Shown: positions 1-24,849 of the stretch, piece after piece
How the letters are laid out: the number at the start of each line of letters is the position of its first letter
How positions within the stretch are numbered: position 1 is the stretch's first letter
Origin: a virus
IMG/VR virus record: IMGVR_UViG_3300035698_012504
Location: 250,694 to 275,542 of that record
Strand: one strand, 5' to 3'
Length of the DNA stretch: 24,849 nucleotides
Notes under the pieces: model-generated
Seen by the model: only the letters and a program-made list of their open reading frames with translations
Told to the model about the DNA's origin: nothing
The model's database searches: none
Program-made: the position numbers and the translations under genes

Positions 1-184
1 CATGTGCCTTAGTGATTCTAAGCAATTTAAAAATAGATAAATCCATTTTTCTAAATATACCAGAGAACCACCCAGATACATCGACAATAAGTTTCTTTAA
101 TTGTCTAAGAGAATCTGCTACTCCTTCATCTAATACCATAGACTCCAAAGATTCAAGTTCTATAAAATGTTCTGAAATATACAT
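1..184 (-). CDS. Hypothetical protein, N-terminal part only; the gene continues past the left edge of the window
   Basis: A minus-strand frame is stop-free from nt 184 to nt 1, which is unusual in roughly 30% GC DNA. An ATG sits at 184-182 with a GGAG about 13 nt upstream. My hand translation begins MYISEHFIELESLESMVLDEGVADSLRQLKKLIVDVSGWFSGIFRKMDLSIFKLLRITKAH. The ORF track does not report it because it has no stop inside the window. Confidence 0.35.
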   Translation of the reverse strand, partial: MYISEHFIELESLESMVLDEGVADSLRQLKKLIVDVSGWFSGIFRKMDLSIFKLLRITKAH

Positions 185-224
185 TTATATGATACTACTC
201 CATGTTTAACAGTTTGTCCGCAAA

Positions 225-1298
225 TTATACTATTAAGAAATCGACTACCTTTTCTTTAGTTTCCTCGTTAGATAACATTCCTTCAAATACTTGTCTACAT
301 ATATCGGCATCAAATGCGGCATCATGTAAATTTTCTTGATTGAATTTAACATTATAATAATGAGCTGCCTCTAATAAGGTTGGTTTTTTATATTTAAAAT
401 TAGGGTGGAATTTATTAAGTGGTAATCTCATAACACTTGTATTGGTTCCACATGTACAAAATGAATATGTCCAATGCATCTTAGAGAACCTTCTATCAAA
501 CGTAGAGTTATGTGCTACAAAATGTTTTATACCTTTGCAATATTTTTCTATAGATGTTAAATCATTTCTATAAAATTCGGGATATGTTGCATCTCCTCTA
601 AATTCTGTAATGGTTTTATGAGTTAATCCATTTACAGCTACTGCTCTTGGATCATAACATCCTGACTCAGAATAGTAATATCTAATGTATGGTTCTACGT
701 CATCACAATCAACTACTTCCATCTTATCAAGATCTACAATTGCTCGTATAGCGCAGACAGATAATACATGATCTTTCTTCTCACTCACTCCTGTGGTCTC
801 GAAGTCTATAAATATAAGTGGAATAGATCCCCACGTCTTTATTTTATTAGCTTCTTCTTTAGCATAAGTATCACAGAGTTCGTTATACTTATTTCCTTTA
901 TGAGCCTCAACGTATTCTGCTAATACATTAAATTTCTTGAGGATCTCATTTATTTCTTTCCATAGATTTACATGAGCAATTTCTAATTTTTTACTATTCA
1001 TCCAACCATTACATGACCACTTCTGCAACCAACTATTTATAGAATTACAAACATATTTTGAGTCACTAAAAATCTTTACATTTGTTCCAGGTTCAAAGTT
1101 ATTATTAATATGTACTAATGAACTATAAGCAGCCATTACTTCCATTGCGCTATTTGTAGTATTCTCTTTATTACCTTTTAGTACTTCTAATTCTTTTCCA
1201 TCTTCTAAAACAACTGCTGCCCATCCTCCAGGAAATGTTCCTTTCTGATTATTACCTAAACATGAACCGTCAGTATATACAACTATCTCCTTACTCAT
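225..1298 (-). CDS. Fusion protein: N-terminal RNase HI domain plus C-terminal DnaQ/RNase-T-like DEDDh 3'-5' exonuclease
   Basis: The N-terminus matches RNase HI closely. '[23 protein letters not shown]' aligns with E. coli RnhA '[20 protein letters not shown]'. '[11 protein letters not shown]', '[18 protein letters not shown]' and '[18 protein letters not shown]' align with 'TTNNRMELMAA', 'STDSQYV..GITQWIHNW' and 'GHAGHPENERCDELARAA'. The C-terminus carries the exonuclease motifs: Exo I 'FIDFETTG', Exo II 'FVAHNSTFD' and Exo III '[14 protein letters not shown]' with the DEDDh histidine. Its stop overlaps the next gene by 8 nt. Confidence 0.85.
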   Translation of the reverse strand: [357 protein letters not shown]

Positions 1299-1779
1299 TG
1301 GAGCCCTTTCTAATCTTCGTAATTATCTCAGTAGTAGATATTCCTTCTACTCCAGAAAATAATAATATCTTACCACCATAATTTTCAACAATTTTTCTCT
1401 CTGTTTGAACTACTGTATCAATAGTATAATCGCCACCCTTCACATAATAATTTGGTTTCAATCCTCTTAGAACTTCGTCGAAATCTTTACCGTCCCAAAG
1501 AAGAATATAATCTACAAATTCTAATGATGAAAGAACTAGTGCTCTATCTTCCTGGTTCATTATCGGTCTACCAGGACCTTTATTTTTTACAACAGATTCA
1601 TCAGTATTGAGGCCGACTATAAGTACATCACCAGCGTTGGCTGCTCTCCTAAGGTACTTAATATGACCCGCATGCATTATATCAAAACATCCATTTGTCC
1701 AGACAGTAGTTAAATTTTTACATTTACATTCTTGAGAAATTATTTTCAAAGCATCAAATGATAAAGTCTTCAGTCTCAT
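1291..1779 (-). CDS. Cytidylyl/adenylyltransferase of the HIGH-motif family (RfaE domain II / HldE C-terminal type sugar-phosphate nucleotidyltransferase)
   Basis: The sequence 'TNGCFDIMHAGHIKYL' is the (T/H)xGH nucleotidyltransferase signature. It matches the GCFD(L/I)LHxGH motif of heptose-1-phosphate adenylyltransferase and glycerol-3-P cytidylyltransferase. The size (162 aa) fits this class, and the gene is translationally coupled to the one downstream. Confidence 0.7.
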   Translation of the reverse strand: MRLKTLSFDALKIISQECKCKNLTTVWTNGCFDIMHAGHIKYLRRAANAGDVLIVGLNTDESVVKNKGPGRPIMNQEDRALVLSSLEFVDYILLWDGKDFDEVLRGLKPNYYVKGGDYTIDTVVQTERKIVENYGGKILLFSGVEGISTTEIITKIRKGSNE

Positions 1780-1780
1780 T

Positions 1781-2050
1781 CTAATCCTCTCTAAATTGAG
1801 GTGGTCCAGTTCCTAGTGTCCGACCACTAATTTTATCTGCTATAATCGGAACCCTTGCAGTCATTCCATAATCATTGGGTTCTACTGGAGTACTAGTATT
1901 AATTTTATTGGTTACCTTCGTTGCAAAAGTTCCAAACACTTTCGATGTTTTTAAGCTTCCACAATTAGGGCATTTTTCTTTTGTCTTTCCCTTCTGTAAA
2001 GACTCCCAAGTATTGGTACACTCTTTACATTCAAAGGTAAATAATGGCAT
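1781..2050 (-). CDS. FmdB-family zinc-ribbon protein
   Basis: The N-terminus 'FECKECTNTWESLQK...KCPNCGS' fits the FmdB pattern CxxC...CPxCG. It is followed by a low-complexity tail. Confidence 0.6.
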   Translation of the reverse strand: MPLFTFECKECTNTWESLQKGKTKEKCPNCGSLKTSKVFGTFATKVTNKINTSTPVEPNDYGMTARVPIIADKISGRTLGTGPPQFRED

Positions 2051-2053
2051 AAT

Positions 2054-2446
2054 CTACTCCTTACTATTATAAACATCAGGGTCAAGATCTCTATTCCTAA
2101 GAATAGAAAAAATTATTTTCGGTATTGATGTGAGTTCCAGTTTAGGTACAAATATATCGACTACTTCAAACCCTTCTACATCCATATTAGGAACATCGTT
2201 ACCACTCATTAAAATTCCTACAGTAGTTGGGCTAAATCTTTTAATCTCCCTAATAAAATCTACACCATTCATTCCAGGCATTCTAAAATCTGAAATTACA
2301 ATATCATAAAACGGATGTAGAAGTGTTTCCCTTGGATCAGTTTTTACTTCTATTTCAATATTCTTCATGCTGCTCTCTAAGATATCAACAGCCAAATCTC
2401 TGATCATTTCATCATCGTCTATTAACAGAATCACTATTTTTTCCAT
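2054..2446 (-). CDS. Stand-alone response-regulator receiver domain (CheY-like), with no output domain
   Basis: It has 'ILLIDDDEMIRD' (the acidic pair), 'DIVISDFRMPGMNG' (the phospho-acceptor Asp), 'VGILMSGN' (the conserved Ser/Thr) and 'FVPKL' (the conserved Lys). The protein is 130 aa. A GGAG ribosome-binding site lies upstream at 2453-2458, read on the minus strand. Confidence 0.8.
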   Translation of the reverse strand: MEKIVILLIDDDEMIRDLAVDILESSMKNIEIEVKTDPRETLLHPFYDIVISDFRMPGMNGVDFIREIKRFSPTTVGILMSGNDVPNMDVEGFEVVDIFVPKLELTSIPKIIFSILRNRDLDPDVYNSKE

Positions 2447-2467
2447 AACAATATCTCCTTAATGTTT

Positions 2468-2493
2468 AGAAAAAAAAGGCATTGTGCCTTTTA
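2468..2493 (-). terminator. Rho-independent terminator between the Ro60 gene and the receiver gene
   Basis: Read on the minus strand the sequence is 'AAGGCA-caa-TGCCTT' followed by 7-8 T residues. The stem is 6 bp with a 3-nt loop. It starts immediately at the TAA stop of the Ro60 gene. Because it is flanked by an A-run upstream and a T-run downstream, it could act in both directions. Confidence 0.6.
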
Positions 2494-4110
2494 CGATTGC
2501 TGTGTTTCTATTTGGTTAGAAATGTCGATCATTTTTCTTGCGAACATCAGAACGCTGTGGCTCCAACCTCCAAGAATAAATGTTCTTCTGTAATACTCTG
2601 GAATTATTGTATCCTGATACCCAGCTGTCTGGACTAGGAATACATTAATATTAGGATTCACTTTTGTTCTATATCTATTTACAAGTTTGGGGACATCTAT
2701 ATATTGACCTGAGTTCGGGAATATGAAATCAGAGTAGGACGATTTATCTGATCCATACAATCCACCATGACCAGCTTGCATATCGGAATACACAAACAAG
2801 TTATCATAATGAATTTCCTTCTGAGTTATTTCATCTAAGGCCAACCAGATGCCATGCTCAGTACCGTGACCTATGCTCACGCCAATCTTATTAACTTCTT
2901 TTAGTTGATCAAATACAGAACTTCTTTTTCTTACATCATGGTATTTTAATCTATCCCCAAATACACCAATGACTCCTTCATCGGAAATCATTCCGGTAAG
3001 TATACCCATCATGTTTCCAATCTCCGCAACTGTTACTGATGAGTATTCTCCCGGTCCTGAGTCATAAGCACTACCAGAGTTATCGGTGAGTATTAGAGAT
3101 TTACCTGGAAGCTGAGGAAGCTCAGGCATTGATTTCATTAGACTATCTTCAAGTGCATCTAATATCTTAGCAGAACCAGTTGGATGTGCATTCTTTACTG
3201 CCATATATGCTGTCCAGTATCTAAATGGTAATAACATTCCACGTTCAGCAGATTTAGTCATCTTATCAACAATTAGATCCTGATCCACATCAGCAGTAAT
3301 TAAATTTCTAAGATTTTTAACTATTGCAAAGTGTCCCATAACGCCTAGACACTTATCCCAAGACTCACCTTTGGATCTTAATGCTTCCCAAGTTTCGTCA
3401 TTGAGTTTAAGTTCACCGCCTACTAAAGCACGGATATCATCGTTCCATTGAAAGTCAATCATATTAATAACATCAACAGTTTTGACTTCTCTTGATTCCA
3501 TTCTATATTTAGCAAGTTCATATTTCTTAGCTATTAGAAATCTATCTGCCCAAGATCTCTTAAGACTATTGGGTACAGGTTTTCCAAATGCTTTTAACTG
3601 ATATGCTAATTGAGTAGCTGGCTCGTCCATTCTCCTGAGAATTGAAGGAGCATACTTTCTTATTAGGCCAGTGCCTTTTACTTTTAAATGATTTGCAGCT
3701 CTTACCATTATTACTTGAGGAGTAACTCTTATCTTGTCTTCATTTCTAAGTGCAGCTGCAATATAAAGAGTTCCTTCTGGATCGAATGCTAATGCTTCAT
3801 CAATTGCTCGTTCCATCAATTCAGTTGGCTTAAGACTTCTCCAATCATATTTATCTATTGCATCTAAACTTTCTCTTAAATATTTTATTTGGGTGTCTGA
3901 TAATGTGGATGATTTTCTTGCTTCATCAAAACTTTTCTTTTTTCCAGAACCAGAGGAAGTGTAATACTTCGGTTCTCCAAAGAAACATGACGCAGCCATT
4001 GCTCTTAATCTTACTAGTGGAGTAATGTCAAAACTTGTTCCAGCCATAAAATTTTTGTGGGAATCTTTTCTCACTGCCGTCGACTTGGTCTTGTTAATCG
4101 TTGCCATCAA
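2491..4110 (-). CDS. rsr: Ro60/Rsr orthologue: TROVE domain plus von Willebrand A domain
   Basis: The length (539 aa) is close to human Ro60 (538 aa) and Deinococcus Rsr. 'RAMAASCFFGEPKYYTS' matches Ro60 'RFLCFGSEGGTYYI'. The vWA MIDAS motif 'LILTDNSGSA' lies near residue 335, matching Ro60 'LLAVDVSASM' near residue 375. The later vWA segments 'IGHGTEHG' and 'VFLVQTAG' correspond to 'PAGGTDCS' and 'VFIVFTDNET'. The start codon is TTG or ATG at 4110 or 4107, with an AAAGGA ribosome-binding site. Confidence 0.8.
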   Translation of the reverse strand: MMATINKTKSTAVRKDSHKNFMAGTSFDITPLVRLRAMAASCFFGEPKYYTSSGSGKKKSFDEARKSSTLSDTQIKYLRESLDAIDKYDWRSLKPTELMERAIDEALAFDPEGTLYIAAALRNEDKIRVTPQVIMVRAANHLKVKGTGLIRKYAPSILRRMDEPATQLAYQLKAFGKPVPNSLKRSWADRFLIAKKYELAKYRMESREVKTVDVINMIDFQWNDDIRALVGGELKLNDETWEALRSKGESWDKCLGVMGHFAIVKNLRNLITADVDQDLIVDKMTKSAERGMLLPFRYWTAYMAVKNAHPTGSAKILDALEDSLMKSMPELPQLPGKSLILTDNSGSAYDSGPGEYSSVTVAEIGNMMGILTGMISDEGVIGVFGDRLKYHDVRKRSSVFDQLKEVNKIGVSIGHGTEHGIWLALDEITQKEIHYDNLFVYSDMQAGHGGLYGSDKSSYSDFIFPNSGQYIDVPKLVNRYRTKVNPNINVFLVQTAGYQDTIIPEYYRRTFILGGWSHSVLMFARKMIDISNQIETQQS

Positions 4111-4565
4111 ACTATCCTTTCACGTCACTTCGGATCCACGGACCCGAACTTTAAAAATGGGGAGAATATCGCAAGGGCGATTTTTTCGCTTTTGATCCTT
4201 ATTCAAATGAAGTAACCCTTACATTCACTACCCCGAAAAATATATAAATAATATAAATTTAAGAAAAAACAGGAAAAGCTCGATCTGGTGTTGGTCTTCG
4301 CTGGCGCTCACTAGCCGATGGCTAGCAGCGTTCCAGCTCCATGAAGTAACCAAATCAATCACTACCTGTAAAAATCAACGCGAGATAAATAGCGACAGAG
4401 TATATGTTTCATTTTAAAGAAGTAACTCTATCTTTCACTACTCGCTAAAAACATTGGGAAAAAATCAACTAGGTGTTTGTTTCATTTAAAGGTGAAGTAA
4501 CCCAGTCATTCACTACCCAAAAAAAGATAAATCATCGTTCTCACTATTTAATATATATAGTATAT
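4111..4565. ncRNA. 455-bp non-coding locus with four direct repeats and a GC-rich hairpin; candidate structured RNA or RNAs, possibly Y-RNA-like, with strand unresolved
   Basis: No ORF of 60 aa or more is present. Four copies of the motif GAAGTAAC-N(6-8)-TCACTAC(C)-N(3-5)-AAAAA begin at 4209, 4343, 4419 and 4494. A roughly 60% GC imperfect hairpin sits at 4300-4337 in otherwise AT-rich DNA. The region lies directly upstream of the Ro60/TROVE gene. Read on the minus strand each repeat is TTTTT..GGTAGTGAAT..GGTTACTTCA. Confidence 0.4.
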
Positions 4566-5867
4566 CTAAACCTGGTAAACCCATTCATCATCTTCGAAAA
4601 TATTTTTTGTATCTATTATAATATCTGAGTATTCTTTTATAATACTATAATCCACATTATCATGATCAACTGCAATTATTACAGCATCAGATCGTTTACA
4701 TATTGTCTTGAGATCTTCTGATTCAAAACTATAATGTTTATCTACATAAGGATCATGATAAGTAATGTTAGCCCTTCTGAAAAGCAACTGTTCCAATATA
4801 GCAGTGCCGGTAGAGTTTCTAACGTCTCCCACATTCTTTTTGTAAGCCAATCCAATAATAGCAATGTTAGCTCCTTTCACAGGTTTGTCCGCAGAATCTA
4901 AAATCCATTTAATCTTGTCTATTAAAATATCTAATGATTTTTTATTGACGCCTGTACATGCGTCTATGATGGGGGTATCGACCCCATGTTTATTCGATTC
5001 ATATTTAAAATAATATGGATCTACTCCTATACATTCTCCGCCTATAGATGCAGTTGGATAGAATGGAGAAAATCCAAATGGTTTTGTACTTGCCAATTCT
5101 ATCACTTCTTTTAAACTAATTTCCATTTGATCGCAGAATTGTTTGACTTCATTCATAAAAGATATGTTTACAAATCTATACATATTTTCTAATAGCTTTG
5201 TTAGTTCTGCTACATGAGTTCCTGAAGCTTCTACTACTTCATCTACAATATTTAAATATAGTGCTTTTGCAATAGCAGTCGAAACTGGATCAACTCCCCC
5301 AACAATCTTTGGAGTATTTTCTAAAGTATATAATTTATTTCCTGGGTCTACTCGTTCAGGACTAAATGCAACATATCCTTCGAATCCTCTAGATCTTGTT
5401 GGGTTTAACTTGTCATCTTTAAAACGCCAGAAGTTTTTGTTTGTAAACCCAGGATACACTGTACTTTCTAATACAATTAAAAAATCAGACTTCCCATAAC
5501 TTACAATGTTATTATGAATAGTGTCAATCAATATTTCTAAGTTCTTTACTTCTGGTTTATTATTAATGGTTGGGGTTGGAACACATATGATTATACAATC
5601 ACAATCTACTAAGATTTTTTTCGGAGGCTTTTCCCAACATGTAAATAATTCCACACCGTGATTTAAAATATCTAGTTCTTCATCACTTATATAACTTATA
5701 TCACACTTACCCGATTTAAGTTTTTTAATCTTTCTTTCATCTACATCAAATCCCCTGACTCTGAATCCTGCCTTTGCGAATTTAAGGGCCAACGGCAAAC
5801 CTACGTAGCCAAGTCCAATTATACCAATTTTAGCTTTCTTGGTTTCTATTTTTTCTAATAATTCCAT
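4566..5867 (-). CDS. Nucleotide-sugar dehydrogenase (UDP-glucose/GDP-mannose dehydrogenase family, WbpA/WecC-like UDP-N-acetyl-hexosamine dehydrogenase)
   Basis: It has an N-terminal Rossmann motif 'KIGIIGLGYVGLPLA'. The catalytic-cysteine motif 'IGGECIGVDPYYF' matches the 'GGHCIPVDPYY' of the WbpA/WecC branch. The C-terminal domain contains 'IIGLAYKKNVGDVRNS'. The protein is 433 aa. Confidence 0.85.
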   Translation of the reverse strand: MELLEKIETKKAKIGIIGLGYVGLPLALKFAKAGFRVRGFDVDERKIKKLKSGKCDISYISDEELDILNHGVELFTCWEKPPKKILVDCDCIIICVPTPTINNKPEVKNLEILIDTIHNNIVSYGKSDFLIVLESTVYPGFTNKNFWRFKDDKLNPTRSRGFEGYVAFSPERVDPGNKLYTLENTPKIVGGVDPVSTAIAKALYLNIVDEVVEASGTHVAELTKLLENMYRFVNISFMNEVKQFCDQMEISLKEVIELASTKPFGFSPFYPTASIGGECIGVDPYYFKYESNKHGVDTPIIDACTGVNKKSLDILIDKIKWILDSADKPVKGANIAIIGLAYKKNVGDVRNSTGTAILEQLLFRRANITYHDPYVDKHYSFESEDLKTICKRSDAVIIAVDHDNVDYSIIKEYSDIIIDTKNIFEDDEWVYQV

Positions 5868-5879
5868 TGCAGTCCTTTC

Positions 5880-6143
5880 TTATTCATCGCCTTCTTTATT
5901 GGAAACAAACTCACTGATGTAAACATTCCTCAAACACTCAAAATTATGTTTCAACTCTGGAATCTTCTCAAAAAATAAAGAGAGTTCTGTAATCAATCCC
6001 TCTATTTCTGCCATCTCGTTTAGATTAGTTAGATCATAATTAATGGTTCTGGTAAACGTTGGATTTAAACCCTGCTTAGTTTGAATTAACTTACTAATCT
6101 TCGAATCTAAATCCAATAATTTTTTAATGATATTTTCAATCAT
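5880..6143 (-). CDS. Hypothetical protein
   Basis: An 87-aa ORF with the ribosome-binding site GAGAGGAAAAAG, tightly packed between the capsid and dehydrogenase genes. I recognise no motif. Confidence 0.45.
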   Translation of the reverse strand: MIENIIKKLLDLDSKISKLIQTKQGLNPTFTRTINYDLTNLNEMAEIEGLITELSLFFEKIPELKHNFECLRNVYISEFVSNKEGDE

Positions 6144-6170
6144 TACTTTTTCCTCTCTATATACATGTGA

Positions 6171-6203
6171 AGGAAGCCCAAGACCAAAGATCTCAGGCTT
6201 CCT
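6171..6203 (-). other. Stable hairpin immediately 3' of the major capsid gene; possibly a stabiliser of the mRNA 3' end or a weak terminator
   Basis: The 8-bp stem pairs aggaagcc (6171-6178) with ggcttcct (6196-6203) around a 17-nt loop. It sits 40 nt downstream of the capsid stop codon. No clean U-tract follows on the minus strand. Confidence 0.35.
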
Positions 6204-6243
6204 ATAATGTTTATAATTTTTAGTATTATATTAATTTATTGAA

Positions 6244-7710
6244 TTATGCACCAGTATCGGAATCTGTAATGGTTAGTGCAGCCAATCCTTCAGGTCTTAT
6301 TACCTTAACCGCATAACGACTTAGGATTGTAAGTGATGGATTGTTACCAAGAGGATAAGGAATTAAGAGTGCTGGTACGTAAGGGGCATACACGCAAACC
6401 GCTTTCATCATTTCTGGGCTTCTGTGTTTCATAATTACTGTACCCTGAGGAACAATACTAGAAACAAGAATCTTCCATTTACCTGAAGATACTGTAGCTG
6501 AACGGTATCCGACATCTCCACCGGCAACACTATCGCCAACATATTCGAAGCCGTTAAGGGATTCAAATACTGCTGCATCAAGTGGGTTACATGCTAATGT
6601 ATTAGCAGGACCGATAAGAGAGGTGTTATACACCTGTGCGGAAAGCTTATTCAGTGTTGGAATAATATTTTCATACCATGCCTTACGACCCCATGTGAAT
6701 CCAGTTGGAGGATTCAGATCAAATGAGTCAGTATGGCTAGATGGGTTGTTGGAACTATTAGCAGTAATAAGCGTACTAATTAGTTGGTTATCAATGTCAA
6801 GAGCAATCTGCTCACCTATGATATTTACAAGCTCACTTTGAAGCTTAATATCATAAAGAGCCTGAATGTCTTGTTCCATATTCACTGTCCATTCTGCAGA
6901 GATTCGTCTGTCTACGACTTTGAATCTTATCTTTTCAACGTCGAACTTGACAGTCGGGTTAATTGTGTTTTCTTCTAGAGACGCATATCCCTGGAAGCCT
7001 ATTTCAGCTACTTCGCCTGTCGCTGAACTCCAGGTCAGTAGACCGTTTAAGTAATCAACATGACCACTTACGGTATCTGGACCTGCATTTGTGGTAACGT
7101 CAAAAGAGAAATTACCGTCGACATCGGCTTGCCAATCAACGGCAACGTATCCACCAGTTTGATCATAAATACCGGTGATTTTGAAATCTTTTTCAAGGTG
7201 TGAGTCAGTGCTATCCAGTGAGACCTCAGCTAGCACATCGTGATTTTGACCCTCAGTTGCTGTAGCAGCTACGCTGATACCAATAGAAGGACCACGAGAG
7301 ATATCTGTGGAGGTTGAAGGGAATGCATGATCATAGCCACTATCAACGTGACGTTTGAATGAAGGTCTTATAAATCCTTTGATTACATCGGGCTTATCAA
7401 TAGGCATTACATTAACTAATTCTTTCGCGACTAGTTTCGGATAGAATACGCGAAGTATAGGTAGTGTCATTGTCTCATATGGATTCAGTTGGAACATGCT
7501 GTTTTCCATCAGGTTTAGACGAGTATTCTCGGCTAATTGACTGAAGTCATCAGCTTGGTCCGTAGGTAGACCTTCGGCTAGGTTCTTTGCATAGTACTTA
7601 AAGCTCTCTGGGCTTGCAAGCATCTGACGGAAACCTTGAGGCGAACGTACGTCTAGACCAGTGTTGCGTTTTGTAGCATTATATGTTTCTTGTAGTAAAT
7701 GTTGCATCAT
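6244..7710 (-). CDS. Major capsid protein, T4 gp23-like
   Basis: 'VCVYAPYVPAL' matches T4 gp23 'GIYYAPYVALT'. 'AEWTVNMEQDIQALYDIKLQSELVNIIGEQIALDIDNQLI' matches gp23 'AAYSIELAQDLRAVHGMDADAELSGILATEIMLEINREVV'. The C-terminal 'VKVIRPEG' matches 'RRVYVKGI'. The protein is 488 aa. Confidence 0.8.
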   Translation of the reverse strand: MMQHLLQETYNATKRNTGLDVRSPQGFRQMLASPESFKYYAKNLAEGLPTDQADDFSQLAENTRLNLMENSMFQLNPYETMTLPILRVFYPKLVAKELVNVMPIDKPDVIKGFIRPSFKRHVDSGYDHAFPSTSTDISRGPSIGISVAATATEGQNHDVLAEVSLDSTDSHLEKDFKITGIYDQTGGYVAVDWQADVDGNFSFDVTTNAGPDTVSGHVDYLNGLLTWSSATGEVAEIGFQGYASLEENTINPTVKFDVEKIRFKVVDRRISAEWTVNMEQDIQALYDIKLQSELVNIIGEQIALDIDNQLISTLITANSSNNPSSHTDSFDLNPPTGFTWGRKAWYENIIPTLNKLSAQVYNTSLIGPANTLACNPLDAAVFESLNGFEYVGDSVAGGDVGYRSATVSSGKWKILVSSIVPQGTVIMKHRSPEMMKAVCVYAPYVPALLIPYPLGNNPSLTILSRYAVKVIRPEGLAALTITDSDTGA

Positions 7711-7734
7711 TTTACTTACTCCTTTTTTATTTTT

Positions 7735-8127
7735 CTAAAATTTGTCTGGAATTTTTAAACTTAATCGTTCCTCAATATTCCGTAGACTTTCAAAGTCTTT
7801 ATTATCAATTCCTTGTAACATGTTTACAATATTAATTCTGCTCTTCCCTATTAAAACTCCTTCTCGATTTAAGGTATTAATCAGGGATAGAACCCGCTTC
7901 AAAGCTTTCTCTTTACTAAATTCTTTAGTTAGATCAGTTAGTTCGGTTTTTATATCAATTATCTTAGCTCTGTAGCTCTTACTCTCTTCCTTCGCCTCCT
8001 CAAGTTTCGACTGAGCTCTCTCGATTTCCTCATCAGTCTTTGTCAATACCACCTGAGAAAGATAAAATAGTAAATTCTCATTACTTATTAATTTTCCATC
8101 AACTCTATTTAGCGACTTTACTATCAT
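7735..8127 (-). CDS. Hypothetical coiled-coil protein; could be scaffold-like or an assembly factor, located just upstream of the capsid gene
   Basis: A 130-aa protein with a Glu/Lys-rich heptad-like central region ('EEIERAQSKLEEAKEESKSYRAKIIDIKTELTDLTKEF'). The conserved motif TGAGGACAAATT overlaps its ribosome-binding site. Confidence 0.45.
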   Translation of the reverse strand: MIVKSLNRVDGKLISNENLLFYLSQVVLTKTDEEIERAQSKLEEAKEESKSYRAKIIDIKTELTDLTKEFSKEKALKRVLSLINTLNREGVLIGKSRINIVNMLQGIDNKDFESLRNIEERLSLKIPDKF

Positions 8128-8132
8128 TTGTT

Positions 8133-8144
8133 AATTTGTCCTCA
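8133..8144 (-). promoter_or_regulatory. Conserved motif TGAGGACAAATT, copy 1 of 3
   Basis: An exact 12-mer shared with 17644-17655 and 22844-22855. Here it sits 6-17 nt upstream of the ATG of gene 7735..8127, so its GAGGA doubles as the Shine-Dalgarno sequence. Confidence 0.4.
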
Positions 8145-8173
8145 AAATAATTTCTCAACTTTAGCACTAAGCT

Positions 8174-8455
8174 CTAAACTAATAGTTCTTGCAGAAGTTG
8201 GTCTTTGGCTTTTAAATTTTCATACTTTAATGTTGCTACATCTGTTCTTATCTTTTCAACTGTAACTATAGATTTTTCAATAGTTTGATTTGATTTTTTA
8301 CATTTAATATCTAGTTCAGAAATTTTAATATTTATTTTATTAATTAAATGTTGCTTTGGTATCCTACCATTAGTTCTAACATATTCTGAAACAGCCTCAA
8401 AAAGAGTCTCTCCAGAAATATTTCCATTAGATGTATGTATAATTTTTGTTTTCAT
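8174..8455 (-). CDS. Hypothetical protein
   Basis: A 93-aa ORF in the structural cluster with no recognisable motif. Confidence 0.4.
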   Translation of the reverse strand: MKTKIIHTSNGNISGETLFEAVSEYVRTNGRIPKQHLINKINIKISELDIKCKKSNQTIEKSIVTVEKIRTDVATLKYENLKAKDQLLQELLV

Positions 8456-8466
8456 TTCTATCCTTT

Positions 8467-9885
8467 CTATGAGATACTAGGAGTATATGCTAATCTAAAT
8501 CCTGTTAAAGACCCGATTGAGGCGTCTGTTCTAACCAAACGTAAATTAAAGAACCCAGTCTCATTTCTAGGTATCTTCCAATATCCTCCTCTTGTAGGCC
8601 TGATCGACCCTCTATAAACACTAGTATGGCCATAACTATGTCCATTTAAATCTCTACACCAAGAAGGATCAATTAAAGCTTGTTGTAATAAATATTTATC
8701 TGATTGTGGGACATTACTATCATCATCATATGCTGCCGTAGTTGGCATATCTGTCCATTCACATCGTTTACTACCATTTATAGTATATAAATTTGAAGAA
8801 ACATCTAATTGTGGAGTATATGCTCCGCCTTTATTATATGCCGCAGAAGATATTATGTCTGTTCCAGCAGCGGCAGAAATAGTAGATGTTTTATTATATC
8901 TTGGTATAAATAATTGCCCATTATTAACAGCAAACCCGTTAATCCATTCTTCTTTATTTCCAATTGCATCTGCTATACCTGTAACTTCTCCATTATGTGT
9001 CCAACTTAATGGGCCACTACCAGTGTAGGTTGTACCATCTCCAGATTCTGTTCCAGGTACTAATCCATCAACTCTTACTCCTGACTGATAATTATAATTT
9101 GGACTTATATTATCACCGGCGAAATTTGGATCATATCTTCCATACCATGTATTTCCACCTGGATTATGTCCAGAAGCTAGACCATCAAATACCATAGCTG
9201 ACCATTCCCAATTCGTCATCATATGCCATCCAACTCCTTTATTAGAAGCTGCCGCAGCGGAATCTAAATAAGAAATTCCTGAAGTAGGATTGAATCCAGG
9301 CATAGAGAAATAAGAATTTCCTTCTGATGCAGATATAAACTGACCTATAAATATTTCATCATGGTAATCAAAAGTACCATCTGATGCTTTATATTTAAAT
9401 GCAGGGTGATAACCACTACCACAATAATTAGTAGACTTAATTAAATATTCCTGATTGGGATAAGAGGTAAATGTTCCCTCGTCTATCCCTTGTATTGCTA
9501 AATCTATCAGGTATACATAATCATCAGTTACTGAATCTACCTGATACCTATTCGGAGTTGGCATCACAGAGTAAAGAGTATTTGTAGCACCTACTGATGG
9601 TTCGGGAGGAACATAATGAACATAATCTCCCTCCTCTATTGGACGAATACCATCTGATTTAATTCTATTATCTATTTGGAAATTAATTATTCCTAATGGA
9701 TGTATTTCATCGGCATAATAATCAAGGATAGGTATTTTGTTAAAATTTTTATCCTCTACTTCAAATCTATTCAATATATACATATATGACGGCACACCAT
9801 TGGTGTCATATAAAACTGTTATCTTACCACCAGTCAATGATTCGACTGAAGATCTTAATCCATCTTTTACAAAAATATTAGGCAT
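8467..9885 (-). CDS. Paralogue A of a duplicated structural or carbohydrate-binding protein carrying FGE/SUMF1-like (C-type-lectin-fold) signature motifs
   Basis: It shares many blocks with ORF 9916..11415: 'TVLYD..G.PS.MY', 'GYHPAFKYK' with 'GIHPAFICG', 'EIFIGQF' with 'EIFVGQF', 'GWHMMTNWEWSAMVF' with 'GWHAMNLWEWSAIAF', and 'YTGSGPLSWTHNGEVTGIADAIGNKEEWINGF' with 'YTGSGPKSFRHNNDFTGISDIVSPNGEFIGGIF'. The 'T.NWEWSA' and 'GNKEEW' blocks resemble the FGE motifs 'PTEAEWEYAA' and 'GNVWEW'. Confidence 0.55.
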   Translation of the reverse strand: MPNIFVKDGLRSSVESLTGGKITVLYDTNGVPSYMYILNRFEVEDKNFNKIPILDYYADEIHPLGIINFQIDNRIKSDGIRPIEEGDYVHYVPPEPSVGATNTLYSVMPTPNRYQVDSVTDDYVYLIDLAIQGIDEGTFTSYPNQEYLIKSTNYCGSGYHPAFKYKASDGTFDYHDEIFIGQFISASEGNSYFSMPGFNPTSGISYLDSAAAASNKGVGWHMMTNWEWSAMVFDGLASGHNPGGNTWYGRYDPNFAGDNISPNYNYQSGVRVDGLVPGTESGDGTTYTGSGPLSWTHNGEVTGIADAIGNKEEWINGFAVNNGQLFIPRYNKTSTISAAAGTDIISSAAYNKGGAYTPQLDVSSNLYTINGSKRCEWTDMPTTAAYDDDSNVPQSDKYLLQQALIDPSWCRDLNGHSYGHTSVYRGSIRPTRGGYWKIPRNETGFFNLRLVRTDASIGSLTGFRLAYTPSIS

Positions 9886-9915
9886 GTTCTTTTCTCCTCA
9901 AATAAACTATTCAGT

Positions 9916-11415
9916 TTACGGTATAAATGCAACTCGTGGTGCTTCCAAATTGTCATATTTTCTTACATTAAATCCAAAAGGCCCACCAACATTATCCGCA
10001 GTTCCAGAACCGGTAGATGAATCTCCTACACCTCTTTGCATGAAGTAAAAGGTTGAATCGCCTGCTGCTGTAGCTAGTTCGTCGGATGGGAATCCGCCAG
10101 TAATAACTGCTTCTTTTGCTGTTTGATTTGCAGTCGATACAGCTCTCCATATACCTCCACTAGCCATTAAGGAAAGTCTCATAAGTCTAACTAAATCATC
10201 ATAATTAGAATCTGCTAATGATTCTGCATGAAAATCAAGCGTTGAACTAGGAGGATATTGGTTCCATGAACTTGAATGAGCCAATCCACTATAGTCGGAT
10301 GCCAACCCATCAGATGTTCCTATTATATCACAGATCCCACCAGCAGATGGTTCTTTAAATGATAACCATCCATTTCCACCACCACCAACCCCATCCTGAG
10401 TCCACTCTAATGTATTGGCTGCACTAGTAATTCCATATTTTCTTTCGGCTTCAAAACTATTAAAAGAATTAAATCGAATCTGTCCAGAGTGAATAAAAAT
10501 CCCACCTATAAACTCTCCGTTTGGAGACACGATATCAGAGATTCCGGTAAAATCATTATTATGACGGAAACTTTTTGGACCAGATCCTGTATAGTAATCA
10601 TTTGATGTAAGATTATATGCTGGGGTTACAGTCTCATATGGGTAACTCGCATTTGGACTTCTAACCGATCTATCTATACCCAAATATCTATTATCTCCAT
10701 AATCATATGAAGATGATGTACCTATACCTCTAACAGTTGTTTCATTTGATAAAATTTGAAAAGCAATTGCTGACCATTCCCACAGATTCATAGCATGCCA
10801 ACCAGGACCTTTTACAATCATTGACTGTCTTATATAATCATAATCATATCCAACTTGATCCTGTACAAGTGTACGTGGAAGAGAATGAAAAGTATTATTG
10901 ATTATAGACGATCTAAACTGTCCTACAAATATTTCTGATTTATATCCAGGGCTATATGTCTCGTGGGGACCACATATAAATGCTGGATGGATTCCATGAC
11001 CCATTAATCCCTGTATCCACATTCCAGTCTCATTTATATCACCCCATGCGATTGCTGCTACTGGATTTGTCTGAATTCTAAATGTATTAACATCTGGTAC
11101 AGAACTAACTACAACATCTTGACCATGCCAATCTGATGATGGTCTTTCCCCGACTATTGTTATTACATCGCCAGCGGTTAATCCATGAGCAGTATATACT
11201 ATTTCTCTAGTATTAACATCAGGACTACCACTAGCGGTGACACTTGTAAATGGTATATACATCGCAGTAGGATCGACTGATATAATATCAAATCTAGGGA
11301 TTACATACATTTGAGAAGGTATTCCTGCTGCATCATATAAAACTGTATTTTGTCCACCACTAGCACCTTCTACTGCTAATCTATATGGATCTTTAATTAA
11401 AATATTAAAGCTCAT
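9916..11415 (-). CDS. Paralogue B of the same family as 8467..9885
   Basis: See paralogue A. This copy is 499 aa and has a Gly-rich insert ('VGGGGNGW'). It overlaps the upstream gene by 11 nt. Confidence 0.55.
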   Translation of the reverse strand: MSFNILIKDPYRLAVEGASGGQNTVLYDAAGIPSQMYVIPRFDIISVDPTAMYIPFTSVTASGSPDVNTREIVYTAHGLTAGDVITIVGERPSSDWHGQDVVVSSVPDVNTFRIQTNPVAAIAWGDINETGMWIQGLMGHGIHPAFICGPHETYSPGYKSEIFVGQFRSSIINNTFHSLPRTLVQDQVGYDYDYIRQSMIVKGPGWHAMNLWEWSAIAFQILSNETTVRGIGTSSSYDYGDNRYLGIDRSVRSPNASYPYETVTPAYNLTSNDYYTGSGPKSFRHNNDFTGISDIVSPNGEFIGGIFIHSGQIRFNSFNSFEAERKYGITSAANTLEWTQDGVGGGGNGWLSFKEPSAGGICDIIGTSDGLASDYSGLAHSSSWNQYPPSSTLDFHAESLADSNYDDLVRLMRLSLMASGGIWRAVSTANQTAKEAVITGGFPSDELATAAGDSTFYFMQRGVGDSSTGSGTADNVGGPFGFNVRKYDNLEAPRVAFIP

Positions 11416-11755
11416 TCTCTTCTTCCTCCATATTAAAACTTTCCATGATTATATTTTTCGGTAATTTAAATAAATTAAGAAATATAATGTCTTCTGATTT
11501 CTTTTTATTTTCGTCAGAGGAAAGTACCATATTTTTATTAATTGATAATTTACCTACAATGTAATCACCACTCGTTCCTAATATTAGTTTATAATTTAAT
11601 GCAGATATTGTAATCGTTTGACTTTTGTTATTAATTGTTTCATTTAAATCTACTTTTAACGACTGGGAAAAATCATTATATAAAGATAGCGTCAAAATAT
11701 TTTCATCTATCTTATATAATACAGTCGGGTTACCTCTCTTAAATACTTTGATCAT
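11405..11755 (-). CDS. Hypothetical protein
   Basis: A 116-aa ORF coupled to both neighbours (overlap with the downstream gene, and a 1-nt gap to the upstream gene). Confidence 0.4.
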   Translation of the reverse strand: MIKVFKRGNPTVLYKIDENILTLSLYNDFSQSLKVDLNETINNKSQTITISALNYKLILGTSGDYIVGKLSINKNMVLSSDENKKKSEDIIFLNLFKLPKNIIMESFNMEEEENEL

Positions 11756-11756
11756 T

Positions 11757-12986
11757 CTACTCTAATCCTTTCTTTGTAACAGTCCATTTAAATCTAATTT
11801 TATCTACATCTCCCCTACTTTGAACTAAAAATCCAGTTCTATATCTCTCTACAGGTTCAACTGCAGCAAATTGGTGTGGGGATCCTGAATAGGAAATAAC
11901 ATCTATATCTATATTATAATCTTGTGTACCTATGTCTCTATCAAAATTTATCATTGTAGCTCTTGGTGAAAAATGAACGTTGGCTTGAGTTATAGCATCG
12001 TTCTCCCACGCCGTAGACATATAATATGGATCAATATTATAAGTAGGAAAAAAGTCCTCAGAGGCGCTGAGTGCATTCTGAACTGGTAACCCATATTTTC
12101 CATTTCCAAACTCATCTCGAATTATATCATGTGAAAGCACATTTGTAAGATTATTCCCAGTATGATTTGCAGGTACATGATAAGCATATGCTACAATAAC
12201 ATGTTCTTTAGTTATCACTTTAACATCAGAATCTATCTCAGATAAATCTGTTTGCCACCCATCTATTTCAAACGGACCTAAGTCATAAGCTTTAACTAAT
12301 TCTCCAACTACGGATCCAGAATATGGATTAGCAGAGTAGGGACCTAGTAATTGTGGTAGATATCTAAATGAATTGTTTATCTGTTCTTCTGAAAATAAAG
12401 TCGAAACTGTATCTATTACATAATTATTTTCGCCAGCCAAATACGGATATCCAACAGCAGCTAGATAATAAACAACAGGATATGATTCATCATTTTCAGG
12501 AATAGTTAAATATGAACCATTATCAATCGGATGTAATTTTCCATCAACGTATACATAACTATAATCTAACCCAGCTGGATATATCTTCCTACTTGTTAAT
12601 ACATTTTCTGGAGTATACCATGTCTGATTTATTACACCTGTTGCGACTGCGGCTGGGGTTTCAGAGTACGCAGCAATACCTCTATTATATATAGTATCTT
12701 CCCCATTTATTATTTCTCGAGATATATTAGATAAATTCTTAGATACTTTGCCAACCATATACAATGCATATGTTGACATTAATTGTGAGTCAGCAGCATT
12801 TAAAAATGCGACTCCACCATCATCTGAACCATTTCCTATTCGTAAAGTATTATCTGATACACTGACACCACTCTGTGGGCCGCTATCAAATGTTTTATTC
12901 AATGTAAATGCTGGTTCGCCTCTGACCAATAAGTGATCATCCACATAGGTCGTGTCACCTCTTTTTAATTTTATAAGAGTTGCCAT
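11757..12986 (-). CDS. Tail-fibre / receptor-binding-like protein
   Basis: The N-terminus 'MATLIKLKRGDTTYVDDHLLVRGEPAFTLNKT...LRIGNGSD' matches the widespread conserved N-terminal module of phage tail-fibre proteins (M-A-x-I-x-L-(K/R)-R-G...GEP...DT..L.IGDG). The remainder is Tyr/Asn/Gly-rich, consistent with a beta-rich fibre. Confidence 0.55.
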   Translation of the reverse strand: MATLIKLKRGDTTYVDDHLLVRGEPAFTLNKTFDSGPQSGVSVSDNTLRIGNGSDDGGVAFLNAADSQLMSTYALYMVGKVSKNLSNISREIINGEDTIYNRGIAAYSETPAAVATGVINQTWYTPENVLTSRKIYPAGLDYSYVYVDGKLHPIDNGSYLTIPENDESYPVVYYLAAVGYPYLAGENNYVIDTVSTLFSEEQINNSFRYLPQLLGPYSANPYSGSVVGELVKAYDLGPFEIDGWQTDLSEIDSDVKVITKEHVIVAYAYHVPANHTGNNLTNVLSHDIIRDEFGNGKYGLPVQNALSASEDFFPTYNIDPYYMSTAWENDAITQANVHFSPRATMINFDRDIGTQDYNIDIDVISYSGSPHQFAAVEPVERYRTGFLVQSRGDVDKIRFKWTVTKKGLE

Positions 12987-12997
12987 TTTATTTTCTC

Positions 12998-14377
12998 CTA
13001 ACTTAATTCTGTAAGACTAATTTCGCTAAATACCAATCCATCTATTGAGCCTCTATATGTTACTCCCTGAGTAAAATCAGTTATTCCGAGTAACTCTGTA
13101 ACTAAACCTTCAGGGCGTCCATATTCGTCTCCAACTGGCTGGTTCCATTCCCACCCATGCCCAATCATTTCTAATGTAATTTTATGATTAACAGATTCAG
13201 GCATTACAAGAATTTCATCCACCGTATGTTCTACACCATATGCATATGTATTTTGGCTAACCTCTCCCAATATATTTAAATTGTTAGTCAAATCTCCAGA
13301 CGTTACTCCGAATATGCCTTCATCGGCTGCACACCCTATTGCGCTATATGGTTGATCCCCATAATAAATTTTAGTATTGAGAGTGAAATTTATATTGTCT
13401 GATCCATAATGAATATATTTTATTCTCAGATGGTAAGCTTTTCCGCCAATTACATTTACATATGTGGTATAAAGAAAAACACTACTTTCGCTGGTATGTC
13501 TACGAAGAACTTTATAATTATTTCCATATCTAATATACATACTAAGATCAAATTCTACATCAAAAAGAGTTCTATGAGAAGGGACCACAGGCCACGGAAA
13601 TAGATTTATATCTTCTCCTAGTTCTTCTCCATTCACTTCATCCCATTGCCAGATTTCTTGTCTAGTAATAGAGGAATCCTCTGGGTGTACAATTGTTATA
13701 CCGCTCTCTTGAATTAAATTTGGTACTAAACTATCATTTAAATCTATTTGTATAATTCCAAGTACACATATATATTCTTTAAACTTCTCATAGGTGTTCT
13801 CATTAACCAAACATAAGTATGCAGATTTATATAAATCAGGATTATAATATACTACAGCCATAACATACTGAGTACTTCTTTTGATCTGTGGACAATAACT
13901 TCCAGGTTGAGTAGGATCTCCGGATTCATGTAAATATGAATTCCTAGCATTATATTGGGTTGTTACTTGTCCCTGTATTGGATGAGGATTGCTATAAACA
14001 GTTAGATAAGTTCTTTGTGTTATCTCTATTAAAGTATTCTTTATAACACAATTTCCGCGAGTTACTGCAATTCTAATTGCTTGTCCAGAATTTACAAAAG
14101 CGTTATCTTCAGTAGACCCTCTCTCTTGATTAAGTATCTCGTTTGTGTCTGATGTAATTATTGTCAACGGGCCATATATATACGCAAAAGTAGAAGTTAA
14201 TTCTTCTGGCTGTGCGCAGACACCAGTCGCTTTCTTTAAATTAGATTCATTTGAAGTAGTGTATTCTGGAGAAAATGCTTGTACAATTTTTCCTATGTTC
14301 TCCGCACTATTTTCAGAGAAAGTATCTAATATAGATGTTTGCTCTGGCCTAACTTTAGGATACTGTTTTGCTGGCAT
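12998..14377 (-). CDS. Hypothetical virion protein, probably fibre- or baseplate-associated
   Basis: A 459-aa Asn/Tyr/Thr-rich protein placed between the fibre-like gene and the other structural genes. I recognise no catalytic motif. Confidence 0.45.
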   Translation of the reverse strand: MPAKQYPKVRPEQTSILDTFSENSAENIGKIVQAFSPEYTTSNESNLKKATGVCAQPEELTSTFAYIYGPLTIITSDTNEILNQERGSTEDNAFVNSGQAIRIAVTRGNCVIKNTLIEITQRTYLTVYSNPHPIQGQVTTQYNARNSYLHESGDPTQPGSYCPQIKRSTQYVMAVVYYNPDLYKSAYLCLVNENTYEKFKEYICVLGIIQIDLNDSLVPNLIQESGITIVHPEDSSITRQEIWQWDEVNGEELGEDINLFPWPVVPSHRTLFDVEFDLSMYIRYGNNYKVLRRHTSESSVFLYTTYVNVIGGKAYHLRIKYIHYGSDNINFTLNTKIYYGDQPYSAIGCAADEGIFGVTSGDLTNNLNILGEVSQNTYAYGVEHTVDEILVMPESVNHKITLEMIGHGWEWNQPVGDEYGRPEGLVTELLGITDFTQGVTYRGSIDGLVFSEISLTELS

Positions 14378-14388
14378 TAAATCCTCCC

Positions 14389-15000
14389 TTATTCATCATC
14401 TATAAGACCAATTGATGTTAAGATTCCACCATCAACTATACTAGGAACCCCAAATGCATAGGTTGATCTTTCTAATGGAGGTATAACACTAGGGTCACTA
14501 TATTGTACTAATGAAATTTGCCATGCGTTCTCTACATATTCAACATACGCCGCCCCTAAAAATAAATAGTTATCGGGGTAAGTAGAGTAAATAGTTTTAT
14601 TTTTTATAACTCTCAAATATGCAGTTGGTCTAGGAAGACGTCTACTATACTGATAATCAACTACTACATAGTACCATCCTTCACTATTAAATAAAACATC
14701 ACCTTCATCTGATTCATCTACGTACATTAATCTATCTGTAAAGTCAACTTGATATTCCTCAGTTATATGAATTAAAACATCATCTTTTATACAAAGCCCG
14801 GCGCTGACGTCGATTGTAGAATAAGGAGCCTCTGAATTTACTGGGTCATCTGAAATAGATAATCTAAATGATGTTGAGGAGTGTAAAATTACGTCGCGGC
14901 CGCCAGTAATGACCCTGGTAAATCTATTAATAACTGAACTCCAACGATTTGAGTCATATGGATCTAAACTTCTTTGTTGTGTTAATACTGGTAGTGCCAT
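14389..15000 (-). CDS. Hypothetical virion protein
   Basis: A 203-aa ORF tightly packed with its neighbours: 2 nt separate it from the HNH gene and 11 nt from the downstream gene. Confidence 0.45.
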   Translation of the reverse strand: MALPVLTQQRSLDPYDSNRWSSVINRFTRVITGGRDVILHSSTSFRLSISDDPVNSEAPYSTIDVSAGLCIKDDVLIHITEEYQVDFTDRLMYVDESDEGDVLFNSEGWYYVVVDYQYSRRLPRPTAYLRVIKNKTIYSTYPDNYLFLGAAYVEYVENAWQISLVQYSDPSVIPPLERSTYAFGVPSIVDGGILTSIGLIDDE

Positions 15001-15002
15001 GT

Positions 15003-15893
15003 TTACATAACTCCTTCTAATTTTAAAGAATTAATATATTTTAAAAATTCTTCTTGCTTATATTTACCACTTTTTTTCTTATTATCCATCTCAGTTAAAA
15101 ATTGTAAATTACTTTCACCATTTATAATATCTAAATCATAAATGTTATTTTCAACAAATGCTTTTATTGGAAAAATATGATCAATATGAATTTTTAAATT
15201 ATTTATATTATATTTCTTTCTGAATTTTCTTTTATATGATGAACTTAAAGAATGAATTCTTTTAATCGACCTTATTTTACTTCTATCTGGATTCCAATTA
15301 GAACTGTTTTCTCCGGAAAGTTTATCTATTTTACAATAAATACATCGTTGGCCCCTTTTAAAATTACTAAAAGTAATTTTTGATGTATTTCCGCAATTGC
15401 ACTTATATTTTAAAGGAATTTCACATGTAATATATTTATCTAATAAAACACAATCTCTTTCTTTAAAATAACTATTCACCTCTTCTTGAGAGTATCTATG
15501 ACTATTCGCTCTTCGTTTTATTCCACATTTTTTACATCTACTTCCTTCCTTAAAACGACCAAGAACTGTACTAGAAATATTTCCACAAACACACCTATAC
15601 TTTACAGGACTATTATTATTCTTATATTTGTCCAGTAATTTACATCCTTCTTTTTTAAATATATATTCAACCTCTTTTTGAGAATGTTTCTTTTTACTAG
15701 ATCTTTTCTTTATTCCACAGCTCATACATCGCTTACCTTCTCTAAAATGATAAAGAGAAATCTTAGACTCATTCCCACAAATACATCTATACTTCATAGG
15801 AATATCACAATTATTATATTCTTCTGCTAAAAGTTCACAACCTTCCTTCTTAAATATTTCTCTAACTGTTTCTAACGTATATTTCCTATTCAT
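15003..15893 (-). CDS. Free-standing HNH endonuclease with three tandem zinc-ribbon repeats (homing-endonuclease-like)
   Basis: It contains three repeats of about 48 aa of the form 'F.KEGC.LL..Y.N...P.KY.C.CGN.S......F..G.RC..CG'. The C-terminal HNH core is 'KIHIDHIFPIKAF...NGESNLQFL'. An AGGAAAT ribosome-binding site is present. The gene is inserted between the prohead protease gene and the structural genes. Confidence 0.7.
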   Translation of the reverse strand: MNRKYTLETVREIFKKEGCELLAEEYNNCDIPMKYRCICGNESKISLYHFREGKRCMSCGIKKRSSKKKHSQKEVEYIFKKEGCKLLDKYKNNNSPVKYRCVCGNISSTVLGRFKEGSRCKKCGIKRRANSHRYSQEEVNSYFKERDCVLLDKYITCEIPLKYKCNCGNTSKITFSNFKRGQRCIYCKIDKLSGENSSNWNPDRSKIRSIKRIHSLSSSYKRKFRKKYNINNLKIHIDHIFPIKAFVENNIYDLDIINGESNLQFLTEMDNKKKSGKYKQEEFLKYINSLKLEGVM

Positions 15894-15943
15894 ATCAATC
15901 CTAACGTTTTACAACTCAGATTTATTCCCAATATCATATTTAA

Positions 15944-16639
15944 TTATAAACTATACTTATTTTTTAAATCTTTCATTCGTGTCTCTACTAGTTTATCATA
16001 CTGATTTGGAATCATGCACACGCCATTTTTAAGGCACACTAACCCACCCTTTTCGGAAACACATTCCATTAATCCAACAGATTCATGAATTGTTCTTGTA
16101 ACTGTTTCAGTTATTTTAATCATTCTAGCTGAGTCATGACTTGGATAACTTACGGAGTCCCAAGTTACTACATGTAAAGGATGTTGAACTTCATATACAA
16201 CATCACTACCTTCATTTATTTGTTTTACATCTCCCATTCCACGGAAACTAAATCCGACAGGAACGCCATCTTCGGCAAGATTTTTTAAGATGTAACCATT
16301 AGGAGTTCTTAATGTTTCTATAGTCGCCATTAATTTATTTGAACTCCAACCAGTCTCTAAGATTCTATGAGAACAGTCTTTATATAATACTGTTACTTGT
16401 CTAACTGGGTTCTGATCTATTGGGTGATCTAGCTCTCCAATAAAAGATCCTTCTTGTACTCTCTTCTTAATAGAGTTCAGACCTTCATCCAATAAAGCTC
16501 TACTATACTTTCTTTTATTTCTATTTATCTCATCACACGTTTGAAGGATGCACTCCATTCTAACTCTACCATTTTTATCGGTAGATTTTAGTTTGGTTGG
16601 GACAGATACTACGCTTGGTGATTCTGCGATTATAAACAT
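15944..16639 (-). CDS. Prohead core protease, T4 gp21-like (peptidase U9)
   Basis: 'EINRNKRKYSRALLDEG...GELDHP' matches T4 gp21 'VVNRNKRLYPKRILEKA...GELNHP'. 'GVPVGFSFRGMG' matches 'GWIPGVSSRGLG', the catalytic Ser region. 'VVTWDSVSYPSHDSA' matches 'VDAVWGPSAPDAWV'. The protein is 231 aa. Confidence 0.8.
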   Translation of the reverse strand: MFIIAESPSVVSVPTKLKSTDKNGRVRMECILQTCDEINRNKRKYSRALLDEGLNSIKKRVQEGSFIGELDHPIDQNPVRQVTVLYKDCSHRILETGWSSNKLMATIETLRTPNGYILKNLAEDGVPVGFSFRGMGDVKQINEGSDVVYEVQHPLHVVTWDSVSYPSHDSARMIKITETVTRTIHESVGLMECVSEKGGLVCLKNGVCMIPNQYDKLVETRMKDLKNKYSL

Positions 16640-16658
16640 ATTGAGTTACTCCACTTAT

Positions 16659-16886
16659 TTATTTTCCAACGGGGGCACCATGAAATGGCAAGCCCTCGGG
16701 CTCTCTTCTTGCTTTTTTAACTACTGAGGTTGTTTGAGTTGGAGCCTTCTTCTTTTTCTTTAGTGCATTTTTTATTCTAGCTTTTATGGTAGCCGCTTTT
16801 GATGTAGGCGCACCATGCATACCCGCGCGAACATTAGTAACTGCCTTAGACGCTACTTTTGCTATAAAGCGTTCAGATACATACAT
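16659..16886 (-). CDS. Small, highly basic Lys/Ala-rich protein that resembles a T4 internal protein; paralogue 1
   Basis: A 75-aa protein whose N-terminus 'MYVSERFIAKV' is shared with the adjacent 82-aa paralogue. About 25% of residues are Lys or Arg. It sits between the portal and prohead protease genes, as the T4 prohead-core and internal-protein genes do. Confidence 0.5.
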   Translation of the reverse strand: MYVSERFIAKVASKAVTNVRAGMHGAPTSKAATIKARIKNALKKKKKAPTQTTSVVKKARREPEGLPFHGAPVGK

Positions 16887-16899
16887 ATTATTATACCTC

Positions 16900-17148
16900 T
16901 TATGCGGTCGCTGGGATCAGTTTATTTTTTATTTTTTTAACAACTTTTCCAGCAGCCTTCTTAGTGCCTCTCGCTACTCTTTGTCCTAGAGTAGTTGTGC
17001 CAGTCATTTTGGCGGCTTTTGCTCTTGCAGCTATCATCTTAGCGCTATTTGGGTTTTTTAATGACTTAGCAACTGTAGACGTATTTTTAGACCCGATCTT
17101 TGATGCCTTCTTTAAAAGGGTTCCTATAAATCTTTCTGATACATACAT
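16900..17148 (-). CDS. Small, highly basic Lys/Ala-rich protein that resembles a T4 internal protein; paralogue 2
   Basis: An 82-aa protein beginning 'MYVSERFIGTLLKK'. Its 5' coding DNA is conserved with paralogue 1: ATGTATGTATCAGAAAGATTTATAGG against ATGTATGTATCTGAACGCTTTATAGC. Confidence 0.5.
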   Translation of the reverse strand: MYVSERFIGTLLKKASKIGSKNTSTVAKSLKNPNSAKMIAARAKAAKMTGTTTLGQRVARGTKKAAGKVVKKIKNKLIPATA

Positions 17149-17609
17149 TATACTCTGGCTCCTTCAATTTTGTCTGTTATTTCTACTATGAACTTTGTGT
17201 ACTTGGTTAAAATATCTTCAACATCTTCTTTAAATTTTTGATAGTTATCTATCACTACATTAAATAGATCTATTGATTCGATTACTTTTAATTTAATATT
17301 ATCCAATTTTGGATCTGTAATATATTCTAAGACATTACTGATGGATACTAACCTAGTGTATAACTTCTTTAATTGATATAGTTTACCTATATCTGTTCTA
17401 TCAATTATTTCTTCCGGGGGCATCTCTTCAGCGGCTGCATCTGGAGCAGCCCCTGGAGGAGCCTCTGCACCTATATCACCTTCTTGGGGATCAGCAGGAG
17501 TTGGAGGAGCAGCCTCTTTAGGAGGCGCTTCTTCGACAGGAGCCTCCTCTTCTGGAGGTACTTCTTCCTGTTCTATTAAACGATTAAATAATCTTTCCCA
17601 TTTATTCAT
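17148..17609 (-). CDS. Protein with a low-complexity Pro/Glu/Ala-rich N-terminal half; possible prohead-core or scaffold-associated component
   Basis: A 153-aa ORF. The N-terminal roughly 70 aa read '(E/P/A)n' ('EEVPPEEEAPVEEAPPKEAAPPTPADPQEG...') and the C-terminal half is ordinary. Its position between the portal and the internal-protein-like genes mirrors T4 gp67/gp68. Confidence 0.45.
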   Translation of the reverse strand: MNKWERLFNRLIEQEEVPPEEEAPVEEAPPKEAAPPTPADPQEGDIGAEAPPGAAPDAAAEEMPPEEIIDRTDIGKLYQLKKLYTRLVSISNVLEYITDPKLDNIKLKVIESIDLFNVVIDNYQKFKEDVEDILTKYTKFIVEITDKIEGARV

Positions 17610-17643
17610 TTTTTCTCCAAGTAAATGATATGCAAATCTTTAA

Positions 17644-17655
17644 AATTTGTCCTCA
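17644..17655 (-). promoter_or_regulatory. Conserved motif TGAGGACAAATT, copy 2 of 3; part of a candidate sigma70-like promoter
   Basis: The minus strand reads 'TGAGGACAAATTTTAAAGATTTGCATATCATTTACTTGGAGAAAAAATG'. AGGACA (4 of 6 matches to TTGACA) is followed by a 17-nt spacer and then TATCAT (5 of 6 matches to TATAAT), with GGAGA and the ATG of gene 17148..17609 further on. 17 of 18 nt are shared with copy 3. Confidence 0.4.
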
Positions 17656-17682
17656 GCAATTAGCGATGTCTAAATAGTTTAT

Positions 17683-20600
17683 TTAAAATCCACCGCCACC
17701 ACCCATGCCACCAGGTGCTTCCTCGCCTTCATCTTTACCTTCAATCTTATCTTGAAGCTTCTGAGCTCTCTCAAATTTATCAATTTCTTCCCAAGGAAGG
17801 TTAAGATATTTCTTACATAACCATTCTTTATTAACTCCAAGTTCTTCTAATATTTGAACAATAGATTGTATTTGTTGAAAGTGCTCACCTTCCCGTTCTA
17901 TTTGAAGTAGCTTAGGAGGTGAAAATGTAACTAAAATTCCTACTGGTAATTTTTCATTTCTTATATATTTATATAATTTAGAGAACAAGCTCATTATATT
18001 TCGTGTAAGCATTTGTTGATACGCTACAATAGTTCTGGCAAATACATCATTTTCATGTGCAAGTGCAGCTTTATTACTATTATGAATAAATATACCAGCC
18101 GAAACTGCAAAGTTATGGTATGTCTCTACTCTGATATCACCACAATCGATTTTATATGATAATTTTTCAACTTTAACTACTTTATGGTTTAATATCAGTT
18201 CTTTTACTTCTCTCTTTCTAGTAAATATTTCACTTCTCTGTTGTGCTGTAGAAACTGCCCGATACTTATTTAAACAATTAGGATTATAACAAATAGTCTT
18301 ATATTGTTTTTCTTCCCAAGTGCCAAATCTTGAAGCCTCGGTGTAAACATAAAGATTTTCACATACTTCACAATATCTATATTCTATATTAGACCATAGA
18401 CGTCCTTTAAGTTTAGTCATTGATATGTTAGCTTTTCTAACCATCTTAGCACAATAATTATCATCGCAATTATACCATTTATATGGTTGCTCTTCTAATT
18501 GTTTCTTTAATTTTTTTGTTAACGTCTTAGTAAATTGCTTGCCACAATGAGAACATGACATAGTTATTTCTGGAAACTTTTTATCATAATCAATTTTACG
18601 AGAATCCCATGATAAACGACCTGTTTGTTGATGTCTTATTTTTCTACAAGCAGACGAACACGTCGTTTGAACTGTATCAGATCTATTAGTAAATGTTTTA
18701 CCACATATTTCACACGTTCTTTCCTCATATGAAGTACCAGGTACAGACAGTTCGAATAATTTTTTACGATTTTCTTGTAATTTTGTAAGTTCTTCTTTTG
18801 AAAATAACTTTGTACGGGCATGTAATGCAAGATGATCTCCAGCGGATAAACCCACTAAATTTTTAGTAGAATTGTTCAATGGATTCATATCTATATGATG
18901 ACAATGCTCATTACTAACAGCCATCTTTGTATAATGACTAAATGATCTATGCATCCAATCCCAAACATCTATTCCCGGATGATAAACATAATTATATTTA
19001 GTAGCTTTTTCTTTATTTCTACTTTTAATATAAGGTTTCATTTTCTTATAAAACGGCATTAAAGAATCACCTGGTTGTAAAGAACCAGCTTCAACATATT
19101 CACCACTTCTTTTCATCATTTTATGTTCAGGAGTAATTATTAAAAATTCACCATTATCTAATGTTATCTTAACAGCATCTACATCAAATTGAGTATATCC
19201 GGCCCATGTGACTTTATTCGGAAATACAACCCCCAAATCTTCATCATAAGAAATAACTTCAAATTCTTCACCTTTTTCAAATCTATCTATCATTTCTTTA
19301 AGGAGGATTTTCTTTCCATTAGTCAATTCGATGTAAGTCGTTGATACACAAGAAGATAGATTCTCCTCGAGGTTCATATATGCGGGAGGCACGTCTAAAC
19401 TAGACACTAACATATCCCTGAAAAACTTTAATTCATCTGTAACATCTCTGATGTTAGTTGGTGATTCTATTCTATCAAACTGAATTGCAGGTTCACCACC
19501 CCTTGGTCTTGGTATATAATATTCTTCATAAGATGTTATCATTGAAGGTATTGAAGAAATATTTCCCCAACTATCCACACTATGCTTTCTCTTCTTAGTC
19601 TTCTCTTGGAAGTCGGCAATAATATTTCTTACTTGTCTATCGGGAGAGGCATCAACGATAATCATCCTTTTATCACTAGAGTCAGATACTCTCTTAATAG
19701 TAACAGCTACTTCTAATGCTATCAATAACTTAGCCTGCCACATTGATTTGTAGAATATACTTTCTCCGTATGGGAAGAATCTCTTATTATAAATACAAAA
19801 ATGCTCCATCCGTTCAGGCGGAACATATCTTACTATTAACTTCTGATCATCTGTATTTTTTATCTCAGCCATTGCTCTGTTAATCAAAGTAACTAATTCT
19901 TTCTTATCTACTTTAGCATCCTTGGCAACATTTACACGACCTATATACTTAGAGACTGCTTTCATTATTTCTGCATATACTTTTTCTACTCCCGATAGAT
20001 TAGTATTTCTTGGATCATATCCAGTAATTTTCTTATTTAGATTCTGATTTGTTTTCATGGTCGCCCCAGACGAACTATTACTATTAATAGGAATAACTAA
20101 ATATCCTAAACACATTTTAAATCGTCTGGATTGTATCTTTATAACAGCTCTAGAATCGTGTACTATTAGTTTAATCTCTTCTAAAGCAGATTCTAGATTT
20201 GGTTTATCACTTGTAGGATTATCTTCATCTTTTTTCTTTTTTCTTACAGCTTCATCTATTACTACAACTGGCTCTATAGTTTTAGTATAGGCTTCACCAT
20301 TTTCATTAAGATATTCTATGTCTACTGATTCTAGAGTCATAACAGCATCTTCTGGCAATCCTTGCCTATCTGCTTCTGTAAGAATAACTTGAGTAACTGG
20401 TACCTCTTTAGATTTGTAACTAGCAAATTCTACGAACTGATCTCCGTACGATAAAGTATTACTTATTATATCATGTATCTCACCTTCTAAACCTAGATGG
20501 TCAGATATTGCTCTTATATCGCCTATTTTACTTTTATCTTTTTCTGATAGATCTTTTCCTCCAGTGATGTTGATGACCTCTTTCGAAACATCATCGGGGG

Positions 20601-20973
20601 ATAGGATACCATCTGTAATAACTTTTAATGCTCTAGAACAATAAGGTATATTGTCAACTATCTCATCTGCGTTATTATATCTCCAATATCTACCTTGTAG
20701 TTCTTCTGAATCTACTAGTTCTTGTGTTAAATCTCCAAGTGTCTTTTTGGCCCAGCTCTCATCTCCACCAACATCCATAGATTTAATAATAGAATTTTTA
20801 ATAACTTCGGCATATTTAAATGAATGTTTATCCACTATAGTATCTGATATTTTATCTAGTACATCATCGACATTATCTAGTTCCTTCTTGGTTGTTGTAC
20901 CAATTATCTTGGACACTATTTTGTCAAATGAGGACTGAATAGGATCAGATACTTTATTTTTCTTTTTTGCCAT
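17683..20973 (-). CDS. Portal protein, T4 gp20-like, interrupted in frame by a 424-aa intein
   Basis: The exteins match T4 gp20. 'AKLLIALEVAVTIKRVSDSSDKRMIIVDA' aligns with '[26 protein letters not shown]'. 'YEEYYIPRPRGGEPAIQFDRIESPTNIRDVTDELKFFRDML' aligns with '[43 protein letters not shown]'. Once the intein (residues 542-965) is removed, the mature portal would be about 672 aa. The C-terminus is 'GGMGGGGGF'. Confidence 0.8.
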   Translation of the reverse strand: MAKKKNKVSDPIQSSFDKIVSKIIGTTTKKELDNVDDVLDKISDTIVDKHSFKYAEVIKNSIIKSMDVGGDESWAKKTLGDLTQELVDSEELQGRYWRYNNADEIVDNIPYCSRALKVITDGILSPDDVSKEVINITGGKDLSEKDKSKIGDIRAISDHLGLEGEIHDIISNTLSYGDQFVEFASYKSKEVPVTQVILTEADRQGLPEDAVMTLESVDIEYLNENGEAYTKTIEPVVVIDEAVRKKKKDEDNPTSDKPNLESALEEIKLIVHDSRAVIKIQSRRFKMCLGYLVIPINSNSSSGATMKTNQNLNKKITGYDPRNTNLSGVEKVYAEIMKAVSKYIGRVNVAKDAKVDKKELVTLINRAMAEIKNTDDQKLIVRYVPPERMEHFCIYNKRFFPYGESIFYKSMWQAKLLIALEVAVTIKRVSDSSDKRMIIVDASPDRQVRNIIADFQEKTKKRKHSVDSWGNISSIPSMITSYEEYYIPRPRGGEPAIQFDRIESPTNIRDVTDELKFFRDMLVSSLDVPPAYMNLEENLSSCVSTTYIELTNGKKILLKEMIDRFEKGEEFEVISYDEDLGVVFPNKVTWAGYTQFDVDAVKITLDNGEFLIITPEHKMMKRSGEYVEAGSLQPGDSLMPFYKKMKPYIKSRNKEKATKYNYVYHPGIDVWDWMHRSFSHYTKMAVSNEHCHHIDMNPLNNSTKNLVGLSAGDHLALHARTKLFSKEELTKLQENRKKLFELSVPGTSYEERTCEICGKTFTNRSDTVQTTCSSACRKIRHQQTGRLSWDSRKIDYDKKFPEITMSCSHCGKQFTKTLTKKLKKQLEEQPYKWYNCDDNYCAKMVRKANISMTKLKGRLWSNIEYRYCEVCENLYVYTEASRFGTWEEKQYKTICYNPNCLNKYRAVSTAQQRSEIFTRKREVKELILNHKVVKVEKLSYKIDCGDIRVETYHNFAVSAGIFIHNSNKAALAHENDVFARTIVAYQQMLTRNIMSLFSKLYKYIRNEKLPVGILVTFSPPKLLQIEREGEHFQQIQSIVQILEELGVNKEWLCKKYLNLPWEEIDKFERAQKLQDKIEGKDEGEEAPGGMGGGGGF
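18079..19350 (-). mobile_element. Intein (Hint domain plus HNH homing-endonuclease domain plus Cys-rich zinc-ribbon motifs) inserted in the portal gene
   Basis: The intein begins with Cys ('NLSS|CVSTTYIELTNGKK', block A) and ends 'FAVSAGIFIHN|S', which is the block-G His-Asn followed by a +1 Ser on the C-extein. The internal HNH motif is 'EHCHHIDMNPLNNSTKNLVGL...DHLALH'. Several CxxC pairs are present ('CEICGKTF...CSSAC', 'CSHCGKQF', 'CEVCENLY...CYNPNC'). I verified the nucleotide boundaries by hand: TGT at 19350-19348 and AAT at 18081-18079. Confidence 0.7.
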
Positions 20974-20975
20974 TG

Positions 20976-21416
20976 TTATTTTACTCCGAATTTTTCTTCT
21001 GATTCAGGGAGGTTAGTAGTAAGGGATAACTCATCTTCAGATACTCGATCTACAAATTCGTTTATAAGGGAAATAGATATAGATTCTAAATCTCCAAATA
21101 TATTAACTAAATCCCTCATTATGGTGGGACCACACATTCTAAATACAAGTTTTATATAGTCTTTTTGGAATTCCTCTATCTCTTCTTTATCTATAGATAC
21201 TCCACTTGTAGAATATATTAATACTTGATCTCTATATATTTTTGTATATGATACTCTTTTAGCATTTATTAATATATCCATAACTGTATCATAATGCTTT
21301 AAAGATATGCATCTATCTACTCTATCAACTAAAGCTATGTATACATTATATACGGGTACACTAATCAGCATCAATGCTACTAAAATCCACATCATCTTCT
21401 TCCTTCTCAGTTTCAT
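20976..21416 (-). CDS. Hypothetical small membrane protein
   Basis: The N-terminus 'KKMMWILVALMLISVPVYNVYIAL' is a single transmembrane helix. Translation may really begin at Met8 or Met9 (21395 or 21392). At the annotated start the ORF overlaps the upstream ORF by 56 nt. Confidence 0.4.
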   Translation of the reverse strand: MKLRRKKMMWILVALMLISVPVYNVYIALVDRVDRCISLKHYDTVMDILINAKRVSYTKIYRDQVLIYSTSGVSIDKEEIEEFQKDYIKLVFRMCGPTIMRDLVNIFGDLESISISLINEFVDRVSEDELSLTTNLPESEEKFGVK

Positions 21417-21813
21417 CCAAAGATTCAGCTAATTCTTTATCCATTAATGCTAACTCTTTTTTTGCATCTTCTTCTGACATTTCAGCAGCTTCTGTTATTT
21501 CTCTATCAATACTATCTACTGCTTCAACGTCTTCAGAGTCATCTACCACTACATCTGATATATCACCAAAAGAATATTCCTTGTCTTTTTTCTTTATTCT
21601 GGTTGTATCTTTTTGTATATGGACAGCACTGATTTCTCCTGGAAACCCTAGTACTATATCCGTATTAGTTTCAAAATAATTTATTTTATTGGAAGCCATT
21701 TGTTCAGAGATAACCTCTGCTAGCGCATCATCACTCATCGATTCGTCATCATCGGTTATCACTATATTTCTATTACCTATTGATTTTAGATAATATACTA
21801 TTTTTCTTGGCAT
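21361..21813 (-). CDS. Hypothetical acidic protein
   Basis: A 150-aa protein rich in Asp, Glu and Ser ('ITDDDESMSDDALAEV...EEDDVDFSSIDAD'). It is coupled to the upstream gene with a 2-nt gap. Confidence 0.4.
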   Translation of the reverse strand: MPRKIVYYLKSIGNRNIVITDDDESMSDDALAEVISEQMASNKINYFETNTDIVLGFPGEISAVHIQKDTTRIKKKDKEYSFGDISDVVVDDSEDVEAVDSIDREITEAAEMSEEDAKKELALMDKELAESLDETEKEEDDVDFSSIDAD

Positions 21814-21815
21814 CT

Positions 21816-22091
21816 TTATCCTTTCAAATCCAAATTCATATTCATGTCACTAGTCGGTCTCCTAAGAGAATATTTTGACTTAGTTAACCTTCTACTTCTT
21901 GCGTTATTATAATCATCCTCGGAAACGTCTTCAGTAGAAAAATCTCTAATTTCTAATCTCTTAAACATTGCATCATATTGTGCTTTTTCAGATTCTTTTA
22001 TAACAAATCTTGTTGGTGTTCTTCTTGTCTCACCATTCACCAATTTAATTACTCTATTTGCTTCTTTGATATGAATACGAAAATGTTTCAT
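21816..22091 (-). CDS. Hypothetical protein
   Basis: A 91-aa basic ORF between two acidic ORFs, with no recognisable motif. Confidence 0.4.
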   Translation of the reverse strand: MKHFRIHIKEANRVIKLVNGETRRTPTRFVIKESEKAQYDAMFKRLEIRDFSTEDVSEDDYNNARSRRLTKSKYSLRRPTSDMNMNLDLKG

Positions 22092-22109
22092 ATATGTGTT
22101 CCTTTTGGC

Positions 22110-22775
22110 TTAGTAATAATCTTCTTCGAAATCGTCAACGATGTCTTCTATTTCATCACCAATGTCATCGTCATCAGGAACAACACCCATTGTACTTACA
22201 TCAACATCATCGTCTAGATCGTCAAATTCTTCATCTAGAAAATTAGTATCCAATACATCATCGGCATCGGTATCTAAATTTTCAGCTAAAGAATTCATTT
22301 CACCTATCAGTCTAGTGATTATCTCACCTTCTTGATCTGTAAATTTAACTTCTTCTAGTACTTCGATTTCACCGTCTTCATTAATAGGACCTTCAGGGAT
22401 ATCCAAATCATCTGATGCATCTGCTTCTTCTTCAAGGACATTTAAAGGAGAATCCTCTAAATCCTCCTCTTCCAGAAGTTCATCCAGATCAGAAATCAAA
22501 TCATATCCATCCTCGGCTTCTTCTAAATTGTGCTTGATCCCATGTGTATCTTGCTGTCCACCATCATGTTTACCTGGTTTGGTAATACGTGAAGCTAGAG
22601 CGTTGATGTCAGGATCTGCTAACGTTTCAGGGAGATCTCCGTTCCCTCTCCATCCAACGATTTTACCACAGGTGCCATCGTTATCAAAATTCGCACCGGC
22701 GATATCTAGGTCTTTCGCATTCTGTTCTAGAATTGATTCTAGAAAGCTAATGTACCCTTGTCTTTCTTTATCCAT
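22110..22775 (-). CDS. Hyper-acidic protein; candidate DNA mimic or anti-restriction factor, or a head-internal acidic protein
   Basis: A 221-aa protein. Its C-terminal roughly 150 aa are more than 40% Asp/Glu ('...LDEEFDDLDDDVDVSTMGVVPDDDDIGDEIEDIVDDFEEDYY'). It has its own upstream region with a GGAGGA ribosome-binding site and the conserved TGAGGACAAATT motif. Confidence 0.45.
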   Translation of the reverse strand: MDKERQGYISFLESILEQNAKDLDIAGANFDNDGTCGKIVGWRGNGDLPETLADPDINALASRITKPGKHDGGQQDTHGIKHNLEEAEDGYDLISDLDELLEEEDLEDSPLNVLEEEADASDDLDIPEGPINEDGEIEVLEEVKFTDQEGEIITRLIGEMNSLAENLDTDADDVLDTNFLDEEFDDLDDDVDVSTMGVVPDDDDIGDEIEDIVDDFEEDYY

Positions 22776-22843
22776 GGTATTTCCTCCATATAATTAAAAA
22801 TCTCCGTAAACAGTACGGACTAAAATGCTTTACAATTTGTCCT

Positions 22844-22855
22844 CATTTTTAAACT
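22844..22855 (-). promoter_or_regulatory. Conserved motif TGAGGACAAATT, copy 3 of 3
   Basis: The minus strand reads 'ATGAGGACAAATTGTAAAGCATTTTAGTCCGTACTGTTTACGGAGATTTTTAATTATATGGAGGAAATACCATG'. The motif lies about 60 nt upstream of the ATG of gene 22110..22775 and is followed by a 5-bp palindrome, CCGTA-ctgtt-TACGG. Confidence 0.4.
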
Positions 22856-22877
22856 TGTTAAAATGTACACAATTAAA

Positions 22878-23594
22878 TTATAATTTATTAAATGATGCGA
22901 CGACTCTCATATCTCCTGTTATGCATATATCATTGGGGTTTACGTCGCCTGTCACATCCCCAATCCATTCTACAAATTCATATCCATCGTCTGGTATAGC
23001 TTCTAAGGTAGCACAGGTACCATATTTAACTTTATTCATTACCCCCGTTACAACGCCACCGACACTTGGGGTGCATTTCACTGAGTAGTAATCTCTTATA
23101 AACATAAGTTGTAGATCATAATCTTGTATCATCTGTAGGACTAGAAGGACGTTAGAAGAATAATTTTTATCTTCGATTCTCCAGCCATAAAATGTCCATC
23201 CTGGATCCGCCACCGCTATTATATTAACATATGAATCTTCATATTTTATTCCCACAACTGGATCTGGAGTAGTAGTGCCATTGCCAGTAACTGTTAATGT
23301 TAATTCATATATCTTCTGAAAATTAGCAGTTAATGTTATATCATCAACCATTGCAATAGTTATTGAATTAGTAGAGGCATCTGGATATTCTTCCCAACTT
23401 AAAAAAACATAACCAGTAGCCGGGGTTGCGGTGACTGTAACTTCAACATCTTTAGTTATAAGATTAGGACCATAATCATAATTTAAGGAACCTATACCTG
23501 TGTATTCTAATTGGAGAATCACCTTAGTAACTGCTTCAGTCGAGGATGTTAATCCGCCCGACAAATATGATAATGAATCAAATACTATAGCCAT
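22878..23594 (-). CDS. Protein with three tandem InlB-B-repeat-like (Big-like beta-sandwich) modules; probable fibre or adhesin component
   Basis: It has the thrice-repeated signature 'G(Y/W).F..W': 'ATGYVFLSWEEY', 'DPGWTFYGWRIED' and 'DDGYEFVEWIGDV'. Its start overlaps the stop of the upstream fibre-like gene (TAATG). Confidence 0.5.
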   Translation of the reverse strand: MAIVFDSLSYLSGGLTSSTEAVTKVILQLEYTGIGSLNYDYGPNLITKDVEVTVTATPATGYVFLSWEEYPDASTNSITIAMVDDITLTANFQKIYELTLTVTGNGTTTPDPVVGIKYEDSYVNIIAVADPGWTFYGWRIEDKNYSSNVLLVLQMIQDYDLQLMFIRDYYSVKCTPSVGGVVTGVMNKVKYGTCATLEAIPDDGYEFVEWIGDVTGDVNPNDICITGDMRVVASFNKL

Positions 23595-24849
23595 TACGAT
23601 AACTCCCTAGTAGACCCATCTGTTGCAATAACCTGTTCTACCACAGTTGCGGAACCTGCGGAATCTTTGAAGTCGTATGTGTTTGAACTAGCTCCCGCAG
23701 TGACTTCAACAGAATTTACTATACAGGCCATAATTCTATTTAATGCTTCTTGTACATCAATGGTGCCTTCTACGACACCAGATAACACACCAGTTACTAT
23801 AGCATTCACAGTAGGTGCTGCTGTGGAGGTTGCCCAATCCCCTTGATTAGTCTGCAACTCATTTGTGTCTCCAAGGACTAGATCCACGTTCGCATCAATT
23901 ATATCCTGTTTGGATTCAGTAGCATGCCCAGTGACCGTGGCCCAGTTACCTTGATTAGCTTGAAGATTGGCGGTGTCTTCAAGAATACTATCTACCACTC
24001 CATCAACAGTAGTTAAGGCACCAGCTTGCGCAGCCGTCTTTGCAGCATCATAATCACTATGAAGTGTAGCACCTGTTCCATCAAATGTACTCAATCCAGC
24101 CTGAATTTCTACAACTGCATCCGCTTTAACTGCTGCTGCATCAACTGCATCAGTAACGAGATCCATAGCATCACCGGCTTTTGCTGGAGCATAATTTGGT
24201 TGAGATGTAGCAAGTGTAACATCACCAACTGATGCTGCTTGAGAAAGTTTTGCTACACTACCAGTTACTGGAGTAGTTTGTGTAGTATTCACTGTCACAA
24301 ATTTAGAAAGTATAGATGCATTAAGTGCTGCCCAAATATCAGCAATAAGAGTACCAAATGAAGATAATGTTCTCGTACCGTATGTCCAAATTCCTGCGGC
24401 AGATAGAGTAGAAGTCAACCAGTTTCCTTGATTAGTCTGTAGTTCGTTTGTATCAACTAATATAGTATCAACAATTCCATCAACAGTATCTAGTTTACCA
24501 TCATGTGTGGATAGTTCACCAGAAGTAGCAAACCCAGTAGCAGTTGCCCATGCGCCCTGATTAGTCTGCAACTCATTACTATCTCCAAGTACTAGATCTA
24601 CATTAGCATCTATAATATCTTGCTTAGTTTCTGTAGCAAGTCCGCTTTGAATCTCGGTAACAGCATCCGCTTTAACTGCTGCTGCATCAACTGCATCAGT
24701 AACGAGATCCATAGCATCACCGGCTTGCGCAGCAGTCTTAGCTGGATCATAATCGGAATGAAGTGTCAAACCTGTAACTGTATCACTATCTGGAGCCTGT
24801 TCAAGTGCATTTTCTGTGAATCGAGATACACCTCCATCATCTTCTACTA
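23594..24849 (-). CDS. Ala/Thr/Gly-rich fibre-like structural protein with internal sequence repeats; partial, as the gene continues past the right edge of the window
   Basis: The ORF track starts it at 24769 on a TTG, but the frame stays open to nt 24849 and reads on as '...VEDDGGVSRFTENALEQAPDSDTVTG' straight into 'TLHSDYD'. The protein repeats occur two to three times: 'LHSDYD.AKTAAQAG...', 'DAMDLVTDAVDAAAVKADAV.EIQ.GL' and 'KQDIIDANVDLVLGD.NELQTNQG.WAT'. Confidence 0.6.
   Translation of the reverse strand, partial: VEDDGGVSRFTENALEQAPDSDTVTGLTLHSDYDPAKTAAQAGDAMDLVTDAVDAAAVKADAVTEIQSGLATETKQDIIDANVDLVLGDSNELQTNQGAWATATGFATSGELSTHDGKLDTVDGIVDTILVDTNELQTNQGNWLTSTLSAAGIWTYGTRTLSSFGTLIADIWAALNASILSKFVTVNTTQTTPVTGSVAKLSQAASVGDVTLATSQPNYAPAKAGDAMDLVTDAVDAAAVKADAVVEIQAGLSTFDGTGATLHSDYDAAKTAAQAGALTTVDGVVDSILEDTANLQANQGNWATVTGHATESKQDIIDANVDLVLGDTNELQTNQGDWATSTAAPTVNAIVTGVLSGVVEGTIDVQEALNRIMACIVNSVEVTAGASSNTYDFKDSAGSATVVEQVIATDGSTRELS

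Follow-up and report, generated by a model that had tools for sequence, protein, structure and literature searches.

The window analysed here is a stretch of 24,849 nucleotides of viral DNA. Positions 225–4565 hold a block of minus-strand genes and a non-coding stretch, with the following features.

225–1298, minus strand: RNase HI–DEDDh fusion gene (Pfam RNase_H, E 1e-32; RNase_T, E 3e-11)
1291–1779, minus strand: RfaE-domain-II-like heptose-1-phosphate adenylyltransferase gene (162 aa)
1781–2050, minus strand: FmdB-family CxxC..CxxC zinc ribbon gene (89 aa; Zn_ribbon_8/FmdB, E 1e-10)
2054–2446, minus strand: stand-alone receiver (REC) gene (130 aa; Response_reg, E 2e-13)
2466–2492, minus strand: intrinsic-terminator-like hairpin and U run, overlapping the Ro60 stop codon
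2491–4107 (or 4110), minus strand: Ro60 (TROVE + vWA) orthologue of 538 aa, counted from the ATG at 4107
4120–4115, minus strand: predicted Ro60 ribosome-binding site, AAAGGA
4128–4147, minus strand: hairpin UUCGGGUCCGUGGAUCCGAA, as read from the sequence, lying after unit D and ahead of the Ro60 ribosome-binding site
4159–4234, minus strand: Y-RNA-like unit D, 76 nt
4269–4369, minus strand: Y-RNA-like unit C, 101 nt
4380–4445, minus strand: Y-RNA-like unit B, 66 nt
4454–4520, minus strand: Y-RNA-like unit A, 67 nt
4545–4561, minus strand: conserved 17-mer ACTATATATATTAAATA, directly 3' of the sugar-dehydrogenase stop codon
4111–4565, minus strand: non-coding stretch that holds the repeat locus
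4566–5867: nucleotide-sugar dehydrogenase gene, between the block and the capsid gene

An initial annotation had described five consecutive elements here. The fusion, the FmdB ribbon, the receiver, Ro60 and the non-coding repeats are all present on the minus strand where they had been placed. Their number and adjacency must be amended, since there are six elements, the overlooked RfaE-II gene lying between the zinc-ribbon and fusion genes. The interval separating the block from the capsid gene holds, besides the dehydrogenase gene, an 87-aa ORF. The term "T4 core" used for the surroundings is a loose label, because the capsid protein is only a remote gp23 homologue with at most 24% identity to any cultured phage.

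The Ro60 ORF matches Pfam TROVE with an E-value of only 1e-3, which is below threshold. Its identity is confirmed despite this by the family profile and by structure prediction. The family comprises 1923 homologues at E < 1e-20, the majority with PF05731, and its profile matches the Ro60 of Thermus phage phiLo (9KOP, 9L5Y; E 1.9e-26), which is the best relative of solved structure (fold E 1e-15, TM 0.58–0.66). The AF2 model (pLDDT 81.8) has the Ro60 fold, the top 13 PDB matches in Foldseek being all Ro60/Rsr. The MIDAS motif D342-N-S-G-S346 is invariant across the family, and the protein matches PHROG 850, "RNA-binding protein", with an E-value of 4e-38.

Upstream of Ro60, four direct repeats with 68–75% identity are spaced by 75, 76 and 134 nt. 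The pattern TAGTGA-N7-8-GTTACTTC has four matches in the window, all on the minus strand within 4209–4515, against 0.00 expected from 100 shuffles; GTTACTTC itself is absent elsewhere in the 24.8-kb window on both strands. The existence of a repeat locus had been correctly noted, while its role as the RNA component of the Ro60 module had gone unrecognised. All four predicted RNAs consist of a terminal stem, a conserved G-UAGUGA (5')/UUCUC-like (3') internal loop, a covarying second stem of 7–12 bp and a loop that invariably opens with GUUACUUC. The terminal stem is a short G/C pairing of the 5' and 3' ends, closed by a nearly invariant G-C pair.

A covariance model trained only on units from outside the window placed its top three window matches on units B, A and D, and no further match fell below E = 1. 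Unit B (26.5 bits, E 1.2e-4; fold z −2.64) has the stem GCGAG/CUCGC and is a paralogue of unit A with the same architecture. In unit A (23.8 bits, E 6e-4), the stem UUGGG/CCCAA is followed by the 5' loop UAGUGA, the second stem, the loop UACUUCACC..AAAUGAAAC..CAC and a U run; this loop motif is common to units of two further loci, L219 and L221. Unit D (19.2 bits, E 9e-3) has the stem GGGG/CCCC and the 3' loop AUUCU, then a U run. Taken singly, the fold z-scores of units A (−1.65) and D (−1.49) are weak. Unit C (stem ACAGG/CCUGU) has the core of the other units with a G+C-rich 54-nt apical hairpin insert, and was missed by the covariance model because of this long insert. It satisfies the strict stem-closure rule and folds at −42.9 kcal/mol (z −4.58), with none of 200 shuffles as good. 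A search of the window against Rfam gave no family at threshold, and no tRNA-like element was found in it. Judged by its predicted structures, the repeat locus comprises four Y-RNA-like genes in tandem, which belong with the adjacent Ro60 gene. The hairpin UUCGGGUCCGUGGAUCCGAA is possibly a processing or stabilising element.

The same RNA design accompanies genes of Ro60 homologues, on the same strand, in dozens of further phages and some bacteria. Across 56 non-redundant phage Ro60 loci (924 kb), with 1–5 units per locus, the Ro60 strand has 107 matches to YAGYGR-N6-10-GUUACUUC and the opposite strand 4; 62 of the 107 lie within 1 kb upstream of the Ro60 gene. Control loci from capsid relatives (147 kb) have no match. 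Of 128 motif matches, 76 are followed by a perfect complement of 7 bp plus 5 bp, compared with 6–16 in 20 shuffles. In an alignment of 54 units, which had been fitted to the structure, both partners change in 11 of 12 pairs, and 46 additional pair types occur. The covariance-model matches at E ≤ 0.1 in 1.34 Mb are all on the Ro60 strand (50/50). The units of relatives often carry a tRNA-like insert, one of them scoring 29.7 bits against Rfam YrlA, and intermediate motif forms connect G-UAGUGA of the window to the published CGAA signature.

The 17-mer ACTATATATATTAAATA occurs once in the window at 0 mismatches, and an identical copy is present at the equivalent place in a sister phage (L094, 7222–7238). 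It overlaps a weak sigma-70-like TTTACC-18-TATATT (9/12 match) and is a candidate promoter of the Y-RNA/Ro60 unit. At the other end, the terminator-like hairpin AAAAGGCA-CAA-UGCCUUUU followed by U8 lies at the Ro60 stop codon (2492–2466). In L094 a different hairpin, GAGGUC-GUAA-GACCUC, also with U8, is found at the same place after Ro60. The receiver gene starts only about 25 nt past the terminator, and this gap has no obvious promoter. Transcription of the downstream genes may therefore come from the Ro60 unit by read-through, so that functional coupling is conceivable.

Downstream of this terminator, the receiver was rightly described as a stand-alone CheY-like protein: it scores 51 bits against PF00072, its D10/D11 acidic pair and phospho-acceptor D53 align with D12/D13/D57 of CheY, and it carries no output domain. 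The zinc ribbon matches PF09723 (41.5 bits) and TIGR02605 (43.7 bits). Orthologues of both are present in L094, with 33 and 38% identity, respectively. The RfaE-II gene (PF01467, E 2e-19; TIGR02199, 164 bits; PHROG 7878) has no homologue in L094, including at the equivalent position.

The fusion protein of 357 aa is, as annotated from its sequence, an RNase HI (residues 1–155) joined to a DEDDh 3'-5' exonuclease (residues 160–350). All RNase HI catalytic and all DEDDh residues align with those of E. coli RnhA and DnaQ. The genes rnhA and dnaQ are adjacent in E. coli, so that both enzymes are found together there too, but as separate proteins. A search of 5.8e9 proteins turned up a single further fusion of this kind, that of the sister phage. 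The top scores of the exonuclease domain are with DnaQ/PolC proofreading subunits, not with RNase T, and it matches PHROG 192, "DNA polymerase exonuclease subunit", with an E-value of 4e-20. A DNA substrate is therefore favoured over RNA. The fusion is most likely a DNA replication or repair nuclease that is only a neighbour of the Ro60 module; most plausibly, its substrates would be RNA:DNA hybrids and the 3' ends of DNA (primers, R-loops), with no part for Ro60. The zinc ribbon is likewise only a neighbour, and neither gene order nor genomic contexts establish membership of the receiver. The gaps between receiver, zinc ribbon, RfaE-II and fusion genes are 3, 1 and −8 nt. The best explanation is that these four genes form a separate, tightly packed accessory cluster, occupying a hypervariable slot between conserved structural genes.

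The initial annotation had instead proposed one RNA degradation or maturation machine gated by the host phosphorelay. Extended to the Y-like RNAs, this machine would unite them with Ro60, receiver, zinc ribbon and fusion, and the phage exonuclease would replace host PNPase. Its Ro60-centred RNA part is supported, as Ro60 with the Y-RNA-like array; the coupling to the fusion exonuclease finds no support as a general link, and the reading as a whole is unlikely. Bacterial Ro60 does partner with 3'-5' exoribonucleases (PMC4201824, PMC12135203). The tight packing, the lack of space for a sigma-70 promoter after the Ro60 terminator, compatible with co-transcription by read-through, and the intact phospho-acceptor and nuclease residues are also in its favour. 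The order Ro60–receiver–ribbon–fusion has moreover outlasted about 50% protein divergence and two nearby insertions in L094 (33–52% identity among the encoded proteins; Ro60 52%, fusion 49%). However, this order recurs only in L094, whose capsid protein is 78% identical and which is collinear with the window phage on both sides of the block and far past it, so that shared ancestry alone can explain it. At 82 further phage Ro60 loci, examined over ±8 kb and reducing to 56 on clustering at 85%, receiver, FmdB ribbon, RNase HI and DnaQ-like exonuclease are all absent (positive controls worked), as they are, by Pfam annotation, from the surroundings of four among the closest Ro60 homologues. The whole block is absent within 10 kb of the capsid gene in seven related phages (capsid identity 54–68%) and an eighth (38%); where the conserved downstream genes could be placed, other content occupies its slot. 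The idea that these genes travel together is thus largely contradicted by their independent distribution, with L094 as the one exception. A link between Ro60 and the fusion is further opposed by the terminator kept in both phages, by the DnaQ/PolC-like exonuclease with its RNA:DNA-hybrid nuclease partner, and by the unrelated sugar-nucleotide gene inserted in one of the two phages only. The window also contains no histidine kinase.

It is somewhat less probable still that the receiver is a "cRec"-type phosphoesterase rather than a phosphorelay switch, and cooperates with Ro60/Y RNA in mending RNAs that host anticodon nucleases or effectors like them have cleaved. Stand-alone divergent receivers that keep the catalytic aspartates are described in phages and cells, where they are associated with RNA ligases but in no case with histidine kinases; for cRec, a role in resolving RNA ends with 2',3'-cyclic phosphate has been proposed in phage RNA-repair systems, and TROVE proteins are viewed as an RNA-repair platform (Iyer et al. 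2021, PMC7824862). The window receiver, without output domain or nearby kinase, adjoins Ro60 in two phages, and an RNA ligase or CCA-adding enzyme is found near other Ro60 loci. Yet this receiver is fairly conventional: a search with E. coli CheY recovers it, and among NCBIfam models classical response regulators match it best. The block has no RNA ligase, kinase-phosphatase or 2H/HD enzyme, and a receiver adjoins Ro60 at none of the other loci. That the A+T-rich repeats, directly upstream of a gene, each preceded by a T run and matching no known RNA family, are DNA-level sites (operator or iteron, Ro60 promoter array, degenerate CRISPR-like or tRNA-remnant array) is very improbable, given a downstream complement for every copy, compensatory changes in two stems, the strict strand bias across phages, the tRNA-like modules enclosed in relatives' units and, for CRISPR, unfitting spacing and repeat identity.

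The preferred reading of a Ro60/Y-RNA module is best compared with the Rsr/YrlA–YrlB/Yrn1–Yrn2 systems of Salmonella Typhimurium, Mycobacterium smegmatis and Deinococcus radiodurans (Chen et al. 2014, PMC4201824). Bacterial Y RNAs lie within 2 kb of rsr, several per genome, and are co-processed from one precursor (PMC4201824, PMC12135203). The window likewise has several predicted small RNAs in the range of 65–130 nt, on the same strand as the Ro60 gene and within 2 kb of it; they lie upstream as in M. smegmatis, where the RNAs are cut from one precursor. Also shared are the stem of 5' and 3' ends, which bears a conserved helix (in the window a presumed protein-binding one), the large loop or effector module beyond it, and short hairpin-type members, of which YrlB and Yrn2 coexist with tRNA-like ones. 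Unlike YrlA, the four units have G-UAGUGA in place of the published GNCGAA(N)G and escape the Rfam YrlA model; they also lack the tRNA-like domain, the other YrlA hallmark, which at least one Y RNA per bacterial species is reported to have (PMC4201824). Instead of a bacterial rtcBA RNA-repair operon, the setting is the structural-gene region of a remote T4-like phage.

Among cultured phages, the closest Ro60 is gp540 (TROVE) of Bacillus phage G, with 38.9% identity over the full length; this phage is cited as a carrier of Y-RNA-like RNAs in PMC12135203, which refers to Chen 2014. Its five upstream units form a similar array, have stems arranged as in the window and loops opening with GUUACUUC, and carry AUCUC as the 3' strand. 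They differ in using GAAGCGG/GAUGCGG, near the CGAA signature, in one unit with a tRNA-like T arm, and in lying in a tRNA/tmRNA-rich region of a 498-kb genome. The Ro60 of phiLo, about 20% identical to that of the window, also has Y-like RNAs (Yrl1/Yrl2) encoded just upstream; it is reported to bind both of them and to enter a ternary complex with host PNPase (PMC12135203). The two phiLo RNAs have a CGAA bulge, whereas the four predicted in the window have UAGUGA. The mechanistic template is RYPER of D. radiodurans, where a 3'-5' exoribonuclease is attached to the Ro60 ring through Y RNA, and structured RNA is threaded and degraded. The RYPER partner PNPase is phosphorolytic with KH/S1 domains, whereas the nuclease encoded near Ro60 in the window is a hydrolytic DnaQ-like DEDDh enzyme with RNase HI. 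We know of no enzyme of this type associated with Ro60.

With a probability of about 75%, positions 4561–2466 form a self-contained phage Ro60/Y-RNA module and the downstream genes a separate cluster. The module belongs to the already known Ro60/Y-RNA kind. The candidate promoter would drive the four tandem small RNAs (A–D, 66–101 nt) and then the Ro60 mRNA, the transcript ending at the hairpin and U8. Ro60 would bind the conserved bulged helix, as the systems of Deinococcus, Salmonella, Mycobacterium and phiLo suggest by analogy. The variable loops may serve as tethers or gates through which a partner reaches the Ro60 ring; the most likely candidate is a host exoribonuclease, for instance PNPase. 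Together, the Ro60 ring and its partner would degrade or remodel structured or damaged RNAs during infection.

Between positions 225 and 6143, the minus strand holds a series of genes that are transcribed after the capsid gene.

Minus-strand features of the window in transcription order.
6244-7710 (-): capsid gene, PF07068 Gp23
next after the capsid gene, before the sugar dehydrogenase gene (-): 87-aa ORF
4566-5867 (-): nucleotide-sugar (NDP-sugar) dehydrogenase, TIGR03026, 346 bits
4565-4111 (-): ORF-free stretch of 455 nt holding the repeat array
4107-2491 (-): Ro60-like protein, 538 aa
2446-2054 (-): receiver domain protein, 130 aa, PF00072
2050-1781 (-): FmdB zinc ribbon, 89 aa
1779-1291 (-): RfaE-domain-II-type nucleotidyltransferase (RfaE-II-like heptose-1-phosphate adenylyltransferase), 162 aa
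1298-225 (-): RNase HI joined to a DEDDh exonuclease, 357 aa, PF00075 + PF00929

Gene calls and domain searches bear out the domain assignments made in this block by the initial annotation. The five elements that it listed as consecutive do exist, but the transferase gene at 1779-1291 was overlooked, so that the elements are six and the original five are interrupted. Nucleotide-sugar genes thus both flank the block (4566-5867) and break into it (1291-1779). No cultured phage has a capsid protein more than 24% identical to the one here, which makes this phage T4-like only remotely, and megablast of window positions 1-8000 against cultured phages gave zero matches.

The protein encoded at 2491-4107 is clearly a Ro60. 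The family profile retrieves the Ro60 of the Thermus phage phiLo (E 1.9e-26), and the AF2 model (pLDDT 81.8, pTM 0.82), compared with the PDB using Foldseek, has only Ro60/Rsr structures as its top 13 matches (9KOP, 9L5Y, 9NFA, 2I91, 1YVP, 2NVO, 9NEN), with about 500 aligned columns and a probability of 1.00; vWA domains rank next. The MIDAS motif (DxSxS) of the vWA domain, D342-N343-S344-G345-S346, is invariant in an alignment of 29 sequences. The protein also matches PHROG 850 (E 4e-38) and has 1923 homologues at E<1e-20. The Pfam TROVE model PF05731 scores 18.5 bits on the window protein alone, against a cut-off of 23 bits, and is present in most of the homologues that are 50-56% identical.

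The intergenic region upstream of the Ro60 gene contains four direct repeats (units A to D, 66-101 nt), which share its strand and lie 52-413 nt ahead of its ATG. The minus strand has four occurrences of their core, TAGTGA-N7-8-GTTACTTC, against 0.00 expected by chance, and GTTACTTC is absent from the rest of the window. When each copy was folded, all four gave the same fold. It consists of a terminal G/C stem of 4-5 bp, an internal loop with UAGUGA as its 5' strand, and a second stem of 8-12 bp followed by a loop starting with UACUUC. A U-rich strand (UUCUC-like) leads into the closing stem on the 3' side, and a run of five or six U comes after it. The sequence of the second stem differs in every copy while its complementarity is kept (ACUGGGU/ACCUAGU, AUAGAGU/ACUCUGU, GAUUUGGU/ACCAGAUC, UAAGGGU/GCCCUUG). 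Unit C has an additional G+C-rich hairpin (fold z = -4.58). The compensatory stems and the strand bias speak against reading the repeats as a CRISPR-like array, iterons or an array of promoters.

Two further elements lie next to the array. A 17-nt A/T-rich sequence, ACTATATATATTAAATA (4545-4561, minus strand), is identical at 7222-7238 of L094, the locus of a sister phage, where the flanking proteins are only 43-52% identical. It has no second copy in the window at up to two mismatches, and is a candidate phage promoter. A T4-type late promoter (TATAAATA) was sought by visual inspection, both ahead of the array and in front of the receiver gene, and no convincing one was found. Between the last unit and the Ro60 ribosome-binding site, a stable hairpin, UUCGGGUCCGUGGAUCCGAA (4128-4147, minus strand), is not a terminator, as it has no U run. 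The metazoan Y RNA motif is GGUCCGA; the GGUCCG included in this hairpin probably resembles it by chance.

The same RNA design is found beside Ro60 in other genomes. Scanning IMG/VR with a single Ro60 protein sequence returned nothing; an alignment-based scan yielded 80 further phage loci. In 56 non-redundant phage Ro60 loci (924 kb), the Ro60 strand has 107 occurrences of a generalised 5' core and the opposite strand 4, and 62 of these are at most 1 kb upstream of the gene. One to five copies lie within 2.5 kb of the gene in 38 of these loci, and none was found in 147 kb of control loci from capsid relatives. A perfect downstream complement of 7 bp plus 5 bp, in the expected order, follows 76 of 128 core hits, versus 6-16 after shuffling. 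This closure test is the unbiased evidence for the structure, because the core alignment, anchored and N-padded, was fitted to it; the two-sided changes observed at 11 of 12 pairs in the anchored alignment of 54 units (the window's left out) therefore illustrate the fold and do not prove it. MAFFT alignments of whole units put the 3' side out of register, and RNAalifold returned no pairs from them.

A covariance model built from the 54-unit alignment has units B, A and D as its best three hits in the window (26.5, 23.8 and 19.2 bits), and nothing else at E<1 over the whole window; the model is blind to units with long inserts, unit C included. Over 1.34 Mb, all 50 hits at E<=0.1 are on the Ro60 strand. 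In L002, a phage locus with a 53% identical Ro60, four units with the same motifs occupy the 540 nt upstream of the gene. Two of them contain a tRNA-like T arm, as does a fifth unit that stands among downstream tRNA genes. One tRNA-containing unit of L002 scores 29.7 bits with the Rfam YrlA model RF02553, the gathering score of which is 69. The motif occurs in bacteria too, just upstream of an adjoining TROVE gene in Opitutus, Verrucomicrobiales and Saccharibacteria. These come from a search of 596 Gb of genome sequence with the 14-nt motif that is dominated by chance hits, with a TROVE neighbour in 3 of the 120 returned loci, and that yields no statistics.

YrlA-like RNAs adjoin Ro60 in 254 bacteria and 22 phages; they have GNCGAA(N)G near the 5' end, and at least one RNA per species contains a tRNA-like domain (Chen et al. 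2014, PMC4201824). Additional short hairpin-type Y RNAs are described too, and the two Y RNAs upstream of rsr in M. smegmatis are both cut from one precursor (PMC4201824). Published Y RNAs lie within 2 kb of the Ro60 gene on the same strand, as do the window units. They have paired 5' and 3' ends, a conserved helix with a bulge, then a large loop or module, which the window units match by predicted fold. Units A and B are somewhat below the published size range of 80-130 nt. The published GNCGAA(N0-1)G motif is not present in the window units, which read GGGUAGUGA, GAGUAGUGA, AGGUAGUGA and GGGUAGUGA. In relatives, the 5' strand forms a graded series, GGCGAAGCGG > GGAAGUGG > GGAAGUGA > GGYAGUGA, at a constant distance from GUUACUUC. 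The GGCGAAGCGG end of the series contains the published motif, and GGGUAGUGA of the window is at the other end. This gradation identifies the window motif as a diverged form of the GNCGAA(N)G signature. Judged by sequence, the four RNAs are diverged members of the known Y RNA family and not a new kind, and they are predicted to bind Ro60.

The closest relative of the window Ro60 in a cultured phage is gp540 of Bacillus phage G (38.9%), a phage listed among those with YrlA-like RNAs in the phiLo study (PMC12135203). Upstream of its gene are five units with GAAGCGG or GAUGCGG-N8-GUUACUUC. No tRNA-like element was found in the window, which is part of a ~152-kb genome, by ARAGORN (no match) or with the Rfam tRNA and YrlA models at E<=10 over 4000-4700. 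Rfam at gathering score (whole window) and at E<=10 (4000-4700) returned neither Y RNA, tRNA nor other credible family, and RF02553 has no match in the window. The two units of the sister phage have neither a tRNA-like domain nor the CGAA signature.

Several variations on the scaffold were noticed. The loop UACUUCAC..AAAUGAAAC..CAC of units A and B is common to units in L219 and L221, two other phage Ro60 loci, which suggests, from sequence, a conserved short subclass. The short RNAs of the three phages (window 4380-4520; L219 5696-5860; L221 1433-1500) share the loop UACUUCAC(Y)UU..AAAUGAAA(C)..CAC, where a small hairpin can form between UUCA and UGAA. The loop may be a recognition site for a partner. 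An RNA of about 210 nt with Y-type closing stems occurs in L050 (7463-7671), L056 (836-1048), L061 (5254-5475), L066 (7447-7662), L077 (7449-7664), L083 (7455-7677) and L085 (6030-6238), with similar RNAs in L054 (3773) and L089 (7152). Its large, well-conserved internal module, …GGTTTAATTCAC…GACTAGAAAT…GGGAACGATTACCTC…, is not tRNA-like, is unmatched by anything examined here, and may be an undescribed structured domain grafted on the Y scaffold. Other Y scaffolds enclose nearly complete tRNA-like sequences, which begin after GUUACUUC and end before the second stem's 3' strand and for which the Rfam tRNA model gives as much as 58.9 bits: L045 9663-9785 (tRNA-model hit 9692-9764), 9841-9894 and 9962-10032; L002 9508-9579 and 12208-12280. 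Such inserts would be labelled as ordinary phage tRNAs by tRNA finders.

In the initial annotation, Ro60, the receiver, the zinc ribbon and the nuclease were tentatively proposed to form one RNA machine gated by host phosphorelay. A Ro60-centred RNP is indeed present; the gated five-gene machine is not supported. The receiver matches PF00072 (51.2 bits versus a cut-off of 30.2), and its D10/D11 and D53 align with D12/D13 and D57 of CheY. The alignment ends at residue 75, VPK stands in place of KP, and the sister-phage orthologue retains T and KP. The window has no kinase gene. The RNase HI part of the fusion (PF00075, 113 bits) has the full catalytic set: D9, E (amEvm), D (fsDsk), H (eaHkg) and D (lcDty) line up with D10, E48, D70, H124 and D134 of the E. 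coli enzyme. The exonuclease part (PF00929, 44.5 bits) has a complete DEDDh set (Exo I fiDfEttg, Exo II hnstfDrrf, Exo III Hx4D, versus DnaQ D12/E14, D103, H162/D167). It fits PolC/DnaQ models (E 4e-9 to 5e-7) better than RNase T (6e-5), and its best PHROG is 192, 'DNA polymerase exonuclease subunit', which hints at a substrate of DNA rather than RNA. With PADLOC, the exonuclease matched only a generic Cas-associated DEDDh model, and the other proteins matched no defence system.

The distribution of the block was examined in related phages, and the order Ro60, receiver, zinc ribbon, RNase H/exonuclease was found in one sister phage only (L094-L096), whose capsid protein is 78% identical. A search with the fusion returned only ten proteins at E<1e-10 among 5.8e9, one of which, from the sister phage, is the same fusion. 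L094 reads capsid, 101 aa, (DNA ligase, 250 aa), sugar dehydrogenase, two Y-like units, TROVE, Response_reg, Zn_ribbon_8, RNase_H/RNase_T. Both phages thus have the core order in common despite protein identities of 33-52%; the RfaE-II gene is missing from L094 and two other genes are inserted upstream. Four more genes match in order downstream, and this collinearity beyond the block means that the conserved order requires no functional explanation. Also downstream, L094 encodes a 2592-aa protein with faint EF-hand hits (15283-21056, gene cut at the locus end). The window phage has a homologue of it just beyond the window start (L097 5849-7714), in a large gene of at least 622 aa that is truncated at the end. 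A giant component of the tail or of a fibre is the probable identity of this protein.

None of the block's genes was found within 10 kb on either side of the capsid gene in eight relatives (seven with 54-68% and one with 38% capsid identity). Conserved downstream genes of 280 and 622 aa resume 5.5-7.5 kb past the capsid gene in three of these phage loci (L007, L011, L012), and a 505-aa homologue lies about 5 kb past it in L010, which indicates a variable slot with differing content. The two nucleotide-sugar metabolism genes of the window (4566-5867, 1291-1779) share one such slot; the host envelope, the virion or DNA modification are their possible targets. Twelve queries were run against 82 other phage Ro60 loci (±8 kb) and gave zero matches at E<0.01, with every positive control recovered; the queries were window and L094 proteins together with E. 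coli CheY, RnhA and DnaQ and B. subtilis Spo0F. Around four close Ro60 homologues, Pfam annotation shows an RNA ligase, a CCA-adding enzyme, a cold-shock protein and tRNAs, not the block genes. An enzyme of the CCA-adding/poly(A) polymerase family (PF01743) lies a few kb from Ro60 in L219 (2739-4151) and L221 (1-917). In L002 (1-464, 12951-13730), the genes near Ro60 include an RNA ligase, a cluster of tRNAs and a metallo-beta-lactamase of the Apyc1-like (anti-Pycsar) type. These neighbours point to a setting of tRNA/RNA repair and anti-defence, not of receivers or RNase H.

A hairpin followed by U8 comes after the Ro60 stop codon in both phages, with a different hairpin sequence in each. Together with the block distribution, the DnaQ-like exonuclease and the sugar genes, this terminator marks the Ro60/Y-RNA unit as the functional module; the receiver, ribbon, transferase and nuclease cluster is best read as neighbouring accessory genes. 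The single machine of the initial annotation retains a low probability. In its favour, the ~25 nt after the terminator contain no obvious promoter, so read-through may account for expression of the downstream cluster, and a link to RNA repair has been proposed for stand-alone receiver domains ('cRec') in phages (PMC7824862). A more elaborate version is quite improbable: in this lineage, the Ro60/Y-RNA particle would have been rewired to phage effectors, with a leaky terminator co-expressing the receiver, the zinc ribbon and the RNase HI-DEDDh protein. The receiver would be a phospho-switch or a cRec-type cyclic-phosphate esterase, and the tRNA-less, CGAA-less Y RNAs would tether the phage nuclease, not host PNPase, to Ro60. 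If true, this would be a self-sufficient viral machine for RNA surveillance or anti-defence.

For the preferred Ro60/Y-RNA module, the following course can be proposed. A promoter near the conserved 17-mer (4561-4545) would drive transcription of the four Y RNAs and Ro60. The Y RNAs would be freed by processing or by termination at their own U runs, and would dock on the Ro60 ring with their conserved bulged helix, the one closed by a G-C pair. The A/U-rich loops may then bring a partner. Host PNPase is the likeliest, by analogy with RYPER, the Ro60/Y RNA/PNPase particle of D. radiodurans, and with phiLo, the Ro60 of which binds two upstream Y-like RNAs and complexes with host PNPase (PMC12135203). 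The recruited partner would degrade or remodel structured RNAs during infection.

The locus is a compact example of Ro60 with Y RNAs from a phage that is only remotely T4-like, and its four short Y RNAs are devoid of tRNA-like domain and CGAA. Ro60/Y-RNA particles, whose conservation extends from bacteria to humans, have to our knowledge barely been explored for their role in phages, with a single structural study to date. The neighbours particular to this lineage (receiver, zinc ribbon, RNase HI-DnaQ fusion) offer a test case for the use of a virus-encoded nuclease by a phage Ro60, an association that the evidence does not favour. The main value lies in a large phage-borne Y-RNA family that is missed by current Rfam models and has searchable signatures (G-YAGYGR, GUUACUUC, UUCUC). 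With this motif set and the covariance model, dozens of uncultured phage genomes could be annotated.

What the first reader, a model, noticed from the sequence alone, without database searches (positions are those of the whole stretch)
225..1298. Fused RNase HI / DEDDh 3'-5' exonuclease
A single 357-aa polypeptide combines a textbook RNase HI domain with a complete DnaQ/RNase-T-like exonuclease domain. Every catalytic motif of both domains is intact. T4 itself uses a FEN-type 'RNase H' and keeps proofreading in the polymerase, so this architecture is atypical for the lineage. It could remove RNA primers or R-loops and resect the 3' end in one enzyme. Alternatively it could act on RNA together with the nearby Ro60 orthologue.
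Basis: partly seen in the sequence, partly recalled or inferred. Interest (0 to 1): 0.55.

Follow-up and report, generated by a model that had tools for sequence, protein, structure and literature searches.

The report
Phage RNase HI fused to exonuclease
A T4-like phage from a metagenome encodes one protein that joins an RNA:DNA-hybrid-cutting enzyme (RNase HI) to a 3'-5' exonuclease; the fusion is real and rare in phages, the same domain pairing is already common in one bacterial family, and its role in the phage is still only inferred.

Summary
Window 225-1298 (minus strand) is one uninterrupted 357-aa gene. It has a canonical RNase HI domain (Pfam 1e-32, all five catalytic residues) and, 8-10 residues later, a DEDDh 3'-5' exonuclease domain (Pfam 3e-11, DEDDh residues intact). 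AlphaFold gives pLDDT 94.6.

Only two other protein clusters in the searched libraries share this fusion family. Both come from syntenic T4-like phages. In one of them the RNase H active site is completely lost while the exonuclease is intact.

No cultured phage (INPHARED) matched across both domains, and one IMG/VR pattern scan found no relative.

The domain pairing itself is not new. RNase HI-DNA polymerase III epsilon fusions are widespread and annotated in Acinetobacter, Psychrobacter and Moraxella.

The phage fusion looks independent of those. Its exonuclease is not a DnaQ or RNase T orthologue. It belongs to an uncharacterised DEDDh clade found alone, membrane-anchored near defence genes, or fused to Zorya ZorD and a type IV restriction enzyme.

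The most likely role is a dual nuclease acting on RNA:DNA hybrids and 3' ends in phage DNA metabolism. This is inferred, not shown. The link to Ro60 is weak. Interest is moderate.

The parts
225..1298 (-). Complete gene for the 357-aa RNase HI-DEDDh exonuclease fusion (ATG at 1298-1296, TAA at 227-225)
   Evidence: The identical protein P0001 was read on 5 contigs.
849..1292 (-). RNase HI domain, residues 3-150. Catalytic codons: D10 (1269-1271), E53 (1140-1142), D79 (1062-1064), H133 (900-902), D143 (870-872). An E. coli-type basic protrusion is present.
   Evidence: Pfam PF00075 at 1.2e-32. Alignment to E. coli RNase HI. Foldseek TM 0.80-0.91 normalised to target length, rmsd about 2 A, against E. 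coli and Chlorobium RNase HI. Codons.
816..848 (-). Very short interdomain linker, residues 151-161. It holds the end of the last RNase H helix and then leads straight into the first exonuclease strand.
   Evidence: Secondary structure in the AlphaFold model: helix 137-152, strand 158-168. pLDDT dips only to about 79.
228..815 (-). DEDDh 3'-5' exonuclease domain, residues 162-357. Catalytic codons: D165 (804-806), E167 (798-800), D268 (495-497), H325 (324-326), D330 (309-311). Clade-specific motifs: SVCAIR, RYYY, FCT, KxPxL and a C-terminal FL.
   Evidence: Pfam PF00929 at 3.2e-11. Alignment to Pol III epsilon. Clade alignment. Domain model with pLDDT 95.1 and pTM 0.90. Foldseek TM 0.6-0.68 to RNase T, DinG exonuclease, epsilon, ExoX and TREX2.
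1291..1779 (-). Upstream gene in the same operon: a cytidylyltransferase-like protein (RfaE domain II-like). It overlaps the fusion gene by 8 nt and is absent at this position in the two related phages.
1781..2050 (-). Zn_ribbon_8 small protein. Its gene is the immediate upstream neighbour of the fusion gene in both related phages, abutting it with no gap.
   Evidence: Pfam 1.4e-10. Synteny in L003-L006 and L008.
2054..2446 (-). Stand-alone response-regulator receiver-domain protein, likely the first gene of the transcription unit that ends with the fusion gene
   Evidence: Pfam 1.7e-13. Terminator-like hairpin just upstream at 2474-2492 on the minus strand. Conserved in L003-L006.

Best explanation
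The gene encodes a genuine single-chain, two-active-site nuclease.

The N-terminal domain is a canonical E. coli-type RNase HI. It should bind RNA:DNA hybrids and nick their RNA strand. After a linker of only about 8-10 residues comes a DEDDh two-metal 3'-5' exonuclease, which should trim 3' ends exposed at or near the hybrid.

The most likely setting is phage DNA metabolism: clearing or processing primers and R-loops, and editing 3' ends of replication or recombination intermediates. The exonuclease appears to be the constant activity. The RNase H domain acts as a hybrid-targeting module that also cleaves in this phage.

Shown: the architecture, the intact catalytic residues, the confident fold, the conservation, and the independent origin from bacterial RNase HI-epsilon fusions. 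Inferred: the substrates (DNA versus RNA 3' ends), the coupling of the two activities, and the biological role.
For: - Domains and motifs.
- Fold: the full-length model has pLDDT 94.6 and pTM 0.75, with a short structured linker. The N-terminal domain superposes on E. coli RNase HI. The exonuclease domain is a standard DEDDh fold.
- Conservation: P0002 is 50% identical and collinear, and keeps all ten catalytic residues. P0012 is 31-33% identical. It has lost all five RNase H catalytic residues and the basic protrusion, but keeps the full DEDDh set. This marks the exonuclease as the indispensable part.
- DNA-side context of the exonuclease clade: stand-alone members sit in a viral replication module beside an HTH_36 protein and a DnaC/IstB-like loader. 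Other members are fused to a Zorya ZorD SNF2 helicase, where the PADLOC profile has its Mrr-like nuclease, and to a type IV restriction enzyme.
- Recurrent pairing of RNase HI with a DEDDh exonuclease: hundreds of Moraxellaceae proteins named 'ribonuclease HI/DNA polymerase III subunit epsilon'.
- T4 uses origin R-loops to start replication (review PMC12599619).
- In the related phage L003 a DNA ligase gene lies about 5 kb upstream in the same gene run.
Against: - No biochemical data exist for any member of this exonuclease clade. DEDDh enzymes include both DNases and RNases, and the fold matches do not discriminate: RNase T, epsilon, ExoX and TREX2 all score TM about 0.6-0.68.
- The gene lies among head, structural and auxiliary-metabolism genes, not in a recognisable replication module.
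- The rest of the roughly 152-kb genome was not seen. It is therefore unknown whether the phage also has a FEN-type RNase H and a proofreading polymerase.
- The dead RNase H domain in P0012 shows that hybrid cleavage is dispensable in at least one lineage.
Confidence: 0.55

Rival explanations
1. The protein is an RNA-surveillance partner of the phage Ro60. The exonuclease domain would be a 3'-5' exoribonuclease that works with the nearby TROVE/Ro60 protein and the four Y-RNA-like modules. This would be analogous to the bacterial Ro60-Y RNA-PNPase (RYPER) machine.
For: - A TROVE/Ro60-like gene lies three genes upstream (phrog_850 at 2.4e-38). Its Pfam TROVE match is weak.
- Four tandem structured modules (GTAGTGA-N8-GTTACTTC) lie just 5' of that gene, and two are conserved in the relative.
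- The order TROVE, receiver domain, Zn-ribbon, fusion is conserved in two phages.
- Bacterial and phage Ro60 proteins cooperate with 3'-5' exoribonucleases (PMC12135203).
Against: - A terminator-like hairpin directly follows the TROVE stop codon.
- The third phage (L008) has the order capsid gene, Zn-ribbon, fusion, with no TROVE gene on its contig.
- An RNase HI domain has no obvious role in Ro60 biology.
- The exonuclease clade's other contexts are DNA-directed: a ZorD fusion, a type IV restriction enzyme fusion and a replication module.
- The synteny may simply reflect common descent of three related phages.
Confidence: 0.15
2. The protein is a host-takeover or counter-defence nuclease. It would destroy host nucleic acids for nucleotide salvage, or destroy RNA-DNA or ssDNA products of reverse-transcriptase-based defences such as retron msDNA or DRT cDNA.
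For: - The exonuclease clade is patchily spread across Fusobacteria, Spirochaetes, Clostridia and even archaeal MAGs.
- Members lie near AbiU2 and SocA/Panacea genes and near WYL, helicase and HNH genes.
- The clade is used as the nuclease module of ZorD and of a type IV restriction fusion.
- A hybrid-specific endonuclease plus a 3'-5' exonuclease is, on paper, suited to degrade msDNA-like molecules. This last point is inference.
Against: - No known anti-defence protein family was matched. PADLOC gave only the generic DEDDh profile.
- No defence trigger or target is identifiable.
- The RNase H active site is lost in one lineage.
- The idea is entirely circumstantial.
Confidence: 0.15
3. The protein is a replisome proofreading subunit, like the Moraxellaceae RNase HI-epsilon fusion. 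The exonuclease would dock on a polymerase and edit misincorporations while RNase HI travels with the fork.
For: - It has the same domain order as the Moraxellaceae proteins.
- PHROG 192 is labelled 'DNA polymerase exonuclease subunit'.
- The best sequence-level PDB matches are PolC and epsilon exonuclease domains.
Against: - It fails every DnaQ model by a wide margin: 29.5 bits against a 222.7 cutoff, and 26.3 against 196.
- The protein ends right after the exonuclease domain. The region after epsilon's exonuclease domain, which binds the polymerase alpha subunit (established knowledge), has no counterpart here; the bacterial fusion P0158 matches the full-length epsilon model to position 232 of 234.
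- T4-like phages use a family B polymerase with built-in proofreading (established knowledge).
- Its nearest relatives are membrane-anchored or defence-fused exonucleases, not replisome subunits.
Confidence: 0.1
4. The fusion is an artefact: two adjacent genes (rnh and an exonuclease gene) merged by an assembly or sequencing error.
For: None was found.
Against: - The same uninterrupted ORF was read on 5 contigs for P0001 (two shown) and on 6 contigs for the orthologue P0002 (four shown). P0012 is also collinear.
- No start-like codon precedes the Exo I motif.
- The linker is structured and short.
Confidence: 0.01

Closest known systems
Moraxellaceae RNase HI-DNA polymerase III epsilon fusion (Acinetobacter, Psychrobacter, Moraxella 'DnaQ', about 460-680 aa; the related fusion P0158, 396 aa, from an unidentified metagenomic contig with transporter genes)
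   Same: It has an N-terminal RNase HI and a C-terminal DEDDh exonuclease in one chain, and both active sites are intact. Sources annotate it as 'ribonuclease HI/DNA polymerase-3 subunit epsilon'.
   Different: - In the bacterial proteins the exonuclease is a true epsilon orthologue. P0158 scores 266.9 bits against a 196 cutoff, over the full-length model.
- They have a linker of about 30 residues or more and are cellular.
- The phage exonuclease scores far below all DnaQ cutoffs, has no counterpart to the post-exonuclease part of epsilon, has an 8-10-residue linker, and belongs to another DEDDh clade.
- The fusion events therefore look independent.
E. coli RNase HI (rnhA; PDB 2RN2, 1RNH and related entries)
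   Same: The N-terminal domain is 33-35% identical over about 150 residues. All five catalytic residues and the basic protrusion are present. Target-normalised TM is 0.8-0.9.
   Different: It scores below the NCBIfam equivalog cutoff (127 against 160) and carries a covalently attached exonuclease.
Stand-alone and membrane-anchored DEDDh exonucleases of the 'FFDTETNG...RYYY...FCTM...KWPKL' clade (uncharacterised; one member is named 'DNA polymerase-3 subunit epsilon' by JGI)
   Same: These are the closest relatives of the C-terminal domain: 35-38% identity and phmmer E values of 1e-30 to 1e-38, with the same clade-specific motifs.
   Different: - They lack any RNase H domain, and none lies within 4-5 kb.
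- Many carry an N-terminal hydrophobic segment that looks like a transmembrane helix by eye.
- Some are fused to ZorD or to HEAT repeats plus a type IV restriction enzyme.
T4 RNase H (rnh, FEN-family 5'-3' exonuclease) and the T4 gp43 proofreading domain
   Same: In T4 these are the functional counterparts for primer removal and 3'-5' editing (established knowledge).
   Different: The folds and families are unrelated. No FEN/5'-3' exonuclease family appears among the Pfam, PHROG or NCBIfam hits.
Jumbo-phage 'ribonuclease H' of about 490-530 aa (e.g. Pseudomonas phage Noxifer gp169, phrog_3265)
   Same: It is a phage protein with an RNase HI-type domain plus a large extra C-terminal region. It appeared in the BFVD fold search and as phrog_3265.
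   Different: The C-terminal region has no DEDDh signature and no similarity to the query's exonuclease domain.

Membership tests
RNase HI (Pfam PF00075; type 1 RNase H) | Domain-model match above the curated threshold | tested here: met
   113.4 bits against a 25.8 cutoff, residues 3-150 covering profile positions 2-140 of 141
RNase HI (Pfam PF00075; type 1 RNase H) | Catalytic DEDD carboxylates plus the histidine (E. coli D10, E48, D70, H124, D134) | tested here: met
   D10, E53, D79, H133 and D143 align to the E. coli residues
RNase HI (Pfam PF00075; type 1 RNase H) | RNase H fold including the E. coli-type basic protrusion | tested here: met
   Foldseek target-normalised TM 0.80-0.91, rmsd 1.7-2.5 A. 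The protrusion segment [15 protein letters not shown] aligns without a gap
RNase HI (Pfam PF00075; type 1 RNase H) | NCBIfam equivalog score for bacterial rnhA (NF001236) | tested here: not met
   127.2 bits against a cutoff of 160. It is a divergent member, not an rnhA equivalog.
RNase HI (Pfam PF00075; type 1 RNase H) | Cleavage of the RNA strand of RNA:DNA hybrids | not testable with these tools
   Requires an enzyme assay
DEDDh (DnaQ-like) 3'-5' exonuclease superfamily (Pfam PF00929) | Domain-model match above the curated threshold | tested here: met
   44.5 bits against a 24 cutoff, residues 162-338 covering profile positions 1-164 of 164. PADLOC DEDDh profile at 1.7e-17.
DEDDh (DnaQ-like) 3'-5' exonuclease superfamily (Pfam PF00929) | Exo I (DxE), Exo II (D) and Exo III (H-x4-D) motifs | tested here: met
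   D165/E167, D268 and H325/D330 align to epsilon D12/E14, D103 and H162/D167
DEDDh (DnaQ-like) 3'-5' exonuclease superfamily (Pfam PF00929) | DEDDh fold | tested here: met
   Domain model with pLDDT 95.1. Foldseek probability 1.00 and TM 0.6-0.68 to RNase T, DinG exonuclease, epsilon, ExoX and TREX2.
DNA polymerase III epsilon (DnaQ orthologues; TIGR01406, NF004316) | Equivalog model score | tested here: not met
   29.5 bits against 222.7, and 26.3 against 196
DNA polymerase III epsilon (DnaQ orthologues; TIGR01406, NF004316) | C-terminal segment after the exonuclease domain that binds the polymerase alpha subunit | tested here: not met
   The protein ends at residue 357, directly after the last exonuclease-domain helices. 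The bacterial fusion P0158 matches the full-length epsilon model to position 232 of 234.
RNase T (TIGR01298) | Equivalog model score | tested here: not met
   22.9 bits against 246.2. The structural similarity is only at superfamily level.
Moraxellaceae-type RNase HI-epsilon fusion | N-terminal RNase HI followed by a C-terminal DEDDh domain in one chain | tested here: met
Moraxellaceae-type RNase HI-epsilon fusion | The exonuclease domain is orthologous to epsilon, implying common descent of the fusion | tested here: not met
   The phage exonuclease half does not detect P0158 in a domain-wise phmmer search at E 1e-3. Its nearest relatives are a different clade.
T4-type RNase H (FEN / 5'-3' exonuclease family) | PIN-like 5'-3' exonuclease domain | tested here: not met
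   No such family appears among the Pfam, PHROG or NCBIfam hits

The most novel reading that the evidence does not exclude
The fusion could be the dedicated nuclease arm of a phage-encoded nucleic-acid surveillance or counter-defence module. One version has it working with the phage Ro60 and the four upstream Y-RNA-like modules, as a self-contained RYPER-like machine with its own exonuclease. The other version has it as an anti-defence enzyme that dismantles RNA-DNA hybrid or ssDNA products of reverse-transcriptase-based immunity. In either case the exonuclease domain would have been captured from a clade that bacteria themselves use as a defence effector, as in the ZorD-DEDDh fusion.
Probability: 0.12. 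Interest if true: 0.7.

Novelty: new variant of a known kind. Interest (0 to 1): 0.35.

Why it matters
If the two activities are coupled, this would be a compact enzyme that recognises RNA:DNA hybrids and then resects a 3' end. That could be useful as a reagent. It would also inform how T4-like phages that lack a close T4 gene set handle primers and R-loops.

It is a second, independent example of RNase HI joined to a DEDDh exonuclease, after the Moraxellaceae RNase HI-epsilon proteins. This strengthens the case that the two activities cooperate.

It also draws attention to an uncharacterised DEDDh clade that bacteria deploy as membrane-anchored proteins near defence genes and as the nuclease module of a Zorya ZorD variant. 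Characterising the phage enzyme would give a first handle on that clade.

As it stands, this is a well-supported annotation and a modest curiosity, not a discovery of a new kind of system.

Tried and rejected
1. Near-identical DNA in cultured phages: megablast of window 1-5000 found nothing.
2. tblastn hits that seemed to run past the RNase H domain (Clostridium phages CS266P1-4, Erwinia phage Joad). The annotation and local HMM searches show ordinary stand-alone RNase H genes followed by unrelated small genes, with no exonuclease.
3. Proteins with '2 stretches' in the representative search looked like further fusions. They are tandem RNase H-RNase H duplications, not RNase H-exonuclease proteins.
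4. Jumbo-phage 'ribonuclease H' proteins of about 500 aa from the BFVD fold search. Noxifer gp169 has RNase H plus an unrelated C-terminal region.
5. IMG/VR scan with the three-member fusion alignment: no relative found. A scan with the exonuclease-clade alignment found only stand-alone exonucleases with no RNase H within 4 kb.
6. Genome scan of 185,579 species with the exonuclease clade: 14 clear members, and none with RNase H nearby. The first attempt failed for lack of a conserved stretch.
7. Rfam searches for a Y RNA or any other RNA near the Ro60 gene: nothing at gathering thresholds, and only chance-level hits at E up to 5. No tRNAs were found.
8. Literature on the Acinetobacter RNase HI-epsilon fusion: I recall it being noted in a 2010 MMBR review of Acinetobacter replication, but I could not find or open it in the held library. 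That point therefore rests on the database names.
9. Fold and profile searches to assign the exonuclease to a characterised DEDDh subfamily. All candidates score alike, so no assignment is possible.
Full report
**Observation**

The ORF list shows a 357-codon frame at 225..1298 on the minus strand. It starts at an ATG that overlaps the stop codon of the upstream gene by 8 nt (ATGAGTAA), and it ends at a TAA.

Pfam places RNase_H on residues 3-150 (E 1.2e-32) and RNase_T, the DEDDh exonuclease model, on residues 162-338 (E 3.2e-11). Both are above their curated cutoffs and both cover the models end to end. PHROGs gives phrog_531 'Rnase H' and phrog_192 'DNA polymerase exonuclease subunit'. NCBIfam puts ribonuclease HI first, followed by a series of weak DnaQ, PolC and RNase T hits.

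Residue-level alignments to E. coli RNase HI and to Pol III epsilon identify all the catalytic residues:
- RNase HI: D10, E53, D79, H133, D143.
- Exonuclease: D165/E167, D268, H325/D330.

I confirmed these codon by codon.

**One gene, not two**

- There is no start-like codon between residues 101 and 170. The first one, GTG171, lies after the Exo I motif, so the exonuclease cannot be made intact on its own.
- The identical protein (P0001) was read on five contigs, two of them shown. A 50%-identical, fully collinear orthologue (P0002) was read on six contigs, four of them shown.
- AlphaFold2 with a 52-sequence alignment gives mean pLDDT 94.6 and pTM 0.75. The last RNase H helix (137-152) runs almost directly into the first exonuclease strand (158-168).
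- The window is 30-39% G+C, so long open frames do not arise by chance.

**What each half is**

The N-terminal half is an E. coli-type RNase HI. It is 33-35% identical to the solved enzymes, with target-normalised TM 0.8-0.9 and rmsd about 2 A, and it includes the basic protrusion. It falls below NCBI's rnhA equivalog cutoff (127 against 160), so it is a divergent member rather than a recent host copy.

The C-terminal half is a DEDDh exonuclease but not an orthologue of any characterised one:
- It scores 29.5 bits against a cutoff of 222.7 for proteobacterial DnaQ, and 22.9 against 246.2 for RNase T.
- A profile of its clade hits PolC exonuclease, epsilon, RNase T and ExoX about equally weakly, at 1e-7 to 1e-5.
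- A confident domain model (pLDDT 95.1, pTM 0.90) matches RNase T, S. aureus DinG exonuclease, epsilon, the S. thermophilus CRISPR-linked DnaQ domain, ExoX and TREX2, all at TM 0.6-0.68.

Substrate preference, DNA or RNA, cannot be read from this.

**The exonuclease clade**

An exhaustive HMMER search of 1.84 billion representatives, followed by domain-wise analysis, shows that the nearest relatives (E 1e-30 to 1e-38 for the exonuclease half) form a distinct clade. Its shared motifs are FFDTETNGL, SVLSISAIK, RYYY, HFVAHNIxFD, FCTM, KWPKL, LHDSxYD and a C-terminal FL.

Members of the clade fall into several types:
- Many are proteins of about 200-280 aa with an N-terminal hydrophobic segment that looks like a transmembrane helix by eye; no predictor was run.
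- One lies beside HEPN_AbiU2 and SocA/Panacea genes. Another lies among helicase, WYL and HNH genes on contigs of 28-115 kb.
- One is the C-terminal module of a Zorya ZorD SNF2 helicase. It matches ZorD profile positions 15-996 of 1171, and the DEDDh domain occupies the place where PADLOC describes an Mrr-like nuclease. Another is joined to HEAT repeats and a type IV restriction enzyme.
- In IMG/VR the clade occurs as stand-alone genes. One is next to an HTH_36 protein, a DnaC/IstB-like loader and an HNHc_6 nuclease, which is a temperate-phage replication module.
- In genomes it is patchily scattered over Fusobacteria, Spirochaetes, Paraclostridium, Marinamargulisbacteria and others.

None of these loci has an RNase H gene within 4-5 kb. 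These contexts lean toward DNA as the substrate and toward mobile-element or defence biology. None has been characterised.

**How common the fusion is**

Only three protein clusters carry this particular fusion: P0001 (the window), P0002 and P0012. All three are in related T4-like phages with a Gp23-type capsid protein and S77-type prohead protease. In the two relatives the gene directly abuts a Zn_ribbon_8 gene. In the window a cytidylyltransferase-like gene has been inserted between the two.

P0012 is informative. Its N-terminal domain is still recognisably RNase H-derived (E 2e-6 against a local RNase H profile). However, all five catalytic residues and the basic protrusion are gone, while the DEDDh residues are intact. 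The exonuclease is the conserved activity, and the RNase H domain can persist as a non-catalytic module.

No cultured phage in INPHARED has a match covering both domains. There are 0 records at 80% coverage or more, and the best exonuclease-only hit is 26% identical. One IMG/VR pattern scan found no relative of the fusion.

Apparent exceptions were checked and rejected:
- Read-through alignments in Clostridium phages and Erwinia phage Joad.
- Tandem RNase H-RNase H proteins.
- The jumbo-phage 'ribonuclease' of about 490 aa.

**The pairing of domains is not new**

RNase HI alone is common in phages. It matches 1,914 INPHARED records, including T5 and ICP1.

A protein with both domains from an unidentified metagenomic contig that also carries transporter genes (P0158) passes NCBI's equivalog cutoffs for both ribonuclease HI and DNA polymerase III epsilon. 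Searching with it returns thousands of hits. All of the best 120 carry both Pfam domains, and most come from Acinetobacter, Psychrobacter and Moraxella. Some are named 'ribonuclease HI/DNA polymerase-3 subunit epsilon' by their sources.

From general knowledge, rnhA and dnaQ are also adjacent and divergently transcribed in E. coli.

The phage fusion differs in three ways. It uses another exonuclease clade, it has no counterpart to the post-exonuclease part of epsilon, and its linker is 8-10 residues rather than 30 or more. Its exonuclease half does not detect P0158 in a domain-wise search. I therefore read it as an independent, convergent fusion: a new variant of a known kind.

**Mechanism (inferred)**

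RNase HI nicks the RNA of RNA:DNA hybrids, leaving 3'-OH ends. A DEDDh domain held a few residues away could then digest a 3' end at the same site. That end could be the nicked RNA, or a DNA 3' end at a primer, R-loop or recombination intermediate.

T4 starts replication from origin R-loops (PMC12599619), and T4-like phages must remove primers. The related phage L003 has a DNA ligase gene a few kilobases upstream. I put about 0.55 on 'coupled hybrid-directed endonuclease plus 3'-5' exonuclease acting in phage DNA metabolism'.

Against this:
- The gene is not in a visible replication module. Its neighbours are head, structural and sugar-nucleotide genes, a receiver domain and the Zn-ribbon gene.
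- The rest of the genome was not seen.
- P0012 shows that hybrid cleavage is dispensable.

**Rivals**

- Ro60 partnership. The TROVE-like gene is three genes upstream. It is preceded by four copies of a structured module, GTAGTGA-N8-GTTACTTC. These occur only in that intergenic region, where 0.02 copies are expected by chance. Two copies are conserved upstream of the TROVE gene in the relative. Thermus phage phiLo has two Y-like RNAs in the same position, and its Ro60 recruits a 3'-5' exoribonuclease (PMC12135203). Against this, a terminator-like hairpin follows the TROVE stop codon, the L008 phage has the fusion with no TROVE gene on its contig, and RNase HI has no evident role in Ro60 biology. 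I give this 0.15.
- Host-takeover or counter-defence. This rests only on the exonuclease clade's defence associations. I give it 0.15.
- A replisome proofreader like the Moraxellaceae protein. This is contradicted by the failed DnaQ membership tests. I give it 0.1.
- An assembly artefact is essentially excluded.

**Verdict**

It is rare among phages and appears to be a lineage-specific invention, but it combines two very common domains in a pairing already annotated in many bacteria. Its function is still only inferred. Interest is moderate (0.35).

The adjacent Y-RNA-like repeat array and the uncharacterised DEDDh clade, including its use in a ZorD variant, may be the more rewarding follow-ups.

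Noticed in passing
window 4111-4565, minus strand (motif copies at 4494-4516, 4419-4441, 4343-4365, 4209-4231); also L003 and L005 at 7327-7346 and 7426-7445: There are four tandem structured modules just 5' of the TROVE/Ro60-like gene. Each has an outer GGG...CCC stem, the conserved motif GUAGUGA-N8-GUUACUUC, a variable arm with its complement, and a U-run. The motif occurs 4 times where 0.02 are expected, and nowhere else in the window. The region folds with z = -3.3. Two copies are conserved upstream of the TROVE gene in the related phage. There is no Rfam match. These are candidate phage Y-RNA-like partners of Ro60, as described for Thermus phage phiLo.
   Followed up: partly
window 2474-2492, minus strand: A terminator-like hairpin (AAAAGGCACAATGCCTTTT followed by a T-run) lies immediately after the TROVE stop codon. 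It suggests that the receiver-domain, Zn-ribbon, cytidylyltransferase and fusion genes form a separate transcription unit.
   Followed up: no
L008 6271-7293 (protein P0012): This orthologue of the fusion, in a third T4-like phage, has lost all five RNase H catalytic residues and the basic protrusion while its DEDDh exonuclease is intact. It is a pseudo-RNase H domain retained next to an active exonuclease.
   Followed up: partly
proteins P0031 (1216 aa) and P0065 (823 aa), from the representative search: P0031 is a Zorya ZorD-like SNF2 helicase whose C-terminal nuclease position is occupied by a DEDDh exonuclease of the same clade as the phage domain. P0065 joins a DEDDh domain to HEAT repeats and a type IV restriction enzyme. 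The clade seems to serve as an interchangeable defence effector module.
   Followed up: partly
proteins P0003, P0021/P0160, P0022, P0035, P0087, P0114, P0128 and others; loci L009-L015: Many members of this exonuclease clade carry an N-terminal hydrophobic segment that looks like a transmembrane helix by eye. They sit near AbiU2/SocA-Panacea genes or near helicase, WYL and HNH genes. A membrane-anchored DEDDh exonuclease of unknown role is unusual.
   Followed up: partly
proteins P0011, P0014-P0018, P0017 and others, from the representative search: Many proteins of about 310-340 aa consist of two tandem RNase HI domains. In P0011 the first copy seems to lack the YTDG motif, judged by eye only.
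   Followed up: no
window 17683-20973, minus strand (1096 aa): This large ORF matches a virion structural protein (phrog_3004, residues 300-538) and also carries an HNH endonuclease match at residues 680-795. It may be a homing endonuclease or intein-like insertion in a structural gene.
   Followed up: no
window 15003-15893, minus strand (296 aa): A free-standing HNH endonuclease gene (phrog_559, 3.5e-24) sits next to the head maturation protease gene. It is probably a homing endonuclease.
   Followed up: no
window 8467-9885 and 9916-11415, minus strand: Two adjacent paralogous genes (472 and 499 aa) both match phrog_2889, of unknown function, downstream of the major capsid gene.
   Followed up: no
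window 1291-1779, 2054-2446 and 4566-5867, minus strand: Auxiliary genes are interleaved with the head genes: a heptose-type cytidylyltransferase, a stand-alone response-regulator receiver domain and a UDP-glucose dehydrogenase. The cytidylyltransferase is present only in this phage, between the Zn-ribbon and fusion genes.
   Followed up: no

What the first reader, a model, noticed from the sequence alone, without database searches (positions are those of the whole stretch)
2054..2446. Phage-encoded stand-alone CheY-like receiver domain
All the hallmark receiver residues are present: the acidic pair, the phospho-Asp in 'ISDFRMPGMNG', Ser in 'ILMSG' and the conserved Lys. There is no DNA-binding or enzymatic output domain. 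A phage-borne single-domain response regulator could soak up or redirect phosphoryl flux from a host histidine kinase, for example the Pho or another stress phosphorelay. It is insulated from the Ro60 gene by an intrinsic terminator, so it is probably transcribed differently.
Basis: partly seen in the sequence, partly recalled or inferred. Interest (0 to 1): 0.55.

Follow-up and report, generated by a model that had tools for sequence, protein, structure and literature searches.

The report
Orphan stand-alone receiver protein on phage
A large uncultured phage carries a small bacterial-type signalling "receiver" protein with no output domain; genes of this kind are rare in phages but already catalogued, and this one has an off-consensus active-site lysine and no known partner or host.

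Summary
The ORF at 2054-2446 (minus strand, 130 aa) is real and is a classical response-regulator receiver domain: Pfam PF00072 scores 51 bits against a cutoff of 30, and the AlphaFold model (pLDDT 85) matches solved receivers at TM about 0.8. The acidic pair (D10/D11), the phospho-acceptor Asp (D53) and Ser81 are in register. The "conserved Lys" is not: the protein reads Pro101-Lys102 where 98% of relatives read Lys-Pro. Helices α2 and α4 are reduced. There is no output domain.

The window is the T4-type head module of a novel large phage. The receiver lies in a lineage-specific insertion (UGDH, an RNA-rich gap, Ro60/TROVE, receiver) between genes that are adjacent in a related phage (L041). 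None of 35 related phage loci carries it, and it has no orthologue among about 15 billion proteins. Its nearest relatives (about 35-40% identity) sit in ordinary bacterial kinase operons. It is not a cRec domain (tested).

The upstream hairpin exists, but there is no room for an independent promoter behind it.

Stand-alone receivers are already annotated in a few phages (for example Alteromonas phage V22 gp30), and none has been characterised. The most likely role is a phospho-acceptor that taps a host two-component pathway. A phosphorylation-independent pseudo-receiver is a serious rival. Verdict: new member of a known kind, modest interest.

The parts
2054..2446 (-). Receiver (REC) CDS, 130 aa, stand-alone classical response-regulator receiver domain; TAG stop
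   Evidence: ORF. PF00072 at 51.2 bits, cutoff 30.2. AF2 pLDDT 84.8, pTM 0.81. Foldseek TM about 0.8 to PmrA, DrrB and Spo0F receivers.
2414..2419 (-). Codons for D10-D11, the acidic pair (CheY D12/D13), followed by D12
   Evidence: Alignment columns are 90% and 98% Asp. D10A/D11A costs 10.5 bits in the custom profile. Codons read.
2288..2290 (-). Codon for D53, the predicted phospho-acceptor (CheY D57) in ISDFRMPGMNG
   Evidence: 100% Asp column. D53A costs 7.3 bits.
2204..2206 (-). Codon for S81 (CheY T87 position) in ILMSG
   Evidence: Column is 66% Thr and 32% Ser.
2141..2146 (-). Codons for P101-K102: 'PK' where the family has the near-invariant 'KP' (CheY K109-P110)
   Evidence: Searches align P101 to the Lys column and K102 to the Pro column. 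PK to KP adds 10.1 bits, and the posterior is low.
2455..2460 (-). Ribosome-binding site AAGGAG, 8 nt before the ATG
   Evidence: Read from the sequence.
2466..2492 (-). Terminator-like hairpin AAAAGGCA-CAA-TGCCTTTT followed by a U-run; it overlaps the TROVE stop codon
   Evidence: Consensus scan. It folds as an 8-bp stem; the 71-nt region has z = -1.8 against shuffles. No promoter-like site lies between it and the ATG.
2491..4110 (-). Upstream gene: Ro60/TROVE-family protein (context; part of the same lineage-specific insertion)
   Evidence: Weak Pfam TROVE hit. About 1,900 homologues, most annotated PF05731, at 50-56% identity.
4566..5867 (-). UDP-glucose/GDP-mannose dehydrogenase (context; first gene of the insertion)
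   Evidence: Pfam, three domains. phrog_9148. Absent from the relatives.
1781..2050 (-). Downstream gene: FmdB-type zinc-ribbon protein, 3 nt after the receiver's stop; its ribosome-binding site lies in the receiver's last two codons. A conserved phage gene that marks the distal edge of the insertion
   Evidence: PF09723 and TIGR02605. Homologues downstream of the capsid gene in L030, L031 and L041, without a receiver.
5880..6143 (-). Conserved 87-aa phage gene marking the proximal edge of the insertion
   Evidence: Homologue in L041 at 12509-12757; one 72-aa ORF and then the zinc-ribbon gene follow it.

Best explanation
The gene encodes a classical two-component receiver domain that a large, T4-head-type phage captured from a bacterium and keeps as a stand-alone accessory gene. 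It sits in a lineage-specific island just downstream of the major capsid gene. It is compositionally assimilated, has a strong ribosome-binding site, and is packed head to tail with the following genes. It is most likely expressed by read-through of a weak hairpin behind the Ro60-like gene.

Mechanism I commit to (inferred, not shown): in the infected cell the protein accepts a phosphoryl group on Asp53 from a host histidine kinase or Hpt protein, with Mg2+ held by D10/D11 and Ser81 contacting the phosphoryl group. It has no output domain, so it acts in one of two ways. It may be a competitor or sink that drains a host pathway, or it may be a phosphorylation-dependent binding protein for a host or phage target. 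Which pathway it touches is unknown.

Shown: domain identity, fold, four of five catalytic positions, phage context, island structure, absence from relatives. Inferred: phosphorylation, host kinase as donor, sink or effector role.
For: - Domain identity: PF00072 above its cutoff; 68 solved receivers matched by sequence; model pLDDT 84.8 with TM about 0.8 to receivers, including BeF3-activated ones.
- Active site: D10, D11, D53, S81 and G61 are retained in register although the nearest homologue is only about 35-40% identical. These are the positions expected to survive if the phosphorylation chemistry is kept.
- Origin: the nearest stand-alone relatives lie in bacterial kinase operons. P0005 overlaps a Cache-HAMP-HisKA-HATPase_c gene, and P0003 lies between an RR-HD-GYP gene and a PAS-HisKA gene.
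- Intact and assimilated: strong ribosome-binding site and intact ORF. GC and GC3 of 0.32/0.25 are typical of the phage. The DNA is identical on contigs from three samples.
- Phage context and island.
- Precedent for single-domain regulators acting as sinks, hubs or direct enzyme activators: PMC5964349, PMC12802240. Precedent for phages interfering with host two-component systems: PMC10714779.
Against: - The near-invariant Lys-Pro is inverted to Pro-Lys, at a cost of 10 bits, and the alignment there is uncertain.
- Alpha4 is almost absent and of low confidence, and alpha2 is a single turn. The alpha4-beta5-alpha5 face is the usual signalling surface.
- There are no orthologues, so conservation of D53 cannot be tested.
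- No kinase or Hpt gene lies in the 24.8-kb window, and the rest of the genome (a contig of at least 152 kb) could not be read.
- The host is unknown.
- The upstream hairpin may keep expression low.
- No related phage needs this gene.
Confidence: 0.45

Rival explanations
1. Pseudo-receiver: the fold is kept as a phosphorylation-independent protein-binding module. It could be a decoy that docks on a host kinase, or an adaptor, and the remaining acidic residues would be a legacy or serve only in docking.
For: PK replaces KP at the most conserved C-terminal motif. Alpha4 is degenerate and of low confidence, and alpha2 is truncated. The Pfam match stops at profile position 90 of 111. The sequence is a singleton with no close family.
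Against: Known pseudo-receivers usually lose the phospho-acceptor Asp or the acidic pair (established knowledge). Here all three Asp residues and the Ser/Thr are retained in a sequence that has otherwise diverged to about 35% identity. A one-residue register shift restores the Lys (VPKL against the IPKPF of P0005).
Confidence: 0.3
2. Regulator of sugar-nucleotide or polysaccharide metabolism: a single-domain regulator that binds and tunes an enzyme, either the phage's own UDP-glucose dehydrogenase or heptose-1-phosphate adenylyltransferase, or a host envelope-polysaccharide enzyme. The M. xanthus single-domain regulator that activates a phosphoglycosyl transferase works this way.
For: The receiver lies between UGDH (4566-5867) and an RfaE-domain-II-type adenylyltransferase (1291-1779; 164 bits, E = 1.8e-48) in one same-strand gene string. 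Precedent: PMC12802240.
Against: The evidence is proximity only. The TROVE gene and a zinc-ribbon gene lie between the receiver and these enzymes. No relative shows the same arrangement, so no conserved linkage can be shown.
Confidence: 0.08
3. cRec-type enzyme: a divergent receiver-fold phosphoesterase that resolves 2',3'-cyclic phosphates or cyclic ADP-ribose derivatives in RNA repair, working with the adjacent Ro60-like protein.
For: It is adjacent to a Ro60/TROVE gene, a component of RNA-repair platforms. cRec domains are reported in up to 18% of jumbo phages (PMC7824862, PMC9503650).
Against: The bona fide cRec of phage rV5 (gp079) hits Pfam PF20274 cREC_REC at 52.3 bits. The window protein hits only PF00072 in the same library. 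BLASTP between the two gives E = 20, and hhalign gives a probability of 0.2%. The nearest relatives sit beside histidine kinases, which cRec never does. There is no sirtuin, KptA, Nudix, Macro or RNA ligase in the window. None of seven other phage-like TROVE neighbourhoods has a receiver.
Confidence: 0.02
4. Split or read-through response regulator: the receiver works with, or is fused by TAG read-through to, the zinc-ribbon protein encoded 3 nt downstream in the same frame, and the ribbon serves as the output domain.
For: The receiver's TAG and the zinc-ribbon ATG are in frame (AAG GAG TAG ATT ATG), and the ribbon's ribosome-binding site lies in the receiver's last codons. FmdB-type ribbons are annotated as putative regulators.
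Against: The zinc-ribbon gene is conserved downstream of the capsid gene in relatives that have no receiver (L030, L031, L041), so it is not a dedicated partner. TAG is an ordinary stop for 9 of 27 genes here. An in-frame arrangement has a 1-in-3 chance. Gaps of 1-3 nt are the norm in this genome.
Confidence: 0.04
5. Decaying passenger: a recently captured gene fragment without function.
For: It is a singleton, it is absent from all relatives, and it has an off-consensus C-terminal half.
Against: The ORF is intact with a consensus ribosome-binding site. Its composition is fully ameliorated to the phage. The catalytic residues are retained. The model is confident. The same sequence was recovered from several samples.
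Confidence: 0.05

Closest known systems
Stand-alone CheY-like proteins of Alteromonas phages (V22 gp30, 149 aa; A5 gp11, 147 aa), annotated as class II auxiliary genes (PMC7289586, PMC10579305)
   Same: It is a phage-encoded, single-domain PF00072 receiver next to virion structural genes, and its function is untested. V22 gp30 scores 79 bits on PF00072 and appears among the viral fold matches.
   Different: It is only 21% identical over 71 residues (BLASTP E = 0.95), so the two were acquired independently. V22 gp30 covers the whole Pfam profile (positions 2-111), whereas this protein stops at position 90 and has PK in place of KP. The V22 gene is shared by several Alteromonas phages, whereas this one is a singleton.
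Bacterial single-domain response regulators (CheY, Spo0F, DivK, CpdR, MrrA, EpsW)
   Same: It has the same fold, the same acidic pocket, the same phospho-acceptor Asp and Ser/Thr, and no output domain. This is the 'works like' model: a shuttle, sink, hub or direct effector binder (PMC5964349, PMC12802240).
   Different: It is not an orthologue of any of them. The NCBIfam models score far below their cutoffs: CheY 25.7 against 189, CpdR 30.6 against 180. It is encoded by a virus, with no cognate kinase nearby. It has the PK motif and reduced alpha2 and alpha4.
Stand-alone receiver P0005 (130 aa) encoded directly behind a Cache-HAMP-HisKA-HATPase_c kinase in a metagenomic bacterium
   Same: It is among the closest sequences found (34% identity, the same length) and is also single-domain. 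It has a Pro just before the Lys (IPKPF), resembling VPKL here.
   Different: P0005 keeps the canonical Lys-Pro and a full alpha4, and it has an obvious cognate kinase.
cRec / PF20274 (cyclic-phosphate-processing receiver domain of phages)
   Same: It has a receiver-like Rossmannoid fold with conserved aspartates, it is phage-borne, and it lies near RNA-repair-type genes.
   Different: It is a different family by every test run, and it does not share cRec's NAD/ADP-ribose and RNA-ligase context.
PDB 9qih 'SenB' (304 aa), the best solved match by sequence
   Same: Its N-terminal receiver aligns over residues 5-107 (E = 2.9e-8), with a very similar beta1 and beta3 region (LDDDEMIRDL; D-x-R-x-P-x-M-x-G-x-DFI).
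   Different: SenB has a C-terminal extension of about 180 aa and the canonical VDFFIKPF. I found no paper describing it.

Membership tests
Response_reg (PF00072), classical receiver domain | Profile score above the curated threshold | tested here: met
   51.2 bits against 30.2, E = 1.7e-13, profile positions 1-90 of 111. A custom profile of the 171 nearest domains gives 86.8 bits.
Response_reg (PF00072), classical receiver domain | (beta-alpha)5 doubly wound fold | tested here: met
   AF2 pLDDT 84.8; five strands and alpha1, alpha3 and alpha5 are clear, alpha2 is one turn, and alpha4 is nearly absent or of low confidence. Foldseek TM about 0.8 to PmrA, DrrB and Spo0F receivers.
Response_reg (PF00072), classical receiver domain | Acidic pair after beta1 (CheY D12/D13) | tested here: met
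   D10 and D11 fall in columns that are 90% and 98% Asp.
Response_reg (PF00072), classical receiver domain | Phospho-acceptor Asp at the end of beta3 (CheY D57) | tested here: met
   D53 falls in a 100% Asp column, followed by the RMPGMNG loop.
Response_reg (PF00072), classical receiver domain | Ser/Thr at the end of beta4 (CheY T87) | tested here: met
   S81; the column is 66% Thr and 32% Ser.
Response_reg (PF00072), classical receiver domain | Lys at the end of beta5 followed by cis-Pro (CheY K109-P110) | tested here: inconclusive
   Three aligners put P101 in the Lys column and K102 in the Pro column. PK to KP adds 10 bits, and the posterior is low. An alternative register puts K102 on the Lys and L103 on the Pro. 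No coordinates were available to measure the K102-D53 distance.
Response_reg (PF00072), classical receiver domain | Asp phosphorylation by a histidine kinase or by small-molecule donors | not testable with these tools
   This needs biochemistry.
Two-component system (cognate kinase-regulator pair) | Histidine kinase or Hpt gene encoded nearby | tested here: not met
   No HisKA, HATPase_c or Hpt hit in any of the 25 window ORFs of at least 80 aa that were scanned.
Stand-alone (single-domain) response regulator | No output domain | tested here: met
   The protein is 130 aa and hits one Pfam family. Residues 119-130 are disordered. The ORF ends at TAG, which is an ordinary stop in this genome.
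Chemotaxis CheY proper | Equivalog-level similarity to CheY | tested here: not met
   NCBIfam CheY scores 25.7 bits against a cutoff of 189, and the haloarchaeal CheY model scores 25.5 against 200. The protein is 'CheY-like' only at the fold level.
   PhoB models score 27.2 against 471 and 24.1 against 296 bits. There is no DNA-binding domain.
cRec (PF20274 cREC_REC) | Match to the cREC_REC profile, or similarity to a bona fide cRec | tested here: not met
   There is no PF20274 hit, whereas rV5 gp079 scores 52.3 bits. BLASTP gives E = 20 and hhalign gives a probability of 0.2%.
cRec (PF20274 cREC_REC) | Context of NAD/ADP-ribose or RNA-ligase genes; never with histidine kinases (PMC7824862, PMC9503650) | tested here: not met
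   No sirtuin, KptA, Nudix, Macro or RNA ligase in the window. The nearest homologues lie beside kinases. Only the TROVE adjacency fits, and seven other TROVE loci lack a receiver.

The most novel reading that the evidence does not exclude
The phage uses a kinase-less, output-less receiver as a molecular decoy. During infection it would drain or jam a specific host phosphorelay (for example an envelope-stress or defence-linked two-component system). The unusual Pro-Lys beta5 end and the missing alpha4 would be adaptations that let it take phosphate, or dock on the kinase, without being recognised by host phosphatases or targets. That would be the first functionally defined virus-encoded mimic of a two-component receiver.
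Probability: 0.2. Interest if true: 0.6.

Novelty: new member of a known kind. Interest (0 to 1): 0.3.

Why it matters
Phages are known to manipulate host signalling, but no phage-encoded receiver domain has been studied functionally, as far as the searchable literature shows. Receivers are rare in viruses: 26 fold matches at E <= 0.001 in BFVD, and 190 of 50,697 GenBank phage records, many of them doubtful.

A demonstrated phosphate-sink or kinase-decoy role would add two-component mimicry to the list of viral take-over strategies. It would also give a small, easily expressed tool for blocking a bacterial pathway.

As it stands, this is one more annotated example. The host and the partner are unknown and there are no orthologues, so its value is as a candidate for biochemistry rather than as a discovery.

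Tried and rejected
- **Orthologue search, to test conservation of the Asp.** The word-index search and the exhaustive HMMER search of 1.84 billion representatives found only the protein itself. IMG/VR had no relative. GenBank phages gave only two weak hits in uncultured faecal phage contigs. No comparative or selection test is possible, and the independent contigs are 100% identical at the DNA level.
- **Synteny.** I fetched 35 related phage loci through the capsid protein. None has the receiver, TROVE, UGDH, adenylyltransferase or RNase H genes.
- **Ro60-receiver linkage.** Seven other phage-like TROVE neighbourhoods lack a receiver. Rejected.
- **cRec.** Rejected by direct test.
- **Defence or anti-defence families.** No PADLOC hit for the receiver.
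- **Host assignment.** Scans of GTDB genomes with the capsid protein and with UGDH returned nothing. The window has no tRNA genes.
- **Independent promoter.** No promoter-like site lies between the hairpin and the ATG. The T4 late-promoter motif TATAAATA is not enriched: 8 found against 5.9 expected.
- **TAG read-through into the zinc ribbon.** Rejected as unlikely.
- **TGA recoding.** Rejected. TGA is common out of frame, and Trp is encoded by TGG at the normal rate.
- **K102 geometry.** I could not extract coordinates from the model, so the Lys register remains open.
- **'SenB' (9qih).** I found no literature on it.

Full report
**What is there**

The minus strand of 2054-2446 holds an intact ORF of 130 codons, running from ATG to TAG. 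An AAGGAG ribosome-binding site lies 8 nt upstream. Against Pfam-A the protein hits only PF00072 Response_reg: E = 1.7e-13, 51.2 bits against a cutoff of 30.2. The match covers profile positions 1-90 of 111, so the C-terminal fifth adds nothing to the score. NCBIfam returns only generic receiver-level hits, all far below their equivalog cutoffs. Examples are CheY at 25.7 against 189 bits, PhoB at 27.2 against 471, and CpdR at 30.6 against 180. By sequence the protein matches 68 solved receivers, and the best is 9qih 'SenB' at E = 2.9e-8.

**Hallmark residues**

I extracted 171 receiver domains from the best hits of the exhaustive search and aligned them with CheY, Spo0F and PhoB. Four of the five classic positions are in register:
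- D10 and D11 fall in the acidic-pair columns (90% and 98% Asp).
- D53 falls in the phospho-acceptor column (100% Asp).
- S81 falls in the Ser/Thr column (66% Thr, 32% Ser).
- G61 falls in an invariant Gly column.

The fifth position does not fit. The Lys column (98% Lys; CheY K109) aligns with Pro101, and the following Pro column (94% Pro) aligns with Lys102. HMMER against 9qih and a second MAFFT alignment give the same result.

A profile built from the 171 domains scores the wild type at 86.8 bits. In silico changes shift that score as follows:

| Change | Effect on score (bits) |
|---|---|
| PK to KP swap | +10.1 |
| D10A/D11A | -10.5 |
| D53A | -7.3 |

The posterior probability of the alignment is low across residues 95-104. 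An alternative register exists. Relative P0005 reads LFIPKPF, and the query's IFVPKLE can be laid on it with Lys on Lys. An L103P change then gains 2.3 bits in that register. So either the Lys is displaced by one residue or the cis-Pro is lost. Either way the protein departs from one of the two most conserved C-terminal positions, and the tools could not settle which.

**Fold**

AlphaFold2, run with a 31-sequence alignment, gives pLDDT 84.8 and pTM 0.81.
- The strands are beta1 (4-9), beta2 (30-35), beta3 (49-53), beta4 (76-80) and beta5 (98-100).
- The clear helices are alpha1 (13-26), alpha3 (61-71) and alpha5 (105-118).
- Alpha2 is a single turn (38-40).
- Alpha4 is almost absent (93-95), and mean pLDDT drops to 65 in residues 81-90.
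- Confidence falls in the C-terminal tail: mean pLDDT is 56 for residues 121-130 and below 50 for 128-130.

Foldseek against the PDB returns only receiver domains, with TM about 0.8 to PmrA, DrrB, Spo0F, VicR and TrrA-BeF3. There is no output domain.

**Phage context**

All 27 large ORFs run on the minus strand. The window is a T4-type head module:
- a gp23-type capsid gene at 6244-7710 (PF07068; phrog_20655; about 24% identity to AR9/PBS1, LPJP1 and T4-like capsids);
- a gp21-type prohead protease gene at 15944-16639;
- a gp20-type portal gene at 17683-20973, interrupted by an intein with an HNH nuclease.

The window has no near match in GenBank phages. The exact receiver protein is on record on six contigs from JGI, ENA and Logan assemblies, the longest 152 kb. 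The three contigs I could read are 100% identical to the window at the DNA level.

**An accessory island**

Through the capsid protein I fetched 35 related loci at 38-68% identity, some on IMG/VR contigs of 180-236 kb. A tblastn search of 18 window proteins shows that the genes upstream of the capsid gene are syntenic. The receiver, TROVE, UGDH, adenylyltransferase and RNase H-exonuclease genes are absent from every relative.

In L041 the order is: capsid, homing endonuclease, homologue of the window's 87-aa gene, a 72-aa ORF, zinc ribbon, HAD-like gene. L030 is similar. In the window, UGDH, a 455-nt gap, TROVE and the receiver sit between the 87-aa gene (5880-6143) and the zinc-ribbon gene (1781-2050).

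Two things follow. The receiver belongs to a lineage-specific insertion. And the zinc-ribbon gene, although it starts 3 nt after the receiver's stop, is a conserved phage gene rather than a dedicated partner. The receiver's GC and GC3 (0.32 and 0.25) match the rest of the phage, so it is not a fresh import from a donor of different composition.

**No orthologues**

The exhaustive HMMER search of 1.84 billion cluster representatives found only the protein itself below 1e-30. The other 13,175 hits are generic receivers at 25-40% identity, and the top ranks are multi-receiver proteins.

The nearest stand-alone relatives are ordinary bacterial two-component genes. P0005 overlaps the end of a Cache-HAMP-HisKA-HATPase_c kinase gene. 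P0003 lies between an RR-HD-GYP gene and a PAS-HisKA kinase gene.

**The terminator claim**

A terminator-like element is present. It is an 8-bp stem with 3 G-C pairs (AAAAGGCA/UGCCUUUU), a 3-nt loop and a U-run, and it begins on the TROVE stop codon. Only about 20 nt follow before the receiver's ATG, and these include the ribosome-binding site. The scan finds no promoter-like site there. Any transcript that reaches the receiver must pass through the hairpin. The element more plausibly attenuates expression of the downstream four-gene string (gaps of 3, 1 and -8 nt), or stabilises the Ro60 mRNA, than defines a separate transcription unit.

**Rival: cRec**

Iyer, Aravind and colleagues describe a divergent receiver-fold 'cRec' domain in jumbo phages. 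It is tied to NAD/ADP-ribose and RNA-repair genes and is never found with kinases (PMC7824862, PMC9503650). The gene here sits next to a Ro60-like gene, so I tested this directly.

In phage rV5 the neighbourhood the paper describes is present: phosphoesterase, kinase, RnlA, gp079, Sir2 and a MazG-like gene. gp079 hits Pfam PF20274 cREC_REC at 52.3 bits. The window protein does not hit that family in the same library. It shows no similarity to gp079 (BLASTP E = 20; hhalign probability 0.2%). The window contains none of the partner genes. Seven other phage-like TROVE neighbourhoods carry RNA ligase, CCA-adding enzyme or Nudix genes but no receiver. cRec membership is rejected.

**Other rivals**

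- **Pseudo-receiver.** This reading is supported by the PK motif and the degenerate alpha2 and alpha4. It is opposed by the retention of all three Asp residues and the Ser.
- **Enzyme regulator.** A role in controlling the neighbouring sugar-nucleotide enzymes, as with the M. xanthus single-domain regulator that activates a phosphoglycosyl transferase (PMC12802240), rests on proximity only.
- **Read-through fusion.** The receiver's TAG is in frame with the zinc-ribbon ATG. However, TAG ends 9 of 27 genes, the in-frame arrangement has a 1-in-3 chance, and the ribbon occurs without a receiver in relatives.
- **Defence system.** PADLOC gives no hit.

**Precedent and novelty**

Stand-alone receivers are already annotated in phages. 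Alteromonas phage V22 gp30 (149 aa; 79 bits on PF00072 over the full profile) and A5 gp11 are described as CheY-like class II auxiliary genes (PMC7289586, PMC10579305). V22 gp30 is only 21% identical to the present protein, so the two acquisitions were independent.

BFVD holds 26 viral receiver-fold proteins at E <= 0.001. Most come from giant viruses and phaeoviruses, with a handful from tailed phages. Those include stand-alone proteins of 125-153 aa. A Spo0F query finds receivers in 190 of 50,697 GenBank phage records, and many of those records are fragmentary or probably bacterial. I found no functional study of any phage receiver. A phage protein that perturbs host two-component systems by other means is known (PMC10714779).

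**Verdict**

The 'all hallmarks present' and 'separately transcribed' statements are not. The best reading is an accessory, probably phosphorylatable, single-domain receiver that taps a host phosphorelay as a sink, decoy or phospho-dependent binder (confidence about 0.45). A phosphorylation-independent pseudo-receiver is the main alternative (about 0.3). It is a new, orphan member of a known but uncharacterised kind. Interest is modest (0.3).

Noticed in passing
window 4156-4522 (minus strand), in the 455-nt gap between UGDH and the TROVE gene: There are four copies of GTAGTGAnnGnnnnnGTTACTTC, at 4494-4516, 4419-4441, 4343-4365 and 4209-4231. They occur only here and only on the gene strand (0.01 expected). 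The gap folds better than all shuffles (z = -3.3). The four units share a consensus long hairpin of 13 pairs, and 7 of the pairs are kept through changes on both sides. This is probably an array of four paralogous structured RNAs, candidate Y-RNA-like partners of the phage Ro60 protein. Rfam has no match. The motif is absent from the other TROVE loci I fetched.
   Followed up: partly
whole window, 27 ORFs: Stop-codon usage is TAA 18, TAG 9 and TGA 0. TGA is common out of frame (538 occurrences), and Trp is encoded by TGG at a normal 11 per 1000 codons. So TGA is not a sense codon; it is simply never used to terminate. The chance of 0 in 27 is 0.06 to 0.00007 for a baseline TGA share of 10-30%. 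Unexplained.
   Followed up: partly
window 17683-20973 (minus strand): The gp20-type portal gene (1096 aa) is interrupted by an intein splicing domain with an HNH homing endonuclease (PF14890, residues 551-965; phrog_15471).
   Followed up: no
window 15003-15893 (minus strand): A free-standing HNH/homing-endonuclease-like ORF (phrog_559, phrog_681) sits between head genes. Its GC is only 0.25 against about 0.34 for the window, which suggests a mobile insertion.
   Followed up: no
window 225-1779 and 4566-5867 (minus strand): These accessory genes are absent from all related phages: a UDP-glucose dehydrogenase; an RfaE-domain-II-type heptose-1-phosphate adenylyltransferase (164 bits, just under the 181.5 cutoff); and an RNase H fused to a DEDDh exonuclease.
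   Followed up: partly
window 2050-2060 (minus strand): The receiver's last two codons (AAG GAG) form the ribosome-binding site of the zinc-ribbon gene. The receiver's TAG stop is in frame with that gene's ATG, one codon later.
   Followed up: yes
L046 5645-7192; L048 5657-6665; L007 9657-10353: Other phage-like contigs with a TROVE gene have gene-free gaps of 0.7-1.5 kb immediately downstream of it, with RNA ligase, Nudix or NAD-salvage genes nearby; L050 instead carries a CCA-adding enzyme gene upstream of its TROVE gene. The gaps are possible sites of further Ro60-associated RNAs.
   Followed up: no
window 22878-23594 (minus strand): A 238-aa ORF carries Listeria-Bacteroides repeat domains (Flg_new_2, 104.7 bits, three repeats). 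It may be a virion decoration or adhesin, and it is a weak hint about the host's envelope type.
   Followed up: no

What the first reader, a model, noticed from the sequence alone, without database searches (positions are those of the whole stretch)
2491..4110. Full-length Ro60/Rsr (TROVE + vWA) orthologue encoded by a T4-like phage
The ORF has the same length and domain order as eukaryotic Ro60 and bacterial Rsr. The TROVE N-terminal block 'CFFGEPKYY' corresponds to Ro60 'CFGSEGGTYY', and the vWA MIDAS motif 'DNSGS' sits at the equivalent position. Ro60/Rsr is an RNA-quality-control protein that binds misfolded non-coding RNAs and Y RNAs. In Deinococcus it tethers 3'-5' exoribonucleases. Rsr orthologues occur in only a minority of bacteria and a few phage groups. 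Finding one in a T4-like head-gene neighbourhood, flanked by a receiver domain and a repeat-rich non-coding locus, is unusual. It suggests the phage manipulates host RNA surveillance or processing.
Basis: partly seen in the sequence, partly recalled or inferred. Interest (0 to 1): 0.8.

Follow-up and report, generated by a model that had tools for sequence, protein, structure and literature searches.

The report
Phage Ro60-like protein with four Y-RNA-like genes
A large uncultured phage carries a ring-shaped Ro60/Rsr-type RNA-binding protein gene, and the "repeat-rich" DNA just upstream encodes four small structured RNAs that look like its Y-RNA partners; this kind of system is already known in phages, but this sequence variant is not covered by the current curated family models.

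Summary

The neighbouring repeats are the main addition. The 455-nt upstream spacer holds four same-strand units: outer helix, internal loop with UAGUGA, inner helix, then UACUUCA. The two helices covary strongly across 25 homologous units. A covariance model finds 135 such units next to related TROVE genes in phages and bacteria, all on the gene's strand. The loop motif switches with protein clade (AGUGA vs AGCGG). Some relatives' units enclose YrlA-type tRNA mimics; the window's do not.

So this is a Ro60 and Y-RNA-like cassette of a known kind, in a divergent subfamily. "T4-like" is loose, the receiver-domain neighbour is incidental, and phage TROVE genes are not rare. Function during infection is inferred, not shown.

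The parts
2491..4107 (-). CDS of the Ro60/Rsr-like TROVE + vWA protein (538 aa from ATG 4107; stop codon 2491-2493; the mechanical ORF starts at TTG 4110)
   Evidence: ORF list; identical protein P0001, 538 aa; phrog_850 'RNA-binding protein' 2.4e-38; structure matches to Ro60/Rsr
3118..4026 (-). All-alpha HEAT-repeat (TROVE) ring region, about residues 28-330; contains the invariant FFGEPxYY block (3961-3987) and LKRSW (3550-3564)
   Evidence: Secondary structure of the model; Pfam TROVE sub-threshold hit at residues 234-315; alignment to phiLo Ro60 over residues 99-389; K183/R184 align with phiLo K141/K142, which are validated for Y-RNA binding (plus PMC12135203)
2494..3117 (-). C-terminal vWA (Rossmann-like alpha/beta) domain, about residues 331-538
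3070..3084 (-). MIDAS motif D342-N-S344-G-S346; completed by T416 (2860-2862) and D442 (2782-2784)
   Evidence: All five residues invariant in 59 homologues; aligned with DVSAS/T/D of human Ro60 and DVSGS of Rsr; coordinates verified
4450..4523 (-). Y-RNA-like unit 1: outer helix UUGGG/CCCAA, internal loop with UAGUGAAUG, inner helix ACUGGGU/ACCUAGU, UACUUCA, short apical loop, U-run
   Evidence: Covariance model R1, 63.9 bits, E 9e-14; MFE fold gives the same architecture
4377..4448 (-). Y-RNA-like unit 2: outer helix GCGAG/CUCGC, inner helix AUAGAGU/ACUCUGU
   Evidence: R1 61.2 bits, E 4e-13; MFE z -2.6
4266..4372 (-). Y-RNA-like unit 3: outer helix ACAGG/CCUGU, inner helix AUUUGGU/ACCAGAU, with a GC-rich long-hairpin apical insert that is not tRNA-like
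   Evidence: Not in the seed alignment, yet found by R1 at 41 bits, E 3e-8; MFE -42.5 kcal/mol, z -5.2; no YrlA or tRNA match
4154..4238 (-). Y-RNA-like unit 4: outer helix GGGG/CCCC, inner helix UAAGGGU/GCCCUUG, 3' loop ...AUUCU
   Evidence: R1 61.3 bits, E 4e-13; MFE fold
4550..4579 (-). Sigma-70-like promoter candidate about 25 nt upstream of unit 1; weak evidence, consensus match only
   Evidence: Promoter scan: TTTACC/TTACCA, 17-18 nt spacer, TATATT, 9/12 matches
4111..4153 (-). 5' leader of the TROVE gene: 8-bp hairpin (4129-4148), an extra AAGUGA (4125-4130) and the AAAGGA Shine-Dalgarno (4115-4120)
   Evidence: Sequence; AGUGA between the SD and the ATG in 8/27 close phage loci, where about 2 are expected. 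Its role is not established

Best explanation
The locus is a phage-borne Ro60/Rsr-type ribonucleoprotein cassette. It consists of a gene for a ring-shaped TROVE (HEAT-repeat) + vWA/MIDAS protein, preceded on the same strand by four tandem genes for short Y-RNA-like RNAs. SHOWN: the protein has the Ro60/Rsr fold and an intact MIDAS motif. The four upstream units share an evolutionarily covarying two-helix stem with a conserved internal loop. The same RNA accompanies this TROVE subfamily in more than 100 phage and bacterial loci, always on the gene's strand. The loop motif changes with the protein clade. INFERRED from Ro60/Y-RNA biology (Xenopus Ro60, Deinococcus/Salmonella Rsr, phiLo phiRo60): the RNAs are probably transcribed with the gene from one upstream promoter and then processed or terminated at the U-runs. 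The protein binds each RNA on its outer basic surface through the stem and internal loop, with AGUGA as this clade's counterpart of the CGAA/GNCGAA contact. The variable apical parts act as gates or tethers. They would couple the ring to host partners, most plausibly a 3'-5' exoribonuclease such as PNPase. The phage could then redirect or dampen host decay and quality control of structured RNA during infection. Having four RNAs with different apical modules would allow several RNP species.
Against: There is no expression, binding or phenotype data for this phage or for any member of this subfamily. The protein itself is below Pfam's TROVE threshold, and no VWA model hits it. The RNAs lack the literal GNCGAA/CGAA motif and have no tRNA-like module. 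They match no Rfam family even at E<=10. MFE z-scores of units 1 and 4 are unremarkable (-1.5, -1.6). Only 2 of 7 mapped phiLo RNA-contact residues align to basic residues here. No PNPase, RtcB or other obvious partner gene is in the window. The effector and the benefit to the phage are extrapolated from distant relatives, and in phiLo the effect on PNPase was shown only in vitro.
Confidence: 0.72

Rival explanations
1. The four units are cis-acting leader elements of the TROVE mRNA rather than trans-acting partner RNAs. They could be attenuators, terminators or binding sites through which the protein autoregulates its own synthesis.
For: All four lie in the 5' region of the gene, and each ends in a U-run. 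A further AAGUGA lies next to a hairpin in the leader, and AGUGA sits between the SD and the ATG in 8/27 close phage loci.
Against: In several relatives the units lie downstream of the gene or about 3 kb away: L012 5629-5790, L002 8599-8911, L025, L035. Copy number varies from 1 to 5. Some units carry whole tRNA-like modules homologous to YrlA, which is a stable trans-acting RNA. The two roles are not mutually exclusive.
Confidence: 0.1
2. The annotation is the same (a Ro60-like RNP), but the job differs. It would be a platform for repair or quality control of tRNAs and rRNA damaged by host anticodon nucleases or toxins. This is the ROT/TROVE-plus-tRNA-like-partner idea from the jumbo-phage review, as opposed to tethering or inhibiting PNPase.
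For: In relatives the gene and its RNAs are embedded in large tRNA arrays with a tmRNA: L016, L017, L037 and Bacillus phage G. Some units mimic tRNA. The jumbo-phage review places TROVE among RNA-repair systems (PMC7824862).
Against: This window has no tRNA genes, no tRNA-like unit and no RNA ligase, kinase or cyclase gene. The only experimental phage data point to PNPase.
Confidence: 0.15
3. The repeats are non-functional or selfish DNA (degenerate tRNA-derived repeats, a MITE/REP-like element or iterons for a DNA-binding protein), and their closeness to the TROVE gene is coincidental.
For: They are tandem, AT-rich, of similar size, and lie in an intergenic spacer.
Against: There are compensatory base changes in both helices. 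Hits are strictly on one strand: 135 of 135 R1 hits at E<=0.01. The association persists across phyla and between phages and bacteria whose flanking genes are otherwise unrelated. The motif co-varies with the protein clade.
Confidence: 0.02
4. The protein has the Ro60 fold but has been repurposed. It might act as a MIDAS-dependent protein-protein adaptor or chaperone, without RNA-ring function.
For: Sequence similarity to canonical Ro60/Rsr is low (12-15% identity in structural alignments). The most strongly conserved blocks are in the vWA/MIDAS half (SDMQAGHGG, DNSGS). Most phiLo RNA-contact residues are not conserved.
Against: A co-evolving structured RNA is tightly linked to the gene. The LKRxW basic pair, equivalent to phiLo K141/K142, is conserved. 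The HEAT ring is retained over its full length.
Confidence: 0.04

Closest known systems
Thermus phage phiLo phiRo60 with Yrl1/Yrl2 (PDB 9kop, 9l5y; Hu et al. 2025, PMC12135203)
   Different: Identity is only about 20%. phiLo has 2 RNAs with a CGAA motif, whereas this locus has 4 RNAs with AGUGA. In phiLo a C-to-U change in CGAA weakens binding about 3-fold. Most other validated contact residues are not conserved. Dimerisation and PNPase binding are untested here.
Bacillus phage G gp540 ('putative TROVE domain ribonucleoprotein') and its neighbouring RNAs
   Same: It is the closest named phage homologue: 39% identity over the full length. The same RNA architecture lies about 240 nt upstream of gp540 (R1 39.4 bits). 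Phage G is cited as carrying Y RNA-like ncRNAs and a Ro60 homologue (PMC12135203 citing Chen et al. 2014).
   Different: The phage G RNAs use AAGCGG in the loop. The gene sits among tRNA genes and a tmRNA. The genome is 498 kb and its structural genes are unrelated to those in the window.
Bacterial Rsr with YrlA/YrlB or Yrn1/Yrn2 (Deinococcus radiodurans, Salmonella Typhimurium, Mycobacterium smegmatis; Chen et al. 2014, PMC4201824; Rfam RF02553)
   Different: Sequence similarity to Rsr is marginal (E 0.012). The literal GNCGAA motif is absent. None of the four window RNAs has a tRNA-like module. There is no Rfam YrlA hit, and no rtcBA or other repair genes are nearby.
Vertebrate Ro60 and Y RNAs (PDB 1yvp, 2i91, 9nen)
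   Same: Domain order and MIDAS position match. Both have several distinct Y RNAs per genome, each a terminal stem with an internal loop followed by a U-rich 3' end.
   Different: Structural-alignment identity is 11-13%. The Y-RNA recognition helix (GGUCCGA with a bulged C) is not present.

Membership tests
Ro60/Rsr family (TROVE + vWA ring proteins) | N-terminal TROVE domain, i.e. a HEAT-repeat ring | tested here: met
Ro60/Rsr family (TROVE + vWA ring proteins) | C-terminal vWA domain with a MIDAS motif (DxSxS...T...D) | tested here: met
   No Pfam VWA hit in any of the 59 members. The alpha/beta fold is predicted, and vWA domains are the next-best fold hits. D342, S344, S346, T416 and D442 are invariant and align with the Ro60/Rsr MIDAS.
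Ro60/Rsr family (TROVE + vWA ring proteins) | Closed ring with a central cavity for single-stranded RNA ends, and a basic outer surface for the Y-RNA stem | tested here: inconclusive
   Global superposition implies a ring, but cavity geometry and electrostatics could not be computed with these tools. Of the phiLo residues validated for RNA binding, K141/K142 align to K183/R184. R137, R163, R169, R173 and R178 do not align to basic residues.
Ro60/Rsr family (TROVE + vWA ring proteins) | Orthology with bacterial Rsr or eukaryotic Ro60 (same subfamily by phylogeny) | tested here: inconclusive
   The clade profile hits phiLo Ro60 at 7.5e-29 but human Ro60 only at 7e-5 and Rsr at 0.012. No tree was built. 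The protein is best described as a distinct TROVE subfamily shared by Myxococcota, Chloroflexota and large phages.
Ro60/Rsr family (TROVE + vWA ring proteins) | Partner Y RNA gene(s) encoded nearby on the same strand | tested here: met
   Four covarying structured-RNA units lie 47-416 nt upstream on the same strand. The association holds in 135 R1 hits across 162 related loci.
Bacterial Y RNAs (YrlA / Rfam RF02553) | Match to the curated YrlA covariance model | tested here: not met
   There is no YrlA hit in 4050-4620 even at E<=10, and none at the gathering threshold in the whole window. Relatives' long units reach 41.5 and 34.4 bits against a gathering score of 69.
Bacterial Y RNAs (YrlA / Rfam RF02553) | tRNA-like module (T-arm and D-arm) in at least one Y RNA of the genome | tested here: not met
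   None of the four window units has one. Such modules were seen in 9 of 65 units in relatives. The rest of this phage genome lies outside the window and could not be examined.
Bacterial Y RNAs (YrlA / Rfam RF02553) | GNCGAA(N)G / CGAA motif near the 5' end | tested here: not met
   The window units read (G)UAGUGAAUG, UAGUGAAAG and UAGUGAUUG, so GUGA(A) replaces NCGA(A) by one transition. The sister clade has AGCGG. This is a resemblance, not identity.
Y RNAs in the broad sense (Ro60-bound stem-internal-loop RNAs, including YrlB/Yrn2-type hairpins) | 70-130-nt RNA whose 5' and 3' ends pair into a long stem interrupted by an internal loop, encoded beside the Ro60 gene | tested here: met
   Units are 72-107 nt. 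Both helices are supported by covariation and by single-sequence folds. Location and strand fit.
Y RNAs in the broad sense (Ro60-bound stem-internal-loop RNAs, including YrlB/Yrn2-type hairpins) | Expressed as a stable RNA and physically bound by the Ro60 protein | not testable with these tools
   This needs Northern blots or RNA-seq plus RIP or EMSA. The indirect support is the co-variation of the loop motif with the protein clade.
T4-like phages (gp23-type capsid myoviruses) | gp23-family major capsid protein, gp20-type portal and prohead protease | tested here: met
   Pfam Gp23 8e-26; Portal_T4 1.7e-12; phrog_207 protease 5e-30.
T4-like phages (gp23-type capsid myoviruses) | Close relationship to T4 or other Straboviridae | tested here: not met
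   The best capsid matches in 50,697 phage records are jumbo phages LPJP1, AR9 and PBS1 at 23-25% identity; T4-type phages rank lower.

The most novel reading that the evidence does not exclude
The AGUGA/AGCGG-type short RNAs and their TROVE subfamily could form a distinct, so far uncharacterised Ro60-like RNP lineage. It would be shared by Myxococcota, Chloroflexota and other bacteria and by many large phages. In it the RNA recognition code has diverged from CGAA and co-evolves with the protein. Phages would expand the RNA into arrays (four here, none tRNA-like) whose different apical modules retarget one ring protein to several host effectors. An AGUGA mimic in the gene's own leader might give autoregulation.
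Probability: 0.3. Interest if true: 0.6.

Novelty: new variant of a known kind. Interest (0 to 1): 0.42.

Why it matters
Ro60/Y-RNA particles are conserved from bacteria to humans and are a major human autoantigen. What they do in bacteria, and especially in phages, is known from only a handful of systems. This locus adds nothing new at the level of 'phages can carry Ro60'. It does expose a large, easily recognised subfamily with more than 100 loci. In that subfamily the protein and a short partner RNA co-vary in their presumptive contact motif (CGAA, GUGA, GCGG). That amounts to a natural specificity-swap series for testing how Ro60 reads Y RNAs. It also gives a covariance model that finds the short, YrlB-like Y RNAs missed by earlier homology searches and by Rfam. 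The presence of four tRNA-less Y-like RNAs in one phage questions the generalisation that each Ro60 genome has a tRNA-mimic Y RNA. That point can only be settled with the complete genome.

Tried and rejected
- My first motif pattern used a 9-nt spacer and found nothing. The spacer is 8 nt.
- A hand-made anchored helix scan gave 43/57 units with at least 11/12 pairs, but shuffled controls gave 13-27. That statistic was too permissive, so I dropped it in favour of RNAalifold and the count of structure pairs on raw intervals.
- Rfam at gathering thresholds gave no hits in the window. At E<=10 on the spacer it gave only chance-level hits such as RUF20 and mir-329.
- ARAGORN found no tRNA or tmRNA genes in the window.
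- NCBIfam gave no hit for the protein. PADLOC gave no hit for TROVE, the receiver, the Zn-ribbon or the cytidylyltransferase.
- No flanking gene of the window recurs in any of 82 related phage loci, so a functional link to the receiver domain or the RNase H-exonuclease fusion was rejected.
- The look-up of encoding contigs returned DNA only for a 3.7-kb contig of the same phage, so the rest of the genome of at least 152 kb could not be searched for a YrlA-type RNA or partner genes.
- The supplementary tables of Chen et al. 2014 are not held. I therefore could not check which phage and bacterial loci they had already listed.
- hhalign of the clade profile against human Ro60 did not align the N-terminal block.
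- A weak fifth R1 hit at 5059-5115 (16 bits, E 0.04) lies inside the UDP-glucose dehydrogenase CDS and is treated as chance.
Full report
OBSERVATION. The reported interval holds one uninterrupted ORF on the minus strand, 2491..4110 (539 aa from a TTG). An ATG one codon downstream (4107) is preceded by AAAGGA at 4115-4120. It gives a 538-aa product identical to a metagenomic protein, P0001, seen on a 152-kb contig. They are invariant or nearly so among 59 homologues. The described neighbourhood is also real. There is a stand-alone receiver domain at 2054-2446. A 455-nt non-coding spacer lies upstream (4111-4565). Phage head genes follow: a gp23-family capsid protein, a prohead protease and a gp20-type portal.

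WHAT THE PROTEIN IS. Curated sequence models barely detect it. Pfam TROVE scores 18.5 bits against a gathering score of 23, and only over residues 234-315. There is no VWA hit and no NCBIfam hit. Three independent lines rescue the assignment.

First, the family context. phrog_850 'RNA-binding protein' matches at 2.4e-38. 56 of 59 homologues at 50-57% identity hit Pfam TROVE, the best at 4e-18.

Second, sequence-to-structure links. The single sequence hits only the 'TROVE domain-containing protein' of Thermus phage phiLo (6e-11). The clade profile hits it at 7.5e-29, and more weakly hits human Ro60 (7e-5), Xenopus Ro60 (2e-3) and Deinococcus Rsr (1.2e-2). In those alignments DNSGS, T416 and D442 fall on the Ro60/Rsr MIDAS residues.

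The protein is therefore a Ro60/Rsr-type TROVE + vWA/MIDAS protein. Strict orthology to Rsr is not shown, because the clade is far closer to phiLo phiRo60 than to canonical Rsr or Ro60. The proposed equivalence of CFFGEPKYY with Ro60 CFGSEGGTYY is not recovered by any alignment to Ro60. The block aligns only weakly with phiLo SLFLGDNTYY.

WHAT THE 'REPEAT-RICH NON-CODING LOCUS' IS. The spacer contains GTAGTGA-N8-GTTACTTC exactly four times, all on the gene's strand and nowhere else in the window. The chance expectation is 0.03. Each copy sits in a unit with the same plan:
- a 4-5-bp outer helix;
- an internal loop whose 5' side is UAGUGAWW and whose 3' side is U-rich, ending in UCU in most homologues;
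- a 7-8-bp inner helix;
- the conserved UACUUCA;
- a variable apical part;
- a U-run after the unit.

The helices differ in sequence between units but stay complementary. Related TROVE genes in IMG/VR carry 2-5 such units on the same strand, mostly within 650 nt upstream.

I aligned 25 short units as raw genomic intervals with MAFFT. RNAalifold, with no input from my parse, recovered exactly the two helices, and 11 of 12 pairs showed compensatory double changes. The formal count gives:
- 86.7% of cells paired, against 60.6% in column shuffles and 42-51% when the partner is slid by 1-3 columns;
- 87 double-change cells against 32.6 expected;
- a covariation score of 0.707 against 0.24;
- 0 of 500 shuffles reaching the observed value.

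A covariance model built from this alignment (R1) finds the four window units at 4450-4523, 4377-4448, 4266-4372 and 4154-4238. Unit 3 was not in the seed; it scores 41 bits (E 3e-8) despite a 30-40-nt insert. All four also adopt the architecture as single-sequence minimum-free-energy folds, with z scores from -1.5 to -5.2.

LINK BETWEEN RNA AND PROTEIN. R1 gives 72 hits at E<=0.01 in 82 phage loci and 63 hits in 80 bacterial loci. Every hit is on the TROVE gene's strand, and most are directly upstream. The bacterial loci include complete Sorangium chromosomes, Nannocystis, Polyangiales, Chloroflexota and a Deinococcus species, whose proteins are 47-54% identical to the window's. The subfamily is therefore not phage-specific. 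None of the window's other flanking genes recurs in any related phage locus, so only the RNA travels with the gene.

The 5' loop motif tracks the protein clade. Proteins at least 43% identical to the window's have AGUGA: 51 of 63 same-strand motif hits in phage loci and 75 of 95 in bacterial loci. The clade at 35-40% identity, which includes Bacillus phage G, has AGCGG: 75 of 92 and 8 of 10. The remaining conserved elements (UACUUCA, UUCUC) are shared by both clades. Co-variation of one loop motif with the protein is what a recognition element should show.

IS IT A Y RNA? Published criteria (Chen et al. 2014, PMC4201824) are:
- encoded near rsr on the same strand;
- 80-130 nt, with a long terminal stem and an internal loop;
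- a 5' GNCGAA(N)G motif thought to contact Rsr;
- at least one Y RNA per species with a tRNA-like module;
- often a second, hairpin-type Y RNA (YrlB/Yrn2) that 'eluded bioinformatic discovery'.

Location, strand, size and stem-loop-stem architecture are met. In relatives, long units enclose a T-arm followed by a D-arm. Rfam YrlA matches these at 41.5 bits (E 1.8e-7, tRNA-like core) and 34.4 bits (E 2e-5, full model including the stems), both below the gathering score of 69. That ties this RNA family to YrlA-type Y RNAs.

Three defining features of YrlA are NOT met in the window. There is no Rfam YrlA hit even at E<=10. None of the four units has a tRNA-like module. The literal CGAA motif is absent: GUGA(A) differs by a C-to-U transition. 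In phiLo, C8U in CGAA lowers affinity about 3-fold (PMC12135203). This suggests the clade's protein has co-adapted. I therefore file the units as Y-RNA-like, YrlB-like variants, not as YrlA members.

HOW IT MOST LIKELY WORKS. The shown parts are the fold, the MIDAS motif, the covarying RNA structure, the linkage and the motif-clade co-variation.

The inferred parts are as follows. A sigma-70-like site (4579-4550) lies about 25 nt upstream of unit 1. The units and the gene may therefore form one transcript that is processed, or partly terminated, at the U-runs. This would parallel M. smegmatis, where YrlA and YrlB lie upstream of rsr and are processed from one precursor. The protein would bind each RNA's stem and internal loop on its outer surface. 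The basic pair equivalent to phiLo K141/K142 is conserved (LKRSW, residues 182-186), but five other validated phiLo contacts are not.

The variable apical modules would gate the ring or tether it to partners. By analogy with the Deinococcus/Salmonella Rsr-Y RNA-PNPase complex, and with phiLo phiRo60-Yrl-PNPase, which attenuates PNPase in vitro, the best guess is redirection or damping of a host 3'-5' exoribonuclease. A rival function is repair or quality control of damaged tRNAs (PMC7824862). It is favoured by the tRNA arrays and tmRNA around the gene in relatives. It is not favoured by this window, which has no tRNA genes and no RNA-repair genes. PADLOC does not list the protein.

COMPARISON AND NOVELTY. 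Phage Ro60 homologues with nearby Y-like RNAs are already known. phiLo phiRo60 is structurally and biochemically characterised. [quoted passage not shown] Relatives of this protein occur in 92 GenBank phage records and at least 139 IMG/VR stretches.

'T4-like' holds only at the Pfam-family level: the capsid protein's best cultured matches are jumbo phages at about 24% identity.

Three things do appear to be undescribed in the searchable literature and are absent from Rfam:
- the short AGUGA/AGCGG-type RNA family;
- its clade-specific co-variation with the protein;
- an array of four tRNA-less copies.

I rate the whole as a new variant of a known kind, of moderate interest.

LIMITS. No expression or binding data exist for this subfamily. 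The covariation controls do not model phylogeny, although the slide control, which keeps relatedness, is equally clear. Cavity geometry and electrostatics of the model were not computed. The rest of the phage genome was not available, so a YrlA-type RNA or a partner enzyme elsewhere cannot be excluded.

Noticed in passing
window 17683-20973 (-): The 1096-aa portal gene is a T4 gp20-type portal (Pfam Portal_T4 1.7e-12) interrupted by an intein (Intein_splicing 1.4e-16, residues 551-965). The intein carries an HNH homing-endonuclease segment (phrog_15471).
   Followed up: partly
window 15003-15893 (-): A free-standing HNH endonuclease gene (phrog_559, 3.5e-24) sits next to the prohead protease gene (15944-16639). 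It lies in the lowest-GC kilobase of the window (25% vs about 34%) and is probably a mobile homing endonuclease.
   Followed up: no
window 4125-4148 (-); also L002, L016, L017, L026, L035, L037 just upstream of their TROVE start codons: An extra AAGUGA lies in the TROVE mRNA leader, overlapping the 3' end of an 8-bp hairpin. In 8 of 27 close phage loci AGUGA sits between the Shine-Dalgarno and the ATG, where about 2 are expected. It may be an autoregulatory mimic of the Y-RNA loop.
   Followed up: partly
window 2054-2446 (-): A stand-alone CheY-like receiver domain (130 aa, no output domain) lies 44 nt downstream of the TROVE gene. It is present in the same phage's other contig (L001) but in none of the 82 related TROVE loci. 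Its partner kinase and its role in a phage are unknown.
   Followed up: partly
window 225-1298 (-): A single 357-aa protein fuses RNase H (1.2e-32) to a DEDDh RNase T/DnaQ-like exonuclease (3.2e-11). It is more likely replication-related than a Ro60 partner, but it is the only nuclease near the locus.
   Followed up: no
window 1291-1779 (-) and 4566-5867 (-): Two sugar-nucleotide metabolism genes flank the TROVE cassette: a cytidylyltransferase-like protein and a UDP-glucose/GDP-mannose dehydrogenase. They may be auxiliary genes for surface-polysaccharide or DNA-modification chemistry.
   Followed up: no
L016 2875-3215; L016, L017, L037 (many sites); L200 (Bacillus phage G) 8638-8946: In several large-phage relatives the TROVE gene and its Y-like RNAs are embedded in arrays of 10-25 tRNA genes, with a phage tmRNA nearby. 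The window itself has no tRNA genes.
   Followed up: partly
L258 (MAG 'Melioribacteraceae', contig 177,804 bp) vs L027 (IMG/VR contig 177,804 bp): Contigs of identical length, with identical TROVE match statistics and identical R1 scores at offset coordinates, appear both as a bacterial MAG contig and as an IMG/VR viral contig. Some 'cellular' hits from MAGs may therefore be mis-binned large phages. The complete Sorangium chromosomes are not affected.
   Followed up: no
window 8467-9885 (-) and 9916-11415 (-): Two adjacent paralogous genes both match phrog_2889 (unknown function), at 4e-51 and 3e-32. They lie between the capsid and portal regions.
   Followed up: no
window 5059-5115 (-): A weak fifth match to the RNA model (16.1 bits, E 0.04) lies inside the UDP-glucose dehydrogenase coding sequence. 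It is treated as chance.
   Followed up: no

Follow-up and report, generated by a model that had tools for sequence, protein, structure and literature searches.

Four putative Y-RNA-like small RNA genes directly upstream of a Ro60-like gene in an uncultured T4-like phage

The locus and its repeats

The window (the whole 24,849-nt stretch of DNA analysed here, from IMG/VR record IMGVR_UViG_3300035698_012504) comes from an uncultured T4-like phage with a Gp23-type major capsid protein encoded at 6244–7710, and its minus strand carries essentially all of its genes. One of these is a Ro60-like (TROVE) ORF of 538 aa at 2491–4107 (minus strand). The longest version of this ORF starts at TTG 4110; its start is likely the ATG at 4107, which is preceded by AAAGGA. 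Upstream lies a UDP-glucose dehydrogenase gene with its stop at 4566. The intergenic gap upstream of the Ro60-like gene, to which an earlier note on this DNA had drawn attention, is real; it spans 455 bp, and no other non-coding stretch in the window is as long, the second longest being ∼260 bp (16640–16899). ARAGORN found no tRNA or tmRNA in the window, and a blastn search of the gap region against 50,697 phage records returned zero matches.

The Ro60-like product is the presumed protein partner of the RNAs encoded in the gap. It matched the Ro60 homologue of Thermus phage phiLo in the PDB (9kop/9l5y; E 5.6e-11), which is the sole solved structure it matches by sequence, and it matched PHROG 850, annotated ‘RNA-binding protein’, with an E of 3.8e-38. 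The Pfam TROVE model scored 18.5 bits on this ORF, under the cut-off. Bacillus phage G gp540 is 39% identical to the window protein. A peptide-pattern search of IMG/VR for the window TROVE protein gave no confirmed match; the RNA-motif scan of the same collection, described below, was far more productive.

Within the gap, a repeat finder returned one four-copy family at 4201, 4335, 4411 and 4486, with 68–75% identity over 40 nt. The four repeats proposed in the earlier note are genuine: GAAGTAAC-N8-TCACTAC occurs exactly at 4209, 4343, 4419 and 4494, with spacings of 134, 76 and 75 nt. Allowing up to three mismatches, we found zero further matches in the 24.8 kb, with 0.69 expected. The spacer between the conserved blocks had been given as 6–8 nt and is in fact 8 nt in 4/4 copies. 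On the gene strand the motif reads GUAGUGA-N8-GUUACUUC. With 68–75% identity in their best-conserved 40 nt, the four copies are diverged paralogues and not recent duplicates. They do not form a CRISPR array, as had already been argued; copies of that identity stand at spacings of 134, 76 and 75 nt, and the ‘spacers’ pair with the repeat.

A scan against consensus alone located a sigma-70-like promoter match, TTTACC-18-TATATT, at 4550..4579 on the minus strand, ∼25 nt upstream of the first unit in transcription order. This is weak evidence for a candidate start of a transcript that would run over the array and might extend into the TROVE gene. The late promoter of T4 type, TATAAATA, was also considered and rejected; it shows no enrichment in the window, and within the gap it occurs on the wrong strand only.

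A common RNA fold with covariation

When each unit was folded alone, the minimum free energy (MFE) structures had one common architecture, consisting of a closing helix (P1), an internal loop, a second helix (P2) and an apical part. P1 is a helix of 4–5 bp made by the 5′ and 3′ ends. The internal loop is asymmetric, with an invariant 5′ UAGUGA(A) facing a 3′ strand that is rich in U and resembles UUCUC. In P2, of 8–10 bp, the N8 segment together with its flanks is paired to a segment further downstream. The apical domain is variable and opens with an invariant UUACUUC. From these folds and the P1 and P2 pairing it follows that the 35-nt ‘repeat’ is only the conserved 5′ module of the RNA genes. 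The unit of ∼35 nt put forward earlier is therefore too short; the true unit is a whole RNA gene of ∼67–103 nt, and what looks like spacer sequence is the apical loop and 3′ strand of each RNA.

All four units lie on the minus strand. Unit R4 (4453..4521; ∼67 nt) is first in transcription order; its P1 pairs 4516–4520 with 4454–4458, GUAGUGA occupies 4516–4510, P2 pairs 4508–4500 with 4474–4466, UUACUUC occupies 4499–4493, and the 3′ loop strand is U6. Unit R3 (4379..4446; ∼66 nt) forms P1 from 4441–4445 and 4380–4384 and P2 from 4432–4425 and 4401–4394, with the 3′ loop strand UAUUUAU. Unit R2 (4268..4370) is longer, at ∼101 nt. Its P1 joins 4365–4369 to 4269–4273, and its P2 (4358–4349 with 4289–4280) has 10/10 pairs, two of them G-U; its apical part holds an extra GC-rich hairpin, GCUGG..CUAGCC-AUC-GGCUAG..CCAGC, and the common architecture is kept at an MFE of −42.9 kcal/mol. 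Unit R1 (4157..4236; ∼76 nt) is last and nearest the TROVE gene. Here P1 pairs 4231–4234 with 4159–4162, P2 pairs 4223–4215 with 4178–4170, and the 3′ loop strand UAUUCU(C) matches the UUCUC of the wider family. Only 6–8 nt separate units R4, R3 and R2, and a run of at least five U follows each window unit.

Comparison of the four units shows that their sequences vary while pairing is kept. P1 reads UUGGG/CCCAA, GCGAG/CUCGC, ACAGG/CCUGU and GGGG/CCCC across the units, and in P2, where sequence also varies, every unit has 8–10 of its 10 positions paired. The P2 pairs include several G-U pairs, which are valid on the minus strand only. The earlier note had suggested a weak GUGAA...UUCA hairpin within each unit, and this is contradicted by the covarying P2; GUAGUGA lies in the internal loop, and UUACUUC starts the apical region. 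We also considered whether UAGUGA-N9-UUAC might be a tRNA D-arm, or one half of a permuted tRNA, and rejected this for a similar reason, namely that the N8 segment covaries with the downstream strand. An apparent plus-strand ‘terminator’ at 4168–4181 proved to be the complement of the P2 and apical region of unit R1.

Folding of the repeats and of the region as a whole, proposed earlier as a check, gave structured modules in both cases. The predicted fold of the entire 471-nt intergenic transcript contains the same four modules and a leader hairpin, with −123.2 kcal/mol (z −3.1) for the minus strand and −96.9 (z −2.2) for the plus strand. The leader hairpin, found in this whole-transcript fold, pairs 8–9 bp (UUCGGGUCC/GGAUCCGAA) at 4129..4148 (minus strand), in the TROVE 5′ leader just upstream of the ribosome-binding site. 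Its role may lie in processing, stability or autoregulation.

We looked for relatives with an exact-pattern scan of IMG/VR using 15 specified bases, which returned at least 118 loci; in so large a collection, chance alone might yield about as many matches to a 15-base pattern. Among the listed IMG/VR loci, most intergenic matches show the full architecture. The family layout is P1, GUAGUGA, P2, UUACUUC, an apical part of 15–150 nt, P2′, a few nt ending in UUCUC, and P1′. Because plain MAFFT alignments misplaced the 3′ strands, we used a gapless trimmed seed and re-aligned the real sequences to the resulting model. The seed of this first covariance model (model R1) comprised 18 trimmed sequences, none from the window. 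Model R1 gave 78 matches at E≤0.001 in 66 sources, including three of the window units: R3 (35.7 bits, E 5e-6), R4 (34.6 bits) and R1 (30.8 bits).

In the 78-member alignment, 92.7% of cells hold standard pairs, a percentage that is inflated by the choice of seed sequences on the basis of pairing and by the fitting of the 78-sequence alignment to the model. Double changes occur in 15/15 pairs, and the covariation score is 0.87, compared with 0.20 for shuffles and 0.10–0.17 when the partners are slid. Seed choice and model fitting do not explain the diversity of compensated pairs. The UUAC that opens the apical domain is invariant in 4/4 window units and in 78/78 aligned relatives.

A second model (model R2) was built from the 78 matches of model R1, so that units R1, R3 and R4 were in its training set. 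It detected all four window units, on the minus strand only, with no further match in the window at E≤1. The three units in the training alignment scored 55.1 bits (R4; E 1.9e-11), 54.5 bits (R1) and 52.6 bits (R3). Unit R2, which was in no training alignment, scored 39.8 bits with an E of 1.5e-7.

Model R2 also identified members in cultured phages. Three unannotated copies lie in a 900-nt gap downstream of gp96 (TROVE) in crAss001 (NC_049977, complement), at 3855–3936, 3949–4024 and 4428–4571 of locus L120. Five or six lie upstream of gp540 in Bacillus phage G, at 1697–2374 of locus L119, where GAAGCGG or GAUGCGG replaces GUAGUGA. Gordonia phage Rabbitrun has weaker matches beside its Ro gene. 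Tandem arrays of two to five units are common in the family. Many members are found within tRNA arrays, where they follow immediately on a tRNA 3′ end, and a permuted tRNA-like domain, sometimes with an encoded CCA, is present in some. One locus (L118) has family RNAs together with ROOL and raiA RNAs. Rfam at gathering threshold reported only tRNA, tmRNA, ROOL and raiA in 12 family loci, and a permissive search of a typical member gave only noise; no Rfam search in this analysis detected the family architecture under any family but YrlA.

Linkage to TROVE genes and relation to known Y-like RNAs

The viral loci, each of a few kb, had been fetched by the RNA motif alone. A homologue of the window TROVE protein is present in 48 of the 118 listed loci, against a background of 94 in 50,697 phage records. 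Every RNA match in those TROVE loci (65/65) is on the TROVE strand, 52 upstream of the gene and 13 downstream. The distance from RNA to TROVE gene is typically a few hundred nt; many family RNAs are 1–9 kb away or within tRNA arrays. In a scan of GTDB genomes, where chance matches should dominate because the search space is far larger than that of IMG/VR, TROVE lay beside the motif in 11/120 loci, and all motif copies there were again on the TROVE strand. The earlier note had looked to related phages for conservation of the repeat next to rsr. This expectation held in the 48 of 118 listed loci and failed in HGTV-1, Vibrio phage pv27 and phage SRB7757, which have rsr/TROVE and in which model R2 found no member of the RNA family. 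Because tRNA arrays host both the family and many phage TROVE genes, the linkage could be partly indirect. However, the window has no tRNA, and proximity to a tRNA array therefore cannot explain the linkage there.

Among known RNAs with a TROVE partner we compared the window units with YrlA. According to Chen et al. 2014 (PMC4201824), YrlA RNAs have GNCGAAN0-1G near the 5′ end, a YUAY with which the V loop opens, and three arms (T, acceptor-like and D), and they are encoded on the Ro60 strand at most 4 kb from that gene. The window units, at 4157–4521 on the minus strand, are likewise less than 4 kb from the TROVE ATG at 4107 on that strand. As in YrlA, their 5′ and 3′ ends make a closing stem, and the apical domain opens with an invariant YUAY (UUAC) that stands ∼9 nt after a purine-rich ...GAA(G) near the 5′ end. 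In contrast to YrlA, they have no tRNA-like domain, the apical part being short loops (R1, R3, R4) or a plain hairpin (R2). Furthermore, 4/4 window units have GUAGUGAA instead of GNCGAAN0-1G, with UGAA replacing CGAA, and the window family displays a prominent conserved 3′ UUCUC and the extended GUUACUUC signature. Because the tRNA-like domain is absent and UGAA stands for CGAA, the window RNAs are not YrlA by the letter.

The covariance-model check proposed in the earlier note came out negative for the window itself: Rfam, at gathering threshold and at E≤10, returned no Y_RNA, YrlA, Vault or tRNA match, only noise. The link to YrlA is provided by relatives. Two members of GUAGUGA type with a tRNA-like insert match the YrlA model (RF02553) over positions 1–114 of 114, with 40.8 and 37.6 bits (E 1e-5 and 1e-4), and the RNA beside the Ro gene of Rabbitrun, which carries GGUUACUUC, matches it with 31.5 bits; all three scores are under the 69-bit gathering threshold. 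At the position of the motif, phage G has GAAGCGG or GAUGCGG and Rabbitrun has GAUGCGAAG. As far as sequence can tell, this suggests that the phage G and Rabbitrun variants are a degenerate, homologous version of the YrlA GNCGAAN0-1G motif. By sequence comparison, the window RNAs are members of a large family, found mostly in phages, which represents a divergent branch of the bacterial YrlA/YrlB RNAs.

The window RNAs correspond best to minimal Y-like RNAs, namely Salmonella YrlB and phiLo Yrl1/Yrl2. In phiLo, two minimal Yrl RNAs of stem-bulge-stem form are encoded upstream of the Ro60 gene, and the Ro60 protein binds them with nM affinity (PMC12135203). This protein recognises CGAA in the bulge, and PNPase binding has been shown for phiLo as well; a C-to-U change in the CGAA of Yrl2 lowers affinity only ∼3-fold (PMC12135203). 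The same paper states that Y-like RNAs in phage G had already been reported (PMC12135203). Like YrlB and the phiLo Yrl RNAs, the window units consist of a short stem, a large internal bulge and a stem, with paired ends and no tRNA module, as judged from MFE folds and P1/P2 covariation, and they have a conserved ...GAA in the bulge; like the phiLo RNAs, they occur in several copies directly upstream of a phage Ro60 gene. They differ in that the bulge reads UAGUGAA, with UGAA and not CGAA, in that UUACUUC and UUCUC are specific to the window family, and in that the window holds four copies compared with two in phiLo. Binding to Ro60 and to PNPase has been shown for phiLo, whereas the window RNAs are known from sequence.

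Metazoan Y RNAs (RF00019) are more distant. They too are small, with a stem, internal loop and stem, and have a TROVE/Ro60 protein as partner (a putative one in the window), but their lower stem with GGUCCGA and a bulged C is absent from the window RNAs. In hY1, GGUAGUGAG is base-paired, whereas GUAGUGA in the window is looped and lacks a complementary strand. The earlier note had recognised in the repeats the complementary pair GGUAGUGA/UCACUACC of vertebrate Y lower stems. That argument fails because there is no UCACUAC strand in the transcript, which has only the looped GUAGUGA, and the family sequence profile gave no match to hY1, hY3, hY4 or hY5. GGUAGUG happens to occur in hY1 and hY4.

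The suggestion of a Y-RNA-like partner of Ro60 encoded on the gene strand is nonetheless upheld by other evidence: the common fold, the covariation in 78 members, the strand linkage to TROVE, and the end-to-end match of insert-bearing relatives to YrlA. We conclude that the gap very probably contains four paralogous small non-coding RNA genes, immediately upstream of the TROVE/Ro60-like gene and on its strand, which would provide it with Y-RNA-like partners.

Alternatively, the four structures might be cis-acting leader elements of the TROVE mRNA (autoregulatory Ro60 sites, attenuators or stabilisers) and not separate trans-acting RNAs. Their position in the TROVE 5′ region on the same strand would suit this role, as would the upstream location of 52 of the 65 family matches; the 6–8 nt between units R4, R3 and R2 leave no room for individual promoters, and a further hairpin abuts the TROVE ribosome-binding site. 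However, the other 13 matches are downstream of TROVE, for example in crAss001, and many family RNAs are 1–9 kb off or inside tRNA arrays. Relatives that embed a tRNA-like domain with an encoded CCA look like typical processed stable RNAs, and the U-run after each window unit also speaks for separate RNAs. Known Y RNAs are co-transcribed with rsr yet act in trans. We therefore regard a role as leader elements as quite unlikely. That many members reside in tRNA arrays after tRNA 3′ ends, some with permuted tRNA-like modules, and that one locus pairs family RNAs with ROOL and raiA, could instead mean that the RNAs serve phage tRNA biology, either as signals in array processing or as decoys that engage host anticodon nucleases or tRNA-modifying enzymes, with an indirect association to TROVE. 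The window itself makes this very unlikely: it has no tRNA gene and its copies have no tRNA-like module, yet four of them stand directly against the TROVE gene, and in the family at large strand concordance with TROVE is 65/65 at a typical distance of a few hundred nt.

The repeats could also act as DNA, either as transcription-factor operators or as promoters specific to the phage, since the intergenic region upstream of the gene holds a bipartite conserved motif in four spaced copies. The gene of a receiver-domain protein lies near the gap, but that protein has no DNA-binding domain, and the motif is found nowhere else in the 24.8 kb of the window. Moreover, the sequence between and after the conserved blocks covaries so as to keep RNA helices, with G-U pairs that are valid on one strand only, and the strand linkage to TROVE is strict. 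We consider action at the DNA level extremely unlikely.

If the gap encodes four Y-RNA-like partners, the known Ro60 system could operate here as follows. One precursor is probable, possibly running into the TROVE gene, because units R4, R3 and R2 are 6–8 nt apart and the sole promoter-like site is upstream of R4; we infer that it would be transcribed and then processed, or terminated at the U-runs, into four RNAs. The phage Ro60-like ring would bind the module of P1, internal loop and P2, with UGAA standing in for the CGAA that phiLo Ro60 recognises in the bulge. The variable apical domains of the four paralogues might gate the ring or tether it to host factors, for example PNPase. Degradation of structured RNA could in this way be redirected or restrained during infection.

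The system is an extension of a known one and not a new kind of system. To our knowledge, Ro60/TROVE proteins occur in many phages and RNA partners have been described for few of them, these being actinophages, phage G, CcrColossus and phiLo. The compact, readily recognised family points to candidate Ro60 partner RNAs in phages of great diversity, and since it includes the culturable crAss001 and Bacillus phage G, binding, processing and an effect on host RNA decay are open to experiment. The family also indicates that many members can do without the tRNA-like domain of YrlA, that arrays of several diverged paralogues are common, and, to judge by the conserved residues, that the supposed CGAA recognition motif may tolerate UGAA.

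A resemblance to vault RNAs

A text search of the literature for GUUACUUC led us to human vault RNAs (RF00006). Over their first ∼28 nt, vault RNAs resemble the window family in having a closing stem, a 5–6 nt loop and a 9-nt strand ending in G(G), followed by UUACUUCG. The 5′ register is the same, a GGUUACUUCG segment is common to both, and a ...YUCU loop strand (...CUCU in vault) stands just before the 3′ closing strand. On vtRNA1-1, 1-2 and 1-3 the family profile scored 7–9 bits, more than all 1000 dinucleotide shuffles of each, in a comparison that is post hoc, having been made after the shared 8-mer was noticed. The Rfam Vault model matched neither the window nor one relative (L019), both searched at E≤10, nor other relatives, and a literature search found no paper naming both vault RNA and YrlA.

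TEP1, to which vault RNAs bind, is a further TROVE protein. It is conceivable, if unlikely, that GUAGUGA-P2-GGUUACUUC...UUCUC is an ancient TROVE-recognition cassette, and that vault and prokaryotic Y-like RNAs stem from one tRNA-derived partner travelling with TROVE. Common descent, if true, would trace two eukaryotic RNP RNAs that have long been enigmatic back to an ancestor in prokaryotes or viruses. The likeness could also reflect independent derivation of vault RNAs and the family from tRNA-like sequence. One further point of likeness is seen in some phage relatives, in which the 3′ half of the apical domain contains a T-arm-like GGUUCGA box.

Family RNAs beside TROVE genes in cultured phages and other contigs

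Two cultured phages carry members of the RNA family close to their TROVE genes. In Bacteroides phage crAss001 (NC_049977), three members lie at 3855-3936, 3949-4024 and 4428-4571 of the fetched locus, scoring 51, 33 and 26 bits, respectively. All three are unannotated and fall inside the 900-nt gap immediately downstream of gp96, the early TROVE gene of this phage. crAss001 can be cultured and so offers a system in which to test the family. Bacillus phage G (NC_023719) has five or six tandem family units upstream of its TROVE gene, gp540, at 1697-2374 and 220-375 of the fetched locus. The 1-kb gap that holds these units bears no annotation in the NC_023719 record. In the phage G units GUAGUGA is replaced by GAAGCGG or GAUGCGG, and both ACAGUUACUUC and AUCUC are retained.

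On one further phage contig (L118, 5678-6309 and 6994-7233), three family members and a TROVE gene occur together with a ROOL RNA (321 bits), a raiA RNA (116 bits) and a large array of tRNA genes. Among the matches listed, the nearest homologue of the window's TROVE protein (49.6% identity) is encoded at 5525-7304 of a locus from a 171,663-bp contig assigned to a 'Chloroflexota' MAG (L217, PBMB01000012.1), and a family RNA lies directly upstream of that gene. The length of this contig suggests that it is the genome of a T4-like phage that was binned with a bacterial MAG.

Resemblance to YrlA and vault RNAs

Some family members contain a permuted tRNA-like insert (L109, 3713-3978; L078, 635-770; L091, 5254-5385), ordered as T arm, acceptor 3' strand, sometimes an encoded CCA, linker, acceptor 5' strand and D arm. 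YrlA, the Y-like RNA with a tRNA-like domain, has the same layout. Such a member is often directly adjoined by a minimal unit, a pairing comparable to that of YrlB and YrlA in Salmonella.

We also compared the family consensus with human vtRNA1-1, 1-2 and 1-3 (sequences from PMC10087102). In the vault RNAs, GGUUACUUCG stands as far from the 5' end as it does in the family. Both also follow a layout of stem, loop and 9-nt strand, and in both a ...YUCU strand precedes the 3' closing strand. In this post hoc comparison the three vault RNAs scored 7-9 bits by the family profile, exceeding 1000 of 1000 shuffles.

Surroundings of the RNA array in the window

Neither covariance model matched inside the second-longest non-coding gap of the window (about 260 bp, 16640-16899); the closest scores, at 16175-16214 and 16418-16442, were 9-12 bits, which is noise.

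The gene directly upstream of the RNA array of this T4-like phage encodes a UDP-glucose/GDP-mannose dehydrogenase (4566-5867, minus strand); its role is probably auxiliary metabolism or the modification of DNA or surfaces. RtcB and RtcA are usual companions of rsr. Such companions are absent among the genes downstream of the TROVE gene (225-2446, minus strand), whose products are a receiver-domain-only response-regulator protein, a zinc-ribbon protein, a cytidylyltransferase-like protein and an RNase H / DEDD-exonuclease fusion.

An 8-9 bp hairpin with arms UUCGGGUCC/GGAUCCGAA is predicted at 4129-4148 (minus strand), after the last RNA unit and ahead of the TROVE gene's ribosome-binding site. 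Its arms contain GGGUCCG and GAUCCGAAG, reminiscent of the Ro60 motifs GGUCCGA of metazoans and CGAA of bacteria, and the predicted hairpin could serve in autoregulation or processing.

What the first reader, a model, noticed from the sequence alone, without database searches (positions are those of the whole stretch)
4262..4340. GC-rich structured element embedded in the AT-rich intergenic island
About 60% GC against a background of about 30%. It is an imperfect hairpin: GCTGG(4300-4304)/CCAGC(4333-4337) encloses CTAGCC(4311-4316)-gat-GGCTAG(4320-4325). On the minus strand it is followed about 25 nt later by the U-rich stretch 'GCUUUUCCUGUUUUUUCUU' (4261-4278). This could be the structured core or 3' end of a non-coding RNA; Y RNAs and YrlA have GC-rich stems. 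It could also be a processing site or a protein-binding site. A local GC spike of this kind is typical of a functional RNA in AT-rich phage DNA.
Basis: seen in the sequence. Interest (0 to 1): 0.6.

Follow-up and report, generated by a model that had tools for sequence, protein, structure and literature searches.

The report
Tandem Y-RNA-like genes beside phage Ro60
The GC-rich hairpin is the variable tip and 3' end of the third of four tandem small structured RNAs that sit just upstream of a phage Ro60 (TROVE) gene and look like a divergent, tRNA-domain-less form of bacterial Y RNAs, the known RNA partners of Ro60.

Summary
The hairpin sits at the stated coordinates. GC is 54% over 4262-4340 and 66% in the hairpin, against about 33% around it. 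The U-rich tract is also there.

The hairpin is not a stand-alone element. The 455-nt gap upstream of a phage Ro60/TROVE gene (2491-4107, minus) holds four direct repeats. On the minus strand each folds the same way: closing stem, UAGUGA, an 8-10 bp helix, UUACUUC plus a variable insert, the helix 3' strand, a U-rich loop, the closing stem, then a U-run. The finding is the 54-nt insert plus the 3' half of unit C (4369->4269).

The helices differ in sequence between copies but stay complementary. The same scaffold recurs in about 25 phage and bacterial loci, including Bacillus phage G, Chloroflexota and Myxococcota. It lies on the Ro60 strand wherever a Ro60 gene is in view. Eleven of 46 relatives carry a T-loop-like insert, some with the full YrlA-type tRNA-like module.

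Rfam YrlA does not reach threshold, the GNCGAA motif is only approximated, and no tRNA-like domain is present. I read this as a new variant of the known Y RNA kind. Expression and Ro60 binding are inferred, not shown.

The parts
4269..4369 (-). Unit C, the Y-RNA-like unit that contains the finding. Closing stem ACAGG 4369-4365 / CCUGU 4273-4269; UAGUGA 4364-4359; helix 2, 4358-4349 with 4289-4280; UUACUUC 4349-4343; 54-nt insert 4342-4289; 3' internal loop GCUUUU 4279-4274.
   Evidence: MFE = centroid structure, -42.5 kcal/mol, z -4.49. The same fold is kept when the whole 461-nt region is folded. Repeat family D1 and exact motif match.
4300..4337 (-). GC-rich imperfect hairpin (GCUGG aa CGCU GCUAGCC auc GGCUAG u GAGCG CCAGC). 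This is the variable apical module of unit C and the core of the finding.
   Evidence: 65.8% GC. No equivalent in units A, B or D. Inserts at this position in relatives range from 15 to 98 nt.
4261..4268 (-). U-run (UUUUUCUU) directly after the closing stem of unit C. Probable 3'-end or termination signal of the unit.
   Evidence: Sequence. Four or more consecutive U within 12 nt after the closing stem in 18 of 46 family units, including all four window units.
4454..4520 (-). Unit A. Closing stem UUGGG/CCCAA; UAGUGA; helix GACUGGGU/ACCUAGUU; UUACUUC; 20-nt insert.
   Evidence: (z -1.73).
4380..4445 (-). Unit B. Closing stem GCGAG/CUCGC; UAGUGA; helix GAUAGAGU/ACUCUGUC; UUACUUC; 18-nt insert.
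   Evidence: (z -3.01, 0/200 shuffles).
4159..4234 (-). Unit D. Closing stem GGGG/CCCC; UAGUGA; helix GUAAGGGU/GCCCUUGC; UUACUUC; 31-nt insert.
   Evidence: (z -1.89).
2491..4107 (-). Ro60/TROVE (Rsr-like) protein gene, 538 aa, immediately downstream of the four units on the same strand.
   Evidence: Pfam TROVE, weak. 39% identity over full length to Bacillus phage G gp540 'TROVE domain ribonucleoprotein'. About 50-56% identity to >100 TROVE proteins. PDB hit to Thermus phage phiLo Ro60 9KOP/9L5Y, E 6e-11.
4550..4579 (-). Weak sigma-70-like promoter candidate (TTTACC-18-TATATT, 9/12) about 25 nt upstream of unit A. Possible start of a polycistronic precursor.
   Evidence: Consensus match only, not evidence of function.

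Best explanation
The interval 4262-4340 is the apical insert plus the 3' half of the third of four tandemly encoded small RNAs on the minus strand. They lie between a UDP-glucose dehydrogenase gene and a phage Ro60/TROVE gene. The units are A 4520->4454, B 4445->4380, C 4369->4269 and D 4234->4159.

Each RNA folds into a Y-RNA-like scaffold. The 5' and 3' ends form a closing stem of about 5 bp. Next comes an asymmetric internal loop with conserved letters: 5' UAGUGA, 3' U-rich, ending in UCU in most relatives. A second helix of 8-10 bp follows, and then the conserved UUACUUC opens an apical region that differs per unit.

My inference is that the conserved scaffold is the Ro60-binding module. 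The variable apical module would then bind or mimic something else, giving each Ro60 RNP a different partner or regulatory behaviour. In unit C that module is the GC-rich 17-bp hairpin. In related RNAs it is a YrlA-type tRNA-like T-arm/stem/D-arm domain. This two-module division of labour is described for Y RNAs (Chen et al. 2014, PMC4201824; phiLo Ro60, PMC12135203).

Units A-C are separated by 10 nt or less, so they are most likely made as one precursor and then trimmed. The U-run after each closing stem marks or stabilises the 3' end.

Shown: repeats, folds, compensatory changes, recurrence beside Ro60 genes. Inferred: transcription, processing, Ro60 binding, role of the hairpin.
For: (1) There are four exact matches to GAAGTAAC-N8-TCACTAC, all in this 455-nt gap and nowhere else in the 24.8 kb. 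With up to 3 mismatches allowed, 0.69 are expected; only 1 of 100 shuffles gave 4.

(2) Unconstrained MFE folding of each unit on the minus strand returns the same two-helix architecture. z = -1.73, -3.01, -4.49, -1.89. The centroid of the whole 461-nt region keeps all four.

(3) The N8 of each repeat is complementary to a segment downstream in its own unit although the sequences differ: GACUGGGU/ACCUAGUU, GAUAGAGU/ACUCUGUC, GAUUUGGU/ACCAGAUC, GUAAGGGU/GCCCUUGC. The closing stems behave the same way.

(4) The same scaffold occurs in about 25 loci from phage contigs and bacteria. The variable 11 nt are perfectly paired in 41% of 71 units, against 4% of 2696 swaps with other units' sequences.

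(5) On a 42-sequence insert-excised alignment, 96.9% of cells are paired, 12 of 13 pairs change on both sides, and the covariation score is 1.08. Shuffled gives 0.25 (0/500 reach the observed value); slid registers give 0.26 or less.

(6) 18 of 25 loci show a TROVE gene within the fetched stretch, always on the same strand as the units.

(7) 11 of 46 units have a T-loop-like GUUCRA in the insert. Those read by eye (e.g. L016 4637-4771, L125) carry the T-arm, stem and D-arm in the permuted YrlA order. Two get sub-threshold Rfam YrlA hits: L002 29.7 bits E 7e-5, phage G 36.2 bits. This fixes the strand and ties the scaffold to Y RNAs.

(8) Minus-strand folds of units A-C are 2.7-6.4 kcal/mol more stable than their plus-strand mirrors, because of G-U pairs.
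Against: There are no expression data and no Ro60-binding data. Rfam YrlA (RF02553) and Y_RNA give no hit in the window, even at E <= 10 on 701 nt. The canonical GNCGAAN0-1G / GGUCCGA motif is not present in the units; the closest is AGUGAAUG, 6 of 8 positions. No tRNA-like domain is present.

The covariation alignment was built by choosing the 3' halves for complementarity and by excising inserts, so its numbers lean towards the structure. The swap control is the fairer test.

A covariance model built from the non-window members found only parts of units D (15.7 bits, E 0.009) and B (12 bits), because the excised model cannot bridge the inserts.

Units A and D on their own fold only modestly better than shuffles. 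Unit D folds slightly better on the plus strand. The GC hairpin itself has no homologue elsewhere, so its specific role is a guess.
Confidence: 0.75

Rival explanations
1. The four units are not separate RNAs but a long structured 5' leader of the Ro60 mRNA. It would be a cis-regulatory element, for example binding sites through which Ro60 controls its own synthesis.
For: The units are directly upstream on the same strand with almost no spacers. Only one weak promoter candidate lies ahead of unit A. The last 40 nt before the start codon contain CCGAAGUGA, a Y-RNA-like motif, next to the Shine-Dalgarno sequence.
Against: In relatives the same units also lie downstream of the TROVE gene or inside tRNA arrays. 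Examples are L002 5179-5314, which sits between tRNA genes, and L038, L043 and L099. Each window unit ends in its own U-run. Known Y RNAs are likewise encoded next to rsr yet act in trans (PMC4201824).
Confidence: 0.1
2. The repeats act at the DNA level. They could be iterons of a replication origin, or an array of phage-specific promoter or operator sites, with the GC hairpin as a spacer or cruciform.
For: Four direct repeats at 75-134 bp spacing lie in an AT-rich intergenic region. An AT-rich stretch lies beside them.
Against: The helices covary while the protein-size motif stays fixed, which is RNA-type conservation. G-U pairs favour one strand. The motif recurs in unrelated phages (Bacillus phage G, human-gut phage contigs) and in Chloroflexota and Myxococcota chromosomes, always beside TROVE genes, and sometimes encloses tRNA-like modules. 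This does not fit a phage-specific origin or promoter.
Confidence: 0.04
3. The GC hairpin with the U-rich tract is simply the intrinsic terminator of the upstream UDP-glucose dehydrogenase gene, or of a short transcript.
For: A GC-rich stem of -27 kcal/mol is followed downstream by U6 on the coding strand.
Against: The U-run starts 22 nt after the hairpin, not 0-2 nt. The terminator scan finds no minus-strand site here. The hairpin is enclosed by two further helices. Two complete units lie between the upstream stop codon (4566) and the hairpin.
Confidence: 0.03
4. The units are decayed tRNA or tRNA-like pseudogenes left from a phage tRNA array and have no present function.
For: Relatives of the scaffold sit in tRNA arrays and some enclose tRNA-like modules.
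Against: ARAGORN and the Rfam tRNA model find nothing in the window. The conserved letters are not tRNA letters. Helices keep pairing through compensatory change, which argues for selection.
Confidence: 0.05

Closest known systems
YrlA (Rfam RF02553), bacterial and phage Y RNA-like RNAs encoded next to rsr/Ro60 (Chen et al. 2014, PMC4201824)
   Same: Encoded within 4 kb of a Ro60 orthologue on the same strand. The 5' and 3' ends pair. A conserved motif sits just inside the closing stem, a second helix follows, and then a YUAY (here UUAC) opens the apical domain. Relatives that share the window's scaffold carry the permuted T-arm/stem/D-arm tRNA-like module typical of YrlA.
   Different: The window units have no tRNA-like domain. 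The 5' motif is UAGUGA(A/U)(U/A)G rather than GNCGAAN0-1G. The Rfam model gives no hit in the window and only 20-36 bits (gathering score 69) on relatives that do have the tRNA-like module.
YrlB (Salmonella) and Yrn2 (Deinococcus): second, shorter Y RNAs without a full tRNA-like domain
   Same: Short Ro60-associated RNAs encoded beside a longer Y RNA or the rsr gene, consisting of little more than the Ro-binding stem and a small apical region.
   Different: Per Chen et al. 2014, YrlB has orthologues only in other S. enterica serovars and carries GNCGAA. The window has four such RNAs in tandem and no long partner.
Yrl1 and Yrl2 of Thermus phage phiLo (PMC12135203)
   Same: A phage-encoded Ro60 with more than one Y RNA-like sequence in the non-coding region directly upstream of its gene, in a stem-bulge-stem design. 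The window's Ro60 is detectably related to phiLo Ro60.
   Different: The phiLo RNAs were picked by a CGAA motif. The window units use a different conserved motif set, and there are four of them. Binding was shown experimentally for phiLo, not here.
Vertebrate Y RNAs (Rfam RF00019)
   Same: Terminal stem, internal loop, U-run at the 3' end, partner of Ro60. The human Y1 5' end GGCUGGUCCGAAGGUAGUGAGUUAUCUC contains GGUAGUGA and GUUAUCUC, close to the units' GGUAGUGA ... GUUACUUC. The string itself was confirmed in papers, including one on Y-RNA fragments. Its assignment to the Y1 5' end, and the Y1 structure used below, are from memory.
   Different: No Rfam Y_RNA hit. In Y1, GUAGUGA pairs with UCACUAC in the upper stem, whereas in the units it is in an internal loop with no such partner. 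Eight extra nucleotides separate the two motifs. This is a lead only.

Membership tests
Y RNA (Ro60-associated ncRNA, general) | Encoded next to, and on the same strand as, a Ro60/TROVE gene (the bacterial and phage rule of Chen et al. 2014: within 4 kb) | tested here: met
   The units lie 52-413 nt upstream of the TROVE start (4107) on the minus strand. In 18 of 25 related loci a TROVE gene is in view, always on the same strand.
Y RNA (Ro60-associated ncRNA, general) | About 70-130 nt; 5' and 3' ends pair into a stem; internal loop or bulged helix below an apical domain | tested here: met
   Units are 66-101 nt. MFE folds give closing stem + internal loop + second helix + apical region in all four. 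Pairing is supported by the swap control and pair counts.
Y RNA (Ro60-associated ncRNA, general) | Physically bound by Ro60 | not testable with these tools
   Needs RIP/CLIP or EMSA with the phage Ro60.
YrlA (RF02553) | Reaches the Rfam gathering score (69 bits) | tested here: not met
   No hit in the window at gathering threshold or at E <= 10. Relatives with a tRNA-like insert score 19.8-36.2 bits.
YrlA (RF02553) | tRNA-like domain (T-arm, acceptor-like stem, D-arm) | tested here: not met
   No tRNA or tRNA-like hit in the window. The inserts of units A-D are 18-54 nt without a T-loop. Met in 11 of 46 related units by the GUUCRA criterion.
YrlA (RF02553) | GNCGAAN0-1G motif near the 5' end | tested here: not met
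   The units read UAGUGAAUG / UAGUGAAAG / UAGUGAUUG, 6 of 8 positions at best. Phage G units read (A/U)GCGG. Unit C has AGCGAAG in its insert (4303->4297), not at the 5' end.
YrlA (RF02553) | Conserved YUAY opening the apical (V) region after the second helix | tested here: met
   UUAC of the invariant UUACUUC directly follows helix 2 in all four units and in all 42 aligned relatives.
Intrinsic (rho-independent) terminator | GC-rich hairpin followed within 0-2 nt by a U-run | tested here: not met
   For the GC hairpin the U-run is 22 nt away. The scan finds no minus-strand terminator. The U-run instead follows the weak 5-bp closing stem.
tRNA | Cloverleaf detectable by ARAGORN or Rfam RF00005 | tested here: not met
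   0 genes in the window.

The most novel reading that the evidence does not exclude
The UAGUGA / UUACUUC / UCU scaffold may define a widespread, uncatalogued class of Ro60 adaptor RNAs in phages and in Chloroflexota and Myxococcota. A constant Ro60-docking platform would display interchangeable apical modules: nothing, simple hairpins such as the one flagged here, or whole tRNA-like domains. A phage array such as this one would then encode a set of adaptors that point one Ro60 ring at several different partners or substrates during infection. The letters shared with the vertebrate Y RNA 5' region (GGUAGUGA, GUUAYCUC) would reflect an ancient Ro60 recognition element.
Probability: 0.25. Interest if true: 0.7.

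Novelty: new variant of a known kind. Interest (0 to 1): 0.5.

Why it matters
Ro60-Y RNA particles are conserved from bacteria to humans, but how bacterial and phage Ro60 recognises its RNAs, and what the RNAs' second module does, is known for very few cases. Chen et al. 2014 noted that their models found few Y RNAs in delta-proteobacteria and cyanobacteria and that more remained to be found. The scaffold seen here occurs next to Ro60 genes in Myxococcota, Chloroflexota, Bacillus phage G and many uncultured phages, and it escapes the Rfam YrlA model. It may therefore account for part of that gap. It also gives a compact, testable consensus for Ro60 binding. The tandem array with different apical modules is a natural experiment on modularity. 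For annotating this window, it explains an otherwise puzzling 455-nt gap.

Tried and rejected
- Rfam, whole window at gathering score and 4000-4700 at E <= 10: nothing relevant; the best hits were chance snoRNA/miRNA/RT-9 matches.
- ARAGORN: no tRNA or tmRNA.
- blastn of 3900-4800 against 50,697 phage records: no match.
- The search for related loci with the Ro60 protein in viral contigs: no confirmed relative.
- First pattern search used the wrong spacer, N9 instead of N8: 0 hits.
- MAFFT on insert-excised units with natural 3' loops misaligned the closing stems (A1). It was replaced by fixed-length constructs (A2).
- Covariance model R1 from the 38 non-window constructs cannot bridge the excised inserts. 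It recovered only part of unit D (15.7 bits, E 0.009) and a spurious-looking alignment of unit B, so it gave no usable membership E-value.
- Genome-collection scan: 118 of the 120 returned loci show no TROVE gene within the fetched stretch and look like chance matches. Only L199 (Polyangiales) and L229 (Paraliomyxa) carry TROVE beside the motif.
- The Rfam YrlA alignment on relatives placed the model's basal stem on different helices in different loci. The exact correspondence between the YrlA stems and this scaffold is therefore my inference, not a result.
- The supplement of Chen 2014 and the 2020 Annual Review are not held.
- Small ORF 4228-4362 (44 aa, GTG, minus), which overlaps unit C, was considered and dropped. 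It starts with GTG, lies entirely inside the RNA structure, and there is no sign of conservation.

Full report
**1. The observation**

The window is AT-rich (34.6% GC) and all long ORFs are on the minus strand. GC is 54% over 4262-4340, 61% over 4279-4340 and 66% in the hairpin 4300-4337. The remainder of the intergenic region is 32%, and only 0.08% of 62-nt windows in the 24.8 kb reach that GC. Folded alone, the interval has z = -2.36 on the minus strand (3/200 shuffles as good) and z = -1.08 on the plus strand.

**2. Context**

The element lies in a 455-nt gap (4111-4565). Upstream is a UDP-glucose dehydrogenase gene (4566-5867, minus). Downstream is a 538-aa gene (2491-4107, minus).

That downstream protein is a Ro60/TROVE homologue:
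- a weak Pfam TROVE hit;
- 39% identity over its full length to Bacillus phage G gp540, annotated as a TROVE ribonucleoprotein;
- 50-56% identity to more than a hundred TROVE proteins;
- a PDB match to the Ro60 of Thermus phage phiLo (9KOP/9L5Y, E 6e-11).

The phage itself is novel. Its T4-type major capsid protein is only about 24% identical to jumbo-phage capsids, and blastn of the region finds nothing.

**3. What the gap contains**

The repeat finder reports a four-copy direct repeat. The exact pattern GAAGTAAC-N8-TCACTAC occurs four times, at 4209-4231, 4343-4365, 4419-4441 and 4494-4516, and nowhere else in the window. Read on the minus strand, the strand of the Ro60 gene, each copy is GUAGUGA-N8-GUUACUUC and starts a unit of 66-101 nt.

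Unconstrained MFE folding of each unit gives the same architecture:
- a closing stem of about 5 bp between the unit's ends (UUGGG/CCCAA, GCGAG/CUCGC, ACAGG/CCUGU, GGGG/CCCC);
- an internal loop with UAGUGA on the 5' side and a U-rich 3' side;
- a helix of 8-10 bp whose 5' strand is the N8 (GACUGGGU/ACCUAGUU, GAUAGAGU/ACUCUGUC, GAUUUGGU/ACCAGAUC, GUAAGGGU/GCCCUUGC);
- UUACUUC, followed by an insert of 20, 18, 54 and 31 nt.

The z-scores are -1.73, -3.01, -4.49 and -1.89. The centroid fold of the whole 461-nt region keeps all four units. A U-run follows each closing stem.

The finding (4262-4340) is therefore the 54-nt insert of unit C, together with the 3' strands of its two helices and its U-run. 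The GC hairpin is the one part of unit C that has no counterpart in units A, B and D.

**4. Relatives**

A second phage carries a TROVE gene at 53% identity (L002, JGI contig Ga0114918_10000068). It has five units with the motif GYAGUGR-N8/9-GUUACUUC, four upstream and one downstream of its TROVE gene. Three of them enclose a T-arm (GGGUUCAAAUCCC) or a whole tRNA-like sequence.

A pattern scan of IMG/VR returned many chance hits in coding sequence. It also returned about 20 loci with structured, often tandem units in tRNA arrays and next to TROVE genes.

Bacillus phage G, a cultured phage, has one unit with a T-arm/stem/D-arm insert and five short units in the 1-kb gap upstream of gp540. These carry the variant 5' motif (A/U)GCGG but the same ...CAG-UUACUUC...CUG...AUCU design.

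The scaffold also sits upstream of bacterial TROVE genes in an Aggregatilineales genome (Chloroflexota, L125) and a Polyangiales genome (Myxococcota, L199).

Across 25 loci:
- 18 show a TROVE gene within the fetched stretch, and the units are always on its strand;
- 11 of 46 units have a T-loop-like GUUCRA in the insert;
- insert length ranges from 15 to 98 nt.

Units such as L016 4637-4771 show the permuted order T-arm, stem, D-arm. That order is the hallmark of YrlA (PMC4201824).

**5. Is the pairing real?**

Searching a 160-nt stretch for a complement is permissive, so I used a swap control. The test took only the five variable nucleotides of helix 2 and six nucleotides of the closing stem. 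All 11 are paired in 41% of 71 units with their own downstream sequence. Only 4% of 2696 trials reach that when the 5' nucleotides of another locus's unit are used.

On a fixed-length, insert-excised alignment of 42 units (A2):
- 96.9% of cells form standard pairs;
- 12 of 13 pairs show changes on both sides;
- the covariation score is 1.08, against 0.25 for shuffles (0/500 reach it) and 0.26 or less for slid registers.

This alignment was built by picking complementary 3' halves, so it leans towards the structure. The swap control and the unconstrained folds are the independent support.

Strand: units A-C are 2.7-6.4 kcal/mol more stable on the minus strand. The tRNA-like inserts of relatives read correctly only on the motif strand.

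**6. Mechanism (inference)**

Y RNAs are modular. One module binds Ro60, and the other binds or mimics something else (PNPase; tRNA mimicry) (PMC4201824; PMC12135203).

By analogy, the conserved scaffold would be the Ro60-docking module, and the insert would be the specificity module. The scaffold consists of the closing stem, the UAGUGA/U-rich loop, helix 2 and UUACUUC. On this reading the flagged GC hairpin is the specificity module of unit C. Its partner is unknown.

Units A-C are 10 nt or less apart, so a common precursor that is then processed is most likely. A weak promoter candidate lies about 25 nt upstream of unit A.

**7. Comparison with known families**

Rfam 15 has no family that covers these units. 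There is no hit in the window. On 16 related loci there is no gathering-level hit other than tRNA, tmRNA and GOLLD. YrlA reaches only 20-36 bits on relatives that have the tRNA-like module.

Of YrlA's defining features:
- Met: position and strand relative to Ro60, the terminal stem, and the YUAY (UUAC) after the second helix.
- Not met in the window: the GNCGAAN0-1G motif (closest is AGUGAAUG), the tRNA-like domain, and the Rfam score.

The units resemble the short second Y RNAs (YrlB, Yrn2) and the two Yrl RNAs upstream of the phiLo Ro60 gene in kind, but not in sequence.

The human Y1 5' end, GGCUGGUCCGAAGGUAGUGAGUUAUCUC, shares GGUAGUGA and GUUAYCUC-like letters. The string is present in the literature. 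No Rfam Y_RNA hit supports homology, and, from memory, those letters sit in a different structural setting in Y1. I record this as a lead only.

**8. Verdict**

The finding is a real, non-random feature.

The kind of system, phage Ro60 with adjacent Y-like RNAs, is known. The motif set, the lack of a tRNA-like domain, the four-fold tandem arrangement with different apical modules, and the breadth of the uncatalogued scaffold make it a new variant.

Confidence that these are Ro60-associated structured RNAs is about 0.75. The specific role of the GC hairpin is unknown.

Noticed in passing
window 4113-4150 (minus strand), 5' UTR of the Ro60 gene: A hairpin, CGGGUCC-GU-GGAUCCG, is followed by CCGAAGUGACGUGAAAGGAUAGUUUGAUG. 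CCGAAGUGA is identical to the start of a Y-like unit in Polyangiales L199 (CCGAAGUGAUGACGAGGGUUACUUC) and recalls vertebrate GGUCCGAAG. The Shine-Dalgarno AAGGA sits where helix 2 would start. This could be a decayed fifth unit or a Ro60 autoregulatory site.
   Followed up: partly
L123 (Bacillus phage G, NC_023719) 765-925 and 2250-2935: One YrlA-type unit and five short units of the same scaffold, with the variant 5' motif (A/U)GCGG, lie upstream of gp540 (TROVE). None is among the record's annotated features. This gives a cultured system in which to test the family.
   Followed up: partly
L125 2250-2830 (Aggregatilineales, GCA_015075625.1); L199 4860-5060 (Polyangiales MAG): The same scaffold lies directly upstream of bacterial TROVE genes in Chloroflexota and Myxococcota. 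Chen et al. 2014 reported few YrlA hits in delta-proteobacteria, the older classification that included today's Myxococcota.
   Followed up: partly
L043 1525-1913: A GOLLD RNA (RF02032, 222.8 bits) lies about 1.5 kb from a TROVE gene and Y-like units, inside a large tRNA array of a 345-kb phage contig.
   Followed up: no
L002 5179-5314: A Y-like scaffold whose insert is a near-complete tRNA-like sequence (Rfam tRNA 43.8 bits at 5208-5280, not called by ARAGORN). It sits between genuine tRNA genes downstream of the TROVE gene.
   Followed up: no
window 4168-4194 (plus strand): A terminator-like site is found on the plus strand (ATCGC-AAGG-GCGAT + T6). It is the mirror image of unit D's insert and helix 2. 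No plus-strand gene converges on it.
   Followed up: no
window 17683-20973 (minus): The T4-type portal protein gene is interrupted by an intein (Pfam Intein_splicing 1.4e-16, residues 551-965).
   Followed up: no
window 2054-2446 and 225-1298 (minus): A 130-aa receiver-domain (Response_reg) protein is encoded directly downstream of Ro60 (precomputed Pfam on the identical contig L001). Further downstream is an RNase H-DEDD exonuclease fusion. The receiver-domain protein may be co-transcribed with Ro60.
   Followed up: no

What the first reader, a model, noticed from the sequence alone, without database searches (positions are those of the whole stretch)
18079..19350. HNH-type intein inside the portal (gp20-like) gene
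The portal ORF is 1096 aa, whereas T4 gp20 is 524 aa. A 424-aa insert begins with Cys directly after '...NLSS' and ends with His-Asn followed by Ser, which are the canonical intein splice junctions. The insert contains an HNH endonuclease motif and several CxxC zinc-ribbon pairs, not a LAGLIDADG domain. The flanking exteins align with T4 gp20 on both sides. The insertion falls at a conserved portal position after 'DVPPAYMNLEENLSS', so it is probably a homing site.
Basis: partly seen in the sequence, partly recalled or inferred. Interest (0 to 1): 0.7.

Follow-up and report, generated by a model that had tools for sequence, protein, structure and literature searches.

The report
HNH intein in phage portal gene
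The portal gene of this uncultured phage is interrupted, in frame, by a self-splicing protein element (an intein) that carries its own HNH DNA-cutting enzyme. The element sits in the loop that lines the portal's DNA channel. This is a good new example of a known kind of selfish element, not a new kind.

Summary
ORF 17683-20973 (-) encodes a 1096-aa T4-gp20-like portal carrying a roughly 425-aa insert that about 100 homologous portals lack.

The insert is a class 1 intein:
- Pfam Intein_splicing scores 61 bits (cut-off 35.8).
- Block B TxxH, blocks F and G, the terminal His-Asn and a +1 Ser are all present.
- The AlphaFold model matches solved inteins at probability 1.0.

Between its two splicing lobes lie an I-HmuI-type HNH_3 nuclease core and three zinc-ribbon-plus-helix modules. 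There is no LAGLIDADG domain.

Removing the insert in silico restores one continuous Portal_T4 match. [quoted passage not shown]

Same-site alleles range from full-length through nuclease-decayed to mini-inteins and empty sites. Intein and extein similarities are incongruent. Both patterns fit homing.

One correction is likely. All intein-free homologues read EENL|SNK and other same-site inteins start EENL|C. By homology the intein therefore probably starts two residues earlier, at Ser540 (window 18079-19356, 426 aa), not Cys542. I put Ser540 at about 0.65 against 0.25 for Cys542. Only protein chemistry can settle it.

Portal inteins and HNH inteins are both already described, so this is a new member of a known kind.

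The parts
17683..20973 (-). Portal precursor CDS (1096 aa plus stop), a T4 gp20-like portal interrupted by an intein
   Evidence: ORF listing. Pfam Portal_T4 above cut-off. A profile of homologues hits T4 gp20 structures 6uzc, 3ja7 and 9lu6 at E about 1e-15.
19357..20973 (-). N-extein, aa 1-539, ending ...DVPPAYMNLEENL
   Evidence: Alignment with 111 homologues. EENL is conserved and is followed directly by SNK in all intein-free members.
18079..19356 (-). Intein as defined by homology: S540-N965, 426 aa.
   Evidence: The insert is absent from about 100 homologues. Pfam Intein_splicing scores 61-63 bits. MAFFT places S540 in the column of Cys1 of 17 related inteins. The AlphaFold model matches solved inteins.
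19045..19356 (-). N-terminal splicing lobe (aa 540-643). Block A is SSCVSTTYIELTNG. Block B is TPEH (T614, H617). The family motif GDSLMPFY follows.
   Evidence: T75 and H78 (intein numbering) are invariant in 18 related inteins. pLDDT is 90-97.
18820..18909 (-). HNH (HNH_3 / I-HmuI-type) catalytic core, aa 689-718: EHCHHIDMNPLNNSTKNLVGLSAGDHLALH
   Evidence: Pfam HNH_3 scores only 13-16 bits here, below its cut-off of 24.8. The homologous segment of P0136 scores 28.3 bits and that of P0141 73.7 bits. A family profile aligns the motif to I-HmuI (1u3e) at E=0.024. H56/H57 are invariant, and D59, N64, N69, H78 and H82 (alignment numbering) are present in at least 90% of the sequences.
18274..18714 (-). 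Three zinc-ribbon-plus-helix modules: CxxC...Cx3-4C at aa 754-776, 807-841 and 868-900. Presumed DNA-recognition region of the endonuclease.
   Evidence: The Cys pairs are conserved in P0007, P0021, P0085, P0136 and L001. The model shows paired beta-hairpins each followed by a helix; pLDDT is 70-95 for the first two and about 50 or below for the third.
18079..18195 (-). C-terminal splicing lobe (aa 927-965). Block F is NHKVVKVEKLSYKIDCGDIRVETYHNF. Block G is SAGIFIHN, with H964 and N965.
   Evidence: N415, F416, G421 and N426 are invariant in 18 related inteins. pLDDT is 88-96.
17686..18078 (-). C-extein, aa 966-1096, starting S966-N-K-A-A-L. S966 is the +1 nucleophile.
   Evidence: SNK follows EENL directly in intein-free homologues, and every same-site intein ends HN|SNK.

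Best explanation
The portal gene of this uncultured phage carries a full-length class 1 intein in frame. The gene lies in a head module with a prohead protease and a major head protein. The closest portals in the annotated phage collection belong to jumbo phages.

Shown here:
- The segment has the Hint fold and all splicing blocks.
- It is absent from about 100 homologous portals.
- It interrupts the portal exactly between ...EENL and SNK...
- Between its two splicing lobes it encodes an I-HmuI-type HNH_3 nuclease core followed by three zinc-ribbon-plus-helix modules.

Inferred mechanism:
- After translation, residue 1 attacks the L539 carbonyl in an N-O (or N-S) acyl shift. Residue 1 is most likely Ser540, less likely Cys542.
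- S966 takes over the N-extein by transesterification.
- N965 cyclises, aided by H964, and releases the intein.
- The result is a portal of about 76 kDa and 670 aa with an intact tunnel loop, plus a free endonuclease of about 50 kDa.
- The free protein, or the precursor, nicks or cuts intein-less portal alleles at the EENL/SNK-coding site during co-infection. Repair then copies the intein in (homing).

The insertion point corresponds to T4 gp20 F390/D391 in the tunnel loop, which lines the DNA channel. Twelve unspliced inserts of 50 kDa could not fit there, so splicing must precede or accompany dodecamer assembly. That last point is an inference.
For: Intein identity:
- Pfam Intein_splicing scores 61-63 bits against a cut-off of 35.8.
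- TIGR01445 (23.7 bits, cut-off 24.5) and TIGR01443 (15.5 bits, cut-off 15.6) fall just below their cut-offs. NF052663, an intein-containing RtcB model, scores 86 bits over aa 541-971.
- Block B T/H and the terminal N are invariant across 18 related inteins.
- The AlphaFold model has pLDDT 90-97 over both splicing lobes.
- Foldseek probability is 1.0 to the Mtu RecA, Npu DnaE, Ssp DnaB, NrdJ-1 and PI-PfuI inteins.

Insertion, not a domain:
- Of 112 portal homologues, most are 632-763 aa with EENL directly followed by SNK and no indel.
- In-silico splicing turns two Portal_T4 stretches (47 bits) into one continuous stretch (62-63.5 bits).

Site:
- A profile alignment to T4 gp20 puts the junction at F390/D391.
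- The tunnel loop is residues 374-398 (PMC4493910).

Endonuclease:
- The conserved HH-D-N-NN-N-H-H motif aligns to I-HmuI.
- HNH_3 passes its cut-off in the homologous inteins of P0136 and P0141.

Mobility:
- Same-site alleles include full-length inteins of 427-578 aa with 3-7 zinc ribbons, an allele with the HNH core deleted (P0021), mini-inteins of 144-163 aa, and empty sites.
- The window and L001 inteins are 57% identical while their exteins are 39% identical. The window and P0007 exteins are 50% identical while their inteins are 42% identical.

Ser540 as residue 1:
- S540 occupies the Cys1 column.
- The relatives P0098 and P0137 (CLMISTTYI), P0113 (CLRISNTYI) and P0226 (CLNIKTTYI) have the same spacing with an unambiguous Cys1.
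- A Ser1 member with no nearby Cys exists in the same family: P0140...DRL|SVSLSTK.
Against: - No splicing or cleavage was observed; everything is computational.
- HNH_3 is below Pfam's cut-off in the window protein itself (13-16 bits against 24.8), and the I-HmuI match is marginal (E=0.024).
- The third zinc ribbon and the linkers are modelled at low confidence.
- The nuclease region modelled alone has no significant PDB fold match (best E=0.06).
- The N-terminal junction is ambiguous. All three members of this sub-lineage (window SSC, L001 SAC, P0136 SAC) conserve both S540 and C542.
- Position 3 is Cys only in the members that lack Cys1. This fits a displaced nucleophile as well as it fits shared ancestry.
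- Neither start gives the canonical 13-residue spacing to the block A Gly (14 for S540, 12 for C542).
- The wider T4-like family has 4 extra residues at exactly this point, so a 2-aa insertion might be tolerated.
- Portal_T4 scores 1.7 bits higher with SS retained.
Confidence: 0.9

Rival explanations
1. Same intein, but the reader's boundary is right. Cys542 is the N-terminal nucleophile, and the mature portal keeps a two-residue Ser-Ser insertion in its tunnel loop (EENLSS|SNK). This would mean the splice junction slid by two residues in this sub-lineage.
For: - Cys is conserved at this position in all three sub-lineage members, despite synonymous codon change (TGT versus TGC).
- Relatives with Cys1 have a variable residue (M/R/N/V) at position 3, so Cys3 occurs only where Cys1 is missing.
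- C-V fits the usual Cys-hydrophobic start.
- T4 gp20 has a 4-residue insertion at exactly this point of the loop.
- Portal_T4 scores 63.5 bits against 61.8 with SS kept.
Against: - None of about 100 intein-free homologues has any indel between EENL and SNK.
- About a dozen other same-site inteins begin directly after EENL.
- The spacing from C542 to the block A Gly would be 12. I saw that spacing in none of the roughly 380 related intein N-termini listed.
- A single C-to-S substitution (TGT to TCT) is more parsimonious than a junction shift.
- The three S-x-C inteins are each other's closest relatives, so the Cys3/Ser1 association counts as one evolutionary event.
Confidence: 0.25
2. The insert is a degenerate intein that no longer splices and is kept as a permanent domain of the portal. 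Alternatively, it only cleaves at one junction.
For: - Residue 1 is Ser where relatives have Cys. C1S changes are often deleterious in Cys-adapted inteins (my own knowledge, not tested here).
- No experimental data exist.
Against: - Block B T/H, block F Asp, the penultimate His, the terminal Asn and the +1 Ser are all intact and invariant in the family.
- The site is in the channel-lining tunnel loop, where 12 extra 50-kDa domains are sterically implausible for an essential portal.
- The same S-x-C form persists in three portals that are only 37-39% identical, which implies it works.
Confidence: 0.04
3. The insert is an artefact: an assembly chimera, or a free-standing endonuclease gene or intron misread as in frame.
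For: The window comes from a metagenome assembly. Another free-standing HNH gene lies nearby at 15003-15893.
Against: - There is one uninterrupted 1096-codon frame with Hint lobes flanking the nuclease.
- The identical protein is held in a public collection from several sources (JGI/IMG, Logan, ENA, MetaClust) on 2 contigs, the longest 152 kb.
- Independent contigs carry homologous inteins at the same codon.
- GC content of the insert is 0.305 against 0.334-0.338 for the exteins, only slightly lower.
Confidence: 0.01

Closest known systems
Same-site inteins in metagenomic gp20-like portals (P0007, P0021, P0047, P0049, P0064, P0098, P0136, L001)
   Same: - Same insertion codon (EENL|...HN|SNK) and the same Hint family with the GDSLMP(L/F)Y motif.
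- P0007, P0136 and L001 share the HNH plus zinc-ribbon architecture. Identity is 42-57% over the intein.
   Different: - Most start with Cys1. Only the window, L001 and P0136 start S-(S/A)-C.
- The window has three zinc ribbons where those have four.
- None of these proteins is described in the papers I found.
Actinobacteriophage / mycobacteriophage portal inteins (Kelley et al. 2016, PMC5050341; bioRxiv 10.1101/2025.01.02.630785)
   Same: Inteins interrupting phage portal proteins. They are thought to spread by homing among co-infecting phages.
   Different: - In those surveys most actinobacteriophage inteins carry LAGLIDADG endonucleases, and the portals are annotated under a different InterPro entry (IPR009279). 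I did not check the endonuclease type of their portal inteins specifically.
- The insertion sites are unrelated as far as I can tell.
- No HNH-plus-zinc-ribbon nuclease in a portal is reported there.
Inteins with in-frame HNH endonucleases (first noted by Dalgaard et al. 1997, as cited)
   Same: The nuclease between the splicing lobes is HNH rather than LAGLIDADG. The 2025 survey calls this architecture rare.
   Different: - Here the HNH is the HNH_3 / I-HmuI type and is followed by three zinc-ribbon-plus-helix modules.
- Relatives in GyrA, a caspase-like peptidase and a dCTP-deaminase-like protein have the same HNH but helical W-x-DPEYR-type repeats instead of zinc ribbons.
I-HmuI (PDB 1u3e), free-standing HNH homing endonuclease of Bacillus phage SPO1
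   Same: The HH-D-x-N-x-x-NN...NL core aligns. The window's H693 lines up with the His of I-HmuI's DH-KDGNKDNN motif.
   Different: - I-HmuI is a free-standing, intron-encoded nicking enzyme (my own knowledge, not tested here).
- The match is marginal (E=0.024).
- No zinc ribbons align.
NrdJ-1 intein (PDB 8ubs), the closest solved intein by sequence
   Same: Class 1 Hint fold. The N-lobe aligns over 113 residues at E=0.005, and Foldseek probability is 1.0.
   Different: It is a mini or split intein without a nuclease, and it has Cys1.

Membership tests
Class 1 intein | In-frame insertion in a conserved host protein that is absent from homologues | tested here: met
   About 100 homologous portals read EENL|SNK with no insert. 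Removing the insert restores one continuous Portal_T4 match.
Class 1 intein | Hint fold / Intein_splicing domain | tested here: met
   PF14890 scores 61-63 bits against a cut-off of 35.8. The model has pLDDT above 90 in both lobes, and Foldseek probability is 1.0 to many solved inteins.
Class 1 intein | Nucleophile (Cys/Ser/Thr) at residue 1, directly after the N-extein | tested here: met
   A nucleophile is present under either reading. S540 follows the conserved extein end directly, and C542 lies two residues later. Which one is used is unresolved.
Class 1 intein | Block B Thr-x-x-His | tested here: met
   T614-P-E-H617. Both T and H are invariant in 18 related inteins.
Class 1 intein | Block F Asp and block G ending His-Asn, followed by a +1 Cys/Ser/Thr | tested here: met
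   ...IDCGDIRVETYHNF...GIFIH964-N965|S966. The terminal Asn is invariant, and +1 is Ser or Cys in all relatives.
Class 1 intein | Demonstrated protein splicing | not testable with these tools
   This needs expression plus SDS-PAGE or mass spectrometry.
Class 3 intein (considered) | Trp-Cys-Thr motif (block B Trp, block F position-4 Cys, block G position-5 Thr) and no residue-1 nucleophile | tested here: not met
   Block F position 4 is Asp (CGD-I), block G position 5 is Ile, and a residue-1 nucleophile is present (sequence; alignment). The definition of the motif is from my own knowledge.
HNH_3 / I-HmuI-type HNH endonuclease | Pfam PF13392 at or above its gathering score | tested here: not met
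   The window protein scores 13.3-15.6 bits against a cut-off of 24.8. The homologous segment passes in P0136 (28.3 bits) and P0141 (73.7 bits), and P0085 carries a precomputed PF13392 hit. Membership therefore rests on homology, not on the window's own score.
HNH_3 / I-HmuI-type HNH endonuclease | Catalytic His (general base), conserved Asn, and a distal His/Asn metal ligand in a beta-beta-alpha-metal motif | tested here: met
   H692-H693...N700-N701...N705...H714...H718 are present, and the corresponding columns are conserved in 90% or more of the sequences aligned. The motif aligns to I-HmuI's DH-KDGNKDNN...NL. The model shows strand-strand-helix here at pLDDT 71-90.
HNH_3 / I-HmuI-type HNH endonuclease | Site-specific DNA cleavage or nicking of the intein-less allele | not testable with these tools
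   This needs purified protein and a target DNA.
T4 gp20-like portal (PF07230) | Pfam Portal_T4 above its gathering score, and homology to solved gp20 | tested here: met
   The score is 47 bits for the precursor and 62 bits when spliced, against a cut-off of 22.9. A profile of 40 homologues hits 6uzc, 3ja7 and 9lu6 at E of 3e-16 to 3e-15. Only the C-terminal 40% aligns; the N-terminal half is divergent.

The most novel reading that the evidence does not exclude
In this sub-lineage (window, L001, P0136) the N-terminal splice junction has slid by two residues. The ancestral Cys1 became Ser and a new Cys at former position 3 took over as nucleophile. Two former intein residues (Ser-Ser or Ser-Ala) would then be left in the mature portal's DNA-channel tunnel loop. 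That would be a natural case of an intein remodelling a functional loop of its host protein.
Probability: 0.25. Interest if true: 0.55.

Novelty: new member of a known kind. Interest (0 to 1): 0.38.

Why it matters
Practical consequences:
- Gene callers and annotators will report this portal as a 1096-aa protein of odd size, and size- or profile-based portal searches may miss it.
- The mature protein is about 670 aa.

Biological points:
- The intein sits in the tunnel loop, the part of the portal that touches DNA and closes the channel. This fits the rule that inteins lodge in the most constrained, nucleic-acid-contacting sites of essential proteins.
- It also means portal assembly in this phage depends on splicing.
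- The same few residues of the loop host inteins at five or more different registers in related portals. Some portals carry two to six inteins. This portal clade is therefore a rich natural set for studying homing-site choice and intein turnover.
- The S-x-C start offers a cheap experimental test of how flexible the N-terminal junction is.

None of this changes what inteins are understood to be.

Tried and rejected
- **tblastn of the precursor against 50,697 phage records.** It gave only distant portal hits at 23-30% identity, mostly from jumbo phages, plus inteins in other proteins. There was no close cultured relative.
- **Bacillus phage SP-15 hit.** It is a same-family HNH intein, but in a P-loop protein, not the portal.
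- **IMG/VR scan with the junction region.** Nothing was found.
- **Word-indexed searches.** The search with the window/P0136 junction profile returned only 6 distant hits and no new S-x-C alleles. The search with the intein alone did not even return the window's own protein, so that tool under-samples this family.
- **Metagenome scan.** It yielded one useful locus, L001. That locus conserves both S540 and C542 and therefore does not resolve the boundary.
- **phmmer of the spliced portal against PDB sequences.** It found nothing meaningful. A profile of 40 homologues was needed.
- **Modelling the nuclease region alone.** The HNH model was worse than in the full-length model (pLDDT 33-50). Foldseek then found no significant PDB match. 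Weak C2H2 and XPA-type zinc-finger hits look like CxxCGKxF pattern matches, not homology.
- **Neighbouring free-standing HNH gene (15003-15893).** It is unrelated to the intein's HNH.
- **The look-up of encoding contigs for the window protein.** It returned nothing, so the sample of origin is unknown.
- **Predicted models as a test of the boundary.** The tools give no coordinates, so I could not measure which of S540 or C542 sits next to the block B His.
- **Class 3 intein.** Considered and rejected (see the membership test).
Full report
**1. The observation**

ORF 17683..20973 on the minus strand encodes 1096 aa. It begins CVSTTY... after ...NLEENLSS and ends ...GIFIHN before SNKAAL. Pfam finds Intein_splicing (E=1.4e-16, 61.1 bits, cut-off 35.8) over aa 551-965. 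It also finds Portal_T4 (47.3 bits, cut-off 22.9) in two stretches on either side. No LAGLIDADG family appears even at E<=10. NCBIfam's intein N- and C-terminal models fall just below their cut-offs, and an intein-containing RtcB model matches aa 541-971 at 86 bits. The description is accurate and far beyond chance.

**2. It is an insertion, not a portal domain**

I searched 5.8 billion proteins with the in-silico spliced portal. The search returned 112 homologues, including the identical protein, which is held on contigs of up to 152 kb.

- Most homologues are 632-763 aa and carry no insert.
- In a MAFFT alignment of all of them, every intein-free member reads ...VPPxYxxxEENL followed directly by SNK(x)AL. 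Not one has an indel there.
- Removing the insert turns the two Portal_T4 stretches into one continuous match (aa 404-645 to model positions 175-430, 62 bits).

**3. Anatomy of the intein**

I aligned the window's intein with 17 related inteins.

- Block B T614/H617, the GDSLMP motif, block F (NHKV...D-x-x-V-E...HNF) and the terminal Asn are invariant or nearly so.
- The +1 residue is Ser or Cys throughout.
- Block F position 4 is Asp and block G position 5 is Ile, so this is class 1, not class 3.

An AlphaFold model built on that alignment has pLDDT 90-97 over both splicing lobes. Foldseek matches it at probability 1.0 to the Mtu RecA, Npu DnaE, Ssp DnaB, NrdJ-1, PI-PfuI and other solved inteins.

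Several elements lie between the lobes:
- an HNH core, EHCHHIDMNPLNNSTKNLVGLSAGDHLALH, aa 689-718;
- three CxxC...Cx3-4C modules at aa 754-776, 807-841 and 868-900. Each is modelled as two beta-hairpins followed by a helix.

The window's own HNH_3 score is below Pfam's cut-off (13-16 bits against 24.8). The homologous segment passes in P0136 (28.3 bits) and P0141 (73.7 bits). A family profile aligns the motif to the solved HNH homing endonuclease I-HmuI at E=0.024. I accept the HNH assignment on homology and motif conservation. It is not established by the window's own score.

The zinc-ribbon region has no significant solved-structure match. Its DNA-binding role is an inference from its position and from analogy with modular homing endonucleases.

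**4. Where it sits in the portal**

A profile of 40 intein-free homologues hits T4 gp20 structures (6uzc, 3ja7, 9lu6) at E about 1e-15. In that alignment EEN aligns to gp20 D383-Q385, and LSNK aligns to F390-G393. T4 has four extra residues (GGVM) between them. The junction L|S therefore corresponds to F390|D391.

Sun et al. 2015 (PMC4493910) define the tunnel loop as residues 374-398. The loop protrudes into the DNA channel and forms its narrowest part in emptied heads. Deleting it stops completion of packaging. The intein is thus in the channel-lining loop. I infer that splicing must occur before or during dodecamer assembly.

**5. Evidence for mobility**

At this same codon, related portals show the full range expected of a homing cycle:
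- full-length inteins of 427-578 aa with 3-7 zinc ribbons;
- an allele whose HNH core is deleted but whose zinc ribbons remain (P0021);
- mini-inteins of 144-163 aa;
- empty sites.

Intein and host similarities are also incongruent.

| Pair | Intein identity | Extein identity |
|---|---|---|
| Window vs L001 | 57% | 39% |
| Window vs P0136 | 47% | 39% |
| Window vs P0007 | 42% | 50% |

This pattern is what lateral transfer of the intein between diverged portals would give.

The same few residues are a hot spot. Inteins occur at EEN|S-SNR (P0116, P0246) and at EENL|SNK. They also occur at LS|SK, SNK|SAL (P0085, P0169, P0196, and the second intein of P0136) and SKATL(A)|C. The downstream side of the LS|SK and SKATL(A)|C registers is inferred from the N-terminal listing only and was not read.

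An HMMER scan of 1.84 billion representative proteins finds 3705 proteins with this intein type at E<=1e-3. Many carry several copies.

**6. The N-terminal boundary**

About a dozen other same-site inteins begin with Cys directly after EENL. The window instead reads EENL-S540-S541-C542.

For Ser540 as residue 1:
- MAFFT puts S540 in the Cys1 column.
- The relatives P0098 and P0137 (CLMISTTYI), P0113 (CLRISNTYI) and P0226 (CLNIKTTYI) align without gaps to SSCVSTTYI, with their Cys1 opposite S540.
- A single TGT-to-TCT change would give Ser1.
- A Ser1 member with no nearby Cys exists in the same family: P0140, DRL|SVSLSTK against DRL|CVDL in its homologues.
- With Ser540 as residue 1 the spliced loop is EENLSNK, colinear with every homologue.

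For Cys542 as residue 1:
- The two closest relatives, P0136 (EENL|SACVSRTYIEL) and L001 (EENL|SACVNTSYIEL), conserve both the Ser and the Cys. The codons differ synonymously (TCT/TCA and TGT/TGC).
- Cys at position 3 occurs only where Cys1 is absent.
- The wider T4 family tolerates extra residues at exactly this point.
- Portal_T4 scores 1.7 bits higher with SS kept.

Neither start gives the canonical spacing to the block A Gly.

My weighting is Ser540 about 0.65, Cys542 about 0.25, and the remainder for other or non-splicing outcomes. The tools return no model coordinates, so I could not test the geometry. A junction peptide by mass spectrometry would decide.

**7. Context**

The gene lies in a head module:
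- prohead protease, 15944-16639;
- major head protein, 6244-7710;
- a free-standing HNH gene, 15003-15893, unrelated to the intein's nuclease.

The nearest portals in the annotated phage collection are at 23-30% identity and mostly belong to jumbo phages such as PBS1/AR9, LPJP1 and Staphylococcus PB50. An unannotated 484-kb uncultured phage record, LR756508.1, has a 1386-aa portal ORF. Reading the sequence, I see three apparent inteins in it. One is an HNH intein in the equivalent loop, three residues downstream of the window's site.

**8. Comparison with what is known, and verdict**

Inteins in phage portal proteins are documented in actinobacteriophages (PMC5050341; bioRxiv 10.1101/2025.01.02.630785). 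In-frame HNH inteins are also documented, though the 2025 survey calls them rare. I found no paper describing an intein in the tunnel loop of a gp20-like portal, the HNH_3-plus-zinc-ribbon nuclease arrangement inside an intein, or the multi-intein portals. My literature search was limited to three full-text queries.

It is a new member of a known kind. Interest is moderate, at 0.38.

Noticed in passing
window 15003-15893 (-): A free-standing HNH endonuclease ORF of 296 aa (phrog_559, E=3.5e-24). It sits in the lowest-GC patch of the window (22-28%), just downstream of the prohead protease gene. It has three repeated 'KY(R/K)C.CGN' modules and is unrelated to the intein's HNH. It is probably a second, independent homing element.
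   Followed up: partly
window 16659-16886 and 16900-17148 (-): Two adjacent small lysine-rich ORFs (75 and 82 aa) both begin MYVSERFI. They lie between the portal/scaffold-like genes and the protease gene. This resembles T4 internal proteins that share an N-terminal capsid-targeting and cleavage peptide. That is an idea only; they have no database match.
   Followed up: no
window 8467-9885 and 9916-11415 (-): Tandem paralogous genes (472 and 499 aa) both match phrog_2889, a family of unknown function.
   Followed up: no
window 1291-1779 and 4566-5867 (-): Sugar-nucleotide metabolism genes lie beside the head genes: a heptose kinase/adenylyltransferase-like ORF (phrog_7878) and a UDP-glucose dehydrogenase-like ORF (phrog_9148).
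   Followed up: no
P0136 (1593 aa), P0140 (2818 aa), P0161 (2930 aa); outside the window: Metagenomic gp20-like portals carry several inteins. P0136 has two HNH/zinc-ribbon inteins separated by only three residues (HN|SNK|C). P0140 and P0161 each show six Intein_splicing stretches, and P0161 has both HNH and LAGLIDADG types.
   Followed up: partly
L013 896-5056 (LR756508.1, uncultured 484-kb phage): An unannotated 1386-aa portal ORF. Reading the sequence, I see three apparent inteins. The third is an HNH intein in the tunnel-loop region (...GYEKELEGK|C...KN|STLSQQ).
   Followed up: partly
L012 2288-3907 (Bacillus phage SP-15, SP15_022, annotated 'hypothetical protein'): A cultured jumbo phage gene carries a same-family HNH intein (CLSGDTEV...GDSLMPF...HHRDFNKRNNDP...FVHN|C). 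The intein is inserted just before a P-loop motif (GGIGLGKST) and is not annotated as an intein.
   Followed up: partly
one search list (e.g. P0198, P0204, P0161): Many related inteins begin with Pro-Val (e.g. RYNPL|PVHKDTPIPLLDG) where homologues at the same site have Cys-Leu. They may be class 3-type or otherwise non-canonical inteins.
   Followed up: no
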